Shown in pieces: positions 1-64,000 of a DNA stretch of 64,000 nucleotides. The position numbers and the translations under genes were made by a program. The notes under the pieces were generated by a model that had not been told where the DNA came from, made no database searches, and saw only the letters and a program-made list of their open reading frames with translations. The stretch is from Lytechinus pictus (lineage: Eukaryota), in NCBI RefSeq assembly GCF_037042905.1, contig NC_087245.1:1302001-1366000 (forward strand), read 5' to 3'. Every line of letters starts with the position of its first letter. Positions within the stretch are counted from its first letter, which is position 1.

Positions 1-2546
1 AGTCATGTTCATGATGTTCGTCCGAAAAGTATTGGGAATGATAACACAGGCCATTGATCCTCCCACTTCACACATATTGGGAGGGGTAATGAGCATGAGA
101 GTATCCCCCCCCCCACAGCCTTAACAGCTAACTTTGTTTTGGACTTTGATCAGACTACAAATCTTAGACTTGTATTATTTCAGTCTTGCCTCAATTTCTG
201 ATATGAATAATAACTAAAATTAATAACCATTTATGCTAATGAGCCAAGTGTGGATAAAATACGCCCCTCCCCACCCCCACCCATGCCCTCGATATCACTG
301 CCCAATGCATCCCCAAGACGCCCGCCAAGATTAGTCTGCTATGCAGACTTTGAAGGGCTCGTGAGGCGAAGCGCTGCGAGCGAAGCGATCCATTTCAGCT
401 ACAGTAAAACTAGTCTGCTATGCAGAATCGTTAAATCAGCTTTGGTACACACACTGCAGATGTGGGTCTAAATTTTGTAGACTACGCCAAGATCACGAGC
501 GAGATCGAGAGTGCGCGCGAGCTCGGTGGCCTTTTGTACCGGTACCGTACCGGTCCCGGGTACCTTATATACCGGGTACTATTTATATTTGCTCCGACCT
601 TTATTTTACCACCGCAAGTTTCGCTCACGTCGATCAGGATCACGTCGCTTCGAAATCTTGCATGGTGTTTTGAATTATTTGACTTGGACAATTTAGTTTT
701 CAAAGACTCAGTACCGATATGTAACGTACCGTACCGTACATCATATTTTGAAACGGAATCGCCATGAGCAGCAGGGGGAGCTACAGTCAGAAAAAGGTGA
801 GGACTTTCTCATTTCCCCCCAAACACATTACGGTACCGTACCGCCAGTACAAACCTCGCCAGCAGTTCCGGGGCGCGCGGCGGCCAGGGCCGGGTCGGGC
901 CGCGAAATTATTTTTCCCACTGGAGTTCCGGACCCCAATGAATATTCATAACCAGTACTACAGTAGAGAGGCGCACAGCTAATATGGGAGACTCTCTAAA
1001 GGAGACAATCTCCCATATTGGAGACTTGCTTTGCAAAATAACAAAAGAAACAACATCAACAGACAACAAAATCATGTTAGGGTGTCTGGAGAAAAAAATT
1101 ATTTTTCTTATTTCAAGAAAATATCACATTTTCTTTGTGAATTTGAAGAGAAATTACCTTCAGACTGACAGAAATGTAACATTTTTGAAAAAAATCCAAT
1201 TATTGGCTGCAAAAAAGAAGAATGAAATTAGGTAAATTTTCAGCATTTCTCTGCCATAGACTGTGTAGTTAAGAAATGGACACACACAAATCCAAATTTT
1301 TAGCTTCCGAGAGCTGTTATAAATTTATTATTAATGCCAAAAACTTGTCCATAAAGAGTCCAATAGGATTTTTTATGCTCTATCTGATGGTATGATTTTT
1401 ATAAAGATTTGGAAACCAGATCACAATGAAAAATTGCGACAAAGTGAAAAAAATTGTGCAAAACAGAAATTTCATTTTCCCATAGAAAACGCATGGAGAA
1501 ATGGCAATTTCAACACACACAAAAATAAGGGTTTGCAATTTATCTCTAAATCCTTATTTAAAATGATCATATAAACTTGTCCTTACTGTCAAAAGAAGCC
1601 CCTGAATTTTCTCTTTCCATACATGCCAAACACAAGTTAATAATCTATTCAGATCACATTTTTCTAGTAGCCTGAACTTCCCCGAAAAAATGTGCCATAT
1701 TTTCCCCTAAATTAGCCTGTTTTATGCTGACACTTTTCAGTGTGGCTTCAGACACTTTTTTCCACCCAAAATTTTGCCCCATGGGCATGGTATTTTAATG
1801 TTGCATGAGCCTGGGCCTGGGGTCGGACTCGAAGTAGCCAGGCCAGGGCCACTCACACTAGTACGAGGTTAGTATATATATATACTAACCGAACCGTGTT
1901 TGACCCTTGATTTCGAAGTAGTCTGCAAACATCGCTTCATTGCTGAAGTAATATTTGCCGAAACTCCTTCTCGCTACTCACCGGGGCTCTTTCCGGTAAG
2001 TAGCAATACATTAAAAAATTAAAAATGTAATTTGAATATAATAATCGGTCAAAAAGAGCAAATTTCGCTTACCTCGGCCTGGAAAGTATCTTCGCTTGTC
2101 TCTTCTAAAGTTCTACGGAAATACAAGTAGGCCCCTTGGTGGCGCTAATAAATTTCACAACCTTGATTCAGCTCCTCGGTAATTTTATAACTGTGTCTAA
2201 ATTCTTTGAATTCGCAATTCTTATGATTAATTTACTAATTATGGGCACCAATAAATGAAATACCTTCAAACATGTCAAAAACATAATTCAAGATTATTAT
2301 TGGCGATGATAACACTTTTCTGCAATTAATTTAAAACGATGACTAATAAAGAAAAATTGAAAAAAATATACGTGCCTGGAACGAAACCGGCAGTACAGGC
2401 TTTAACAAACATCAATAGTACGGTATTATACCAAAGTCTTTACAATGAAAAGATTGGACACTTCACGGACTTTGCGTAATGACCTGCGTCAATTTGCGTG
2501 TAAAATAGTGTAGGTGCCTAGTCTTTCCCTTGTCGTGTCTTTGATA

Positions 2547-3660
2547 TGAATATAAATCGCGCGCCCTCTTTAGACGAAAATTTATATCGGCGCTGACCAA
2601 ATTTTATCTCCGTGAAATCTTCACTAAAGATCAAGAAAATATACATATTTTTTAAAAGAAACTTCAAGGAGAAGTCACGGAAGGATCTAAATGATTGGGT
2701 AAGTGTCATAGCAGAATGTGAAATCCCTAATTATGTGTGATGTTTTATGTGGGCGAAAGCCCAGTAGTATATGGATGTGTCGTGTGTGTCGCGTTATTAT
2801 GAATGATATTCCTTCGCACGCGAGATGATATGAGCCCATGGGTGGGCCAGGGCCTGTCACTCGCACAACATGCGAAGTTATTATACTAACCTCGCACAAC
2901 GCATGTGATTTCATAGTGCATTTTGACGTTTTCATTCATCACACGAATGTCAGGGAATGAAACACGCCAAAAAGTTCAACATATTTCCTATACGTAATTT
3001 ACAACAATCACCTAGCTTTTTAATTTTATGTTATAAATTTATTCGAAATTATTTTTAAAAACAATTTTTAATGCTTACCTCCAAATTTCGGCCAAGATAC
3101 TCCGTCTGTCCGTCCAATTACTGCGGTGGAAATCACGCAAACAACAATTGAAATGCGATTTTTCCTATTTAACAGTCTCGATTTAAGTCGTCGGCGCATA
3201 GGAAATTGTAGAAAAAAAATCAACAGGTTGCAGTTCATGTATATACTTATAGGTAAAATACGCCATCTTTTGACAGATGATGATGAAAGTGGATTGAACG
3301 AGCATGAAAATAATGCTGAGCGCCTTGAATGCCGCTAGCAGTACAAGCTGCAGACAAACGGTACAAACCGGCATATGAATAATATCGCGCGCCCTCTTTA
3401 GGCAAAAATTGATATCCACGCTGATCAGGAGGCATCTACGTGAAGATCAAGCAAAAATGCTTTTTTTTAATTAAAAAAACAGCAAAGAGAATTCAACAAA
3501 CGATCCATATGGTTCGGTAATTGTCATAGCACAATTAGAAATCTAAGCTATAATGGTATGTCATAGTTATTTGAGCAAAAAGGGTGTGAAAGATTTGCGT
3601 GCACCAGGTGCATATGAATCCTTCGCACGCGAGATGAATTGAACCCATGGGTGGGGGCCT
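2547..3660 (+). repeat. Diverged ~300-bp direct duplication (2547-2855 and 3375-3660)
   Basis: Shared atcgcgcgccctctttag and ccttcgcacgcgagatga...cccatgggtggg. Confidence 0.75.
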
Positions 3661-5184
3661 GTGTGTTGCATGAAAGGGTGTTGCATGAAAGGGTCTTTCG
3701 TAGAACCATTCTACGTAAGAACGAGATATCGCTCAACTGTTCACAAAGCTGATTTGGGCGATACTAAGAATGGTCCTTGGAAAGACACCTCCCACTTGTT
3801 CACTGCAACCATCCTGCCTGTGGGGAATCAACAGGTAGGACTATGGTATGCCAATGCTGTACATAGCACACACTTTAAAAATCATTAAAATATCACTTTT
3901 GTGACCAAAATTACTAATTTAGTTGCAATTTATTTTTCATTAGTAACTTGGGAATGATTTTTGTATTCACCAGAGCGCTCAAAAACTTGAATTTTGGGCA
4001 TATTTTTGTGTACGCCCTCTATTGGTGGAAAGTAATATGGCAAGAAAATTTTCACTTTTCAATCTCTATTTTTAATTAAGGAAAAAAAATGATTTAAAGA
4101 ATCAAATTTACATAAGAGCCAAGTTATGTGATGAATAGCTGTATTGGAAACTGACATTGTAAGAAAATCAAGCATTTGTCCCATAGAAAAAGAGAAAATA
4201 AGCCAAAATTGCCACCCTTATTTTGCCACACATGGAGATGTAACTGAGAACAAGGTTATATCATAACCTTGTTCATTGAATGAGTGCAACCACCCTGCCT
4301 GTGGGGAATCTCCAGCTTGGACTATGGCATGCCAATGCTGTACAGAGCACACACTTTAAAAAATGATTAAAATATCACTTTTGTGACCAAAATTACTAAT
4401 TTCCATACAGTTGCAATTTATTTTTCACCAGTAACTTGGGTATAATTTTTGTATTCACTAGAGCGCTCAAAAACTTGAATTTTGGGCATATTTTGTGTAC
4501 ATGTAGTCATGTACGCCCTCTATTGATGGAAAATAATATGGCAAGAAAATTTTCATTTTTTATCTCTATTTTTAATTAAGAAAAAAAATGATTTAAAGAA
4601 TCAAATTTTCTTAAGGGCCAAGTTGTATGACAAAAAGGTGTAATGGAAACTGTCAGTGTAAAAAAATTAAGCATTTGTCCCAAAGAAAAAGAGAAAATAA
4701 GCCAAACATTGCCATCCTTATTTTGCCACACATGGAGATATAACTGAGAACAAGGTTATATCATAACCTTGTTCATTGAATGAGTGGACACCTCCAGACA
4801 TGTCCTACGTAGGCATGATCTTCTTTGCACACCGCCCGCCACCGTCGGCATTGAGAGAAAATGCGTTTACGGCAAGCCACACTGACATATCACCTTTAAA
4901 CATTTTTTTGGGTTGCACACTGATGCATTCTATCTGGGATGGTGCCAAGTTATTTTTTATATGGGGGCTAGTTGTCATCAATTTCAGGTTGTCTTTTTGC
5001 ACGGCAAGACGACCAAAAACAGATGTCATTTTAACTTCTCCGGGAATTATGTCTTGGGGTAATGTAGGCCAAAATATTTTTTAATGTTTTTTATTCTCCG
5101 TCCTATCCCCACACCAGTTTCCATTAATTTTTTTTGGAAATATCGAAATGGGCGGCACTATCTCTCTGACCCCTCATGCTTTCT
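3654..5184 (+). mobile_element. About 510-bp dispersed repeat interrupted by a 994-bp insertion
   Basis: 3654-3792 plus 4796-5184 match the reverse complement of 10817-11326. Confidence 0.85.
3793..4786. mobile_element. Nested element: head-to-tail dimer of ~500-bp units, flanked by a direct duplication
   Basis: gacacctcc at 3784-3792 and 4787-4795; ends cacttgttca...tgaatgagtg; units 3793-4286 and 4287-4786. Confidence 0.85.
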
Positions 5185-7882
5185 TGAATGGAGTAAACAA
5201 AATCAACAGTGTCTGATTGTATGAGACTAAAATATTAGAGGCTGCCTGTGAAAAATCTAATTTATTTATTGTATTTGTCAGATATAATGCAAGAAATACA
5301 AATGTGAGTGTTTAGAGTATAAACATACCTCAGTTGCATGATGAGTAACCGAAGACAAGGAAAATATGAAAATTGCTGCAAACATGTTCAAGTGGATAAA
5401 GTCATGAAATTAGTGCTTTGCAATAACAATTAAAACATAGAAAAAGGTGTGCAATCCGCAATGGAAAAAATACTATTTACAGAAATAATGCTAAATATTA
5501 CAATGATCATAAACGTTGGTCATCTTTAAAGTTGATCACTTAAAGTACACACCCGCAGAATCAAAACTATTTTATAATTAATTTTTGTTGTCATCATTGT
5601 AAAGGGGAAGGATTACTTATCATATATCTAACTTCACTTTTTGAAATAGTGATTAGAGTTTGCAGAAATCGGCTCTCAAAAATGATTTATTTTCATGCCA
5701 TATTTCTGCCTTCCACCGGTCCTCTTGCGAGCTCCAGCTGAGTGACGTCACACAATGAGCGGTGAGCAGCTGAGCTGACAGCAGCCCATTGAAGACGACC
5801 TTTCCAATCAGCGTTTTTTGCTCTTAGAATTGTTTATTCCTCATAAGATTGGTCTTGTTATATAGATAAAAGTTTGAATTTACTGAACAATGAAATAAAA
5901 TGCACATTTAACGTATATTGGTAACCGATATTTAGCTTAGAAATCACACTTGCGTCACATTAATATTATAATCAATATAAAGCATAGACATTCTTCTTCA
6001 CGACTGAACAAAAATTATGAAATTTCATTACGTAACAAAGTCAGGAACCACAAAAAACATGGCAATATCCATCGCGAAATGATTGGAATTGCAGTTGAAT
6101 TGCCGAAGCATTATGAGGCAACAGCGGCGAATGGTCTTTTTTTATATATACTTAAAAACCCGAGCGGGAGTAAGAAGCGGTCTGTGGCCAAACCGGTAAA
6201 ACGTTATTTTGATGAGTACGAGGACCCTGGTTCGAAACTCGTGATATTTTCTTTGTTCGGGGATTTTTTTAAAAATCATTTTATTCCTTCCCCATTCCTA
6301 CCCAGCTCTTTTTATTTTCATGTGAGATTCTATTCAGACCTGCATTTATTAAATCGTACTTCTTAATTGCTGCTTTTGATTTTCAAGTTCTTGATTAGAT
6401 TCTACACTTATTTGGGCAGGGATGGGAGGGGTAGAGGATGAGTTACAATGTAAATGTCAAGTCCACATCAAGTAAAAATTATTTGAATAGAGTAATTTCC
6501 CTTGTTTTTTTACTCAAAACAGTTATAAACACAAAACAATGACATGCAAATTAGAGTTGATTATGTCACATCTTATTCATTTCAAATTTTGTTTAGCATT
6601 TTATTTTTTATTATTTAATTTGAATCAGTTTCTATGAAATTTTCTGAATATTTTTTTTTTAAATTCAAATGAATTTTTGGTTGGGTGGACTTCTCCTTTA
6701 CTCTTCACATGGAATGCATAGCAATATTTATCCAGAAACAAAGGTATGTTACAAAATTGTCTTAAAATGTGCAAACCAGTAATTGAACACATGTTCACAT
6801 TCCTTTCATCCAGGCCACTTCCTCGATCACATCCACCAGGCTTACAGTCTTATAACAAACATGATGCACCATCACACAACTGCAAACAACATTCACAGTG
6901 CTTCACAATAAATATTTCACTTTTGTTCATACATGCAATGAATATTGTGGAAAACAAATAAAAGGCGTACCCATATTCCAATATCATTTAAAAGGACAAA
7001 TATATTATACCTTTCGAGAAAAAAATTATGACGATATATACACGATACTTAACTTTCAGCAATCAGCATGGTATATACAGAGTTGCTAACAAAATATAAC
7101 TTTGGGGCTTTGCAAGAAACTTATGTTCAAAGCGTAAGTCTCAAATTCAAATTCAAGTGTTATAAGGTCGAGTGTGCAATTCAACTACATGTTTGTGTTT
7201 TAATCAAAGGACTTACCCTTGATTTGGGACGTGTGATTGAGTAGAAAATTTCTCATAAAATGCCCTAGTTACATTACAATTGTTCTTTCGTTTTAAATTG
7301 TGTTCTTATTTTTGACAAGCTGTATTCCTGTATATTCAATGTTACAGTCCTCTCCAAAACTGCTCTAAATTGTTGTTTCCAAGATCAATTCAGATCATTA
7401 TCAGTCCAAAATTTGCAAACCGTAGCTCCAGGAAAGCAGAGTGAAGAAAAAATGGCTACATGTCCATATCAGAATCTCCCAGATTGAAGTAGAAAGCAGA
7501 GACCAGAGTCAGCAAGTGTGCAGATCTGTATGTCGAAGAGAGAGAGAAAAAAGAAATAGTCTAAATAATCAAAGTATGAATTTTATTATGTTGATGATTA
7601 AGAAGGACTACAAGAAATACTGTCTTCAACAGCCACAATATTTTTGAACAAACTGGTTAATAAATGTACTACAGGCTATGGTAGGAAGTATGTACACTAG
7701 TAGGAAGCCTACCAGACATTTCTAGTTTGACTTTAATCAGTTTATATTCTAGTTTTGGTGCACAGATTATCATCATCATCTGATACAGGAATAAGCCGGT
7801 GCAGTGGCATGTAATTCCCGGTCGACGATAAATAATAGTGGGTTTAGACTGAAAAGTTCTACTCAGAGCACCAGTGCTCTAC

Positions 7883-7997
7883 CTCAAGTGATGTTCGTGT
7901 AGGCTCCACTCCACTTCACTATCGCTACATTACATGTACGCTACCCGGGTATAGGTGTAGCGGTAGTGAAGTGGAGCCTACACGAACATCACTTGAG
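7883..7997. repeat. Small foldback element
   Basis: ctcaagtgatgttcgtgtaggctccac / gtggagcctacacgaacatcacttgag; a half copy lies at about 13953-14010. Confidence 0.8.
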
Positions 7998-8207
7998 CCG
8001 TGCTCTCCGGGTCATAACAAAGAGTGCATTTATCTTCATTTTTTAAAGAAACACCAGACTCTAATTTCGGTCAGGAATCAGGGCACTCACACGTATTGCG
8101 AGGTTAGTATTAGTATACTAATCAGGGAATCAGGGTAACCACTGCTGAAATTTTGTCTGGCTTCATGAATCATGACATCCTAATTCCGAGTAGAAAAAAA
8201 AGCTTAA

Positions 8208-8802
8208 AGGGGAATCCAGCCTTGGCCATACAATGTTGTGTTGAGAAGGAGAAAAATAGATTAAAGAGAATAGTGAAAGTTTGAAAGAAATCGGACAAGC
8301 AATAAGAAAGTTGTAGCTGCTTTAAAATTGAGATCACTAATACTATGTAGATTTCAAATTGGCAATTGGGTAAGTAAATTATGACAAGGGGCAAGGACAA
8401 CTTTCCCATAGGCCATGTACTTTATTATCAGGGATTTGTGGTTTTCTCCTAAGTACCCATTCCCCTGGGGCAGTAATCTAAATATAACCCAGGTAGTATA
8501 TTGTTTTACGTCCTCATGAAAGAAAAATATAATTTGAAATAAAACTTCTTGGAAAAATGACATTTTAGCCATAATATGTATTGGAGTACATGGAAGAGTA
8601 GTCCTTGCCTTACATCACTATGACATCCCATATGCGGCCAATTTGAAGTCTCCATGGGTATAGTGATTACCAATATTTAAAAAATTTTAAAATTCATAAC
8701 TTTATTGTTGTTTGTCCAATTTTGTTCAAACTTTCACCTATCAACTTGTTTGATTTTTCTTTTCCTTATAAATACAAGATTTTATTTGGGTTGGATTCCC
8801 CT
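8208..8802. mobile_element. TTAA-flanked MITE (Kolobok-like AG...CT ends)
   Basis: ttaa-aggggaatcca ... tggattcccct-ttaa. Confidence 0.85.
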
Positions 8803-9215
8803 TTAATTAAACATTCCTCTGAAACGAAACCGCAGATTTTTCAGTATAACCAAGCCATTGCCTGGCCAGTTTATTTAGAAATCTGACTGAAGAAAAAATC
8901 TGCTGCAAAAACCTTTTAAAAAAAGACTTTAGGGCCTACGTAGTCTACTAGTACAGCTTAAAATAATGCATGATTCTAAAATTACCGTTATTATTAGATC
9001 TGTATCTGTCATCTGACCTGAATGCATCGTCAGTCAGATGCCAGAGCATACAAGTACAATTTCCAAACAGGCTTACCTTGACTTTAGTTTAAGGTATGAC
9101 GCCTTTTGTGGATGGATCAAACAGCGTAATGTGCAGCATCAACTGCCCTTGCAGAGCCCCAGCGGCAAGCAGTGAATGGGCAGTTACATGAACACCTTTG
9201 AGTTTTTCAATAAAC

Positions 9216-9259
9216 ACTGACTGACTGACTGACTGACTGACTGACTGACTGACTGACTG
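9216..9259. repeat. (ACTG)n microsatellite
   Basis: About 11 perfect units. Confidence 0.95.
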
Positions 9260-10046
9260 AGTGGAGCAACACAACCCACGACGCCTGTCAGCTGTCCAGT
9301 GGACAAAATCGGTCTTTACAGTTCCCAGTTCAATAAAAACGGGCAAAGAAACACAGTTCTGGTTCACTTGTGGTCTGAAGTTGTCGAAAACAGAAATCGG
9401 ATATCAAATTACATGAAGAAAACTGTAAATTCGGAAGATATTGAACAGGTCAGTAAGATGATTCAGTGTATTATGCACAGAGGGATGATGAGCTCGACGA
9501 TTGAGTGACGTCATTATTCTCGACTGTTTTCACTGCGTGAACTGTCGGTCTGGGGGCGGCTGGGGGGCTGAAAAGGGTCTCTAATAATTTCATTTCTTGC
9601 AATTCCACGACATCTATAAGACTTTTTAGTGACACATTTGTGTATAAAAAGACGAGACCTTTCCATCCATATACAATTTGTCTATAATCATCACTTTCGT
9701 GAATTTTCTTCTAGTGTGTACTTTAATGATTTATGGAAGCTTATTCAACATTTCAAAGTTGAGGAGTATAGAGACTACATTATTGCTTTAACATTACATA
9801 GGGGCCGAAAGGGGCCTACCCTATGATTTAAAATGCGCCTCTTCGTATGGACTTTCCATAATCTTTTCTTTAATGAACTAGCTTATCTTCATTTGTAATA
9901 ACTGTGATGGATTCGTAAGCTATAGGCCTAATCTGTATCTTGAATTCAATTAGCTATTTGTTACTGCAGATTTTTTGTTTTGTTTCACTGTTTCACATCT
10001 CAAGTTAGCCCAAATCTGACAACTAACTTTCATTGATAAAAATTAA

Positions 10047-10630
10047 AGGAGAATGAAACCCTTGAAACCAGCTGAATCCATATCAAAGAGAAAAATCAAA
10101 GAAACATATTGTTGAAAGTTTGAGGAAGATTGAATGAATAATAAGAAAGTTATGAGCATTTGAATATTGAGATCACTAATGCCATGTAGTTCCTCCCATT
10201 GGCAATGCGACCAAGATCTGTGATGTCACACACGTACAACTCCCTCATTACTTTATTACTTATTTCACTTATATTCTCACTTTTATAGAGTCTATCACAA
10301 GGTGAGGTGTTCTCTTTATGAGAGGACAAGTACAGAGGTTTCACAACATTATATCATTGATGAATCGTTTGTCATATGATTAGAATGAGCAAAAAGAGAT
10401 GTTTTGGGGTATATTTTCAGTGTCCAAAAGGGGAAAGTTGTTCATCTGTGACATCATAGATCTTGGTCGCATTGCCAATGGGAGGATCTCCATATCATTA
10501 GTGATCTCGACATTCAAATGCTCATAACTCTTCTATTGCTAGTCCTATTTTACTCAAACTTTTGTTGATCTTATCCTTTGATTTTTCTGCTTTCACAAAA
10601 GCTAACTTGCTCCAAGAGTTTCATTCTCCT
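10047..10630. mobile_element. TTAA-flanked MITE with long inverted arms
   Basis: ttaa-aggagaatgaaac ... gtttcattctcct-ttaa; internal arms such as cccattggcaatgcgaccaagatct / agatcttggtcgcattgccaatggg. Confidence 0.88.
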
Positions 10631-10816
10631 TTAATCTCAGCAAAAAGAAAATAATTATAATGAAAATGAAATGAAAATAAATGAATGATTAACCATGTTT
10701 AACATTTTAGTTTTGTATTGTGTCTTTTTTTTGCTGAACGTTATAAATACGTTTTTTACCTTACATAATTTTTTTTAAAAGAAATTTGTTTTCATTTTGT
10801 TTAATTATCTATAATG

Positions 10817-11326
10817 AGAAAGCATGAGGGGTCAGAGAGATAGTGTCGCCCATTTCGATATTTAAAAAAAAATTAATGGAAATGGTGTGGGGATATAGGA
10901 CAGAGAATAAAAGAAAACATATTAAAAAAAATATTTGGGCCTACATTACCCCCGCGGACATAATGCCCTGAGAAGTTAAAATGACATTTGTTTTTGGTTG
11001 TCTTGCCGTGCAAAAAGACGACCTGAAATTGATGACAACTAGCCCCCATATAAAAAATAACTTGGCGCCATCCCAGATAAGATGCATCAGTGTGCAACCC
11101 CAAAAATTGTTTTGTCAGTGTGGCTTGCCATAAACGCATTTTCTCTCAATGCCGACGGTGGCGGGCGGTGTGCAAAGAAGATCATGCCTACGTAGGACTA
11201 TGTCTGGAGGTGTCTTTCCAAGGACCATTCTTTGTATCGCCCAAATCGGCTTTGTGAAACAGTTGAGCGATATCTCGTTCTTACGTAGAATGGTTCTACG
11301 AAAGACCCTTTCATGCAACAGGCCCC
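10817..11326 (-). mobile_element. Uninterrupted copy of the repeat at 3654-5184
   Basis: High-identity inverted match; one end resembles the ggggcc-type MITE termini. Confidence 0.85.
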
Positions 11327-13187
11327 AGGAGGCTTCTAGAGAGTAAAAATCATTTACTAACGTATGCTTACTCTCAACGAAGCCAGGTATTCCTTCCCAT
11401 TCATCTCCACGTACCGCTGAAAAACCTGAAACCTTCGCCCCCTAGATTTCTACTTTCCTTCTAAAAGATCTAGCCCTAAATCATGTACATGGGATAAAAC
11501 TTCATTTCCGACATTTGTACGTTCTCATTTTTATTTTTAAACAAGAATTCATTTAAAAAATGAGAAAAATATTGTGAAAAGACGGAAGAGACTTGCCCGA
11601 TGTTTACGCCACCATCTTGTTTCCTATTGTACTTCCCCAACGTTACGGGGACATGGACAGCAATTATTGGAATTGAGAGTGCTAAAAATAGATTCAGTGA
11701 CCTCGATTCCCCCTTGTTCACCTATTTTTCATGACTTGCGGTCTTTCAATAATCTTGTTCTGAAACCTGATACATTGACTAGCGCACTCGATTGATGTCG
11801 GCACTTGACAGGTGAATGAACTTTCCTAGATTTCTTGTGTGGATAAATCTTTGAAAACTGAGACAGTCCCTGTAAACTGGGATGATCCCAATATGCTGAC
11901 CGGCGCCTCTACTGACAGATGACGGGGTGGACTTCAGACGCTTGTCCCTCCCCCCCCAAAAAAAAGTCACGACCAAGAAAAAAAGAAAGGGAAAGAGAGA
12001 AGTGTGAAATATTTTCTGAATATGCCATACATACTGTAATTGGATTTTTTATAAAATTTTTGCTTGCTCACAACTTTTCTTTATAAATTTTGCCCGATAC
12101 GCCATATCCAGCCCCTTCAAAAAGTTGGATCATTACGCTACTGATTTGTTTCATTACATTACTATTCAAATGCTAATTTATTCAGAATAGAATACGCTAT
12201 TTCTCCTAATAATTTTATTGTTTTATATGGCTTTGTGGAATTGTTGGGGGTCTAAAATTGCTTCATTAATATGCAATTTTATTCAAAAGCACAAAAAATT
12301 GCAAGCTAGAGCTCTTCTTTTTCTCCTAATTGTCAGTTATGTAATGAGCTCAAAATTTTGAGGGGTCAGATATGTATCGGGCATAATGTACTAAAAGTTG
12401 TGAGCGAGCAAGAAAAAAATTCCTTTAAAAAAAATCAAATTTCGTATCAGATTTTGACATAAAAATATTCAGAAAATGATATCATATTTCACCTTTCTCT
12501 CTTTTCTTTCCCCTTTTTTAGTCGTCATGTTTGGGGGAGGGGAAGCGCCCTAAGCCCCCCCCCCTCTATTAATATTATATAGTTGTTATTATTTGATGAA
12601 TAATTTTCATAGAAACGACTGGTTCAGAAAACTATCAAACACAGCCTTTCGTGAAAAGCTCCCCTGGTTGTCCCGAAAAGTTGCGTCTATTTGACTCCCC
12701 TCCCTCAACCCACCCTTTGGAGAAAAGCTCCCCCTGGTTTTCTCGAAAGGGTGCGGCCAGGGTGCTCCGCGAACGCAGACGATCGTAACAAGCCGAATAA
12801 GAGTATGCATGCACTTTGTCGTTGACTTTATCTTTGCAAAAGAGACCTTTTGTTTTCTGCGAAGAGCCATGTGGACGTATGGAATTGGGAACTCTGCGCA
12901 TGAGCGAATCTGGGTGACAAGCCCTCTCGTCAGTAGAGACTGTTAGAGGCGCTGGTCCAAAAATTGGTATTGTCCCAGAAAACAAGGATATCCTCATAAA
13001 CCAAGACAAATTTTGTCTTGATAAATTGAGATTATCCGTGTTGATGGAGACAGTTTTTTTTCACTTACCCCTGCAGCAATGACGGGAATGGAAAGTGCTA
13101 AAAATAGATTCAGTGCCTTCAATTCCTGCAGTTCACCATCTATTTTTCACAACTTGCTGTCTTCCAGTAATCTTGTTATGAAACCTG

Positions 13188-13346
13188 GTGGGTGTTTCAT
13201 AAAGCTGTCCGTAAGATAAGAACGACTGGTGATCCTTTCTTTTGGTAAATGGTATACACCATAGGCGGTGGTTTAGCGCGTAAAAAGGATCACGAGTCGT
13301 TCTTAAAGTCGCTCTTAACTTACGAACAGCTTTATGAAACGGCCTC
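13188..13346. mobile_element. Harbinger-like MITE with CTG TSD
   Basis: TIR gtttcataaagctgt/acagctttatgaaac flanked by ctg on both sides; empty-site paralog near 11766. Confidence 0.75.
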
Positions 13347-14254
13347 CTGATGTTTACACTGACCAGCGCCTCTACTGCTCGTTTACTGCCCAAATCTGTG
13401 ACTCGTATTTGAAGGTTTTGATGTTCGATGTCATCATAGTACTGGAACGAGCACTAGTTCGTACATGATGACTTTATCCAAGCTGAGAAAAAGTGAATGA
13501 AGCCGCATCAACATTTGAGTTTCAGTGATTCAACAGGGTTGGTAAACGGCTAGACCAAAAGCTTTAGTCTCTGTATTTTTTGGGGGGGATTGTTCCGCTT
13601 AATTGCATTGGCTCCACTCACCGATAGATCTACATAGACTGAAGTGTTGTTGGCCCCTACGTAAAGACAACGTATTGGCAGTAACATAGATCTATCATTT
13701 GGCGAAAATCAAATTTTTGGATTTTTTTTTTTTACATAAAATGTAACATTTTAATTAGACAAAAACAAATAATCTAGACAAAACACTATACTATAGGCCC
13801 GAATTGGGCGAAATGATTACACACGAAGGTTCGCACTAACGTACTAAAGTTGGTGAATGGGGATGATAGTAAAATGTCAGAAATTGTTGAATAAATCCCC
13901 AGAAACGACGGTTATTCCTGTGTAGTAAACGGCAAGTAGGCTGCTTGTTACTACCTCAAGTGGTGTTCGTGTAGGCTCCTGGCGCCACTCCACTTCACTA
14001 CCGCTACACTACGCTCCACCTAAATGTACCTGAACATCAAGCCTGTGAACTTGCTCTGATACTCGGAGTGACAAAGGTGGAATTTTATGGGGGGAAAATA
14101 TAAATCTCATGCACCAACACGATTTTAAAAAGAATAAGAAACTTCCTTCAGTTCATTCTAATTTCACTCCATATCCATCTTCCGGTTGGTCTCAAAATTG
14201 GTGATTTAGAGCCAGTATCGGGTTCCTCACACGTATTACTTCATGGCCGATTCC

Positions 14255-14421
14255 AAAACATCGCAAATGCTAATTGCGCAAGCACAGAAATCGCAGCTCA
14301 ATTTATGAATATTCATGATAGGACTATAGATCTGGATCGTTGCACAGATCTCGATCATGTATAGTGCTATCATGAATATTCATAATTTCCGCGCATGCGC
14401 AATTAGCGTTTGCAATGTTTT
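14255..14421. repeat. Foldback element next to the promoter region
   Basis: aaaacatcgcaaatgctaattgcgca / tgcgcaattagcgtttgcaatgtttt and ttatgaatattcatgatag / ctatcatgaatattcataa. Confidence 0.8.
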
Positions 14422-14479
14422 AATTTAAATTATTACTATCAATAATTTTAATATAGAAATCAGTAAATTATTTACTCAC

Positions 14480-14883
14480 CAAATGGACCTCTTTCGGCTC
14501 TAAACGTCGGACGTCTTCGCTGAGCAGCACACGACTTCATTCGTGTGCGTCAACAGCACACATTTCCAATTCAATCGGGCGATATGTCCGACGCTTGGGA
14601 AAGTACCATATTTGGAAGGGTGTCGAATTTCCCTCCAAGGTGGTTCCCCACGGCGGGAAATTTGACATCCTTCCATTGCAGATTTTCTTGCGATAGATCG
14701 AACGTGTGCAATCTCGGCAGCGATATTTCCGGTTGAAATCACTTCCCCCTTAACGAGACTATTTTGGTCATCGATCTTTTGGAGTCCATAATTAATCTTT
14801 GGAAGTCAAAATCATGGATTTAACCCCTGGAATATTTTTTTGAGCTGCAACCTGGATCTACTGCGTGTGCAATTCTATAGAAG
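14480..14883. promoter_or_regulatory. Putative MCM3AP promoter and first non-coding exon, possibly bidirectional
   Basis: CpG-rich patch with ETS-like ttccgg/acttcc, plus-strand donor aag|gtacat at 14884 and minus-strand donor G|GTGAGT at 14474-14479. Confidence 0.45.
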
Positions 14884-15181
14884 GTACATGTATGTATCTC
14901 ATGCATGCAAGGCAGTGCGGGTCCCTGTAGTTGTGGGGAGGGAGTTGAAGGACAGAGGGTACGCTTTTTGGGAGAGTACTTCTTCAAGATTCAAGAAGTC
15001 ATTTTCGTCAGATATTTGTAACCGTCCAATGTTTGGGGGTTTTACTCTAGATCTATGTATATTCTATCATGGTCATATACTCTGGTTATATTATTTTTAA
15101 GATTAAAAAGGCATATTTGAAACTTTGACGTTTTGCATTTCTAGTTTGTCATAAATATTGTTGGGATGGTTCAAATTACAG

Positions 15182-15335
15182 AAAAAGGAAGCAGTTCGTC
15201 GACTCAGCCAGCAGCATTCCCGTCATGCATCTAGAGCAGGACCTTCTAGTGGACTCCATGATGCTGAAAGGAGGAAGAGTCTAGAGAAGAAACGAAGGTC
15301 AGATGAAGATCACAGTGATCGGATTAGAAAAAGAG
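15182..15335 (+). other. MCM3AP: Probable upstream MCM3AP exon (5' UTR or coding; acceptor at 15145 or 15182)
   Basis: Purine-rich and open in frame; the donor at 15336 is phase-compatible with the exon at 17381. Confidence 0.5.
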
Positions 15336-15648
15336 GTACATACATCAACTTTTTTTTTTTTAAAGGGCATGAAAAATTGATAAAGAGAAGAAAAAGACAT
15401 TCTTTCATCTCACAGAGAAGAATCTGTGCTACTATAAAGTAGATCTAATAGAAATAAATTAATTGCAACCTCATGTTTTAAAGGTGAAACTGTTGTGTGA
15501 TTCCTTTACTCAAACTTACCAGAAAGGGGTTGGGGGCTGGAAAGGTCAATACTTTTCGTGATAGATCCGCCACATAAAAATTCAATATTGTACCAAATTT
15601 TTGACACCCGAGTGCTCTTCTTAGTAATTAATCGGCATTATGTATTAA

Positions 15649-16229
15649 AGGACAAGTCCACCCGAACAAAAGTTGATTTGAATAAAAAGAGAAAAATCCA
15701 ACAAGCATAACACTGAAAATTTCATCAAAATCGGATGTAAAATAAGAAAGTTATGACATTTTAAAGTTTTGCTCAATTTCACAAAACAGTTATATGCACA
15801 TCCTGGCTGGTATGCAAATGAGGAGACTATGATGTCACCCACTCACTATTTCTTTTGTATTTTATTATATGAAATATTCTAATTTTCTCATTGTCAAGTG
15901 ATACAACGATTAATTCCTCCCTGAACATGTGGCATTAGCATTGTTTGATAATATATGTTTCAGTCAAGTTGGTCCTTATGTCAAATCTATAAAAACTTAA
16001 ATATTGTATAATTCAAATAATAAAAAACAAAAGAAATGGTGAGTGATGGACATCATCGACTGATATTCACCTAGTTGTGCATATCACTGTTTTGTGAATA
16101 ATAAGGGAAACTTTAAAATGTCATAACTTTCTTATTTTACATCCGATTTTGATGAAATTTTCAGCACTATGCTTGTTTGATTTTTCTCTATTTATTCAAG
16201 TCAGCATTTTCCTGGGGTGGACTTGACCT
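15649..16229. mobile_element. TTAA-flanked MITE
   Basis: ttaa-aggacaagtccaccc ... gggtggacttgacct-ttaa with long inverted arms; a degenerate relative lies at about 6450-6700. Confidence 0.88.
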
Positions 16230-16659
16230 TTAAGTGCATGTCAGATGGCTCAAATAGCTCAGATATATGTTTTCATGTACAAAGACAATACAAAATGTGT
16301 TTCAGCTAAAATTCATTAATTTGTGATCGTTTTTACTTTCATTTATGGCATTCATATGATTTGATGCTATTTATGACCAAAAAAGTGTCATGTGCAAATT
16401 TTATCCAAAAACAACAATAAAAGTAAAAAAAAAGTAAACAAATAAATAAATATAAAAAAAACGATACAAAAGAAATTGATTTTGGAACCGGAATTTTTTC
16501 AATTTATATTATTGTGAAGAATGTTATGAAGAATATTTTCGCCCAATTTTAGCATTCTAGGGCCTCTATTAAATAATTCGAGCAAAAAGTATGATTTTAT
16601 TAATAATTTTAATGGCATAATAAATTCATATAAAATAAAATATATAAGTTAATTGCAAT

Positions 16660-17143
16660 TTACCTATGCAACCACGTAGATTATTGAATTTAACTCTTCA
16701 TCACTCAAACTCTTGTATTTTTTTAAAATCAAACATGATTATCATGTCATGTACACTTTTCCATCTCTTTCGTTTCCCTGTTGATCAGCGAGGTCCGTCT
16801 GTGAGTGCTGGGGATGGATTCTGGAGACCTTTAATCTCTCTTTTTCTTATTTCTTTTTCTATTTTAATTTCCCCTATTTCCTTTTAATTTAACTGGTTCA
16901 TGCTCAAGTTGTTATTTAGATTTTTATATGCTATGCAACTACAAGAATATTTATTAGGAGGCTGCACTCTACAAGCTCCGCTTTTTAGCAGCCTCCTCCA
17001 TTTCCAACCTGATATGTAATAATCTTGAATACAATTTTTGTACAGGGATACTTGAAATATGTTTTGTTATTTATATGTCAAAATGTACAAAACAAACTGT
17101 AATTGTTGAAAATGGAAATAAACGAAATGAAATGAAATGAAAT
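16660..17143 (+). mobile_element. 3' end of a CR1/L2-type non-LTR retroelement
   Basis: 10-bp stem aggaggctgc/gcagcctcct (16956-16997), then aataaa and a (TGAAA)n tail; the 5' boundary is approximate. Confidence 0.55.
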
Positions 17144-17406
17144 TATGTCATTCTTTTGTCACAATCTAGGGCAGAGGTCTTAGGAGGAGGCCAAAAGCCC
17201 CCCCCCCCCTGGAATTTAGGGTTAGGGAAGTTAGGGTTAATGAGGCTTGAGGTTTAATGACCTAATATCTAGTAGGTTTACCTGTGTAAAACAGAAAAAA
17301 AATGGAAGTCAATATCTAATGCTATTTTACAAAGCATTGCTACCTGAAATGCATCATTTGTTTTATTGTTGTGAATTCAGATCCTGGAAAGCGATTTATC
17401 AGTCCA

Positions 17407-18238
17407 ATGAACAACCCAGACCTGGCTCCAACTACTTCAGTTTCAGACACTTCAAAGGATGGACTGTTTGGAAATTCAAGCAGCATTCCCTCCTCTGTGA
17501 CATCAGATCTTGCCACAGAGGGAAACATTGAATCCATGCCTGGATCTTCTCTTTTTTCTCAAGCATCATCTTCTGGAACTTCCCTGTTTGGTCAAGACTC
17601 CTCCTCCTTTGGGAGTGCACCATCTGGCTTGTTTGGTAAACCAAGTGTCTCCACATCACCTGTGTTTGGATCTCAGTCAAGCACATTTGGATCTTTTGGT
17701 ACAGAACTAAAACCATCCGTCTTTGGACAGGGTATTGATTCCGATTCTTCCATTGAGGATGTAGGAATCAAACAACCCTCCTTCCAGGTAGTATTTGGTT
17801 CTGTTGGTGATGATGAAGCTGGTACTGGTAGAACTGTTGAGGCCCAAGATGCTCCTTTATCAAACCGACGTGTTCTCACCAGAGATTCAGCTTCAAAGGA
17901 GACTACGAGAACCAGTGGTTCCTTTGGACATATATCCCCTTTAAAGAATGAAGGTGTCTTTCAGCAGTCTAGGAGAACCTCTCTCAAGAGAGACCTCTCA
18001 CCTTCCAAACCATCTTCGGTATCTCAGCGTCCGCTTACTTCTCATGATGATGTCTTTGGGTCGGACATATCAGATATGGAAAGCTTTGGATCGGCGCCCT
18101 CAAAGCCGAAGATTGAAAAGGAGAGCATGCAGGGAAGGGCATCAGTCAAGAGGAGTGGTCTGTTTGGCAGGGCCATAGAGGATGCTAGTGGACACAGGGA
18201 GACCAAGAAACAAAGAAATCAAGAAACATCACCAAAAG
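17407..18238 (+). CDS. MCM3AP: GANP first large coding exon, nucleoporin-like FG/Ser-rich region
   Basis: Open frame with repeated GLFG/SLFG/SVFG/PVFG; acceptor ttcag before 17381 and donor gtaag after 18238. Confidence 0.85.
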
Positions 18239-21200
18239 GTAAGAGTATAATGTTTTATCTATTGGTACATATGATACCAACATTAATCTAGCAGTAATTT
18301 AGTTTGGGCGCCGTGGTCTAATGGTTACGACTCTCGTCTATCAATCTGAGGGACATGGGTTCAATTCCCAACAGCGGCGTGTTGTCCTTCAGCAAGAAAT
18401 TTACACACATTCTGATGCATTCAACCCAGGTTAGGTGAATTTGCCCGCGTTAGTGGATTGTTAAATTGGCATCATAACATAGAAAGTTTATGGATCTAGT
18501 TCATGAAAAATAGACATAAGGGTAATCAAGTATGAGTGATTGTTTGCACACATCTTAGGTCACATGATCATGGTCAAAGGCCATGTTGGGTCAATGGACA
18601 TAATATTTTATTATCATATTAGTGATTTCTTTTGTGAATAATTATTTAATAGCTGTTTTCAAAGGCAGCACTGCTGCTATATCGAATTGCGTAATGCAGG
18701 CAATGCTGCATTAAAAATTTTGATTTTGAGGTGCTGCTGGGTTTGTGCACCTGGCCATGTGCACTGGGCTGTGAGCTGTTCTCTATGCTTAAAATCTGTG
18801 CTAAGAAACTGACTCAAATACTACACAAACAGGAATCCATTTGACCCCAATGGCCTTATTTTCCCCATTCTCCCCTATTGGTTTTGCAAGATAAGCTTGA
18901 TTTTATTGCCTTGATTTCAATTGTTCTGCGTAGATATGAAGGGTTTCTTCATGTTTGGATGATAAAATGTTGATAAATTCTTAAATAAAAAAATAAAAAA
19001 TAAAAATAAAACTTCAAAAAATAAATCATCAATCATTTGTACATGTTTCAATGGAAGTGATTTAAATCAATGATTAAAAAAAAAACCATAGTGATTTAAA
19101 TCGCAATTATTTATCAACATCGGCCAACCCTGTGTTCTATGGAAGTGATCTTGATTTTGATAGCCATTTATAATCTGAGCCTTAAATTTCATCATACTGT
19201 AGTTTTTTTTCATGATTAGCAATTTGCTAACTACACTATTTTAAGTTAGTGAAATGGTGCAAGTTGATAGCTGAGAGCAAACCTTGAATATCATAAAGAG
19301 ATAACTTAAGTGTAGTTGATAGCATGCCATTCGAATCTCAAGGGACTCTCCATTTGGACAGTCATTTCTGACCCAAACCATTTTGTTTGCAAGCAATAGC
19401 ATTGTAAAAACCTTTCTCCTTTTTCATTGTTATTCTTGTTTTTTTTTGTTTTTTTGCTTGTCCCATTTCCAGATTCTTTGACAAAGAGGAAAGAGACTTC
19501 AGTGTTTGTGAGTAGCAGAGAAATCAAACATCTGAATACCATCATTGTCAAAGATGTACCAGATGAGCTAAACAATCGAATTTACATCAACAATTTCTTC
19601 TCCATGTTTGGAAAAGTAAAGAAAGTTCTTGTGAACCCTAGGAAGACAATGGCCACAGTATACTTTGAAGACCATGTGAGTTTATTTTTCAATGATATAA
19701 CCAGATAATTCAAAGAGATTTTATCCTCTTGCTCAGCTGATTTCTTCTTTAAATAACATCATCCGTTGATGCATAACTAAAATTATCTAAGAAGCTCTTA
19801 CACTATTGATGAGGATAAAGAAATGATTGAAGATTAAGGAATTCATTTCATAGTTTTATATATTAATACAATATGTATTGATAATAAAAGTCTTGATATT
19901 TGCGTTCCTTTTCTTGTTGTCTCACCCACCAGAGGTGAAGGCGAGACTAAGGGATCCAAATGTCGTCCGTCGTCCGTCCGTCGTCTGTCCGTCACAAACC
20001 TTATGACACATACATGTAACTCCACAACCGTAAGTTGCTTTTCAACCAAACTTGGATGGTAAATGGACTTGGGGGACCTGCATGTCAGGCTTCAGTCGGA
20101 GGTCACATGGTAAGGTCAAAGGTCATTTTCAGGTCAATGATAAAGTTTACATGCAAGACTCTCTTATGACACCTAACTCTGCAACCGTAAGTCACTTTTC
20201 AACCAAACTTGGATGGTAGATGTACTTAGGCGACCTGCATGTTATGCTGCAGTCGGAGGTCAAATGGTAAGGTCACAGGTCATTTTCAAGTCAACATTAA
20301 AGTTTACGTGCAAGGCTCTTATGACAAGTGTTATTCCATCCCAGTCATTTTACAATGAAGTTTTGATACAATTATGTTGCGTGCTCTCGCAAATCACGAT
20401 ATTTCAGGTTATTTTCATAAGTGGGGAGACACAAAATCGCTTTTGCCTTGTTTTACTTTCTAAATTTTTTTGACTGTGTTTATTTTTTCCAGGAATCAGC
20501 TGCGAAAGCAAAGCGTCGTGTCAAAACATTGAAGGATGGAACCAGACCAGTTGCAATATTTTGGACACAGAAAGATAAAGGCAAAGAAAAGAGAAAGAGT
20601 GGTGAGTTTTGTGATTTTGTTAAATTTTCATGGTCATGATATGACTGCATCAATTTAAAGAAAAATGCCTCTTTAAGAGCATTTTCCTAATGTGTATACC
20701 TACATCTGTTGCTTGCTTTGGCCCATTTTACTAGGTCATATACTTAGGTTAATTTCTCTCTCAAATCTCTAGAAAAAAATGAAAAGAAACTTGAAAGCCA
20801 GTCAAGTAGAAGTTTAATTGATGCACTTCTGAGTGAAGGTATTTATCCAGTTAAAGACATCATTGCTATTTTTGTCAATATTCAATTTTCCTAGATGAAA
20901 ATGTACCTCCGTCAACTATTGAGATAAAGAAAGAGACTGAGCCAGTACAGAAGAGAGAAAAGCCTCCTCCTCCTCATTCATCAGTCATTGGTTAGTATAC
21001 AAATATAAATGATTGGTACAGAATAGGCATGTTCAAACAGTGTACTCAGTTTTTAAATTTTGATGATAACTTGGTTTTAATCCAATGTAAATGCACTCAA
21101 AATCTTAACTACAAGATCCATGGGGATTCCCCACTCATAGTTTGAGAAATGTGGACTTGATATTGACAAATTAAAAAGTTAGTTTCACAGTGCAACCTAG

Positions 21201-24200
21201 ACTTAGTTCTACTTGGATCATTGCGGTTGTGTGATAATCAAGTGATATTTTTTGCTTTAAAGTCAAATTTCTCTGAAAACATGTTAGGAATGATCATAGT
21301 TAATAAAGGGGTAGGGTTGTATCAGTGGTGTTTATTGCCAGCATATGAACATAACCATTGGCATGTGACATCCAACAAGGTAAGCCAAATTAAAAAGAAC
21401 TTTCGCTTTCACTGAATGCCAAATTCTATACCACTTCAGGGTTGTACTGTAAACAGCCTTTGATTTTTGCATGTTTCATAACAGTCGGGAAAAATATGAC
21501 TTGCAATGCTCTTACATAAACCAAGGCTTGAATTTAGCGGTAACCTGGAGGCCTGGAGCTTCCAACAGTTTACGTCAGGCAACCACTATTGCAAAATGCT
21601 AAGTTTTGCTAGCGTGAACTAGGCAACCAGTTTTATTTAAGGTGTGCTTCCCCCCCCCATATGCACTCATTTTACCAACTTTTTTCACCAAATTCACATT
21701 TCAAACTTCACAGAAGGTCTGACCATTGTAAAACTGACCACCAAGTAACACAAAAGACACATAAAAATACAATGCGACTGACCATGGAATTGCCATGCAT
21801 GCTTTTAGCACAAAGCACTGAATATGGAGCAATCTTTTTTTTGTTGTCTAATTTATATCAGTAGATTTTATATTGCATTGTAAAGATAAAGATTAATATT
21901 GTTTCTTTTATTTTGGGATTAAGCTGTGCATATGGATGTAGTGATTACTTCAAAATTTCACTTTGTGACAGTCTTATATTTTAGAGTTAAGATTGTGAAG
22001 TCAGCCATGAAAGATATTTGACTTTGTATTCATTGCATGGCAGTACTGATATATCACTCAATAATATATTGAAATATTTCCTTTTCTATTGAACAGGAAG
22101 AAGCATTAAAGGATACCATACTGCCTCTGAGAGATATGAAGCTTTGGAAGAAAGAGATAAACAGAGCAGAAAAGGTAAGACTTAAACAGGATGTATGCTC
22201 ACACCTTGATCACAAATGCACTTGCAGTTTCATATATGGTGTTGGTTTGAATACTTATAACATACAAGGGTTTGTAGATGTCAATATTGATTTCTTGAGT
22301 TTCTCCATTGAAAACATTTAAAGTTTGTGACTGTAATTATTATTTATTATGAATATGAAGTCATTTTTTTTTCTTAATCTACATGTATAGTCATCTGTCT
22401 GAGGCACTGTGTCTAGGAATGATCCGTAGGGAGCAATGTGTCAGTCTACTTATGCTCTTATATGATGCGCTTCTTAAAATCCAGTTATTATTATCATTTC
22501 TTTGAGTAACCTTTACCTTGGGGCCATTTCATAAAGCTGTTCGTAATTTAAGAGTGACTTTAAGAATGACTGGTCAAACTTTCTTACGCACTAGATAATC
22601 ACCAATGAAGATTTAATGGTATCACTTACCACAAGAAAGAATCACCAGTCATTCTTAAAGTCGCTTTTAACTTACAAACAGCTTTATGAAACATTCCCCT
22701 GGGAGATGAAAAGCAAATAGAGGAAATTTTCACAAAATATTTAATGTTTTTTGTTCCTTCAACCCCCATTTTTCTCCTTTCTTACTTCAATTTATAAACT
22801 GCTCAAACCATGGTTATTTGAGATCATAACAGCTTTTCATATGAACTACAAAACAGAGACAAATTATTTCAGGATGGTCCTAGGGGAAGAGACATCCATA
22901 TTTTATGGATTTAGCCCAAGGTCTAATTGGGGATGTGCAAATAGACCACTACACTGGGTTTCTCCTACCCTTATATGTATAGTATGGTGGGTTGTTAACA
23001 TGGAAAGATGGTGAATCTCCTCTACAAAAGCAGAGCTGCCAACTAGCACTGATCTTCAGTATTTAGTACTGAAAAATGAGGAGAATACTGATGGTTTCAT
23101 ACAAAATAATGGTTTTTTAGTATCAGTGTGATGTGTTGTCATTTGTTACTTCTTTGAAAATAATGATTTTCTCACCAAAAGACCGTTCTCCTTTTGGTTT
23201 GCAGCTCTGTAAAATGACCTCCAATTATTAACGTTTGAATGGCAATTGCCAGTCATGTTGCTTTACACGTACTCTAAAATAAACCGTTTGTTCTCTCCTG
23301 CTAACAGCGGTATTTTCATGTTCACAGGTTTTTAACATTTTCTTTTTCTTATAGGATTGACCAAACAGAGTGACCTGGCTACAGCCAAGAAGATGACCGG
23401 TACATGTCCAGACATGTGTTCAGAGAAAGAAAGATACATGAGAGAGGTTCAGAGAAGACTCAGTCCGTATGAGATATTACATGGGGATAAGGTGAGTGAC
23501 CTTTGACCTAAATTCTTATAGTTACAGTTGGATTCACATCGAGTATTACATCTGTAATTTTCATGTACTAGGGAAAGGAACTTTTAGATCCTATATTATG
23601 TCTTTTTAGCATTTTTTCTTCCTTACCTTGTATTTCATTATTGTTGTTGATACATACCATGCGATGTTTGGTTGACCCAGTAGAGAGAATACATGAGATT
23701 CATGCCTCTGCCTACCCTAAGTGATAAATGGAGACCTTTTTTCTGGTTGTCCGTCTGTCAAAGTTTCATTTTATCAATGATATAGCGAAAAAAATAATTG
23801 ATCAATTTCATACTTGGTCCCAGTATGAATATAGGTTTGTGTGACCATGATCTGTTTGGCTATCCATGTCAGAGGTCATATGTCACAAAGGTCATTACAT
23901 TCCTTGAGATATTTATTTTCACTATAACTGATGAAGTGTTTGAAGGATCAACTTCCAACTTTGGTCATGTGTGCATTTGAGAGTGGCTGTGATCTGATTT
24001 GATTTGGGGTAACAAAAGTCAATGGTTACATAGTATGGGTCATCACAATAACTTATAGATCCAATAGATGAATCAGAATTATACAATGTTCATGAACTGG
24101 TATGAGGATGATGATCTTATGAAATAATATTTCAGGTCTGGCATCAGTGGCGTACCTAGGATTTTCCACAGGGGGGCAAATTTGTCCGCCAAAAAAAAAG

Positions 24201-27200
24201 ATCTTCAACGACAAATATAGGATTTCGTACCTGAAAAAAAAATTGACAAGCAAAAAAGCAAAAAAAAAGGTCTTCAAGCTCGTCAGGGGGGGGGGGGGGG
24301 GCAGGGATATGTCCCTTGCTTGGGTTGTGACCCCCCCCCCCCCCCCCCCCCCCCGTAGGTACGCTAGTGTCTGGCATAGGATGAGACATAATTTTTGACT
24401 GGAGAAGTCAAGAATTCATCTAGTTTTCAAACTGAAAAATATATATTTATTGTTGGGGAAACAATTTGTTGCTTGGTTGCAATGATTGATTTTTCCCTGG
24501 TTGGTAAGATTGTCAAGGAATCTTTTATTTTGGTGATAGACTTTATTGCAATGATTAGTCTGACCCTTAATGTATTTCTGTTTACCCATTTATCTTTCAT
24601 GTACAGATTGAGAAAGGAGAGAATCCTCATGTTTGCCATGAGAGGGCGGTAAAGGAATACAGCAGATCATCTGCAGACCAGGTAAAGTAGAATCATGTAT
24701 AGTATAGTAGTAGTGGAATAACATCTACCAGTTTGTGAGCTTCAAAAAGAATTGTATGCTATTACCCAAGCGTAAGCCTTGCAGCCTTTTACAGCACACA
24801 GGCATTTCAAGGAACTGATAAAGTTTGTGACAGTAATTGTGTACATTCACTAGAAATTACAAATATATGAAATTTTTTACATGTATTATCACTACCGAAA
24901 ACAAAGTGTGCATGTGTTGGAAAAACATGTGTATAGGATGTTTATTTTATTTTATCTGGCGCCGCACAGCGGCTGCCGGGCCAACGATTAATTGGGCAAA
25001 GCAAATTTTCAGAGTATTTAATTTTATGTCTATTTCGAACAATAAAATATGGATTATCATATCATATTATCATATTTTGCAGAAATATACTGTTTGGGGG
25101 CTTTCCAAATAATAAATTTGTGTTTTGAAATGCTAGTATTTTTTATTGGTTAATAAATTCTTAGTAGTAGATAATATTTGTTACTCTAATTGATATATAT
25201 GTAGCTGTAACACAATCTTGATACCTTATTCCCTTGATGAACAGGAAGAGCCATTGCCCTCTGAGCTTCGACCTCCGGCTGTTCTTGACCTTACCATGAA
25301 TTATCTAATGAGGGAGATCATGAATAGAGATCCAAGGAGCTGGGCTGACTGGTTTGATTTCTTATGGAACAGAACAAGGAGTATCCGCAAGGAGATTACA
25401 CAACAGCAGCTGTGTGGGACTACAGCTGTTAGTCTAATGGAGAAATGTGCAAGGTATTAAAAAGAACAGAAGATATCTAATGAAATTGAAAGAGAAATCT
25501 ATGTACCCGTGAATGCTGTGGTTCTTAAGATGTATCAAGATTTCAGGTTCAACGTGTAACTGTTTTTAAACTCTAGTGTATAAAACTAGGAATATTCATA
25601 AATTTTCTTGTAATTTATTCTTGTGAAAACATCATGTTTTATTGTAGCACATAGCTTTCAAAAAGTAGAATGTCATGTGAAATGTTTCTTCATTAGGATC
25701 CCATATCACAACCCATAGGGACTGATCTTAGGATTGACTTTACATGTACATTTATGATCAATGCCATAGTAGAACATTCTTCTATGACCTATTGCTATAA
25801 AGTGTTTTGAATTATAATATCAAAATTTGATTTAAATAAGTACACATTATGCTGTTTGATCTCACAAATTTCACAAGATACGAAGGATTTTTATGATTTG
25901 ACCTCGAGTATTATATGAATCTAATTTCAGGTTTCACATTTACTGCTCATATCGACTGTGTGAAGAAGACCACATGGCCTTTGATCCCAAGATCAACAAC
26001 GAGAACTTGACGAAGTGCCTTCAGAGTTTGAAGCAGTTTTACCATGATCTAGCTGATGAGGGTGTGTTTTGTCCTAACGAAGCAGAGTTCAGAGCTTATG
26101 AAGTCTTGCTGAATCTTACCGGTGGAGATATCTTAAGGTCAGTGTGGAGGGTAACTCTTTCTTTTAAGTCAATTCAAAAGTAAGCAATCTACTCTTTTCA
26201 AAATGCATATTTTCTTACTCCTACACTTCCTTTGAAAGATAATTGATTCCCCTTTCTTTCAAATGGGAAAATAGTTTCCCCAATTGTCAATCAAGGATTT
26301 TTGTTAGTTTTTGTCTCGCCTGCATAGCAGAGCGAGACTATAGGCGCCGCTTTTCCGACGGCGGCGGCGACGGCGGCGGCGGCGTCAACATCAAATCTTA
26401 ACCTAAGGTTAAGTTTTTGAAATGACATCATAACTTAAAAAGTATATGGGCCTAGTTAATGAAACTTGGACATAAGGTTAATCAAGTATTACTGAACATC
26501 CTGCTTGAGTTTTAGGTCACATGACCAAGGTCAAAGGTCATTTAGGGTCAATGAACTTAGCCTATGTTGGGGGAACCAATATTGAAATCTTAACCTAGGG
26601 TTAAGTTTTTCAAATGTCATCATAACTTAGAAAGTGTTTGGACCTAGTTCATGAAACTTACACATAAGGGTAGTGAAGTGTTACTGGATATCCTGCCTGA
26701 GTTTTAGGTCACATGACCAAGGTCAAAGGTCATTTAGGGTCAATGACCTTTGGTCATGTTGGTAGGTATTTGTTGAATTTCCATTGTAACTTTGAATTTT
26801 TATGGAGCTAGTTCATAAAACTTAGACATAAGAGTAATCATGTATCACTGAATATCCCGTGCAAGTTTCAGGTCATATGACCTAGGTCAGAGGTCATTGG
26901 GGTCAATGAACTTTGGTCATGTTGGGGGTATGTGTTTAATTTCCATTGTAACTTTGAATTTTTATGGAGGAAGTTCATGAAACTTAGACATAAGAGTAAT
27001 CAAGTATCGCTGAATATCCTGTGCAAGTTTCATGTCACATGAACAAGGTCAAAGGTCATGTAGGATCAGTGAACTTTGGCTTTGTTTTAGGTATCTACAT
27101 TGAAATCTTAACTATATAGTTTATGAAACTTGGATATACAAGTAATTCAATTATACATGTAGCTGTCATCTGGCATGATTTTCAAGTCGAGTAAAGAGTA

Positions 27201-30200
27201 TGCATTTGTGTGAATTTCTTAACTAATTGTGTACATGTCTGTAAATGTGCATGAAAATGTATGTTCATGTTGTTATGTATCAAGTTATGATCTACATGTA
27301 TTAAAGCCCAAATAATGATGTTTTGTTTGAAATTATCAAGGTTTTGGGTGAAATCATGAAAGTAAATTACACGTGTGATTGATGGTGGACCAACATTTAA
27401 AACTTACATGGTTAACTATAGAAAGTGGGTATATGGTTATTAGATGGATAAAAACTGTGATTGTTTAGCCATTTTGCACTCACAATTAACTCATTATTTT
27501 CAGATAGACATGTAAAGTAGCTGTATGGTTATAGTACATGCTTACATGTAATGCTGTAAAGAGTTTGTGAGTGCAACATGTTACCAGCACCACGAAGAGG
27601 ACGCCAATCACAATATCATATCTTCCACAGCAAGTATTCTACAACAAAGAATTGATTGACATAACCATAAAATATCAAGATTTTTTTCTCTTTCATGGAT
27701 TGTTAGAAAGCCTTGAACATGACCTATGATAGGCATGGATCTAGCTTACCAAACAGTCTTTATGAAATTATTTTTTTGTAATTGATTATGACAAGTTTTT
27801 AAAAAGTAGATTTAGACCTACTTATGACTTTTGTTGCATGTTGTGGATGATATGAATGGTGCCATATGGTTCATAAATGAACCCTTTTTTGTTTAAATTT
27901 TATTGAAAATGACAATATAAAATACATAAACAGTAAACAAATGAAATTATGACAATGATTAGGTGTATGAAAGCCCTAGGGGGCTGGTCAAATATATTGC
28001 TGTACACATGCGTGACCAAAAAAACGTGTGCACTCGTTAAGAGTATCAAAAACTCAGATTTTCAAAAAAAGGGGTAGTTTTTAAAAACTGGTCAATCGCA
28101 GGATGAAACGTATTTTAAAATAGAGTATGTTTTTTTCCAAAGCTTTTTTTTAAGACTAGCTAAACGTGTTTAGGGTAGGTTTTTTTCCCAAGCTTTTTCT
28201 CCGGGGTCGTATTCTGGTGACAACTTGTTTAGGGGCCAAAATGTGTAAATAAAGCCCGCGAAAAACTCGTTTAGGGGGTGTTTGGAAATAATTTGGCCAC
28301 GTGTGTGTACAGCAATACATTTGACTGCCCCCCCCCCCCCCCCCCCCGGTATGTAAGCTTAGTCTAAAATGTGATGCACAAGTAATAAGAACACAAGAGA
28401 AAATTATGCAGATACAGTATGGTCTGGAAATGATTAGTGGTGCTCAGCAGAAGGGAATAGAGGCTGGTACAATTGGTCTGCATGTATCATAAACAGTCTC
28501 TCTCTCTCTCTCTAGAGACCAATACTGTTTTTTTAAACGGTATACATAATTTCAATTCTTGTTTTGAGGTATTAGGGAGTCTAGTTATCTTTTCTCTTTA
28601 ACAGTTTTTTATCGAAACTTCTTTGAGGTACATGCAATTTGTACAAGCTGGTACAATTTGCAAACTTTTGCTTACATCAGGGTTGTACATCTAAACAAGA
28701 GTTGTAGTATTTTGAGTCAGTCTCTAACAATTGACGCTTATCAATCATTATACCATACTACAGGCTGTATTTTCATGCATTTACAAACAGTGTGTAGGGT
28801 TGAATAACGAAGTATACACTGTGCCAAGTGAACATAACTTCTCTACATTTTGATGATCTACCACATGGTAAAGGAAATGCCTCTCTTGTAACTCATATAG
28901 CCTGCATGTATTATGAAATTTGTTGAAATACTTTCAATTATTTCATTGCATAATTCTAGCTCTATCCTTTTATTACCATTGGTTGTATATCTCAGAAAAC
29001 AGTAGACTCTTATCTATATTTTATTCATTCAAGGGGTGAGAGTTTTTTTACTTTTAGGTAGGTGGTATCAGATAATAGTTACAAATCTCATATACTTGTA
29101 ATATATACATGGATACACGTACAAACATAAAATGTCAGAATTTGGATTCTGTAATAATAATAAAAACAGAATGTCAAAACATTTTATCAAAAATATGAAA
29201 ATAGACAGTGTCAGGAAAATAATTTACAGCTTGCTTTTTAATGACATTTAGAAAAATAAGCACGTACATGTATGACTTTCATACAAAGCATTATCCAAGG
29301 TAGAGTTATGATTCACGGTAGATACATAGAATTAAAGCCAAAACAATAGCAGATTTGTAATTTTTAAAATCATGCATTCGGTGTAGTATTTTCAGTCAGT
29401 TTGTAACAATTAATGCTTATCAATCATACCATACTACCTGCATAATGATACATTTACAAACAGTGTGTAGGGTTTAAAGAAAAGGTATACACTGTGACAA
29501 ATATACATAACTTCTCTTCACTTCCATGATCTACCACATGGTAAAGGAAATGCCTCTCTTGTAACTCATATAGCCTGCATGTATTATGAAATTTGTTGAA
29601 ATACTTTCAATTATTTCATTGCATAATTCTAGCTCTATTTATCATTTTACTAACATTGGTACATATCTCAGAAAACAGTAGACTCTTATCTACATTTTAT
29701 TCATTCAAGGGGTGAGATTTTTTTTTTTACTTTTGGGTAGGTGGTATCAGATAATAGTTACAAATCTCAATATACTTGTAATATATACATGGATACACGT
29801 ACAAACATGAAATACCAGAATTTGGATTCTGTAATAATGATAATAAAAAGATAATGTCAAAACATTTTATTTTAAAAATATGAAAATAGACAGTGAAATA
29901 TTTACAGCTTGCTTTTTAATGATATTTATAAAAACAAGCACGTACATGTATGACTTTCATACAAAGCACTATCCAAGGTAGACTTATGATTCATGGTAGA
30001 TACATAGAATTAAAGCCAAAACAATAATAGCTGATTTGTAATTTGTAAAATCATCAGCAATTCAGTGTAGTATTTTCAGTCAGTTTCTAACAATTGACGC
30101 TTATCAATCATTATACCATAATACCTGCATTTTGATACATTTACAAACAGTGTGTAGGGTTTAAAGAAAAGGTAAACACTGTGACAAGTATACATAACTT

Positions 30201-33200
30201 CTCTTCACTTCCATGATCTACCACATGGTAAAGATAATGCCTCTCCTTGATAAATTTCTTTCCAATCAAACAAACATTATTGTACTCTTTGTTTTTCTGT
30301 TATCTGATTTACCAATTATTTCACTCTCACTGTATAAAAGTTTGTACTTAGAAACACTTTGTTTTAAACTAGTCTTCTTTACCATACAAGATTATGTATT
30401 ACTTGAAAGTTGTACACAGGATGAAGGGATAGCTACATATACCATCTTATGGTAACTGTAATGGCTTTCTAATGTCCCACTTGACAGTTTGTTTTCCTCA
30501 ATATTTGTAAATACCAAGTCAATTGTTGTACATCCATTTGTTGTGAATTCACAAATAAGTTGTGTACATTTGAATAACTGTGTCATTGCATTCACAAGCT
30601 TTTGTTTGTTTGGAGTAGAAGTAAGCATATTGATATTGAAATCTCCCATGATAACAAGTGGTTCATTTGGGTTAATATAATTACCCAAGTGTTGTAGTGC
30701 TCTGTGAATTTTTCTCCAATTTTCTTTAGGACGACAATACATAGAAACCACTTGCAACTTAGGACTATGAGAAGGAAGCTGAACTACTGTCATTTCAATT
30801 GACTGGAAATTACATGGAACAACTGTACATTGCAAGCCTTTCCTGTGGTATACAGCACTTCCATAGTGTGTACGTTGTGAGCTAAAGTCATTTCTTGACA
30901 TCTTGAAATTATCCATTTCATACTCATATGCTTTATCCATAGAACACAGTTTTGTTTCAACAAATAAATTGATATCGGATACCTGTAAGTTGAAGTTTTT
31001 TTGTATGTCTTTCATATGAAGGTGCAATGACTGGCAGTTGTGGAAAGCTATTTTGACACAATCTTTTGGATAGTCATACAATGGCTTGTAGCAAAGAGTC
31101 ATTGATTTAGACTGTCTCAAACGTTCCATTTCTGTCATCACATCATCTGAAACTTTGATATGAGCCAGGTTTAGAGGACCAATGATATGCAAATTTTGTA
31201 ATGATGGCACTCTACTGAAAGCAACATAATGAAGATGGACAGCCTTTCTGTCAGGTAATTGGACAACTGCTCTATCTAGAGTGCTTCCTTGAGCTCTGTG
31301 TATTGTTTTAGCACATGCTAATTGGAGGGGGAATTGTTTTCTTGATACTTTCACTGCTTTGTATCTCCCAATTGCAAACTCTCTGGCTATTGGTTTAATT
31401 GGTGTCCAGGACTGATGAATCGCATTGTTGGTATGTTTTGGATATTCATGTCTCAGTTTGAGCCCTGTTTCTTCTGTCTCAAAAAGTACCCATACTATTT
31501 CCACATTCCCACTCTTGTCATATTGGAAATATTTTGAAACACATGCTGCTCCATTAACTAATCCATCTGCTGTGTCTATGTTGACAGTTAGTTCAGCTTT
31601 GAGCTCTAAAGCAAGATTGCATGTTTTAGATAGCCCCATTTCTTTGGCTTTGGCACATGACAAAACTTTTTGCTTGACTTCATCTGTGATATCACCAATA
31701 ACTATGTCATGAGATGCCAAGACAGCTTGGTTTGCTACACTACTGTGTAATTGCTTGTTATGTGCATCAACAGCCTCATTGTGATACAACAAATGAGTGA
31801 CATCAACTGGGTAATTCTCATCTTCTTTAGAGATTATTCTACCTTTTAGTAATTTAATGTCTTCTTTGGTTTGCTTGCCTTCTCTCATTCTGTTCAACAA
31901 TGCTGCATAAGCTACATCTTCTTTTTGTCTCATAATGTCTGTTAATTCAAACAGCTCGAAGTTGTTGGTCCATACATTTGGTGCCAGAACTTCTGTACTT
32001 GATGTAGTAGTTGGATTTTTAAAAATCCAAGTGTCCATTACTGGCTGCAATTGGAAAAGATCGCCAATAGCTATAATACTGACACCTCCAAATGGTTTTG
32101 ATACATTCATTACTTCTTGTAATCGTTGGTTTATGAAGCAAAACATCTTTGTTCCAACCATAGATATTTCGTCGATGAATACAAGCTTCAATTCACCAAG
32201 TTGGGTTCTGAGGGTGTTGCGTTTGTCATGTGATAAAGGTTTATAGCTAAAACCTTGGTTAGCAGGAATGCAAAATGCAGAATGGAGGGTTTGACCCCTG
32301 ATCAAATAGGCTGCTTTACCAGTAGGTGCTGTGAGGAGTACCTTAATTACATCTGGATTACTACCAGATTCTGTGTTATAATGCCTCACAAGTGCCTGGT
32401 ATAGTGACTTGATTACTCTTGTTTTTCCAACTCCTGCACCTCCACTCAAGAAGAGGAGTAACTGTTCATCTGAAGTTTTCACTTTGTTTAGTACATGATT
32501 AAAGAATTCAGATTGCTTTTGATTAAGAGAAGAAACAATTTCCCTGAATTTACTATCAGACAATCTATTTCTGATTCTCTCTTCTTGCATGTCTGTTCCA
32601 GTCGATTGTATACCCAATTCAGAAGCAATATCATAGCTAGTGAAGAGATCTTCACCTTCTATAGCATTTCTATCTTTGCCAAACTTATTTGCATTTATCT
32701 CATTAATATGTTCATTGCAAGGAGCTACATTATGAAGGTTTTCTTCATTTGAGTCATTAAGCAGTTTTTGTTCAGCCATATCTAACTCTTCAGCATACTG
32801 GTTGTACTCTTTCTGTTTTTCTTCTATTACTTGTTTTACCATTTGGTATCTTTCTTCATATGTTTGGCAGTTTCCAATGATTTCACTCTCACTGATGTAA
32901 GGGTAAAAGAGCATCAAATTTTCTCTGTAGTAATTTTCTGGATCTTTTTCTTTGTCATATCTCACATAGCGTATCACTTTTTGCTTTTTCCTTCGTTTCA
33001 TAATCACTGTGTTTGAGATTTTCAATTCACCAAGACATGTTTGTTTATTTTGATATAGATCAGAGTCATCAGGTTCATCTTCTTTGTTATCATCACTGTC
33101 TGTTTCAGGCAGTTCTAATTCATGCACTTTTCTCTTCTTCTTGAACTGTACTTTTTTCATATCATACCATGCAATGAAATCTGCTAAGCACATGTCCCGG

Positions 33201-36200
33201 GCCTTCCTTGGCCGTTCTGAGTATCTCTTGATGTTATTGCTGCACTGAATGTCTTCACAATCAGCAGGCAAAGCATCAAGTTGCTCTGAAGGTTTGAGTA
33301 TAAAAGGTCTCTGATCTGGAGGTGAAGTGTTAACAAATGCATGCCCACATGATGAATGCTTTAGTGGCATTTGTAGAGAGAGATATATTGCTTCAGGTGC
33401 ACTAATCTCAACATGTTTAAGAAATTTGTTTCCAATCAAACGAACTTGATCTTTGATATCAGTTGATCCTTTTCTAGCTTCATCACATGTTCGTCTCAAG
33501 AGTTCACTCATGCCTCTTTGGCCTTTAGAAACATAGTTCACAACATACATTGCACAAGCATAAGCATTGGTAATGAATTGTATGTCTGTATTTGCTTGCC
33601 ATGCCTGGAGTACAGCAGGGTTATACGCATTCACACGTACATTGCATGGTTCTCGTTTGAGAAACACCTTTGAAGCTGAAATAGAACTTCTGATTGCAAG
33701 CTCATAATCATCAGGTGAAATGCCAAAATGGTCAAGAAACAGTTGAAGAGTAAGTTGCTGGATTTCAGGTTTGTTTAGTTCAATTTGTATTTCTTTCCAT
33801 TTCTGTTTATGTAACTGCTTTTCTTTGTCTTCCATTTCAACTGGCAGAGGTTGTAAGATCTTTGTAGACTCCATAGGAGGCAATGGGAAATTGAACCTGC
33901 ACACTTTACCCTTTTTTCGACAAGTATGTGTGTGTCTGTGACATTGCAGTTTTTTCAAGTTCTCATTTACACCCAAACTTTGTCCGTCTGTTTCAATGAT
34001 GTTGTCAATGTAATTTTCAATGTCTGAATTTGAATCTATCTCAAATTTAGGGGCCCCATTCACCCACAGAAGACTGTGCAGATGGGCTGATCCTCTATGT
34101 TGGAACTCTATCCTGTAGAAATGTTCTGAAATTTTCCCAAGTGGCTCACATGAACCTTGAAGGAAATTTTGATAGAATTTTTTCACTCTGTGATCAAAAT
34201 ATCTTGTGACAGTGACAGGATCTGATCGAATAAGTCTATTTTTTGTTTCCCAAGTGAAACTTGAAACATCTTCCGCACTATACTGTTTGTTGTCAACAAG
34301 TTTACCCAAAGATATTAAGAGATCAGTCCAATGTGACTCAGCAGAAGACAAAGAAATAAACCATGTTGGTAATCCTAACTGTCTAATCATTGCAAACAAA
34401 TCCTTTTTGGCTGTTTCCCAGTATGGTGGAGATCCTCTTAAAGTTCTGAAAATTCTATATCCTTCATCTAATTTGACCATGGAGTCAACAACATCTTGTT
34501 GTTTGACATCTCCTGCAGTATATGACTTGCCTGATGTTTTAACCCGCCTGAGTGAAAGCCATATCTTATCTTTGATCTGTTTCATTTGGAGTTTCTTGCA
34601 TTTGAAAAAGATGTTTGTTACAGATTTTGCTGCTCTTCGATCAGAATGTCGTAATTCTAATTTGCAGATATCACTGTACTTGAGAGGTATTTCTCTATCT
34701 TTGTTACTTGGCCTTCGTTCCCCACAAAATATAGTTGGAAATGATAATTCCTCAATATCAGCCTGTAATGAACTAATTGGTATATTTCCCTCACTGGGTG
34801 CAAAAGAGAGAATGTTTTGTTGATCATCAACATTTTGTGGATACAACATAGTGTCCAAACTTCCAACAGGTTCTTTTTCATCAATTTCACTCCAATCAGA
34901 GTCACTATCTTTTTCTTTCTCCTCGGTTTGGGAAGCAGAAACATTAACTGCAGTAGGTACTATGTTATCTTCACAAGTGCTCTCTTCGAGAAACTCTTTC
35001 CATTGAGTTTTATGCATTTCTGCAACATGAGTTGGCCAAAATTCATCTAAACCGTCTGTAACATATTGTTTAAACAGAGGTTGTTTCACTAAGTATTTTG
35101 TTGCTTCAAAACACTTCTGTGGTCTGATGTTTTCAAACATGTAATGACTTTTGTACCGAAGACGTTTCTTTAGTTTTACAGGGATGGTATGTGAATCATT
35201 GATAGAGCGAGGCAGTGAATTTACAATTGAAATATTGTTGGCAGGAACATTAACAACATTCCCACGGATTCCAACTTGTCCACCACTTGGCAACTCACGA
35301 AGTTGGAAAAATGTATTTACTGGGGAAACCAGCCTCTCTTCAAGTGGGTTTAGTTGTAGCTCTGTTGGACAATGAGGAAATCCAGTTCTATTAGCTGAAG
35401 AAAGTGGGGGGAGTTTATTCTTTAGCATCCAACTCTGACAAGTGTGGCAAATCCATTCTTTGCCTTCAACACTTAATGTTCCAGTGATGCACTTTGAGTG
35501 AAGAGATTTATCAGTATTCCTAACAACAAATACATCATTAACAGACTGTTTAAACCATAGCTGCTTGCAGCATGTGCATATATACTCACATGCTACTGAT
35601 ACTGCTTCTTTAAAGTGCTCCACAAGTTCATCAATTGTATTGGAGGGAAATCTGTTGCTTTGTTTACGTAAAGCGTCATCTTTAGATTCTTTCTCTCTGT
35701 ATGCTGGATTGCTTCTCCTTTGTTTGTTGATGTTTCTCTCAAATTCTTGGAATGACGGAGCTCTTCTTCTCTTTCTATTGTTTCTTTTTTCAATTTCTTT
35801 ATATTCCGGATCTTGTCGTCTTCTCTTCTTGAGGTTACTCTCAAACTCTTGGAAGGATAGATCTTTTCTTCTTCTTTTGTTTTCTCTTTGTTCATTTTCT
35901 TTGTATTCCGGATCTTGTCGTCTTCTCTTATTGAGGTTACTCTCAAACTCCTGGAAGGACGGATCTCTTCTTCTTGTTTTGTTTTTTCTTTGTTCATTAT
36001 CTTTGTATTCCGGATCTTGTCTTCTACTCTTCTTGAGGTTACTCTCAAACTCTTGGAAGGATGGATCCTTTCTTCTTCTTTTGTTTTTTCTTTGTTCATT
36101 TTCTTTGTATTCCGGATCTTGTCGTCTTCTCTTCTTGAGGTTACTCTCAAACTCTTGGAAGGATAGATCTTTTCTTCTTCTTTTGTTTTTTCTTTGTTCA

Positions 36201-39200
36201 TTTTCTTTGTATTCCGGATCTTGTCGTCTTCTCTTATTGAGGTTACTCTCAAACTCTTGGAAGGATAGATCTTTTCTTCTTCTTTTGTTTTCTCTTTGTT
36301 CATTTTCTCTGTATTCCGGATCTTGTCGTCTTCTCTTATTGAGGTTACTCTCAAACTCTTGGAAGGATGGAGCTTTTCTTCTTCTTTTGTTTTTTCTTTG
36401 TTCATTTTCTTTGTATTCCGGATCTTGTCGTCTTCTCTTCTTGAGGTTACTCTCAAACTCTTGGAAGGTTAGATCTTTTCTTCTTCTTTTGTTTTTTCTT
36501 TGTTCATTTTCTTTGTATTCTGGATCTTGTCGTCTTCTCTTATTGAGGTTACTCTCAAACTCTTGGAATGACTGATCTCTTCTTCTCTTTCTATTGTTTC
36601 TTTTTTCATTTTCTTTGTATTCTGGATCTTGTCTTCTACTCTTTTTGAGGTTTTTCTCAAATTCTTTGAAGGACAAATCTCTTCTCCTCTTTCTGTTTGC
36701 ACTTTGTTCACTTTCCTTATATTGTGGGTCTCTTCTTTTCTCCTTTCTGAGTGTCCTTTCTAATTTTGTATAGGAAGAATTCTGTCTTTGCTTACGCTTG
36801 TATTCCATCATATAGGTCTTTCTTAGGTTTTGAGACAAGTGTGTATTAGCAACATTTTGTCCAATTGACCTTGATAGCTCTTGAAAGTTTGCTTGAGAAA
36901 CAAAGTATGAACTGAGAGTGTCTAATCTTTCAGTTGGGAATGGTATAACTTTGCCTTGCTGTAAGCACAATTTGAGATGTTGTCTGATTTGTGAATTGTC
37001 AAATCTTTGAGTTTGTGGTGGCACATTGAACAGACAGCTAAATGCAGCAGCTATTGCAAAAGCTCCACAAGCTGGTTCAGTTTGTTGGGTTATTGGAATG
37101 TACTCTATATGCACAGCTGTTCCATACAATAGATTGATTTGAGGCATTAAATGCTTAATTCTGTCCTGTGAAGACAATGAATCATACACAGATACTCGAT
37201 TGGTGGAAGGGTCATATGAGGATGTGACCCAATGGTTATCAACATGATGGAAGTTGATACAATGTTTATCTCTAGGAATATCAATAGAAACTCCTTTAGA
37301 AAGAAGAACTTTCATGGCTGCAGGTGTCACTTGTCCAATGTATTGATCTAGTTGTGGACTATGATTTTTCATAATTGATACAGCTTGTTGTATGACATCA
37401 TCAGGGATGTATGCTGCGTATTCATCCACTGAACTCATAGATTCTTTATTTAGATTCGACAAGGATAAGTGTTTTTTGTGAGTATTATTATTACTGATTG
37501 CAGTCAGTTCTTCTTTCCGTTGCTGAGTATTCACACTGCCAATATTACTCTGACCATGAGCACTTGATAAAATGCTATGACTCGGGGTTTTATCATTCTT
37601 GTTCACAGTGGTAGTGCATTTGTGACTTTTGAACTTTTGATAAGTACTAAACCTTAGGTTGCAAGCATGACAGTATGAGCATTTATGCTGAAGAAGTCTT
37701 TTCTGGGTTGAAAAGCTTTTACAGCAGTTAGTACATTTACAACTTCTTAATTCGTCACAGAGATCTTGATCATTAGAAGGTACTTGTTTAATGCACTTAT
37801 GTAAGCTTATTTTTTGCTTGGAAGGAAAAACATTTCCACATTGTTGACATAAACAACATTTGTGTAGTTTCATCTTTTGCTTGGTGGAGAAATCTTGCCC
37901 ACATTGTTTACACAAAGTGCATGTATGACTTCTGAAAGCTTTCAAATACTTGTAAGTTTGAGTGCATTCATTGCATGTGAATATGTTGCCATTGTATATA
38001 TGGCTCCCTCTATTTCCTACAAGAAAATGATCTTCGTGGAATCTTTGTGTCAGTGAGGAAATAATACAAGTGACATTGTTAAAAGAAATATAACAGAACG
38101 CGAACAGCGTCAGGGTAAACATGTAAACAAAATAAGACATCCTTATATATAGTCAAGGTTATAATTGAGTATCAGGAGAATCTAGTTGAGATTACAAATG
38201 AGAAACCTCTGGAAAGTGACTTTGTTCATTTCTCCTTTACAGATGCCTTTCAGTAGTATCCATATACCGCAAGCAAAGTACTGTCGAGTGTAAGATTCTT
38301 TCTGTTTCAGTCAGTGCATTGAAGTGTTGCCCACGCAAAAAAAACTTGGAATACTTTGTATCCTGCAGTCTGAGGTAAAAAAAAGAAAATCATTGACTTT
38401 TAACACTGTACAATGTGTCTGTTCATACAAGGCCAAGGCTAAATATCTACTTTTGAGAGATTTTGAGTAGGTGTAATTCTATACTGATTAGCAATGAATT
38501 GATAAGTAATTCTGTTAAATGCCATTAATTATGATTATCCTCATTAACATCATCTCCATCTTTTTAATCAATTATTTCTTGAGTATTTATGATATAAATT
38601 GATATTATTGGGGTTATCATTCTTTTTTATCACCATTATTACATTATTCATGTATTATTAATTTGTTTGTGTATGAAATGATAATAATTGCTTTTTATTT
38701 AAATAAGCGGTAATTTTAAAACGAAATTCAATCTTTGTCATAAAATGATGTGTCAAAGTGAAAGAAAATAAGAAAAGAGAATAGTGAAAGTTTAGCTTAT
38801 TTTTGGCCGTAATAATAAAATTCATCAAATGTGATTGAAACTGTCTTTTTGTTACCGTCACTGCATTTTTAAACTAAATGTAATTATACTGACAAAGATT
38901 TTGTTAATGATATAAATTTGTTCAATCCTTGGCCCAATAACTTTTGAACATTTTGTATCCTGCAATTGAGAATAGAAGACTGTTCATACTGAAACACTAT
39001 AATGCCTTTATATACACCAAATGGTTATTTGCAGTTTGCATAAAGATATAGACAAATCCTGATGCTTTTGAAGTATATTGTATTTCTAAGAAAAGAATAA
39101 AGTACCAAAATAATGCAAAGTTTGATGTATTCAAATTTCTTACCAAATTGATTTGATTCTACAGAAAATTTTCCCCTTTATTTTGCACATTACACATGTT

Positions 39201-42200
39201 TTTTTGTGTCTAATGTTGAGATTTGATGTAATCTTTATGTAAATGCAAAATCTATTTAGCTTAAAGTTTTGAGTACTCTTGATCTCATTGATAAGTACAT
39301 ACATGTATTTAGTCATGTGCTCGTACATCAGATCAATGTACTCGAATTCACAGTTGAATACCTACATGTAATTGTAATTAAACTCTCGTTTTTCATCTTA
39401 TTTTGACATACTTTTGCAAATTGAATTCCATCTAATTTTATCTTATGATACTAAATAATGAAGGTATAGTATAATTCATTATCATTTTAATAACACACTG
39501 AAGTTTAGATTAAAACCTTCATTCATTTAGTAGCTTTCTCAATTATAATTTTAAACTGGAAAAGTGTTTACCATATGATTAGTGATGAAAAGATTTTTCA
39601 AACTTGAATTTGCTTCAAATCAACCTCATCAAACAGATCACCTGTAATTCAAAATACAGAAGAAAAAAATTTGTCAAAATTAGAATACTCATTCACTGTC
39701 AATTCAAATGATTGTTTGCTTTTTGCATACAGATTATAAAAATTAAGACCTAGTATTCTATAATAGAAATACATATTGTTTTAATTTCCAGTTTAAATAT
39801 GCAATCTAACTATCTAGGTTTGTTTTATTAGTATTTCAATTTTCAAAACAGTTAATGTTCACTATTGGAAAAAATGATATAATAAATCACACATTCAAAA
39901 TTTTTATAGAAAATTAATACAAAAATGTCATAGACAACCATTTTCATTTCTTTCATTTATATTACAAAGCAAAATTGAATATAGTTTATACACTATTTTG
40001 CCTAACAAATTCCATATTGTATTATTGCCAATAATAAATTAAATTCAATTCTTTACCCAAAATCAAAATTTGACAAACTTATCAAATAAATAAAAGAATA
40101 ATTTTGAAATAAATTGAATTCTGTATATAAATGCATTGAATGACTTTCTTTCATGAGATACCAAAAATATATCACCTACAAAGCCAGCTTATTATAGCAC
40201 CAAGTCAAGTATATTAGATAATTTTTGATATCTCATTATAAAAGCATCCAATATGGTTAGAACTACTGTATATATTTTCTGTTTAATCCTATCATTATGT
40301 GTATGCAAAATATCCATGCTTTCTTGAGTGCATCATACAGTCCTTAAGACTCTGCATAAAATCATACTATATAAAGAGAAAATGAATTGTACTGGAAGTA
40401 CATGTAACACATAATTGGTAGACAAGAATAAAGAAAATAGATGGAAGATATTATTTGATAGAAAGAATGAAGCTGTATACAGTAACATCCAGAACTGTTC
40501 ACCTTCTCTTTTTAGAGTATGATTTCAATGCAATGTCTACACATGTATGATTCTTTGAGCACCCATTATCTAGAATGCAAGATAATTTGCTTTTCCTAAA
40601 TCCTATATTTAAGTATATTGTTAGTTTCCCTTTCCTAGTGCCGTTCTATAGGGAGTATAAGCGACTTATTTACTGTTGAGGCTTTCCTCGATCGCACCAC
40701 CATACTCCAATACTAGGCACCGTGTTTCTTTATTTCAATTGTGTATGACCGAAATTCTGTATTCATACGCCCTATTAGGACTGTTGGACTTCAGCCACTG
40801 GCTTCGGCACGTACTAGCCCAGAATTTTTCTAACAGGTCATATTCACAAGGGTACACTTAATACATCAATTTAAAATAAATCCAAACCTAATGTAGTAAA
40901 GAGAGCAATCAAATTCTGGATTAAATTTCCAACTTATAGAATTGTTTTTAAATCTCAAAAATTTTGAAATTTAAAATTAAATCTATAAGTGTCAAAATAA
41001 ATCCAGTATTTAACTGTTTCTAACTACAGTCAGTTTGGATTAATTTCAAATCCATGCAATGTAGTGTGTCTACTAACAATTCTTCAAGATGAAAATAATC
41101 TATTGAAGAATGAAGATAATCTATTGAAGAACGAAGATAATCTATTGAAGAATGAAGATAATCTATTGAAGAACGAAGAATACATGTAACTTCTGCTACT
41201 ATTGGCGTCAATGAAATATCTGTCAAATTTCACTCCTATTTATACATTTTACAGAGACCCTCTGCACCAAGTTTTCATCCAATCAAATTGTCTTCCTACA
41301 AACAACCAATCACCTTTAAAGACAAAAAAAAGAACCAATCAAAATCAAGATCCAAATGTTCATTAAGCTCATTTGAATATGCAAAATTTATTCATGGCCA
41401 CTCCTCAGGTGTTTATCTCGAATTAGCAGCTGTTTTTAACTGAAAAACAACTTTTACAATGAACAAACAAGAAATGTACATTCAAACAAACAACATTTCT
41501 AATGTATTACATTTTTAGGTCAGTGCACTTGTACTTTCATGACCACAACATTCCCAAAGGTCAGCTAACCCAAACTTTAACATAATCTATACAAAACAGG
41601 ACCCTAACCTCACACTTTCAACCAATCACTGTTCTTGAGATTTGCCTATAATGCAAATAAGGATCCTAAGCACACTTGTGTCAACCAATCACTAAACATA
41701 TATATCATCCAATCCCTTCACAGCAAAGTCCACCAATTGCATTGCTTATCTATTCTGCACTGACTAATTGGAAATGACACTAAATAATAAAGATAACTAT
41801 TTGCATATAATTTGTATATTATGCAAATAATGATTTAGTTTTATGCCAACCTAGAAGGAATCTTCAAAACAGATTCCTTCTAGGTCTGCATACAATTCAA
41901 CTTTTTCATGCCTTTACCCACCATACATTTATGTGACCCTATTCTCATTAAAATCCTAAAACTAGTTTAGTCCAAACTACTGTAATAAAGGTGCACTAAT
42001 GTGAATTAGCAATCTTCCAAACCAATTTCAAATGCACCATCCCAAGAAGCCAATTGATTTTGAGGTCAAATTAATAGATTTAAATTTTTTTTTGGTGTGT
42101 CGATAGATGACACCAAAATACACGCCAAGTTTAGAGTCCGCAGGTCAAAGGTCAGACCTCATTAAATATGCGAGATGGTTTCCGCATGATAATTTATAAA

Positions 42201-45200
42201 ATACCCAACAGATTTAAAAAGTTTGTGGTATGCAGGTTGATCAAACCAAAATACAGGCTTAACTTCAAATTCAGAGTCCGCAGGTCAAAGGTCACAGCTC
42301 ATTAAATATGCAAGTTGGTTTCTGCATAACTTATGAAATATTCAAGAGATAGAAAAAAAAATTGGTGTGTAAATAGATGACACCAAAATACAGGCTTAAG
42401 TTTTAATTCGGAGTCCGCAGGTCCAAGGTCGCAGCTCGTAAAACTTGCAAGTTGGTTTCCGCATGATCACTTCTGAAATATTCAACAGATTTAAAAAGTT
42501 TTTTAGGGGGAAGGTTGATGACCCCAAAATACAGGCTAAGTTTGAATTCAGAGTCCGCAGGTCAAAGGTCACAGCTCATTATATATCCAAGTTAACTTTC
42601 GAAATATTCACCAGATTTAAAAAATGTTTAGTGTCTCAATAGATGACATCAAATGACCTGACTTTCATATCTTCTATTAGAGATTATTATACAAAGGGCG
42701 AGCGAGTCTTTAGGTCAAAGATCTAAATTTCTTCATTATACAGTGCGTATCAAAAAAAAGTTTACACTTAGAAAATTATACATTTGTCATATCCTGAAGA
42801 TTTTTCCACATTTTAACATTTGTACAGATCCATTTAAGCAAATGACTATATAACTGTCAAAAAACATTTCCACTTGAGTGAGCACCACTTACTTTTCAAA
42901 AGTTAGTCAATAATGATTCGCACAGAACTTTCAAATAGTTATGCGAATAAAAGTAGACCTTTAATAATCATGAATAACACGTCGAATTTAGCTAGTAAAA
43001 TTGATTGTAAGATATATTTTACCTTTTGTATTTTGTTTCCTTTCCCAAACTACTTCAAGGTGTGCATTGCACCCCACCCCACCCCACACACCGAGGCCAT
43101 TGTGACAATATTTGCTTTACACTTAGCTGTGATTTACATAAAATGGCTTAGGCTTGATTTTCATTTTGTCAATCATTGTCAAGCTTGGGAAAAATGTGGA
43201 GAAACATGTATTTAATAAAAAATGAAATGTAAACCCACTATAAATGATAAAAACTTAGTGAAAAAATACTACAGATATCTGGTATAAACTTTTGTTCAGA
43301 TTCACTTATGTCCTCAGATCCAGCTGACACAAAAAGAGTAAAGGTTGTGTTAATTAAGTGTTAAAATTTCAATTTGAGTGGTAAAATGGTTAGAAAATGC
43401 TTGAATGTATCCGATTTATTTCAATTGACTTAAAGTGCAAGGAAAATGTAGGAGAAATGTTTCGCAGGGTAAGTTTGATTTCGCCCTTTCCCCTTGACAC
43501 AGCGTACAAACAAGCATTTCTGTGCAAACAGATTTCTGCGAGCTTTACAAATCGGACAGTGCTCACTCAAGTGTAACATTCTGTCAAAACTTTTACTTTC
43601 ATTGGATAGATGAGACCCAAACCCATGATTATATGTCAAAAAATTACCCACATGGTGTATATTTTTTAATTCCCAGGGCGTTTTCAAAGTGTAAACTTTT
43701 TTTGATACGCACTGTATATATGCATATTGGTTTCTACATGATTTTAAGTTCAATCATATTGAATGAATTTGTGATTACATTATTCAATACCCGTTTTCAA
43801 ACTCAGCACTGCTGCTTGCTCTGATCGCGCAATGCAGGCGAGACAGCCAGAGGCGTTCCACTTGTTAAACATGCTAAACCTGTCAAGATTAAAGGGAACA
43901 ACCTACATGTAAGACCATTGATAGTACCTTTGCTCAACTTTCTATACTAACTGTCATAAAAAAATGACTTTAGTGCAAGTCTCATTCGGTTTTCTAGTGC
44001 GAGGTGCCATTGAATGAAAGGTATGATTGATGATAGGTAAGAGTTCAGCAAGACATTTGAAATTATATTCTTGTCATGTTTTGTTTTTCTTTGTTTTCAG
44101 AGAGGTCCAGCAGTATCGACCTGAAGTAAGAAACTCTGAGGCTGTGGTTTTTGCTATCAAGGTCTCTGCAGCTTTCAGTAGTAATAACTATTGCAGATTC
44201 TTCAAACTTATCAGGTAATCTCATTTAGCATTTCTTCAATTTTGCTACAAATCTGGGAGAAAGAATGAATAAATATGGATGATGTATGTAAACAATGTAT
44301 GAATGCCTTGAGTGTCCATTTTAATGCGAGTAATTGGAAAGGTATTTCAAGAGGTTGTTAGGTAGCCTACTATATTTGCTATGATCACAGACAACTGTGG
44401 CAGTGGTTTCTTATTCTTTACAACCCATTCTCATAATCTTATCTTGCCTTCCTATTTGTGTACAGGGTGGCTTCATTCTTAAATGCATGCATCCTTCATC
44501 GCTACTTTGTCCAGCTTCGATGTCTGGCATTAGAGACAATGAACAAAGCCTTCACCACACCCAAGGGTACCTCAATGTTTCCTACCGCTGAACTCGTCCA
44601 TCTTCTGGCCTTTGAAGATGATGAACAGGTGAGGTGTTCTTGTTCCTACACCATTTTCTGTCACAGATGGATACATTACTTGTAATACTTAATCTGATGA
44701 ATATTGTGATATAATAACAAAGATGTGAGGATTAATTTTTAAAACCTTGGCATGGTCATAGGTAAATCTGCCTTGTTTTCTTCTTATGCCAATAAGGTGT
44801 GTTAAGTGCAGAAATACTAATTTGTTACGGGTGTAAATTCATTGGTAGTAGGCCCAGTAATGCTCCATTGCATTAGCTACTGGTGGACCGGAGAAGTCAT
44901 TGCCAAAAAAAATTAAGCTGCATGCTTGATAATCTCTGTTGCTGGCTTAGTAGCAGGTACACTCAGATCATGAAAAAAAAGCAGTAAGAACACTTCCTAT
45001 TGAACGGAATGTGTATACATTTTTAAAGAGCTTAGAAATCCAGTAATTGAGTTTTTCTTATTTTTGTTATAGTGAATAGTGAAATGGATTTTAAGAAACG
45101 TCTACAAGAACTACTATTATTACGTTTTATAGGCTTCAAATTTCTGTGAGTGTCATGGTTTGGGTAATGCAGATGGTTGCATCCAACTTAGCAGAGGTGG

Positions 45201-48200
45201 GTTCATCTACCCGGAGGAGGCCATCACATCACAAAGAGCGCCCTCTGTAATTGAAGCTAAGAATGATCAATCAGTTGGAGAGGTAAAATAAAGTAGTTTA
45301 AAATTTCCTTGTATTTATTATTAGGCCTAATGGCCCATATTTTGAATTCTGGTTAAATAAGGCCACGTTCTATGCCTGTAATAAAAACTCTTTTTGTTTG
45401 AATTATATGGATCTAATGTTTCCTCATTCTTTAGTGGTGATGAAAATGTTTTTTATTCCTAGACAGCTATTATTTATTTGAGTGCCAAACATTTTAATAA
45501 ACTGAACCTCTAGTGTCAAAGATTTGTTAAACCATATGTTAAGGCCAAAGCTTAAATCGAATTGGAGTTAAGAATACGAGCCTAAATATATCTTTTTCAT
45601 GGTATTCATGAACATGCTTTTTTTTGTATCCCTTGACATGTTTTACTTTGTATGTTTTACTTGTCTAAATGAATACAATACAAATACAAAAATGCTTCCT
45701 TTATTCATTTGATCCAAATACCCAAACTATGTTACTGTAGAATTAAGAACATTGACTTGCAGGTCTAGCTTTCTTCAATGTTATTGGTATTTATGTATAT
45801 GTGGATTGTTTGATATATCCCATAGGTAGTAAACAATGGCCCTCTTCCTTTAGCTCCACCACATACTCCTATATCAAGCTTTGATGTGAATGGAAGACTT
45901 CTAGACAGAGGTGTGGAAGATAAAACCGGTCAAGGTACGGATAGTTTGACAAAAAGAAGGGTTCTTAAAATTGGATGAATAATCTTGATTTGTGTTATAT
46001 CTGAATTAATTGTGCTATTCATTTATCCAGTTGTCTATATTTAGCTCATTTTATTGTCTCACCTGCATAGCAGAGTGAGACTATAGGCGCCGCTTTTCCG
46101 ACGGCGACGGCGACGGCGGCGGCGACGGCGGCGTCAACACCAAATCTTAACCTGAGGTTAAGTTTTTGAAATGACAGCATAACTTAGAAAGTATATGGAC
46201 CTAGTTCATGAAACTTGGCCATAAGGTTAATCAAGTATTACTAAACATCCTGCCTGAGTTTCATGTCACATGACCAAGGTCAAAGGTCATTTAGGGTCAA
46301 TGAACTTAGACCATGTTGGGGGAATCAACATCAGAATCTTAACCTAAGGTTAAGTTTTTGAAATGTCATCATAACTTAGAAAATATATGGACCTAGTTCA
46401 TGAAACTTATACATAAGATTAATCAAGTATCACTGAACATCCTGCATGAGTTTCACGTCACATGACCGGGGTCAAAGGTCATTTAGGGTCAATGAACTTT
46501 GGCCGAATTGGGGGTATCTGTTGAATTACCATCATAACTTTGAAAGTTTATGGATCTGATTCATGAAACTTGGACATAATAGTAATCAAGTATTACTGAA
46601 CATCCTGTGCAAGTTTAGGGTCACATGATCAAGGTCAAAGGTCATTTAGGGTCAATGAACTTTGGCCAAATTGGGGTATTTGTTGAATTACAGCCATAAA
46701 TTTGAAAGTGTGTTGGTCTAGTTCATAAAACTTGGACATAATAGTAATCAAGTATCACTGAACATCCTGTGCGAGTTTCAGGTCACATGATCAAGGTCAA
46801 AGAACTTTGGCCACGTTGGGGGTATTTGTTGAATTGCCATCATATCTCTATAGGTGTATTGGTCTAGTTCATAAAACGTGGAAATAAGAGTAACCAAGTA
46901 TCACTGAACATCTTGTGCGAGTTATAGTAGTTTTCAAAATCAGCACTGCTGCTATATTGAATCGCGTGATGCAGGTGAGACGGCCAGAGGCATTCCACTT
47001 GTTGATATTTATAAGTCCCTTTTCCACAGTGTGTGTTTGTCAATCATATTCTTATAACCAAGTCAAGGATTTAAAATTTACTCTTGGAGCTTTGTTTTCC
47101 TATCCCGTAACAACTGATATTGGTGTTGTGTGACTTTGATATGAAATTAATCAATTTGAAAATGTTCTGATTTTTGTTCGTTTGCATTTTAATGTTAATT
47201 TTTCTGTTTTTTTTGTTTTACTCTGCAATTGAATATGTAAACAACCAACAGAACAGTAATCTAAAGTACAGTAGTTTCTTTTAAACTTCACTATAGAACA
47301 GATTATTATTTTTGCCCAACTCATAGTGAAGATGAATCACCAATTTTGACTATTTCCCCAAATGAACGTCAACAAAATTTTAGATATCAAAAGAAAAGTC
47401 ATGCACACCCTGTTTAGGTAGAATAATTCTTAAGTAAATAAGGCTCAATTTCAATCTTTATCATCCACTTTCAAAGTTTTAAAGAAGGGATTTTATTTTT
47501 TCAAACTTCCATTTTTTTTTCAGAAATGGCACAACCAGAAAGGAAGATTGAGAAAGCAACCCTACAGGAACACCTGCCAATCCAACAAGTGATCCAGTTC
47601 CAGGAACCACAAACACGGGAGGTTATTCCAGAAGTTACTCAATATCCACAACAGGCTGTTTTACAAGCTAGGGTGGAGGAAACTAAACCCATTATAAACC
47701 AAGAGGTAGGTTGGCTTTGAGTATAAGGTTATAAGTGCAAACAACTTAGTAATTAATCTTGTGCAATACAATGAAAGGGAGAATGAGGAAATTGATTGTG
47801 TACATGTATGTTTGAAGAAATAAGGTACACTAAAAGCAATTCTATGTAGTCAGATATTGGATGAGGATACTTGTTCATTCATGTTGTACTTGTAATGATG
47901 TGTAGAATTTCAATATAATGAGGCAAATGACCTTGGCATTGTCCATGGTTGGGGAAAAATTCATAACAACATATCCATTGCCCCAAATGAGAGAGAGAGA
48001 GAGAGAGAGTGATTGATTAAAATACATAATTTTGTAGCTAGGCAATAAGAAATGTCTCCTTTATATTTTTAACTCAGTCTTACATTTGTTTCTTTCCCAC
48101 CATTTAGGTTGTTAAAGACATCACCAAAGAGCTCTTTTTAGATGTCATTGATGAGATGATAAGAGACCTATCTATAAAGTTTATGGATACCCTAGCTCTC

Positions 48201-51200
48201 ATCCAAGCAACACCTGGTGTTCTTACTGACCTCATAGATGCTGAACTACGTGCATTGAGCCATTGTGTTGCTATGGAGACTCTAGAAGAGGAACGCTATG
48301 CTGAGGCCGTGAGAATAGAGCAAAAGTAAGAATTGACAGTTCATTCCTAATAAGGAAAAAAAAACTAAACTAGCAATTCTTTGTATGTCGCTTTGCACCC
48401 TTTAGTTTCTGTGACTGAGTGATGAGAATGCAATGAAAGATAGAAGGAAGTGGAGGAAGGAGGAAATGTCATTTTGGCATGAGAGTCGGTTACCCTTCGC
48501 AAAAGGGAATCGCTAACTGAAATATACACGTATGATTACGTTATTATTTCCTGGCCAGTGATTATTTGGCTTGAAAAATGCTCTCTTGTTTGTAATAATA
48601 TTAATATCTATACTACTTTTGTTTGTAATCTGCTTTTGTGTTCTTGTCGGGAGCCATCAATATGGCCACCAAGATGGATGCAGTGTGTATCTTTATCTAA
48701 ATGATGTATTTGGAATTGACAAGTCATGTGGTCAACTAGTTAAAAGTCCATGTATAATTTCTTATTATTAGTACCCTTGATTGTGTCATCCGTGCTGATA
48801 CTCTTACCTGTGCATTGCTTATATTACTTATCACTGTTTGTTTTTTCTTTCACAGGAGGGCAGCGGAAGAAGCATCAAGAAAAGAGAAAGAATTGAATGC
48901 TTTGAAAGAAGAGGCCTGTAGACAGATCACAGAGGAGATCTTGGATGAGATCATGGAGAGAACTCTTGAAGGGATTATTGAGAAGGAAATTAGGTAGGAC
49001 CATCTTCACTATTTCACACAGTATAATATCTGTAGAACTACACTTTGTAATGGGACAATTACAGATGATCGATGCAATTTGATATCACTCTTTGTTTGCC
49101 TGTATTATACCTTGCCTTCCTTCTTGATAAATTTAAACATCAAAATTACGCCTCTCCATCAACCTAACCATCTCCTGAAAACAATGATCTTTCAGCTTTC
49201 TTGATGTCATGATATTCAACTATACTGAAAAAAGACCCCAAAAATCAAGCAAATCTTCAAAAGACATAAGTGCCATTTGAATGTGCTAACAAAAACCTTT
49301 TCTAAATAGATAAAATGTGTTTTACAAAGAAACAAAATGCTGTTACAATCCAAGAGGCCTTGAATTATATATACAAAAGCAGAAGTAAATTTAAAATAGA
49401 AAATAAATGTTGAGAGTCAAACCTGATTGGCTGTTGATTTTGTATATTCCCAATACTACCATTCCTTCACAGGATGAATTTTAATCACTTTCAAAGGAGA
49501 AAAAAAACACACAAGATGCTTTATTGCTGAAAATGTTACTATAAATATCAACCATTTCAAACTTGTTATGCAGTGAGTATGAAGCTGAGCTTAGGAGACA
49601 AGCCATTGAGCGCTGCAGCTTCATCACGTCAGAAGAGATATTACTTGACCTTGTCATGTCTGAGGTCAATGCCATATCAAATGAGGTCATTACTATAGCA
49701 ACAGCTGAGAGAGACAAGAGACTTGCAGAAATTGAGGAGGCTTATCGACTTAGGCAACTCAATTTCCTTTACCAAAAGTAAGTCATATTCATGTTTTATA
49801 GTCCAGAATTAGAATATCAATTTGACTGTGCCTTTGAATAAAAATGATAATGTGTTTGAGTTTAAATATATGTTCCATTATAAAAGGACATTCTCGTCTT
49901 AGAATCTAGTTTGCATATTTATTGTTGCTATGTCTGTCAAGCTTTCTCATTGTCTAGACAACTTTTGTCTGAGAAGTATGCATAAAATTTGAATATTGTA
50001 GTAAGGAGTTCTGATCCCTCCATACATTCCATGATTTCATCATGAATAGCATCAATTCAAGTATATAGACTGGATTTTAGTGTTCAGGCCATAGTGCAGG
50101 CACTCACTCATGCTTTCCTGAAATGATATTCTGAAGGGTCAGTAAATCAAAACATGTGATACTGCATTCTAAACTCTTGATTTCATGGTACAACTCAAAT
50201 ACTGCCTGTAGATACAGGTGAAAATACCTTCTCAGGTTCTTCCCTCCCTCGCTCACTTTGCTGCCTCGCACTTGAATTCAAGGAAATTCGCAAATGCTCC
50301 CTGGGGCATCTCTGTATAATGAAGTTTTGCCTTCCAATAAGATTGGTGTCATTATGTGTTTAATAGATGGTGTCGTGCTCATGCAAAGAGGGTAAAGATA
50401 CGTCGAGCTCTGGAGACCTTTCCTGCTGGACCACCCAGTCAGAACACAGCGGAGCAGCTTGAGGTCCTCTGGCCAAAGCGAAGGGAACACTTTGGTGAAG
50501 CGCCCTCTCCTGTTGACCAAGACACAATGTTGAGGTCGAGAGAACCTTTACCCATGTCTCTCAGCACTCCTTATGGGTAAGTAAACCATATTTGTAATTG
50601 AGGTCAAATCTCACTTCAAACCTGTTTACATCAGTTCTGCCCATCAATTTAAAGGAGATATTAATTGCTGAAGCAAGTTTCTTTCATTTTAAATGAGCAT
50701 TTAACAGAAAGTCATCCACCTTCGATTCCAAAACACTTGTGTTGCTAATCAATAATCTAAGAGTACAATAAAGATTGAAAGAAAAAAAAAAAATAATAAT
50801 CTAAGAGTACAAATCGACCTGTATTTTGCATCTCAACAGTGTTCTAGTGTCAACTAAGGTTCCTTACATTTTGCATTCAGCAGACATTATGTAGTGCTCA
50901 AGCACATAGACTACAAAGCATACATTACTGCTCTTATTGTATTTACTCAAATTCTGAGGTTAATCATGTCCAAGCCAAAAATATTTATTACCACAATGCA
51001 GTGATTTTTATTTGATATCTTCTTATTTTTATTGAAGTATTTGCAATGCCTTACTGAGTCATTGTAAGATTAACTAACATTGCCTTCCTAGTTTGCTTGT
51101 TAGCTGAAAATCTCAATCTTCTTTAGAGAGATTCTAATTATCATTGTATTCTTGTTGATATACAGTGTGGTTAGTGAGCGGGAATCCTTAGCTAAACACA

Positions 51201-54200
51201 TCATGCAGCATCACTACCTTACCTACATCAGACAACAGAGGGCGTGGCAACCTTTAGACCTTCCTGTCATTTATAAGGAGAACACCTGTCCTTCCCAGCA
51301 TGCATCAAACCTAACACGGCAGGATGGGGCAGCATGCAGATACTGGAAAGTGGTTTCCTCTCTGCCACAAGGGTCATGTGTCAACAGGAGCCCATGTAGT
51401 TGGCTGAAGGCTAAATTGAGGCGTGGCCAGATTTCAAAGGAGCTTAGGAGAAGTAGACTCAGAGATAATGAGAATGTAAGTTTACTTCACTTGATTTGTT
51501 CATTGAGTAGATCATCCTTTCATTTAAAGATCTGTGTATCCTGGGTATTCTTATGTCACATTTATGATAGTCTCGTCCCTTCATTTATAGGAATTTGACC
51601 TGTAAAGCAGATATTGTATGAGAGCTCTATGGGATATATGTCTATTATTGGGTGTAAGTTTGTGGCAATGGCGTGTTAAGTGTTAAAAACTACACACAGT
51701 GGGCAATTCTTGCTTTTCTGTTCTATATCTTTCTGTCTTGTGACCAATGAAACTATTCTTGTTATCTTAGGTGGAGACTTTGAGTCTGTTCACACAGAGA
51801 TGTGGTTCCAATCCATTGGGTATCTGTACTAGAGCACTCATGGGACTTCCTGAAGGCAAGGATACCAGATACCAACTGATGGGATCCTCAGGGATCATCC
51901 TCGTTGTAGAGGGTGAATCACAGGTGAGATTAAAGTGAAAGAGGGTGATGATGGTGGTGGTGGGGATGAGGGTGGTACTGGTGGTTGGTTGTGGTGGTGG
52001 TGCTGTTGGAGATGGAGATGGTGAAGCTGCTGCTGCTGCTGATGATCATATTGATGATGGTGATGAATATGATTTTGAAGATTAATAAATAAAAATATTA
52101 ATGATAATCCAATTTTTTGAACCAAAACAAATTATGTAGCATTCTGACCACCAGTCTTTTAACTGGTCCTTCAATTTGATATTTTGTCATGCTTTTCACA
52201 CCTATCATATTTATGAATGCAAACTCTCAACCTTATACCCGTCTTCCAATTCTTTCCAGGCTTGTCTCAGAGATGCCCAACAGAGACTGAATGCTATCCT
52301 ATCTCACATACCTAAGAGCCCATCTCTCCCTGTGCTTGTGTGTGTAATAAGTGATGAAGATGTGACATCATTCCAAAGCAGTGTGTCAGAAAGTCTCAAG
52401 TTACCTCAGCTGACACATGAAGGAGTGCTTTCATCTTGGAGAATGATTAGTATACCATGGGATATTGTCAAACTAGAAGCTTCTCAGCAGGTTAGCGAGT
52501 CATTTGTATTGAGCTTAATCAGTTTGTAGAGCATTGATGTTGAGATGTGTCGACAGGGGTTTAAAATCTAATCTAATGTGCTTGTACTCTTTAGAGCACA
52601 AATGTTTTATAAATTTGCTATGCTTTATTGTAATCATTTCCTTTATAACATAGATGAAGATGTTCTGCTTTATGTAGATGATGCACATTGGCTCTGTAGA
52701 TTATCGCTTTTAGACTTACTCCGTATACGCTTTATTCAGAATAGCACAATATTGGATGGTATTATGGTTTTCTGAAGCATAACTGAACAAGGTTTAAGGA
52801 AAATGCTTCCCATTGTGCATCAGTAATATTACTGCATCATTGCAGTATTAATGCGTATGAACATGATATTTGCTGTGCAACCAGTAATTTCTTCTTATTG
52901 AACTTCATTCTATTTCCTTTTTTTTTATCAGCTGGAGGAAGGTATAGGATGGCTTGTCTCTCATCATCCTAAACCACCAGCTGTGGTGTGTGAGACGGTT
53001 AAGGAGTATCTAGATAATGGTCTATCACAGTTCTTTAGCATCAATGTCAATCAGCTCTCTAAGCAGAGGAAAGAAAGCGGACTGTTTCCATTGGTCAGTA
53101 CTGAATATATGCTCTTATTCTATTCCAAAATATTTTCATTATGGATCCCTTGCTTTTTATATGATATTCCTGTGGAAACCTAAGTGGTCTTTAGTCCACA
53201 TTTCTTTCAAACTGGTTTGATTATGTTTCCACAATGCTTAAAGAATCTTAAGTTGGCAAGCAGTCTTTTTTTGCATACTATGGTTCCTTTTCATAATAAT
53301 AACCAATGCACAATATCCATAACAAATATACTGTCAGCCCATCAGATTGAAGGATTTCATGACCTTTTAAACTGTTACTACAAATTTGTTATTATAATAA
53401 GTTTTATGAAGCGGGCCTTGGGATAATTATGTGGCATTATTATTCAGATGTTGAGTTTTCAAGGTAACTGTAAATTGGGAAGTCTTTCTCAGTCATCTCA
53501 GAGAGGAATAAGGATTACATCCCTATGAATAGTAAGATTATTTGATTGTGTAATGAAAGTATTTGATTGTATGTATGAATGATTTATTAGCAATTTTGAT
53601 ATTAAGCATGTACTATTACATAATTTTTCTTCTTTATTTCAGTCACCTCAGTCGATAGTAAGTCTGTATAACTGTGTTATCAGTCATCTATCGTCTGTAG
53701 CTGGGTCGTCATCTCTCTCTGATATCTCATGGCCTCCAACAGAGTTTACAGGTCCTCAACATCCAGGTACGTTGTATTCTCCAAGGCCCTGTCTTGCAAA
53801 GAGTTGCGATTGATCCGATCAACCTCAACTATATGGAAATCCATCAAATGTCATAATTTTTTCTTCAGAAGATTTGCACGAGTACTTTGTGAACAAAGAG
53901 GAAGCACATTGAAATCGTCAAGATAATGATGAATGTATGAGTATGCATCATCTCTAGAAAATATTTTGAACAAATTTGCAATTTAGATGTTGACGTTGCT
54001 GGCCGTCAATAGTTGTGATTGATCGGTTAAATTGCAACTCTTTGTAAGACGGGGCCCAGATCTGACAAGAGAAGATGGAATGTAGTGAATTTATTTATTT
54101 ATAATTATTCAATGGCTCCAAAATAAATGAATGTTAGTTATAACCTGCTAATGAATGTGATGCTGGCGAGGACAAATTTAAACCTTTTCATCTTGATATT

Positions 54201-57200
54201 CTTATGTATCTACAACTGTGAGTTGAAGAGGATGCAAATATGCAAGTTATTTTTTTCTAGATGACCTCAGTTAATTATTTTAACAGTAATTACTCCTAAT
54301 ATTCTGCATTTTTTTGTTTCTTTTAATTTTGTTTTTTCAGATCTTCCTTCCTCAGACTGGAATAGTCCTAGCACTCTTAGTCATCTTCATACAATCATTA
54401 ACAACCTCAAGCTACCTGATGTGCCTTCTCTAGAAAACAGTGGTAAGGATTCCTAAATCTGCACTTAACGTCAAAGAACCTCAACTAAATTCTTAATCCT
54501 CATAAGTATTCTGAATCAAAACTCTATCCAAACCCTAACATTGTCTTTTGAGAAATGGAGAAAGAAATTATTGTCACAGAAGTCCCAGTTACCAAGTGAG
54601 ATATATTTTATATTCCTTATTTATTATGGAAGACAAGTTATGAGCAATATAAAAATCTAGACTTATTGAAAGTTTGTCTTCCAAAACCTTCATACTGTAA
54701 GGCCTAATTGGAAATGATAATAATTGGGCTTCACAAAATAAAGGTTCTTGTTTCATCGATGGAAGATTTCTATTCAAGGTTTAGTTTTTGCAAGTAAAGG
54801 TTAAATCTGTTTTGATCAGCATTGTGGAAGCTTATGGCTCTGATGTCTGCAACAAATTGTTTATTTATTTTTATTTTATTGTTATTTTCATGGAATTTAT
54901 ACCACGTTGATTACCCATTTTTGTCTCGCCTGCATAGCAAGAGCGAGACAATAGGCGCCGCTTTTCCAACAGCAGCGGCGTCGTCAACATTGAAATCTTA
55001 ACCAAAGTTAATTTTTTGAAATGTCATATCTTGTAAAGTATATGTACCTTGTTCATGAAACTTGGACATAAGGATAATCAAGTATTACTAAATATCCTGC
55101 CTGAGTTTCAGGTCACATGACCAAGGTCAAAGGTCATTTAGGGTCAATGAACTTAGACTATGTTGGGGAATCAATATCAAAAAGTTTTTTACCAAGGTTA
55201 AGTTTTTGAATTGTTGTCATAACTTAGAAAGTATATGGACCTAGAAGAAATAACCAGTTGTCTCATGATGTTTCAAACGTAGTTGGAAAGCGACGTTTCG
55301 TCTGCAAGCTGCTAGACTTCTTTAGGCAATGAGCAGACGCTGCTGCGCACGGGTTATATAGCGTCGGTGAGGGGATGGCGTGCTTGGCTGCACGCTATTG
55401 TCTGGCTCCTCTCAGGCGTGAGCCGCGCTGTGATTGGCTGAAGCCGCCGGCCAATCTGTGCTCGCACCAGTGCTTGGCACGCTGTGATTGGCTGTGATTG
55501 TCTTTGCTCATTGCCTAACGAAGTCTAGCAGCTTGCAGATGAAACGTTGCTTTCTAACTACGTTTACATCTTGAGACAACTGGTTATTTCTTCTACTCAA
55601 TCCTTCACCACGATGAACCTCTTCCACATCATATATGGACCTGGTTCATGAAAGGGTAATAGTGTATCACTGAACATCCTACCCGAGTTCGGGGTCACGT
55701 GACCAAGGTCAAAGGTCACTTACGGTTAACGAACCTTTGACCATGCTGGGGGTATATGTGGAATTGTAATCATAACTTTAAAAATTTATGGATCTAGTTC
55801 ATGAAACTTAGACATGAGAGCAATTAAGTATCCCTGAATATCCTGTGCAAGTTTCAGATCACATGATCAAGGTCAAAGACCATTTTGGGTCAACGAACTT
55901 CGATAATATTCAGGGTATTTGTGGAATTGTAATCATAACTTTAAAAGTTTATGGATGTAGTTCATGAAACTTGGACATAAGAGTAAACATGTATCCCTGA
56001 ATATCCTGTGCACGTTTCAGGTCACATGAGTAAGATCAAAGGTCATTTAAGGTCAATAAACGTTGGCCGTATTGGGGGTATTTGTCGAATTAGCATCATA
56101 ACTTAGAAAGTTTATGGATCGAAACATGTAGTTCATGAAACATAGACATAAGGGTAATCAAGTATGTTTTTACACGTCTTAGGTCACATGATCATGGTCA
56201 AAGGTCATGTTGGGTCAATGGACATAGTATTTGATTATCATATGAGTATTTTCTTTTGTGAATGATTATTCAGTAGCTGTTTTCAAAGTCAGCACTGCTG
56301 CTATATCGAATCGCGTAATGCAGGCAAGCCTGCTAGAGGCGTTCCACTTGTTATTAAAATAAATCAATGAATATTATGATTCATCCAGTAAACTTGAATT
56401 GTGAGTCTCAACTTTACAGTTTTCACAAATTTCCAGTAAAAGATTTATAATGTTTAACATTCTTATTAGAAGATCAGAATCAGGTAATATTCATAGCATC
56501 CCTATTGTGTCATATTACTCAACCAAACAAACTTGTTTATATTCTACTTTAGAAGTACAATACTTGTTTCTCCTTTATTTGAAAAATAAGCATATTTATC
56601 TCTACTTTGGAAAATTGATAAGCATATTATATTTTTGCATACTAGTATTCCATTTTGTATAGATGTTGTCAGAATTGCTACTCTACTTTTTTTTCTTTCC
56701 TTTTCCCTTTAGATTGGTTATCAGTTTCTGAAGCATGTATCAAATATGTGAATGACCTTCCAGGCAGAAACAGTGATAAGGCACCACTCTTATCCAGGTA
56801 ACCTCTTCTTTATTTTGTCTCAATTTCTTAAATTTTATGACCCATAGTTTTCCATTTGCATATAACCTCTCTATCATTCTATTCAGATTATATATCCTCT
56901 CCTCGTATAGTGATTAAAGAAGTTTCATTTGTTTTAATACAGGGTGAGATGGTTGTTGGACAAGAGTAGACGAACCTTTGAAGATACATGCTTTATGACC
57001 TTTGACACGGAAGGATGTGAACCGTCTTCCCAGCATGCACCATGGGTAGACATCTTAGAGGAATGTGTTACATACATGATGACAACCCTGTCCAGTGGAA
57101 TGGAAGGTAAGAATGGTTTAGCTTCCTTTGAAAACTATGGAATGCAGCATAATTTTATTACATTGTGAACAATGATACTTTAATATCCACCACGTGTATG

Positions 57201-58057
57201 TTACAAGCACTTTGATAATAGTATTTATGAGGCGCCGATTATCTGGTTGCCTTTTGAATTGCACACTTTATATCACCCCAGCTGTAGCTCCAGCTGCTAA
57301 AGGGGCTTGGTGCATTCAAGGAATCGATCCTACCAGGTACCCATTCACCTCTCTTGTGTCAAGTGTAACACAATGTGAATCAATTTCTTGTTGAAGTAGA
57401 TTACGCCATGACTTGGATTCGAACCCATGATCCGCTGTTTCAAAGTTTGGAGAATCCGCTGGGCCATAATGCTTCACATGTAATTTGTTTTAAATGTTTG
57501 GTATCTAGCTTGTATTTGGACACCGTGATTAAAACTTGCATATTTCTTTTTTCACCTTGAATGTACAAGGTTATTGTTTTTTTGTTTTTTTTTCCTTTAT
57601 TTTGATGATCGTACTGCTCCCCAATATTAATTGTACATAGGGATATCCCTTTAGTTATTGCATGTATGACTTTATACTATCCAGAAGTATTTTCTGTCCT
57701 AATACACATCTGGGTTTGTAAATCCTTGATTTCAACTGATCAAATGTCCTGTATTTATCAGCACACTCTCTTGCTCCACTTACCTATCTTATTTATTTGG
57801 TCTTTTCGTTTTCCATTTTAAACTTCAACTTCATTTCAATGTTTCTCATATTCTTTTTTTTTTTGGGTCTTTCCTCTTATAAGAGAACCAATCTTCAGGC
57901 AATCAACTAGTGTATTTCCACCAGTCTGAACTGGGTCAGTTTGAATTTCCAATCAAGTGGAAACAAGAAATGAATGAGACGTTAGAAGAATCAGTGGTGC
58001 AACATGAAAGGTGAGTTATCTTGAAAACTATGATGCTGATGGTGCTGCTGATAGTGG

Positions 58058-58088
<31 letters not shown>

Positions 58089-59779
58089 GATGATGACGAC
58101 GACTGAGGATGATAATATATTTACTGTGATGATATTTTGCTTTCTAATTTCAGTATCATTTATAACCAACAAATGAATTTCTCATATAATTCCAGCATGT
58201 TTGAGTCCATCGTTGAGGCAGTATCAACACGTCGATCAAGCTTGGCAGAGGAGGAGTTGAATAAGAAAGAAGAGAGAAGAAAGAGAAGAGAGGAAAAAGA
58301 AAGTCATAAGGATCCTAGCTTCCTTCTTCCAGAAGATGTTACTATGACGATAAGTCGTACCTCAAGGGGACTCCTAAGGAGGATGCTGGATAAGGAACGA
58401 GAAGAGAGCAACAGGTATTTTCTACTTCATTCAATTGAATTTAAATTAAAATTTTATTGTTCAACAGATGTTCAGATTAAAGGTAAAAGAAAGTAGTTGC
58501 AGCAAACAATTAATTCATGAGAAAGTCTTTAAAAGCAAGGTTAAAAGCCACAATATTTTCATAGATCTTGTTCTGTACATTGAAATAAACTTTTTTGAAA
58601 TCATGAAATCTTAGCTTAAAACCGATAATTCTGATAATCACTAACACAGAAAGGCATATGTGGGACAGTGCATTAATATTGTTTAGAAAAATACCAAATA
58701 TTTTTTGGAATTCCCTGCATATTTTGCTAATTTCTCAGCATTTACACTTTTTTCCCTGAGCCATTTGGCATGTATTTTTTTATGAATACAAACACTTGGG
58801 TGGTCATTTGATTGGATTCTGTTCGAACTCATTTTTAGATCGTTACCACAACTGTTATATATCTTTAATACCTGTCTTAATTATCAAATCAGATTGAAAG
58901 AGGGATACTTTCCAGTACATTCCTATATCTAATGAGTCAATTTGGTAAAATAGGAGGAGTAAATCCGTTGAAAAATCCTTTTTCTTTTTTATTTTGTTAT
59001 AGGTTTGAAGCCATGCTGACAAGCTTTCTAGAAGAGCCTGATGAAGGCCTCCAGCAGAGGTTACATGTACAGATTAACAAAGAAGAGCCAGAATTTAGAC
59101 TTCAGCTTCCTCCCTTTCCAAAGGTGAGCAGTTAATTTTATTTATCTATTATCTATTTATGTTCTTGTCATTGTACTAGAATCTTTCTTTGACGTAAATT
59201 GTCTTTTAAAATCAATAAAACTGTCATGGTTAATGATAGTAAGAGTATGGGAATCAAGAGCAGTAGTCGGTAAGTATTTATCAGAACAACACTTTAGACA
59301 TCAACATTAATTCTTTGCATTGATCAGATGTATTATTTGGCTGCATATCATTGAAACAAATTCTTTCTATCCACCCATCTCTCCCTACTTTCTCATTTCT
59401 CTATCCCCCTTTCATTCTCTCTCCATCTTCAAACTCTTTCAGTCTTCATATTCCTTCCCATCTTCTTCATGTCCTTCCTTTGCTCTTTCTCTTTTAACTT
59501 TCTCTCCCCCCCCAAAAAAAAAAAATTGTGCTCTATTTTGTTCTATTCTGCCTTTGCCACCTCTAACTGTTTTGTCTATCTCATCATCTTCTTCTCAAGG
59601 CATCTCTCTCAAAGTCTGTAGAGGATCACCATCCCATGAACGATACACCTATTATCACCTTGGAAGAATCAGACGACTCCCTCTCTGATCAAATCAACAG
59701 CCTGAAAGAGAGACTAGCATCTGAGAAACAAGAAGCCTTGATGGCTGAAATGAGACTAAATGCTCTACTTGGACTATAG
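17407..59779 (+). CDS. MCM3AP: Germinal-center associated nuclear protein (GANP / Sac3 family), 30 coding exons, about 1803-1817 aa
   Basis: GT-AG exons with matching phases: 17381(ATG 17407)-18238, 19473-19675, 20493-20601, 20895-20990, 22097-22174, 23355-23491, 24607-24681, 25245-25453, 25931-26137, 44101-44214, 44466-44628, 45133-45282, 45826-45934, 47524-47705, 48108-48325, 48856-48993, 49574-49777, 50367-50576, 51166-51475, 51771-51923, 52260-52490, 52932-53093, 53643-53766, 54341-54442, 56713-56797, 56943-57106, 57884-58010, 58154/58196-58414, 59003-59123, 59600-59779 (TAG). The protein has an N-terminal FG-rich region, an RRM, Sac3/GANP motifs ([90 protein letters not shown]) and a helical CID-like region. 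The start codon is the least certain part. Confidence 0.95.
18306..18440 (+). mobile_element. tRNA-derived SINE, 5' part
   Basis: A box TGGTCTAATGG and B box GGTTCAATTCC followed by a SINE-core-like gtccttcagcaagaaatttac; no intact acceptor stem. Confidence 0.75.
18465..18705 (+). mobile_element. HINE 3' fragment
   Basis: Closely matches about 56090-56325 (cagcactgctgctatatcgaat(t/c)gcgtaatgcaggc). Confidence 0.8.
19918..20452 (+). mobile_element. HINE of a second family
   Basis: subTIR tgtctcacccac with fold-back gtgaaggcgagac, (GTCC/GTCT)n microsatellite, two ~160-bp repeats, subTIR gtggggagaca, stem-loop caaaa-tcgc-ttttg, end cttgtt. Confidence 0.8.
22520..22699. mobile_element. MITE of the same family as 13188
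   Basis: tttcataaagctgttcgtaa...ttacaaacagctttatgaaa TIRs. Confidence 0.8.
23355..26137 (+). CDS. MCM3AP: GANP Sac3 domain, 5' part (exons 23355-23491, 24607-24681, 25245-25453, 25931-26137)
   Basis: Conserved Sac3/GANP motifs; the frame continues after the 18-kb intron at 44101 ([17 protein letters not shown], phase 2 on both sides). Confidence 0.95.
24145..24369 (+). mobile_element. hAT-type MITE with 8-bp TSD
   Basis: tctggcat-[cagtggcgtaccta...taggtacgctagtg]-tctggcat. Confidence 0.85.
26385..27150 (+). repeat. Helentron subterminal tandem array (163-192-bp units)
   Basis: ggtcacatgaccaaggtcaaaggtca recurs with spacings of about 192, 164 and 163 bp; the same array is present in the 46054 and 54921 copies. 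Confidence 0.85.
27974..28349. mobile_element. MITE nested in the Helentron
   Basis: Imperfect TIRs gtcaaatatattgctgtacacatgcgtgaccaa / ttggccacgtgtgtgtacagcaatacatttgac with G-run and C-run termini. Confidence 0.65.
28703..30245. repeat. About 680-bp tandem repeat, about 2.3 copies, downstream of the Helentron stop codon
   Basis: tgtagtatttt(g/c)agtcag...tgacgcttatcaatcat starts at 28703, 29382 and 30066 with high identity throughout. Confidence 0.9.
30392..38140 (-). CDS. Helentron transposase polyprotein (ZnF - Ulp1-like protease - 34-aa repeats - HUH Rep - Pif1 helicase - AP endonuclease), 2582 aa
   Basis: Uninterrupted ORF. Rep motifs [24 protein letters not shown] (HUH 34076-34084), YVVNYVSK. 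Helicase motifs GGAGVGKT (32420-32443), [41 protein letters not shown] endonuclease motifs HNCQSL, ET, GDFN, TIDLVF, SYH. Protease motifs NHW, YDS, QQxxxxCG. Confidence 0.96.
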   Translation of the reverse strand: MSYFVYMFTLTLFAFCYISFNNVTCIISSLTQRFHEDHFLVGNRGSHIYNGNIFTCNECTQTYKYLKAFRSHTCTLCKQCGQDFSTKQKMKLHKCCLCQQCGNVFPSKQKISLHKCIKQVPSNDQDLCDELRSCKCTNCCKSFSTQKRLLQHKCSYCHACNLRFSTYQKFKSHKCTTTVNKNDKTPSHSILSSAHGQSNIGSVNTQQRKEELTAISNNNTHKKHLSLSNLNKESMSSVDEYAAYIPDDVIQQAVSIMKNHSPQLDQYIGQVTPAAMKVLLSKGVSIDIPRDKHCINFHHVDNHWVTSSYDPSTNRVSVYDSLSSQDRIKHLMPQINLLYGTAVHIEYIPITQQTEPACGAFAIAAAFSCLFNVPPQTQRFDNSQIRQHLKLCLQQGKVIPFPTERLDTLSSYFVSQANFQELSRSIGQNVANTHLSQNLRKTYMMEYKRKQRQNSSYTKLERTLRKEKRRDPQYKESEQSANRKRRRDLSFKEFEKNLKKSRRQDPEYKENEKRNNRKRRRDQSFQEFESNLNKRRRQDPEYKENEQRKNKRRRKDLTFQEFESNLKKRRRQDPEYKENEQRKNKRRRKAPSFQEFESNLNKRRRQDPEYRENEQRENKRRRKDLSFQEFESNLNKRRRQDPEYKENEQRKNKRRRKDLSFQEFESNLKKRRRQDPEYKENEQRKNKRRRKDPSFQEFESNLKKSRRQDPEYKDNEQRKNKTRRRDPSFQEFESNLNKRRRQDPEYKENEQRENKRRRKDLSFQEFESNLKKRRRQDPEYKEIEKRNNRKRRRAPSFQEFERNINKQRRSNPAYREKESKDDALRKQSNRFPSNTIDELVEHFKEAVSVACEYICTCCKQLWFKQSVNDVFVVRNTDKSLHSKCITGTLSVEGKEWICHTCQSWMLKNKLPPLSSANRTGFPHCPTELQLNPLEERLVSPVNTFFQLRELPSGGQVGIRGNVVNVPANNISIVNSLPRSINDSHTIPVKLKKRLRYKSHYMFENIRPQKCFEATKYLVKQPLFKQYVTDGLDEFWPTHVAEMHKTQWKEFLEESTCEDNIVPTAVNVSASQTEEKEKDSDSDWSEIDEKEPVGSLDTMLYPQNVDDQQNILSFAPSEGNIPISSLQADIEELSFPTIFCGERRPSNKDREIPLKYSDICKLELRHSDRRAAKSVTNIFFKCKKLQMKQIKDKIWLSLRRVKTSGKSYTAGDVKQQDVVDSMVKLDEGYRIFRTLRGSPPYWETAKKDLFAMIRQLGLPTWFISLSSAESHWTDLLISLGKLVDNKQYSAEDVSSFTWETKNRLIRSDPVTVTRYFDHRVKKFYQNFLQGSCEPLGKISEHFYRIEFQHRGSAHLHSLLWVNGAPKFEIDSNSDIENYIDNIIETDGQSLGVNENLKKLQCHRHTHTCRKKGKVCRFNFPLPPMESTKILQPLPVEMEDKEKQLHKQKWKEIQIELNKPEIQQLTLQLFLDHFGISPDDYELAIRSSISASKVFLKREPCNVRVNAYNPAVLQAWQANTDIQFITNAYACAMYVVNYVSKGQRGMSELLRRTCDEARKGSTDIKDQVRLIGNKFLKHVEISAPEAIYLSLQMPLKHSSCGHAFVNTSPPDQRPFILKPSEQLDALPADCEDIQCSNNIKRYSERPRKARDMCLADFIAWYDMKKVQFKKKRKVHELELPETDSDDNKEDEPDDSDLYQNKQTCLGELKISNTVIMKRRKKQKVIRYVRYDKEKDPENYYRENLMLFYPYISESEIIGNCQTYEERYQMVKQVIEEKQKEYNQYAEELDMAEQKLLNDSNEENLHNVAPCNEHINEINANKFGKDRNAIEGEDLFTSYDIASELGIQSTGTDMQEERIRNRLSDSKFREIVSSLNQKQSEFFNHVLNKVKTSDEQLLLFLSGGAGVGKTRVIKSLYQALVRHYNTESGSNPDVIKVLLTAPTGKAAYLIRGQTLHSAFCIPANQGFSYKPLSHDKRNTLRTQLGELKLVFIDEISMVGTKMFCFINQRLQEVMNVSKPFGGVSIIAIGDLFQLQPVMDTWIFKNPTTTSSTEVLAPNVWTNNFELFELTDIMRQKEDVAYAALLNRMREGKQTKEDIKLLKGRIISKEDENYPVDVTHLLYHNEAVDAHNKQLHSSVANQAVLASHDIVIGDITDEVKQKVLSCAKAKEMGLSKTCNLALELKAELTVNIDTADGLVNGAACVSKYFQYDKSGNVEIVWVLFETEETGLKLRHEYPKHTNNAIHQSWTPIKPIAREFAIGRYKAVKVSRKQFPLQLACAKTIHRAQGSTLDRAVVQLPDRKAVHLHYVAFSRVPSLQNLHIIGPLNLAHIKVSDDVMTEMERLRQSKSMTLCYKPLYDYPKDCVKIAFHNCQSLHLHMKDIQKNFNLQVSDINLFVETKLCSMDKAYEYEMDNFKMSRNDFSSQRTHYGSAVYHRKGLQCTVVPCNFQSIEMTVVQLPSHSPKLQVVSMYCRPKENWRKIHRALQHLGNYINPNEPLVIMGDFNINMLTSTPNKQKLVNAMTQLFKCTQLICEFTTNGCTTIDLVFTNIEENKLSSGTLESHYSYHKMVYVAIPSSCVQLSSNT
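35690..36745 (-). repeat. In-frame 102-bp (34-aa) coding tandem repeat, about 10.5 units
   Basis: The motif tccggatcttg recurs every 102 bp (35805, 35907, 36009 ... 36621); unit [32 protein letters not shown](N/K)K. Confidence 0.95.
41090..41180. repeat. 21-bp minisatellite, 4 copies
   Basis: (t/c)gaagataatctattgaagaa repeated. Confidence 0.9.
42060..42720 (+). repeat. About 140-bp tandem array near the Helentron right end
   Basis: About 4 units containing ccaaaatacaggct...agagtccgcaggtcaaaggtcacagctc. Confidence 0.85.
42741..43714. mobile_element. Tc1/mariner-type non-autonomous element nested in the Helentron
   Basis: TA-cagtgcgtatcaaaaaaaagtttacactt ... aagtgtaaactttttttgatacgcactg-TA; TIR of about 29 bp and TA TSD. 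Confidence 0.88.
46054..47003 (+). mobile_element. Non-autonomous Helentron derivative (HINE / DINE-1-like), complete
   Basis: subTIR tgtctcacctgcat with hairpin, GGC microsatellite, 4-5 central repeats, subTIR atgcaggtgagac and end gccagaggcattccacttgtt; T-rich site. Confidence 0.92.
53785..54056. mobile_element. Harbinger-like MITE
   Basis: ggccctgtcttgcaaagagttgcgat / attgcaactctttgtaagacggggcc TIRs. Confidence 0.8.
54921..56352 (+). mobile_element. HINE of the same family, older, with a nested insertion
   Basis: Start tgtctcgcctgcatagcaagagcgagac, central repeats, degenerate end atgcaggcaagcctgctagaggcgttccacttgtt. Confidence 0.88.
55243..55631. mobile_element. Penelope-like element remnant (inverted pLTR pair)
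   Basis: About 95-bp inverted arms (55242-55338 and 55500-55595), duplication tatatggacct at 55232 and 55632, CCAAT boxes and TATA inside, hammerhead-like cores in both arms. Confidence 0.65.
57225..57472 (-). mobile_element. tRNA-derived SINE
   Basis: Minus-strand A box TGGCCCAGCGG and B box GGTTCGAATCC; core similar to the SINE at 18306. Confidence 0.7.
58035..58112. repeat. (GAT)n-rich microsatellite, intronic
   Basis: Direct reading of the sequence. Confidence 0.85.
58481..58864. mobile_element. Degenerate TTAA-flanked MITE
   Basis: ttaa-aggta...tagttgcagcaaac versus gttaccacaactg...tatct-ttaa; weak TIR. Confidence 0.45.
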
Positions 59780-62700
59780 TAGCTAGCATGCTTCCTTAGT
59801 AGTAGTGACTGAATGACCTAGCCTTACGAGAGCTCTAGCAGTTGTTCCAAACCTCCTGTGGTTCATGATACAGCATTTTGGAGCATTTTTAGACAAATTT
59901 GAAAGAATATATTAGATTGAAAGTGCTTTAAGTGCATAGGTAATGGCTGATCTTGAGTTAAACCCAAACGAAATGCCCTTCTTGATATTTTCAACAAGCA
60001 CAGAAAGAAATCTCTCCATGCAAGACTGCTAAGACTATAGCATGATGTATTCAGATAAATTCATAGACTGTTTTGAAGAGTTGTAGTCTGGATATATACA
60101 ACTCTGCCCTTTGTGTGGAGTATTTTATCACTGATCTTCACTTTCAGCCCTAACATTCTACTGAAATACTGGGAGAGTTAATATTTCAAATCTCTTCATA
60201 TCAAATGATATGATATCAGGATATGAAGGAAAGACTGATCCCCAGGAAAATTGAAGGACTCCTCTTAAATGAAGCAGTTATACAATAATTAGTCTTGATG
60301 GGAATGTATAAGGCTACATACAATTGAAACATTGTTTTCAAAGATTTAAAAAATCAAGGTTGTATTGAATTCATTAAACTTGTTGAAATATACATACTAT
60401 ATTTGGAAATGCTAACATAAACATACAAGTAAGGTGAGTTTATTGACAAGGCGACAGATATTGCTGAAATAAAATGGAGATATTAATCATTATTCTATGT
60501 GATGTCAATGCAATGGCCTGTATGATAGGGATTTCATATATTGTGGGTGGGCTTGAAATGAGAGTAAATCACTTAAATGCTATTTGATTGATGAATCATG
60601 TTCATGATTCTATCTACAGAAAGTAATTTTAACACAGCCCTTGAAGCAAGGTTTACAATGAATAATTAACTGTCAAGAGGCCGTACATACCAAGAATTCC
60701 CTAACATGACTTGGCTCTGGCATAAATCCATGCATTGAACCAATTGTTCAGGGTGGGGGTGATCTATTGTCTCATCCCCCCCCCCCCCACTTTAATAGTA
60801 TAACATCACAGATTTATGCCAATGCTTACCAGGATCCAGGAAAAAGGTTTAGAAAGATGGCAGCTCATTGATGTGATTGATAGCTATTCATGTGACAGCT
60901 TTTCATGGGGGCTGACTTGTGGTATTGAGTTAATGATAATCAATGATCTTGGTGCCCTATGCAATTATGTCAACATGGAACAAGATCATGATCTGATCAC
61001 CTATGGTTTAGAACAAGAAATTTGGATTGTTACCCTTCATCTTTATTGATAACTTCATGATAGTCATACTTCCGACATTATACTTTGTATGTTATCCTTC
61101 CAAGCCTGTATTCTGAAGCCTGTTTTCACTAAGACACATTACTTAGGAGGAGCCTGAAATATATAAACTTTGATTACATTGTACACTTCTTTTTTAGTTC
61201 TTTCTCCATGCTAAATGATAAATATAACTATTTTAGTAATTATTTTCACACAATTATGATTGAATAGGAGTTGTGAATAACCCAAGAAATTAAGGGCTGG
61301 GTTTAGATTTGGTAAATTCCACAAATGATTTCATCACTATTCCAGTTCACGAGAAGATATGAATATGTCTGTCCTTAATATAACAGTTATGATATTACTG
61401 ATATGAAATGAAAATATGTTTTGTAGGATAAATTTTGTGAAATTTAATGAAATATTTATTTTGATTGGATGCCCGATCCAGATAAAATATCTGCATGTTT
61501 TTTTGTTTGTTCTCTATCTATATTTACCAAAGCAAGAAATTGGCTGAGAGTCTTAGGATGTAATCTTTTGGGGGTTTTTGATATCTTATCACTAAAATTG
61601 TAAGATTACAAAAAAAACTTTTTGAAAGATAAATAAAACATGGCCAAGCAAGGGTGCTAGATGTTTGACATTTTCCCAGAAAAATAGCTGATGAAAAAGG
61701 AATATAACATCTTTTACCACTGTTGTAAGATTGGCATATCAGATGATACTATTACAAGTCAAGTTGTTTACACTTTACTAAAGTTTTAGTTGGGCTTTAA
61801 ACATCTGCTGTTATAGACCACAGTCATTGGACCAGAGTTTACATTAAACACAGGTTCTGAATATGGTTCACCTTTGTTTCACTTCCTTGTTTAAACTTCT
61901 TCCAATCTTGTCAGACCAGTAAGATATATGTCATATGAAAGAACTAGTAAAATGTCTCAGTTTTATGTTGTATTACGAATGTATCACGGCAGTTAAAACC
62001 AAATAATGTCATTTTTGTTTGTATTTATATATTTTGTAATAAAGATGTCTTCATATTAAGAATGAAACATCCTTGTAGTTTGAAAAGTAATTATAGTCTA
62101 TTTTTTCTGTATTCTTTTTTTTCCCCTCTATCCATCTTTTATGACAAGAGATCAATAAAAAAGCAGCCTATTTTATGCATATAGGAGGAGGAATAATCTA
62201 ATTAGATTAGAGGTCAATGGTCATGTACTTACAAATATCTTGTTCTCAAAATGAATTAAGAAATACTTCATAGATTACCTCCAAACACTGGTTAATATTT
62301 CTATTGTCTATATGCAAAATAATTAAATAAAAACAAATATACATTTCAAAGAGCGTTCTATGAATGACTAGAAAAGAAATGAAAATATTACTGTAGTGAC
62401 AATGGTAAAACGGAATGGTGACATTTATATGCATATGTAGGCAAAGATTATCTAATTAAACTTGGGGTCACAAGATTATTGGTCTCAAGTTTGCAATATA
62501 CTTCTGATCTGACAACGGTGGGGACATTAATTCTACTGTGTATAGTTTAGATTCCATCTGGACACAACCAAAAGTAATTACCCCCTTTTATATATTGCCA
62601 CAATTTCATAACAAAACTGTTTTGATCAAGATAGATTTGACAGGAATGTTTCTAAACTTACTTGCTAATTTCTGTGAGACGTATTTATCCCCAAAGTCAT

Positions 62701-63250
62701 GCATGAGTAAACCAATTGTCACTTTTCTGATCATTTTAAGCCAAAATGAGAGTAATTGATGAAATTTACCCCTTTATTTTAATGTGAAGTGTGCTCACTT
62801 GGCCATGTTACATGTAGTTACAACATATCTTTATAACCTGTACACATTTATTTTACTGATTAATGTATAATTAATTTTGAAAAGATTAATATTTAGACTC
62901 GGCTCACAGACTTCTAAAAAAATGTGTAAAAAGTGTGAGGGGGCATCAAAGGTTAGATGAAATAAATCAAAAGTATTTCCAAAACATTGTGACAGAATTC
63001 AGGATCACAAATCCTTGAAAATGGTCTCTGTGACTTTTGAAGTGTCATTTTGGCCTTTTTACTCACTTATGCATGACTTGACAGATCAATCTCATTTCCA
63101 CACAAAAGTTGGTAAATGAGCATTTCTTTAAAAATTATGTTACTAAAACCATTTTTTTTAAGTTGAATCTAAAAATGTTGCCCTAAAAAGGTAGTCTTCC
63201 TTGACCTAGAAATACTAAGGCCTGCTTTATACCTGAGGCAAACCTTTGAC

Positions 63251-63408
63251 CACTAGCGTACTTACGGGGGGGGGGGGGCAGAGGGGCAGTCTGCCCCCCC
63301 CCCCCTGACAAGCCACCACCCATGCACGTATCCCTGCCCCCCTGACGAGCTTGAAAGACCTTTTTGCCCCCCTGACGAAAATCCTGGAAAATCCTAGGTA
63401 CGCCGCTG
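63251..63408 (-). mobile_element. hAT-type MITE, same family as 24145
   Basis: cctttgac-[cactagcgtactta...taggtacgccgctg]-cctttgac. Confidence 0.85.
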
Positions 63409-64000
63409 CCTTTGACTGACAATGGCTCATGTACATAAATCATGTGCTACAATGCTAAGTGCATCTTACTTGGGGATAAAGAACATTTTGAACTGACAGG
63501 CATATTGTATCAAAATTATGGTGGCAATGGCTTTCCATAATCAAGCTTGGTGTATAGGATCTGTCTCATCTCTTTGTAAGCCTCGGTTCTTTTATTCCAG
63601 CTATAAGGCAAATTGTCATGCCCCCAAAGACATAATTGTCTCATCACCAGAATCATTCTCTTCAGTTACTTTTTATTTGTCACTTTCATGACTATAAACA
63701 AAGATATGAATAATCCAAGTGTCTTTCAATTTACCATTTTTATTGTCAATCCATATTTGATTCTCAATTGCACTCCAATCTTCATCATTAATATCAAACA
63801 TACATAATTGATACAATTACACTGCCAAACCATCATTATGAAAGAACAATTTTTGAACATATTGATGCGTATACCAAAGTGTACATATCACAAATATAAT
63901 CTAAATCAACCCATTACTGATACATTTGAAGTAAAGATTCCAATATTATTTAAAAAGCACAACACCAAAAGTAATACATCAATAGTACATTCATCAATAG

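Follow-up and report, generated by a model that had tools for sequence, protein, structure and literature searches.

An intron of a Sac3/GANP-type gene in Lytechinus pictus is almost filled by a 17.5-kb transposable element, which raises the questions of whether this element is a complete Helentron, whether it is the active source of its family, and how such a form arose. From the window (the whole stretch of 64,000 nucleotides that was analysed) and from related copies elsewhere in the genome, we conclude, with a probability of roughly 0.7, that it is a Helentron with intact coding capacity that inserted recently and has four near-identical sisters, and that it is likely to have arisen by deletion from a giant progenitor and not to be the master of its family. 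On its sequence features, the element belongs to HLE2 with endonuclease and has its ORF reversed relative to the terminal signals.

Termini, target site and host intron

The element occupies 17,554 bp (26312..43865), with its terminal signals on the + strand and its ORF on the - strand. Its left end is formed by the subTIR TGTCTCGCCTGCAT (26312-26325), whose exact reverse complement lies at 43832-43845, giving a perfect 14-bp pair; one given 14-mer has a rough chance expectation of ~8e-5 in the window. The same 14-mer also opens the short relative found at 54922, so independent evidence for the pairing was required; it comes from four other loci, where both ends are present with unrelated flanks. 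Like Helentron subTIRs, which measure 12-15 bp, the pair is asymmetric, the left one lying at the element end and the right one 20 bases inside the right end, which is nearer to the end than the 38-60 bp stated for mite elements in the consulted part of PMC4067079. The left subTIR is folded into a 5' hairpin with an internal inverted repeat (26312..26338, +), an overlap also seen in Helentrons. The hairpin itself (26313-26338) folds at -11.4 kcal/mol (z -3.15; 1 of 200 shuffles equally good), and in a short relative at 46055 both of its arms are altered together, from G-C to A-T. At the other end, the right subTIR is followed by a 3-bp GCC-AGA-GGC stem and a conserved tail (43832..43865, +). 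This stem is weak, its 3 bp alone being conserved, and folding on the two strands is not significant (z 0.73 and 0.37). Both ends are abundant in the genome, with 1,206 exact matches to the first 39 bases of the element and 3,104 matches to a 33-base degenerate pattern of the right end (control, 0).

A T flanks the element at all five full copies, in T-rich surroundings that are otherwise unrelated. The exact insertion is defined by the C2 sister, which interrupts a 1.57-kb repeat whose fetched paralogues have an empty site in 9 of 9 cases: the net insert is T+GTCTC...CTTGT, placed between T and T without target duplication, and the single T at the boundary can be assigned to either end. The initial annotation had placed the element at 26312..43866; its left end stands, and its right end lay one base too far, the C2 empty sites placing it at 43865. 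Its description of a complete Helentron, with a perfect subTIR pair, a T-run target, no TSD and an unbroken ORF, is confirmed, and the termini are the same in 5 of 5 full ORF copies, a point set beforehand as a possible refutation. A canonical Helitron (HLE1), defined by a 5' TC, a 3' hairpin plus CTRR, an A/T target and no inverted repeats, is ruled out by the ends TGTCTC and CTTGT, the T/T target and the subTIRs.

The host exons flanking the element match SAC3_GANP (E 4e-28, 1e-23 and 7e-11), as expected from its annotated position between Sac3-domain exons, and the host gene is likely MCM3AP, of the Sac3/GANP family. The exon before the insert (25931..26137, +; SAC3_GANP match and RNA contig) and the one after it (44101..44214, +; RNA contig) are joined in one RNA contig, which fixes a GT..AG intron of 17,963 bp (26138-44100). 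The Helentron makes up 97.7% of this intron and is separated from the two splice sites by 174 and 235 bp; without it, 409 bp would remain, next to neighbouring introns of 477, 251 and 504 bp. These values agree with the earlier estimates of about 98% and about 410 bp. The insert is likely tolerated as intron. Nothing sets its position apart, since this gene region also harbours three short relatives and RNA shows normal joining of the exons. A junction lacking the element had been predicted for another haplotype or species, and a related organism probably has no insert at this locus, which is seen there as an alignment stop alone: in 2 of 2 DNA runs, alignment stops at 26312 and the contigs continue. 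Read tables at both ends are swamped by short family members.

Coding capacity, nested elements and short relatives

The ORF is unbroken over 2,586 codons from stop to stop (30392..38152, -) and, as annotated, spans some 7.7 kb antisense to the host exons on the + strand. It contains C2H2 fingers, an Ulp1-like protease, 34-residue basic repeats, DUF6570, Rep, a Pif1 helicase and an AP-type endonuclease; 839 proteins match its core. Rep (33524..34648, -; Helitron_like_N, E 2e-23), of the HUH type with two tyrosines, has intact HLH and YxxxY motifs, and the Pif1-type helicase (31208..32527, -; PIF1, E 5e-27) retains Walker A, Walker B and the later motifs. In the endonuclease (30428..31060, -; Exo_endo_phos_2, E 3e-7), motifs N, E, Y, GDFN, D and H are all found. 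Its SYH in place of SDH is ruled out as a disabling mutation, since close homologues carry it too (4 of the 10 aligned homologues that reach the domain). DUF6570 (35072..35422, -; E 4e-13) is a marker of HLE2 according to the consulted part of PMC11417382, and a domain search of the ORF gave no match to RPA or OTU. The basic repeats are encoded by a tandem array of 9.8 units of 102 bp, 34 residues each (35727..36723, -), whose copy-to-copy length differences stay in frame. Synonymous changes are in excess in the ORF (22 of 46, with 20.5% of sites synonymous; p 3e-5, or p 0.008 on an assumed 30%). Splice-acceptor-like motifs were noticed by eye upstream of the ORF; because an RNA contig crosses one of them, near 38020, unspliced, the frame is given here from stop to stop.

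The protease domain (36890..37420, -) lies in frame with the transposase. Its His, Asp, Gln and Cys are conserved in at least 90% of 32 aligned relatives, and a profile search retrieved solved structures of an Ulp1-like protease and SENP1 (E 5e-7 to 1e-6); a single-sequence PDB search returned no match, and Pfam C48 stayed below the cut-off (E 0.025). The predicted model has a pLDDT of 91.6. Together, the His-Asp-Cys triad, the Gln before the Cys and the profile match identify an Ulp1/SENP (C48) domain, with a predicted Ulp1 fold. From what is known of the family, Rep would nick one terminus, the helicase would peel off one strand, and the copy would be joined between two T bases, in a direction set by the termini and not by the ORF, and the predicted Ulp1-like domain would strip SUMO- or ubiquitin-like tags.

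Outside the ORF, a CGG-type microsatellite with 192/162-bp tandem repeats (26356..27079, +) is common to the non-autonomous family. A nested, MITE-like inverted-repeat element with 42-nt arms (27979..28333) is present in all five copies and has many genomic matches at 79-87%, and an internal repeat of ~680 bp lies downstream of the ORF in 2.3 units (28703..30245). A nested non-autonomous element of a different family (41840..43778, +; left limit approximate, read from the sequence) has 140-bp repeats at 42073-42650, and the dispersed relative L014 has the same repeats, MITE and end. A 982-bp TA-flanked MITE with 39-bp inverted ends (42737..43718), which we take to be of Tc1/mariner type, occurs in all five copies and is ~89-90% identical to many genomic copies. 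A 49-bp deletion between ATTA repeats (43778..43779), private to the window copy, takes away the far end of the nested element; damage to the Helentron's own end is ruled out, since the lost end is that of the nested element.

Short relatives are numerous: of 20 left-end matches sampled, 18 belong to complete elements of 0.5-1.4 kb. These copies are 80-89% identical to the left 0.8 kb of the element and mostly 94-98% identical to one another, and the exact right 64 bases of the element occur in no short copy, so the partnership is assigned at the family level. At that level, the family of the window Helentron likely mobilises thousands of ~1-kb non-autonomous copies. The genome has 23 other loci with open Rep frames of 2,190-3,525 codons, from a search that scored 48 candidates and may have missed other partners, and other intact families have different termini at five fetched loci. 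A second Helentron family of 50-56 kb is present at two or more loci.

In principle, the reversed ORF of the window element could reflect a composite, in which a non-autonomous shell received the transposase unit of another Helentron in backward orientation and the whole then moved as one, a model set out in the consulted part of PMC5148889 (Fig. 8); a short family member does consist largely of the left 0.8 kb of the element plus its right 0.1 kb. However, no inner termini in opposite orientation were found, internal deletion explains the short members equally well, and the ORF is also reversed in both other intact families examined. Reversal is therefore the rule in this genome (3 of 3 families, one with the ORF-downstream end alone found), and we regard the composite as very improbable. 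It concerns an ancient origin and is compatible with our preferred reading of a recent deletion derivative.

Sister copies and a 73.5-kb form

The five full copies, the window copy included, have identical ends and differing flanks and diverge by 0.24-0.47% over 15,096 columns with tandem arrays left out, which bears out the proposed youth of the element. An assembly artefact is ruled out for the window copy because four independent loci repeat its structure. The initial annotation also suggested an active master copy. In its favour, the frame is unbroken and the catalytic motifs are intact, a frameshift or insertions of 1.1 and 1.8 kb disrupt three sisters, three of the six private ORF changes are synonymous, and the 49-bp deletion spares the Helentron's own terminus. 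However, this deletion and 15 private substitutions are absent from 4 of 4 sisters, and the C2 sister, whose ORF is intact, is more ancestral at 8 sites. Moreover, two of the three private amino-acid changes fall at conserved positions (S1632C, Ser in 11 of 11 homologues; F1385I, aromatic or His in 10 of 11). No ORF-strand reads over 36800-45600 were seen in ~6% of three RNA runs, RNA-type contigs over this interval carry four alleles private to the copy at C5:37.66 Mb, and the RNA data sampled gave no transcript of the window copy. Although the window copy may still have retained its competence, it did not serve as template for the other copies, and its role as active master is scarcely credible.

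The C2 sister points to a different history. It measures 73.5 kb and holds 54.6 kb at the position of the deletion joint (39853..39854), a derived feature common to the four short copies. It contains its own transposase region in a series of tandem duplicates that have decayed and now stand 3.7-15.9% apart from the intact element, whereas the repeat it interrupts is younger, at 2.7-4.2% from its paralogues. Older internal duplicates cross both sides of the joint (eight the left, one the right), and the uninterrupted long arrangement is accordingly ancestral. When the relics serve as outgroup, the four short copies are grouped by a common derived state at 8 sites, all ancestral in the C2 sister, and 10 further sites set C2 alone apart. 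In the vicinity of the joint, the short copies are closer to the second C2 unit (98% identical) than to the first (94%), which makes C2 a sister of the progenitor and not the progenitor itself. Joint probes gave no match to older fragments at C12:1.68 Mb, C2:34.9 Mb and C3:22.5 Mb, and these fragments therefore do not help to polarise the deletion. As one giant copy of the family was found, its mobility at full size rests on dating and not on a second locus.

Alternatively, the 17.5-kb form could be the normal one, and the C2 copy could have grown in place after insertion by local duplication and fragment uptake. The short form accounts for four of the five copies, several internal C2 pieces match mobile elements elsewhere at 96-98%, and three of the 5.0-kb C2 units, when compared, differ by 2-11 of 5,000 bases, which reflects recent local amplification, hence some growth in place, or assembly error. 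However, a copy 0.45% from its sisters cannot yield, by duplication in place, units 5.5-15.9% diverged; no locus outside C2 carries such units above 84%; the relics are colinear, on the same strand and without termini; and the older continuity spans both sides of the joint. We thus consider growth in place unlikely. The C2 sister was probably more than 50 kb long when it moved, and the four short copies probably derive from the long form by deletion.

Under this deletion model, the transposase region would have been duplicated in tandem inside the element, repeatedly, in the lineage, and the older units would then have decayed. At a size of >50 kb, the long form would have transposed to the C2 site. 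A single deletion would have produced the 17.5-kb form, which would then have made at least four insertions, the window copy included. The transposase of the lineage likely also spread the non-autonomous elements of 0.5-1.4 kb that carry the same ends and number in the thousands. It is tempting to go further, to giant Helentrons that transpose as units of at least 50 kb, in a lineage with a fossil transposase series, renewed in tandem, that shed a streamlined 17.5-kb autonomous form, now spreading and driving the short elements, with a SUMO-protease-like domain fused to the transposase and countering silencing by the host; we hold this broader reading tentatively, at somewhat less than even odds.

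Significance and comparison with known systems

Taken alone, the window element is a good but ordinary Helentron, reversed ORFs being already known in this group; the less ordinary result is the giant sister with its own decayed transposase duplicates. The locus is valuable as part of a dated and bounded set: the five copies are young, their ends are proven, and a non-autonomous family matches them. This set could serve as a substrate for testing HLE2 ends and endonuclease function; one literature search for HLE2 assays gave none by title or abstract. Should the giant forms be borne out, rolling-circle transposition would reach a higher size limit than the one catalogued, and autonomous HLE2 elements would currently be annotated with wrong ends. 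Giant Helentrons would then exceed both the largest Helitrons catalogued in the main texts consulted, whose supplements may list longer ones, and the default windows of annotation tools.

The element closely resembles Helentrons of HLE2 subgroup b as described in the consulted parts of PMC4067079 and PMC11417382: asymmetric subTIRs with a 5' inverted repeat, a microsatellite and central tandem repeats, a T/T target without duplication, one ORF with Rep, helicase, C-terminal AP endonuclease and DUF6570, and non-autonomous copies that far outnumber autonomous ones. It differs in its 3' stem of 3 bp only, in the lack of an RPA or OTU match, and in carrying an Ulp1-like protease where many listed homologues have OTU or Herpes_teg_N. 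Peptidase_C48 is among the Helitron domains in PMC11417382, but not, in the part consulted, among those named as sharing the RepHel frame. As in the reverse-ORF Helentrons (Helentron-Da-40 of Drosophila ananassae; FoHeli4/5 of Fusarium, 'HLE2-reverse'), the ORF opposes the terminal signals, lying on the - strand with the tail and 3-bp stem (43846-43865) upstream of it; such elements are a minority according to the consulted text of PMC4067079, whereas all three families examined in this genome are reversed. The 0.5-1.4 kb relatives have the layout of DINE-1 / HINE and share both ends with the window element, which differs from DINE-1 / HINE in being their coding counterpart. Finally, like Large Helitrons as portrayed in the sources consulted, the C2 sister owes its size to non-essential cargo. 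Those sources give up to 39 kb for maize Helitrons (PMC6431247) and a Repbase maximum of 39,893 nt (PMC11417382); at 73.5 kb, the C2 sister is unlike them in that much of its cargo is its own decayed transposase region and not captured host genes, and the second family, at 50-56 kb, is also longer than Large Helitrons.

The window element and its host intron

As the initial annotation had proposed, the window element combines a subterminal inverted pair with an unbroken coding frame. On the forward strand, its left end consists of a T-run followed by GTCTCGCCTGCAT, which folds into a hairpin, and its right end carries the exact inverse of this 14-mer, 20 bases ahead of a conserved tail. A single minus-strand frame runs uninterrupted through 2,586 codons. 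It scores better than the family cut-offs against DUF6570, Helitron_like_N, PIF1 and endonuclease profiles, and has Rep, helicase and endonuclease motifs consistent with 11 aligned homologues. Its protease domain includes the four residues typical of Ulp1-type enzymes (His, Asp, Gln and Cys); a role for this domain in counter-silencing is speculation. Upstream of the frame, several polypyrimidine-AG motifs on the minus strand (38200-39660) suggest small 5' exons, and no spliced reads were observed.

The exons on both flanks match SAC3_GANP and are joined in frame. This domain, together with upstream low-complexity and RRM-like exons, indicates that the host gene is probably MCM3AP. The element (17,554 bp) makes up 97.7% of the 17,963-bp intron, leaving 409 bp, in agreement with the share of about 98% first estimated. 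In both of two DNA runs from a related organism, contigs match up to 26312 and continue with 349 and 428 non-element letters, and are 91-93% alike within the intron; this alignment stop makes an empty site there probable, though not proven. A contig of 1,044 nt, identical in length and depth both times, aligns with the upstream exon, which ends at 26137, and with the downstream one, which starts at 44101, so these exons are directly joined in that sample's RNA, whose donor is not necessarily an insert carrier. In the previous intron, a short high-copy repeat (24954-25060) is absent from the alignments of both related-organism DNA runs, which skip it.

Sister copies and short relatives

DNA searches of the same genome recovered four further full copies, at C4:25201241-25218844, C5:37661641-37681117, C5:39181030-39199687 and, as a giant sister, C2:41971104-42044657. 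Both of their ends are identical to those of the window copy and their flanks are T-rich and unrelated; the right-end pattern (64 bases, at most two mismatches) occurs at five genomic places only, which are the five copies. Divergence among them is 0.24-0.47% over 15,096 gap-free columns, tandem arrays excluded, with mostly private changes. The frame is intact in two of the five (window and C2), and broken by a frameshift in C4 and by insertions of 1,820 and 1,088 bp in the C5 copies. Synonymous changes account for 22 of 46 substitutions in the frame, against 20.5% of possible changes, an excess that transition bias lessens and does not abolish and that points to selection for transposase function in the recent lineage. 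The suggestion that the window copy is the master was not upheld: of the five copies, only this one is missing 49 bp at 43778, and its three private amino-acid changes include two at conserved positions.

From three raw RNA runs we examined a portion of about 6% over 36800-45600, at thin coverage. In the unique interior, two of the three had no depth and the third had a depth near 1, on the host-exon strand; RNA-type contigs over this interval carried four alleles that, of the five copies, only the one at C5:37.66 Mb has. Such coverage does not show that the window copy is silent.

The first 39 bases of the element occur exactly 1,206 times in the genome, and a degenerate 33-base pattern of its right end 3,104 times. 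Among 20 sampled matches, 18 were complete elements of 0.5-1.4 kb, of which the window family would be the partner. Short members lie in the same gene region at 46055-47003, 54922-56353 (with a nested insert some 400 bp long) and 18458-18701. GGTCAAAGGTCA, which we take to resemble a nuclear-receptor direct repeat, is present in all of three unrelated tandem-repeat types, at 26393-27079, 42073-42650 and 20017-20326, the last being a 157-bp tandem element that belongs to another family.

A giant sister and other long families

To the left and right of 39853, the C2 sister aligns with the window element, but between, at the joint 39853-39854, it holds 54.6 kb. We found no internal termini in this interior. 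It contains decayed same-strand duplicates of the transposase region together with the DNA upstream of it, with a substitution divergence of 3.7-15.9%. Eight duplicates cross the joint on its left side and one on its right, which argues that the short joint is derived; the four short copies form a clade with 8 shared derived sites. The C2 copy lies within a 1.57-kb repeat; all nine fetched paralogues of this repeat show the empty site, and the nearest of them is 2.7% away. Relics diverged by 11-16% therefore predate the insertion and were likely brought in with it. Subtracting three recent 5.0-kb units and a few young nested elements, we estimate a size at insertion of roughly 50-58 kb. Two points count against insertion as a giant: it is seen at one locus only, and near the joint the short copies follow the second C2 unit. 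A giant lineage behind the window element is, in our reading, a plausible new variant. The C2 interior also has 5.0-kb units 2-11 bases apart, 82-bp and 224-bp tandem arrays, and a putative coiled-coil-like frame of 167 codons (element position 44485-44985).

A Rep search (45 matches) returned 23 loci of other families with open frames of >2,000 codons, and the five fetched have AGGTGGTCTGTC-type ends and a likewise reversed ORF. A second intact Helentron family (C16:20011698-20062158; C9:1244262-about 1299900; C13:19198001-19238000) reaches 50-56 kb with ORFs of >3,200 codons and is 98-99.9% alike across the three chromosomes. On C16, where head-to-tail junctions with short relatives also occur, it measures 50.5 kb from head to tail; this copy is colinear, at 98-99.9%, with a stretch of about 55.6 kb on C9, where the far terminus was not found. 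Clusters of intact copies of this family at C10:41322-400587, near a contig end, and C12:7852215-8277037, in an interior region, are possible tandem arrays. A third intact family (C14:10007071-10025594; C11:16663952-16682104) has 3,451-3,525 codons and related AGGTGGTCTGTC ends, and its far terminus was not found; on C14 several end copies are stacked, as if self-inserted.

Comparison with known Helitrons

Helitrons transpose as rolling circles via a circular intermediate (PMC6431247; PMC5148889), and the window element, in which ends, target and coding parts are all in place, would move likewise; we infer the catalytic steps and the part played by the protease domain. Reversed ORFs have already been published (PMC4067079, PMC5148889, PMC11417382). 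The longest Repbase Helitron is given as 39,893 nt in PMC11417382, whose tool has a default scan range of 10 kb to either side. Huge insertions are described as rare and inflated by nested elements (PMC12001565), so that great length by itself is no novelty. Apart from a 3' stem that is not convincing, the window element fits the tested Helentron features, in line with its original classification. The finding in the window is real and mostly ordinary.

Follow-up and report, generated by a model that had tools for sequence, protein, structure and literature searches.

The GANP/MCM3AP gene of Lytechinus pictus carries a long Helentron with an enzyme frame and short non-autonomous relatives (HINEs). 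The question raised by this locus is why the left subTIR, the hairpin arm that adjoins it and the distant right subTIR differ together between the long element and one HINE, in a manner that keeps the partners complementary. We analysed the whole stretch of 64,000 nucleotides, which we call the window, and the coordinates of its features are given in Table 1.

Table 1. Positions of the elements, their terminal motifs and the host exons in the window.
Feature	Position	Strand	Remarks
Long Helentron	26311..43866	+	17,556 bp; G/C/C variant; motif matches; GANP-intronic
Left subTIR and hairpin arm, long element	26313..26338	+	subTIR 26313-26325, variable G at 26318; arm 26327-26338, variable C at 26333
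Right subTIR, long element	43832..43844	+	variable C at 43839
Tandem array common to long element and HINEs	26393..27079	+	units of 192 and 162 bp
Uninterrupted frame, 2586 aa	30392..38152	-	DUF6570, Helitron_like_N (Rep), PIF1 helicase, AP endonuclease
140-bp tandem array	42089..42593	+	only a 12-14 nt box in common with the HINE unit
Second right-end-like motif	42692..42733	+	GC-rich 12-mer, then hairpin
Nested element	42742..43715	.	terminal inverted repeats of ~28 bp; lies between TA dinucleotides
HINE (non-autonomous Helentron)	46054..47003	+	950 bp; A/T/T variant
Left (5') subTIR, HINE	46056..46068	+	variable A at 46061
Partial inverted repeat (hairpin arm), HINE	46070..46081	+	one bulged base; variable T at 46076
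GC-rich microsatellite, HINE	46099..46133	+	
Central tandem array, HINE	46134..46923	+	units of 192, 163 and 146 bp
Right (3') subTIR, HINE	46969..46981	+	variable T at 46976
Short 3' palindrome, HINE	46983..46991	+	3-bp stem only
Second HINE	54921..56352	+	G/C/C state; right subTIR pairs 11/13
Family fragment	18458..18709	+	last array unit and decayed right end; 10/13 pairs
Exons of GANP/MCM3AP	23357..53765	+	Pfam profile matches

The host gene was identified as GANP/MCM3AP on the plus strand. The exons that flank the long element match positions 109-188 and 185-222 of SAC3_GANP, which are consecutive parts of the profile, placing the long element inside one GANP intron; as far as 53765 there are additional exons with matches to MCM3AP_GANP. 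The gene probably extends past the matched exons on both sides. Since the exons beyond 54921 gave no GANP match, we can only infer that the second HINE is also intronic in this gene. The preliminary description had recognised an autonomous element with non-autonomous partners in one gene, and the protein domains, the element ends and the flanking GANP exons agree with it.

The ends of the elements are fixed by contigs from public runs, because the matches start at 46054 or stop at 43866 beside unrelated, T-rich flanks. Four of 24 public runs were compared with a stretch of the window, two of which (X11 and X12) gave few contigs (365 and 42). The match begins at 46054, the left boundary of the HINE, in 266 contigs of run X1 and 86 contigs of run X15, and 77 X15 contigs stop matching at 43866, the right end of the long element; the right boundary of the HINE at 47003 was set by alignment to this position. 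At the contig junctions the flanks are T-rich with TT at the ends, and no target duplication was seen. The 5' subTIR lies 2 nt inside 46054 and the 3' subTIR 22 nt before 43866, which is the asymmetric arrangement in which the 5' repeat stands 0-4 nt and the 3' repeat at least 20 nt from the element end. A 5' hairpin is formed from the partial inverted repeat. Past the 3' subTIR there is a short palindrome with a stem of only 3 bp, kept in all three full copies with one wobble; the 3' stems given in the consulted portions of the Helentron and HINE papers are 5-11 bp. The HINE combines a microsatellite with central tandem repeats and has no coding frame, as is characteristic of HINEs. Two other assignments were rejected. 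A canonical Helitron (HLE1) has 5' TC, 3' CTRR, A/T insertion and no inverted ends, whereas the ends here are T-rich with subTIRs, and a MITE does not fit asymmetric repeats without a duplication. The Helentron/HINE family is very abundant in the public runs: 43,019 contigs of run X1 match a 2.6-kb stretch, and the summed depth, which is not a copy number, exceeds 1 million at the HINE end against ~60-135 on most host bins.

The coding frame of the long element is oriented opposite to its ends and matches the Pfam profiles PF14214 (E 1.9e-23), PF05970 (E 4.7e-27) and PF14529 (E 3e-07). Rep, PIF1 helicase and a C-terminal AP endonuclease thus stand in a single frame, as in Helentrons, together with DUF6570 (E 3.7e-13), a domain that the consulted text of PMC11417382 gives as a marker of HLE2. 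Rep motif 2, at residue 1345, has the Helentron form, with F/Y-x-R ahead of the motif and S in RGS, according to the diagnostics in the consulted part of PMC4067079. We found 138 related proteins; the nearest, from bivalves and coral, share the domain layout at 46-67% identity (best 67%), and proteins of mussels, pearl oyster and coral are among the best matches at 46-56%. By eye, the N-terminus of the enzyme shows zinc-finger-like repeats. At 35727-36723, a 102-bp unit in 9.8 in-frame copies gives a basic 34-aa repeat within the enzyme, and the relatives of the enzyme have similar repeats. Past its stop codon, another unit stands in three copies at 28765-30325 with a spacing of ~680 bp. At 41300-41890, upstream of the enzyme frame, reading by eye showed several CCAAT-like boxes and ATGCAAAT motifs, and a perfect 13-bp hairpin lies at ~41851-41885. 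The interval 41300-41890 is perhaps the promoter of the long element, and 5' exons, joined by splicing, may lie near 38370 and 38960.

The long element also contains foreign parts, namely the 140-bp array, the second right-end-like motif and the nested element, and may be composite. The motif at 42692-42733 is a putative element end, and no left partner of it was found in the window at up to 2 mismatches. In the consulted text on FoHeli of Fusarium oxysporum, composite elements and reversed frames are explained by self-insertion (PMC5148889). One candidate reading that we considered is that a HINE may have received a second Helentron and that the coding frame is part of the latter. The foreign parts and the possible composite origin make it no more than likely that the enzyme of the long element serves these ends. 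In run X1, one contig of 974 nt begins to match at 43865 and has 544 unmatched letters ahead of that point, which suggests that the long element is absent from this site in the X1 sample.

The HINEs had been described as internal-deletion relatives of the long element. Relatives they are, but not by deletion of this copy. Alignment of the HINE at 46054 with the long element gives 85.7% identity across 754 nt of the left side and 83.8% across 74 nt of the right, and the part between them has no match; the last 60 nt of the HINE are nearer to the other HINE (52/60) than to the long element (49/60). Under the rule of Thomas et al., as given in the consulted part of PMC4067079 (subTIRs identical at 11 or more bases; the last 60 bp at least 80% identical), the HINE and the long element, with 12 of 13 subTIR bases and 49 of 60 terminal bases in common, belong to one family and subfamily. 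Based on the identity of ~85% and on the right end nearer to the other HINE, the sequences place the HINEs as sister lineages of the long element rather than as a deletion of the long copy.

All six terminal motifs were located in the long element and the HINE as claimed, and the left subTIR, arm and right subTIR do change together: where the long element has G/C/C, the HINE has A/T/T. With up to 2 mismatches allowed, the window holds 7 matches to the subTIR pattern, compared with a shuffle mean of 1.36, and none of 100 shuffles reached 7. Between the two elements the first 46 bases differ at two positions, which are precisely the paired sites, and the last 60 bases at 11, one of them inside the subTIR; the subTIR pairs are kept 13/13 in each. 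The covariation is one event between two haplotypes, among three complete copies and not over many. As one event, it adds little evidence for the mechanism.

When the ends were folded with DNA parameters, the left end alone formed the hairpin with a pair probability of ~1.0 at -9.6 to -11.2 kcal/mol, and the 13-bp duplex between the subTIRs reached -17.7 to -19.4 kcal/mol. Of the eight sets of bases that these sites could carry, G/C/C and A/T/T are the only two that hold both structures near the best on both strands; a step at any single site produces a mismatch on one strand and leaves a wobble on the other. When the complete HINE was treated as a linear molecule, the hairpin and the duplex had probabilities of 0.42 and 0.58 on the plus strand and 0.91 and 0.09 on the minus strand; in the circle the duplex leads with 0.87 and 0.69. 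With the ends joined, the subTIRs stand 24 nt apart; for the long element as for the first HINE the probability that they pair is 0.98-1.00, and those of the second HINE do not pair, leaving the hairpin only. The joined-end fold had no excess stability over shuffled right ends, 143 of 300 shuffles reaching it. Folding thus speaks for the possibility of the switch and not for its occurrence. Accordingly, the statement that the left subTIR must pair with both partners holds as far as both pairings can form, but "must" is too strong for one event and for a family in which the second HINE has lost 2 of 13 pairs without compensation.

The remaining copies are less regular. The second HINE contains a nested palindromic insert at ~55242-55595. 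Its first uncompensated change, CpG to CpA, is common to the fragment at 18458-18709, which carries C at the variable site of the right subTIR; the common change may mean that a lineage multiplied with one pair already broken, or that the two copies decayed independently. At 56319-56332, three adjacent changes in the right subTIR of the second HINE make a local palindrome perfect, an outcome expected of template switching. In the fragment, near 18693-18713, a different local palindrome stands at the corresponding place. A HINE of another family, with a 157-bp array and a CGTC-type microsatellite, lies at 19919-20448; the start of its subTIR resembles that of the present family, and at the same CpG it carries A at the left site and C in the arm, the base of the right site being absent. 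The second HINE, the fragment and the HINE of the other family may all be decayed copies. The hairpin arms of both families have their imperfection at roughly the same position (26327-26338, 46070-46081 and 19935-19947), and the arms of the oyster Cg_HINE_1 and _10_13 are likewise imperfect there in the consulted part of PMC7492417. The imperfection means that the hairpin stays weaker than the subTIR duplex.

During transposition of such elements, the Rep/helicase of an autonomous copy makes a nick at a T-rich end, displaces a single strand and inserts this strand between T and T. We consider that the best explanation of the locus, with a probability of about 0.6, is a high-copy Helentron family in which an active master copy gave rise to the A/T/T HINE, whose state was maintained by the importance of both pairings. 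All of the elements would then be members of one high-copy Helentron (HLE2/Helitron2) family, moved, in the case of the HINEs, by the long element or a related enzyme. The left subTIR would pair with the adjoining arm (~-10 kcal/mol) or with the right subTIR (~-18 kcal/mol), never with both. The hairpin would be the state while the left end alone is single-stranded, and once the right end is exposed as well, or has been joined to the left, the perfect duplex would displace the bulged hairpin and mark the end point. Such displacement was suggested by Bao and Jurka (2013), who, in the consulted text of PMC3627910, proposed that the 5' hairpin is destroyed, and the end point thereby set, when the 5' and 3' repeats pair. 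In the active master copy, the G-C pair may have become A-T at the three sites by way of CpG transitions, with a G.T wobble on one strand as the intermediate of every step, and the A/T/T state would have been retained since both pairings matter, a view taken from one event. The anatomy and the protein domains fit the Helentron class and speak for this explanation; the uncompensated second HINE and the HINE of the other family, with A, C and a missing base, speak against it.

On the one hand, agreement among the three sites could have arisen by chance, if three methylated CpGs deaminated independently after insertion and happened to be complementary. Each of the three sites, a CpG in the long element, is TpG or CpA in the HINE, a fourth terminal CpG (46992) has decayed too, and other copies show discordant CpG changes. 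CpG observed/expected also drops from 0.57-0.94 in the first 16 kb of the window to 0.19-0.47 beyond, over the GANP gene, a depletion consistent with gene-body methylation, which it suggests. However, of the 17 other alignable CpGs of the long element 14 are kept in the HINE, with three transitions, and the chance of three complementary independent decays is ~0.0014 (calculated post hoc), or 0.007 at a decay rate of 30%. Neutral decay within one copy is unlikely, and as an account of the triple change we give it very little credence. Given so low a joint chance, an active copy is the probable source from which the HINE inherited its A/T/T state. On the other hand, the bases may agree because they were copied, the left subTIR templating the arm and the right subTIR through template switching, or through mismatch repair in the paired structure, with no functional selection. 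The three sites are indeed complementary and able to pair, the local palindrome perfected in the right subTIR of the second HINE points the same way, and the triple change would be explained without intermediates. We are doubtful of this account, since templating by the subTIR should remove the bulge, which is kept in the arm of all three copies. Moreover, copying still needs the pairing, and it differs from retention of both pairings only in why the bases agree.

The three sites could instead be transposase sites of one motif on double-stranded DNA, drifting together with the specificity of the protein and without any pairing of strands. For cut-and-paste elements, inverted ends bound by protein are the rule, and the zinc-finger-like repeats read at the N-terminus of the enzyme would suit such binding. 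Families are also defined by a common subTIR sequence in the consulted part of PMC4067079. Nevertheless, the arm adjoins the subTIR with a 3-nt loop, which is the geometry of a hairpin, and related oyster families change other paired positions, which fits a structure better than one sequence code (PMC7492417, in part). We regard recognition on the duplex as improbable.

Small ssDNA viruses use stem-loop origins. By analogy, and as a tentative suggestion from the folds, the joined subTIRs of a Helentron might form one stem-loop around the junction and act as the nicking or strand-transfer origin of the circle. Equally tentatively, the predicted stem would have 13 bp, and its 24-nt loop would hold the joint, 2 nt away from the stem's 3' arm. 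With the same reserve, the subTIR asymmetry could exist for this joined-end stem-loop, and the bulged 5' hairpin could be the competing state of the integrated copy. If this is true, the "long-range" pairing would be a short-range switch, independent of element length (0.95 or 17.6 kb). We found no statement of this geometry in the literature searched, subscription reviews of Helitrons being outside its scope.

The closest published case is given by the pair Helitron-1N1_CQu and -1N2_CQu, two related non-autonomous Helitron2 elements with compensatory mutations between them (PMC3627910, consulted in part, as are the other papers compared here). They share with the present elements asymmetric terminal inverted repeats and a 5' hairpin formed from the 5' repeat, and the Helitron2 elements of that paper have the 3' repeat 20-30 bp from the end and, in some members, a reversed coding frame. 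They differ in host, in sequence and in the 3' palindrome, whose stem is only 3 bp here. The likeness, taken from the text of that paper, is one of compensation in general and does not imply a triple change at the same positions. The three-site feature and its mechanistic reading are, in this sense, already in print for the class, the mechanism as a hypothesis (PMC3627910). For DINE-1, Yang and Barbash (2008) likewise argued from a structure conserved despite sequence change (PMC2374699).

Helentrons, HINEs and DINE-1 have in common with our elements the 13-bp subTIRs, the partial inverted repeat by the 5' subTIR, the microsatellite, the central tandem repeats and the T-rich sites (PMC4067079, PMC2374699). 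The Rep/helicase/AP endonuclease frame with the F-Y-R and S diagnostics is that of Helentrons, and its minus orientation is also found in Helentron-Da-40 (PMC4067079). Helentron-HINE partners in these papers are 84-99.9% identical, so that the present ~85% is at the low end (PMC4067079, PMC2374699). The Cg_HINE elements of the Pacific oyster are similar in their modular layout, array units of 140-180 bp, insertion in introns and imperfect inverted repeat, with subTIRs of 11-12 bp (PMC7492417). Related oyster consensus ends, in our reading, differ at paired positions of subTIR and inverted repeat in Table S2 of that paper, a table from which the 3' subTIRs are absent. The present subTIR is not among the 11 subTIRs listed for Cg_HINE elements, and the terminal pentamer has no match in supplementary file 1 of the same paper. 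An autonomous candidate stands beside the HINEs here, whereas the oyster study could not relate one to its HINEs (PMC7492417). FoHeli is a Helitron2 with ATIRs and reversed frames, for which a joined-end amplicon was taken as a circular intermediate; our elements have an endonuclease domain and tandem arrays, neither of which is described for FoHeli in the consulted text, and no pairing model at the junction was found there (PMC5148889).

We conclude that the locus is an ordinary member of the Helentron class, with a plausible mechanism. Its value is as a ready test of end pairing and not as a new system, because an unbroken enzyme frame stands at one locus together with two haplotypes of the ends. 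The literature searched yielded no biochemical test of Helentron ends, and natural compensated variants would therefore be useful as reagents.

Other copies were also sought outside the window. Pattern scans found none in viral contigs or in prokaryote genomes, and in metagenomes gave first 0 and then 2 stretches, both chance matches with no hairpin or array; a protein-led locus search of viral contigs gave four candidates, none of which was confirmed. Within the window, long inverted repeats with several arms of 83-100% identity surround the 5.6-7.5 kb interval at 3679-11320 and are probably another inverted-repeat transposon, and many small MITE-like inverted repeats occur elsewhere.
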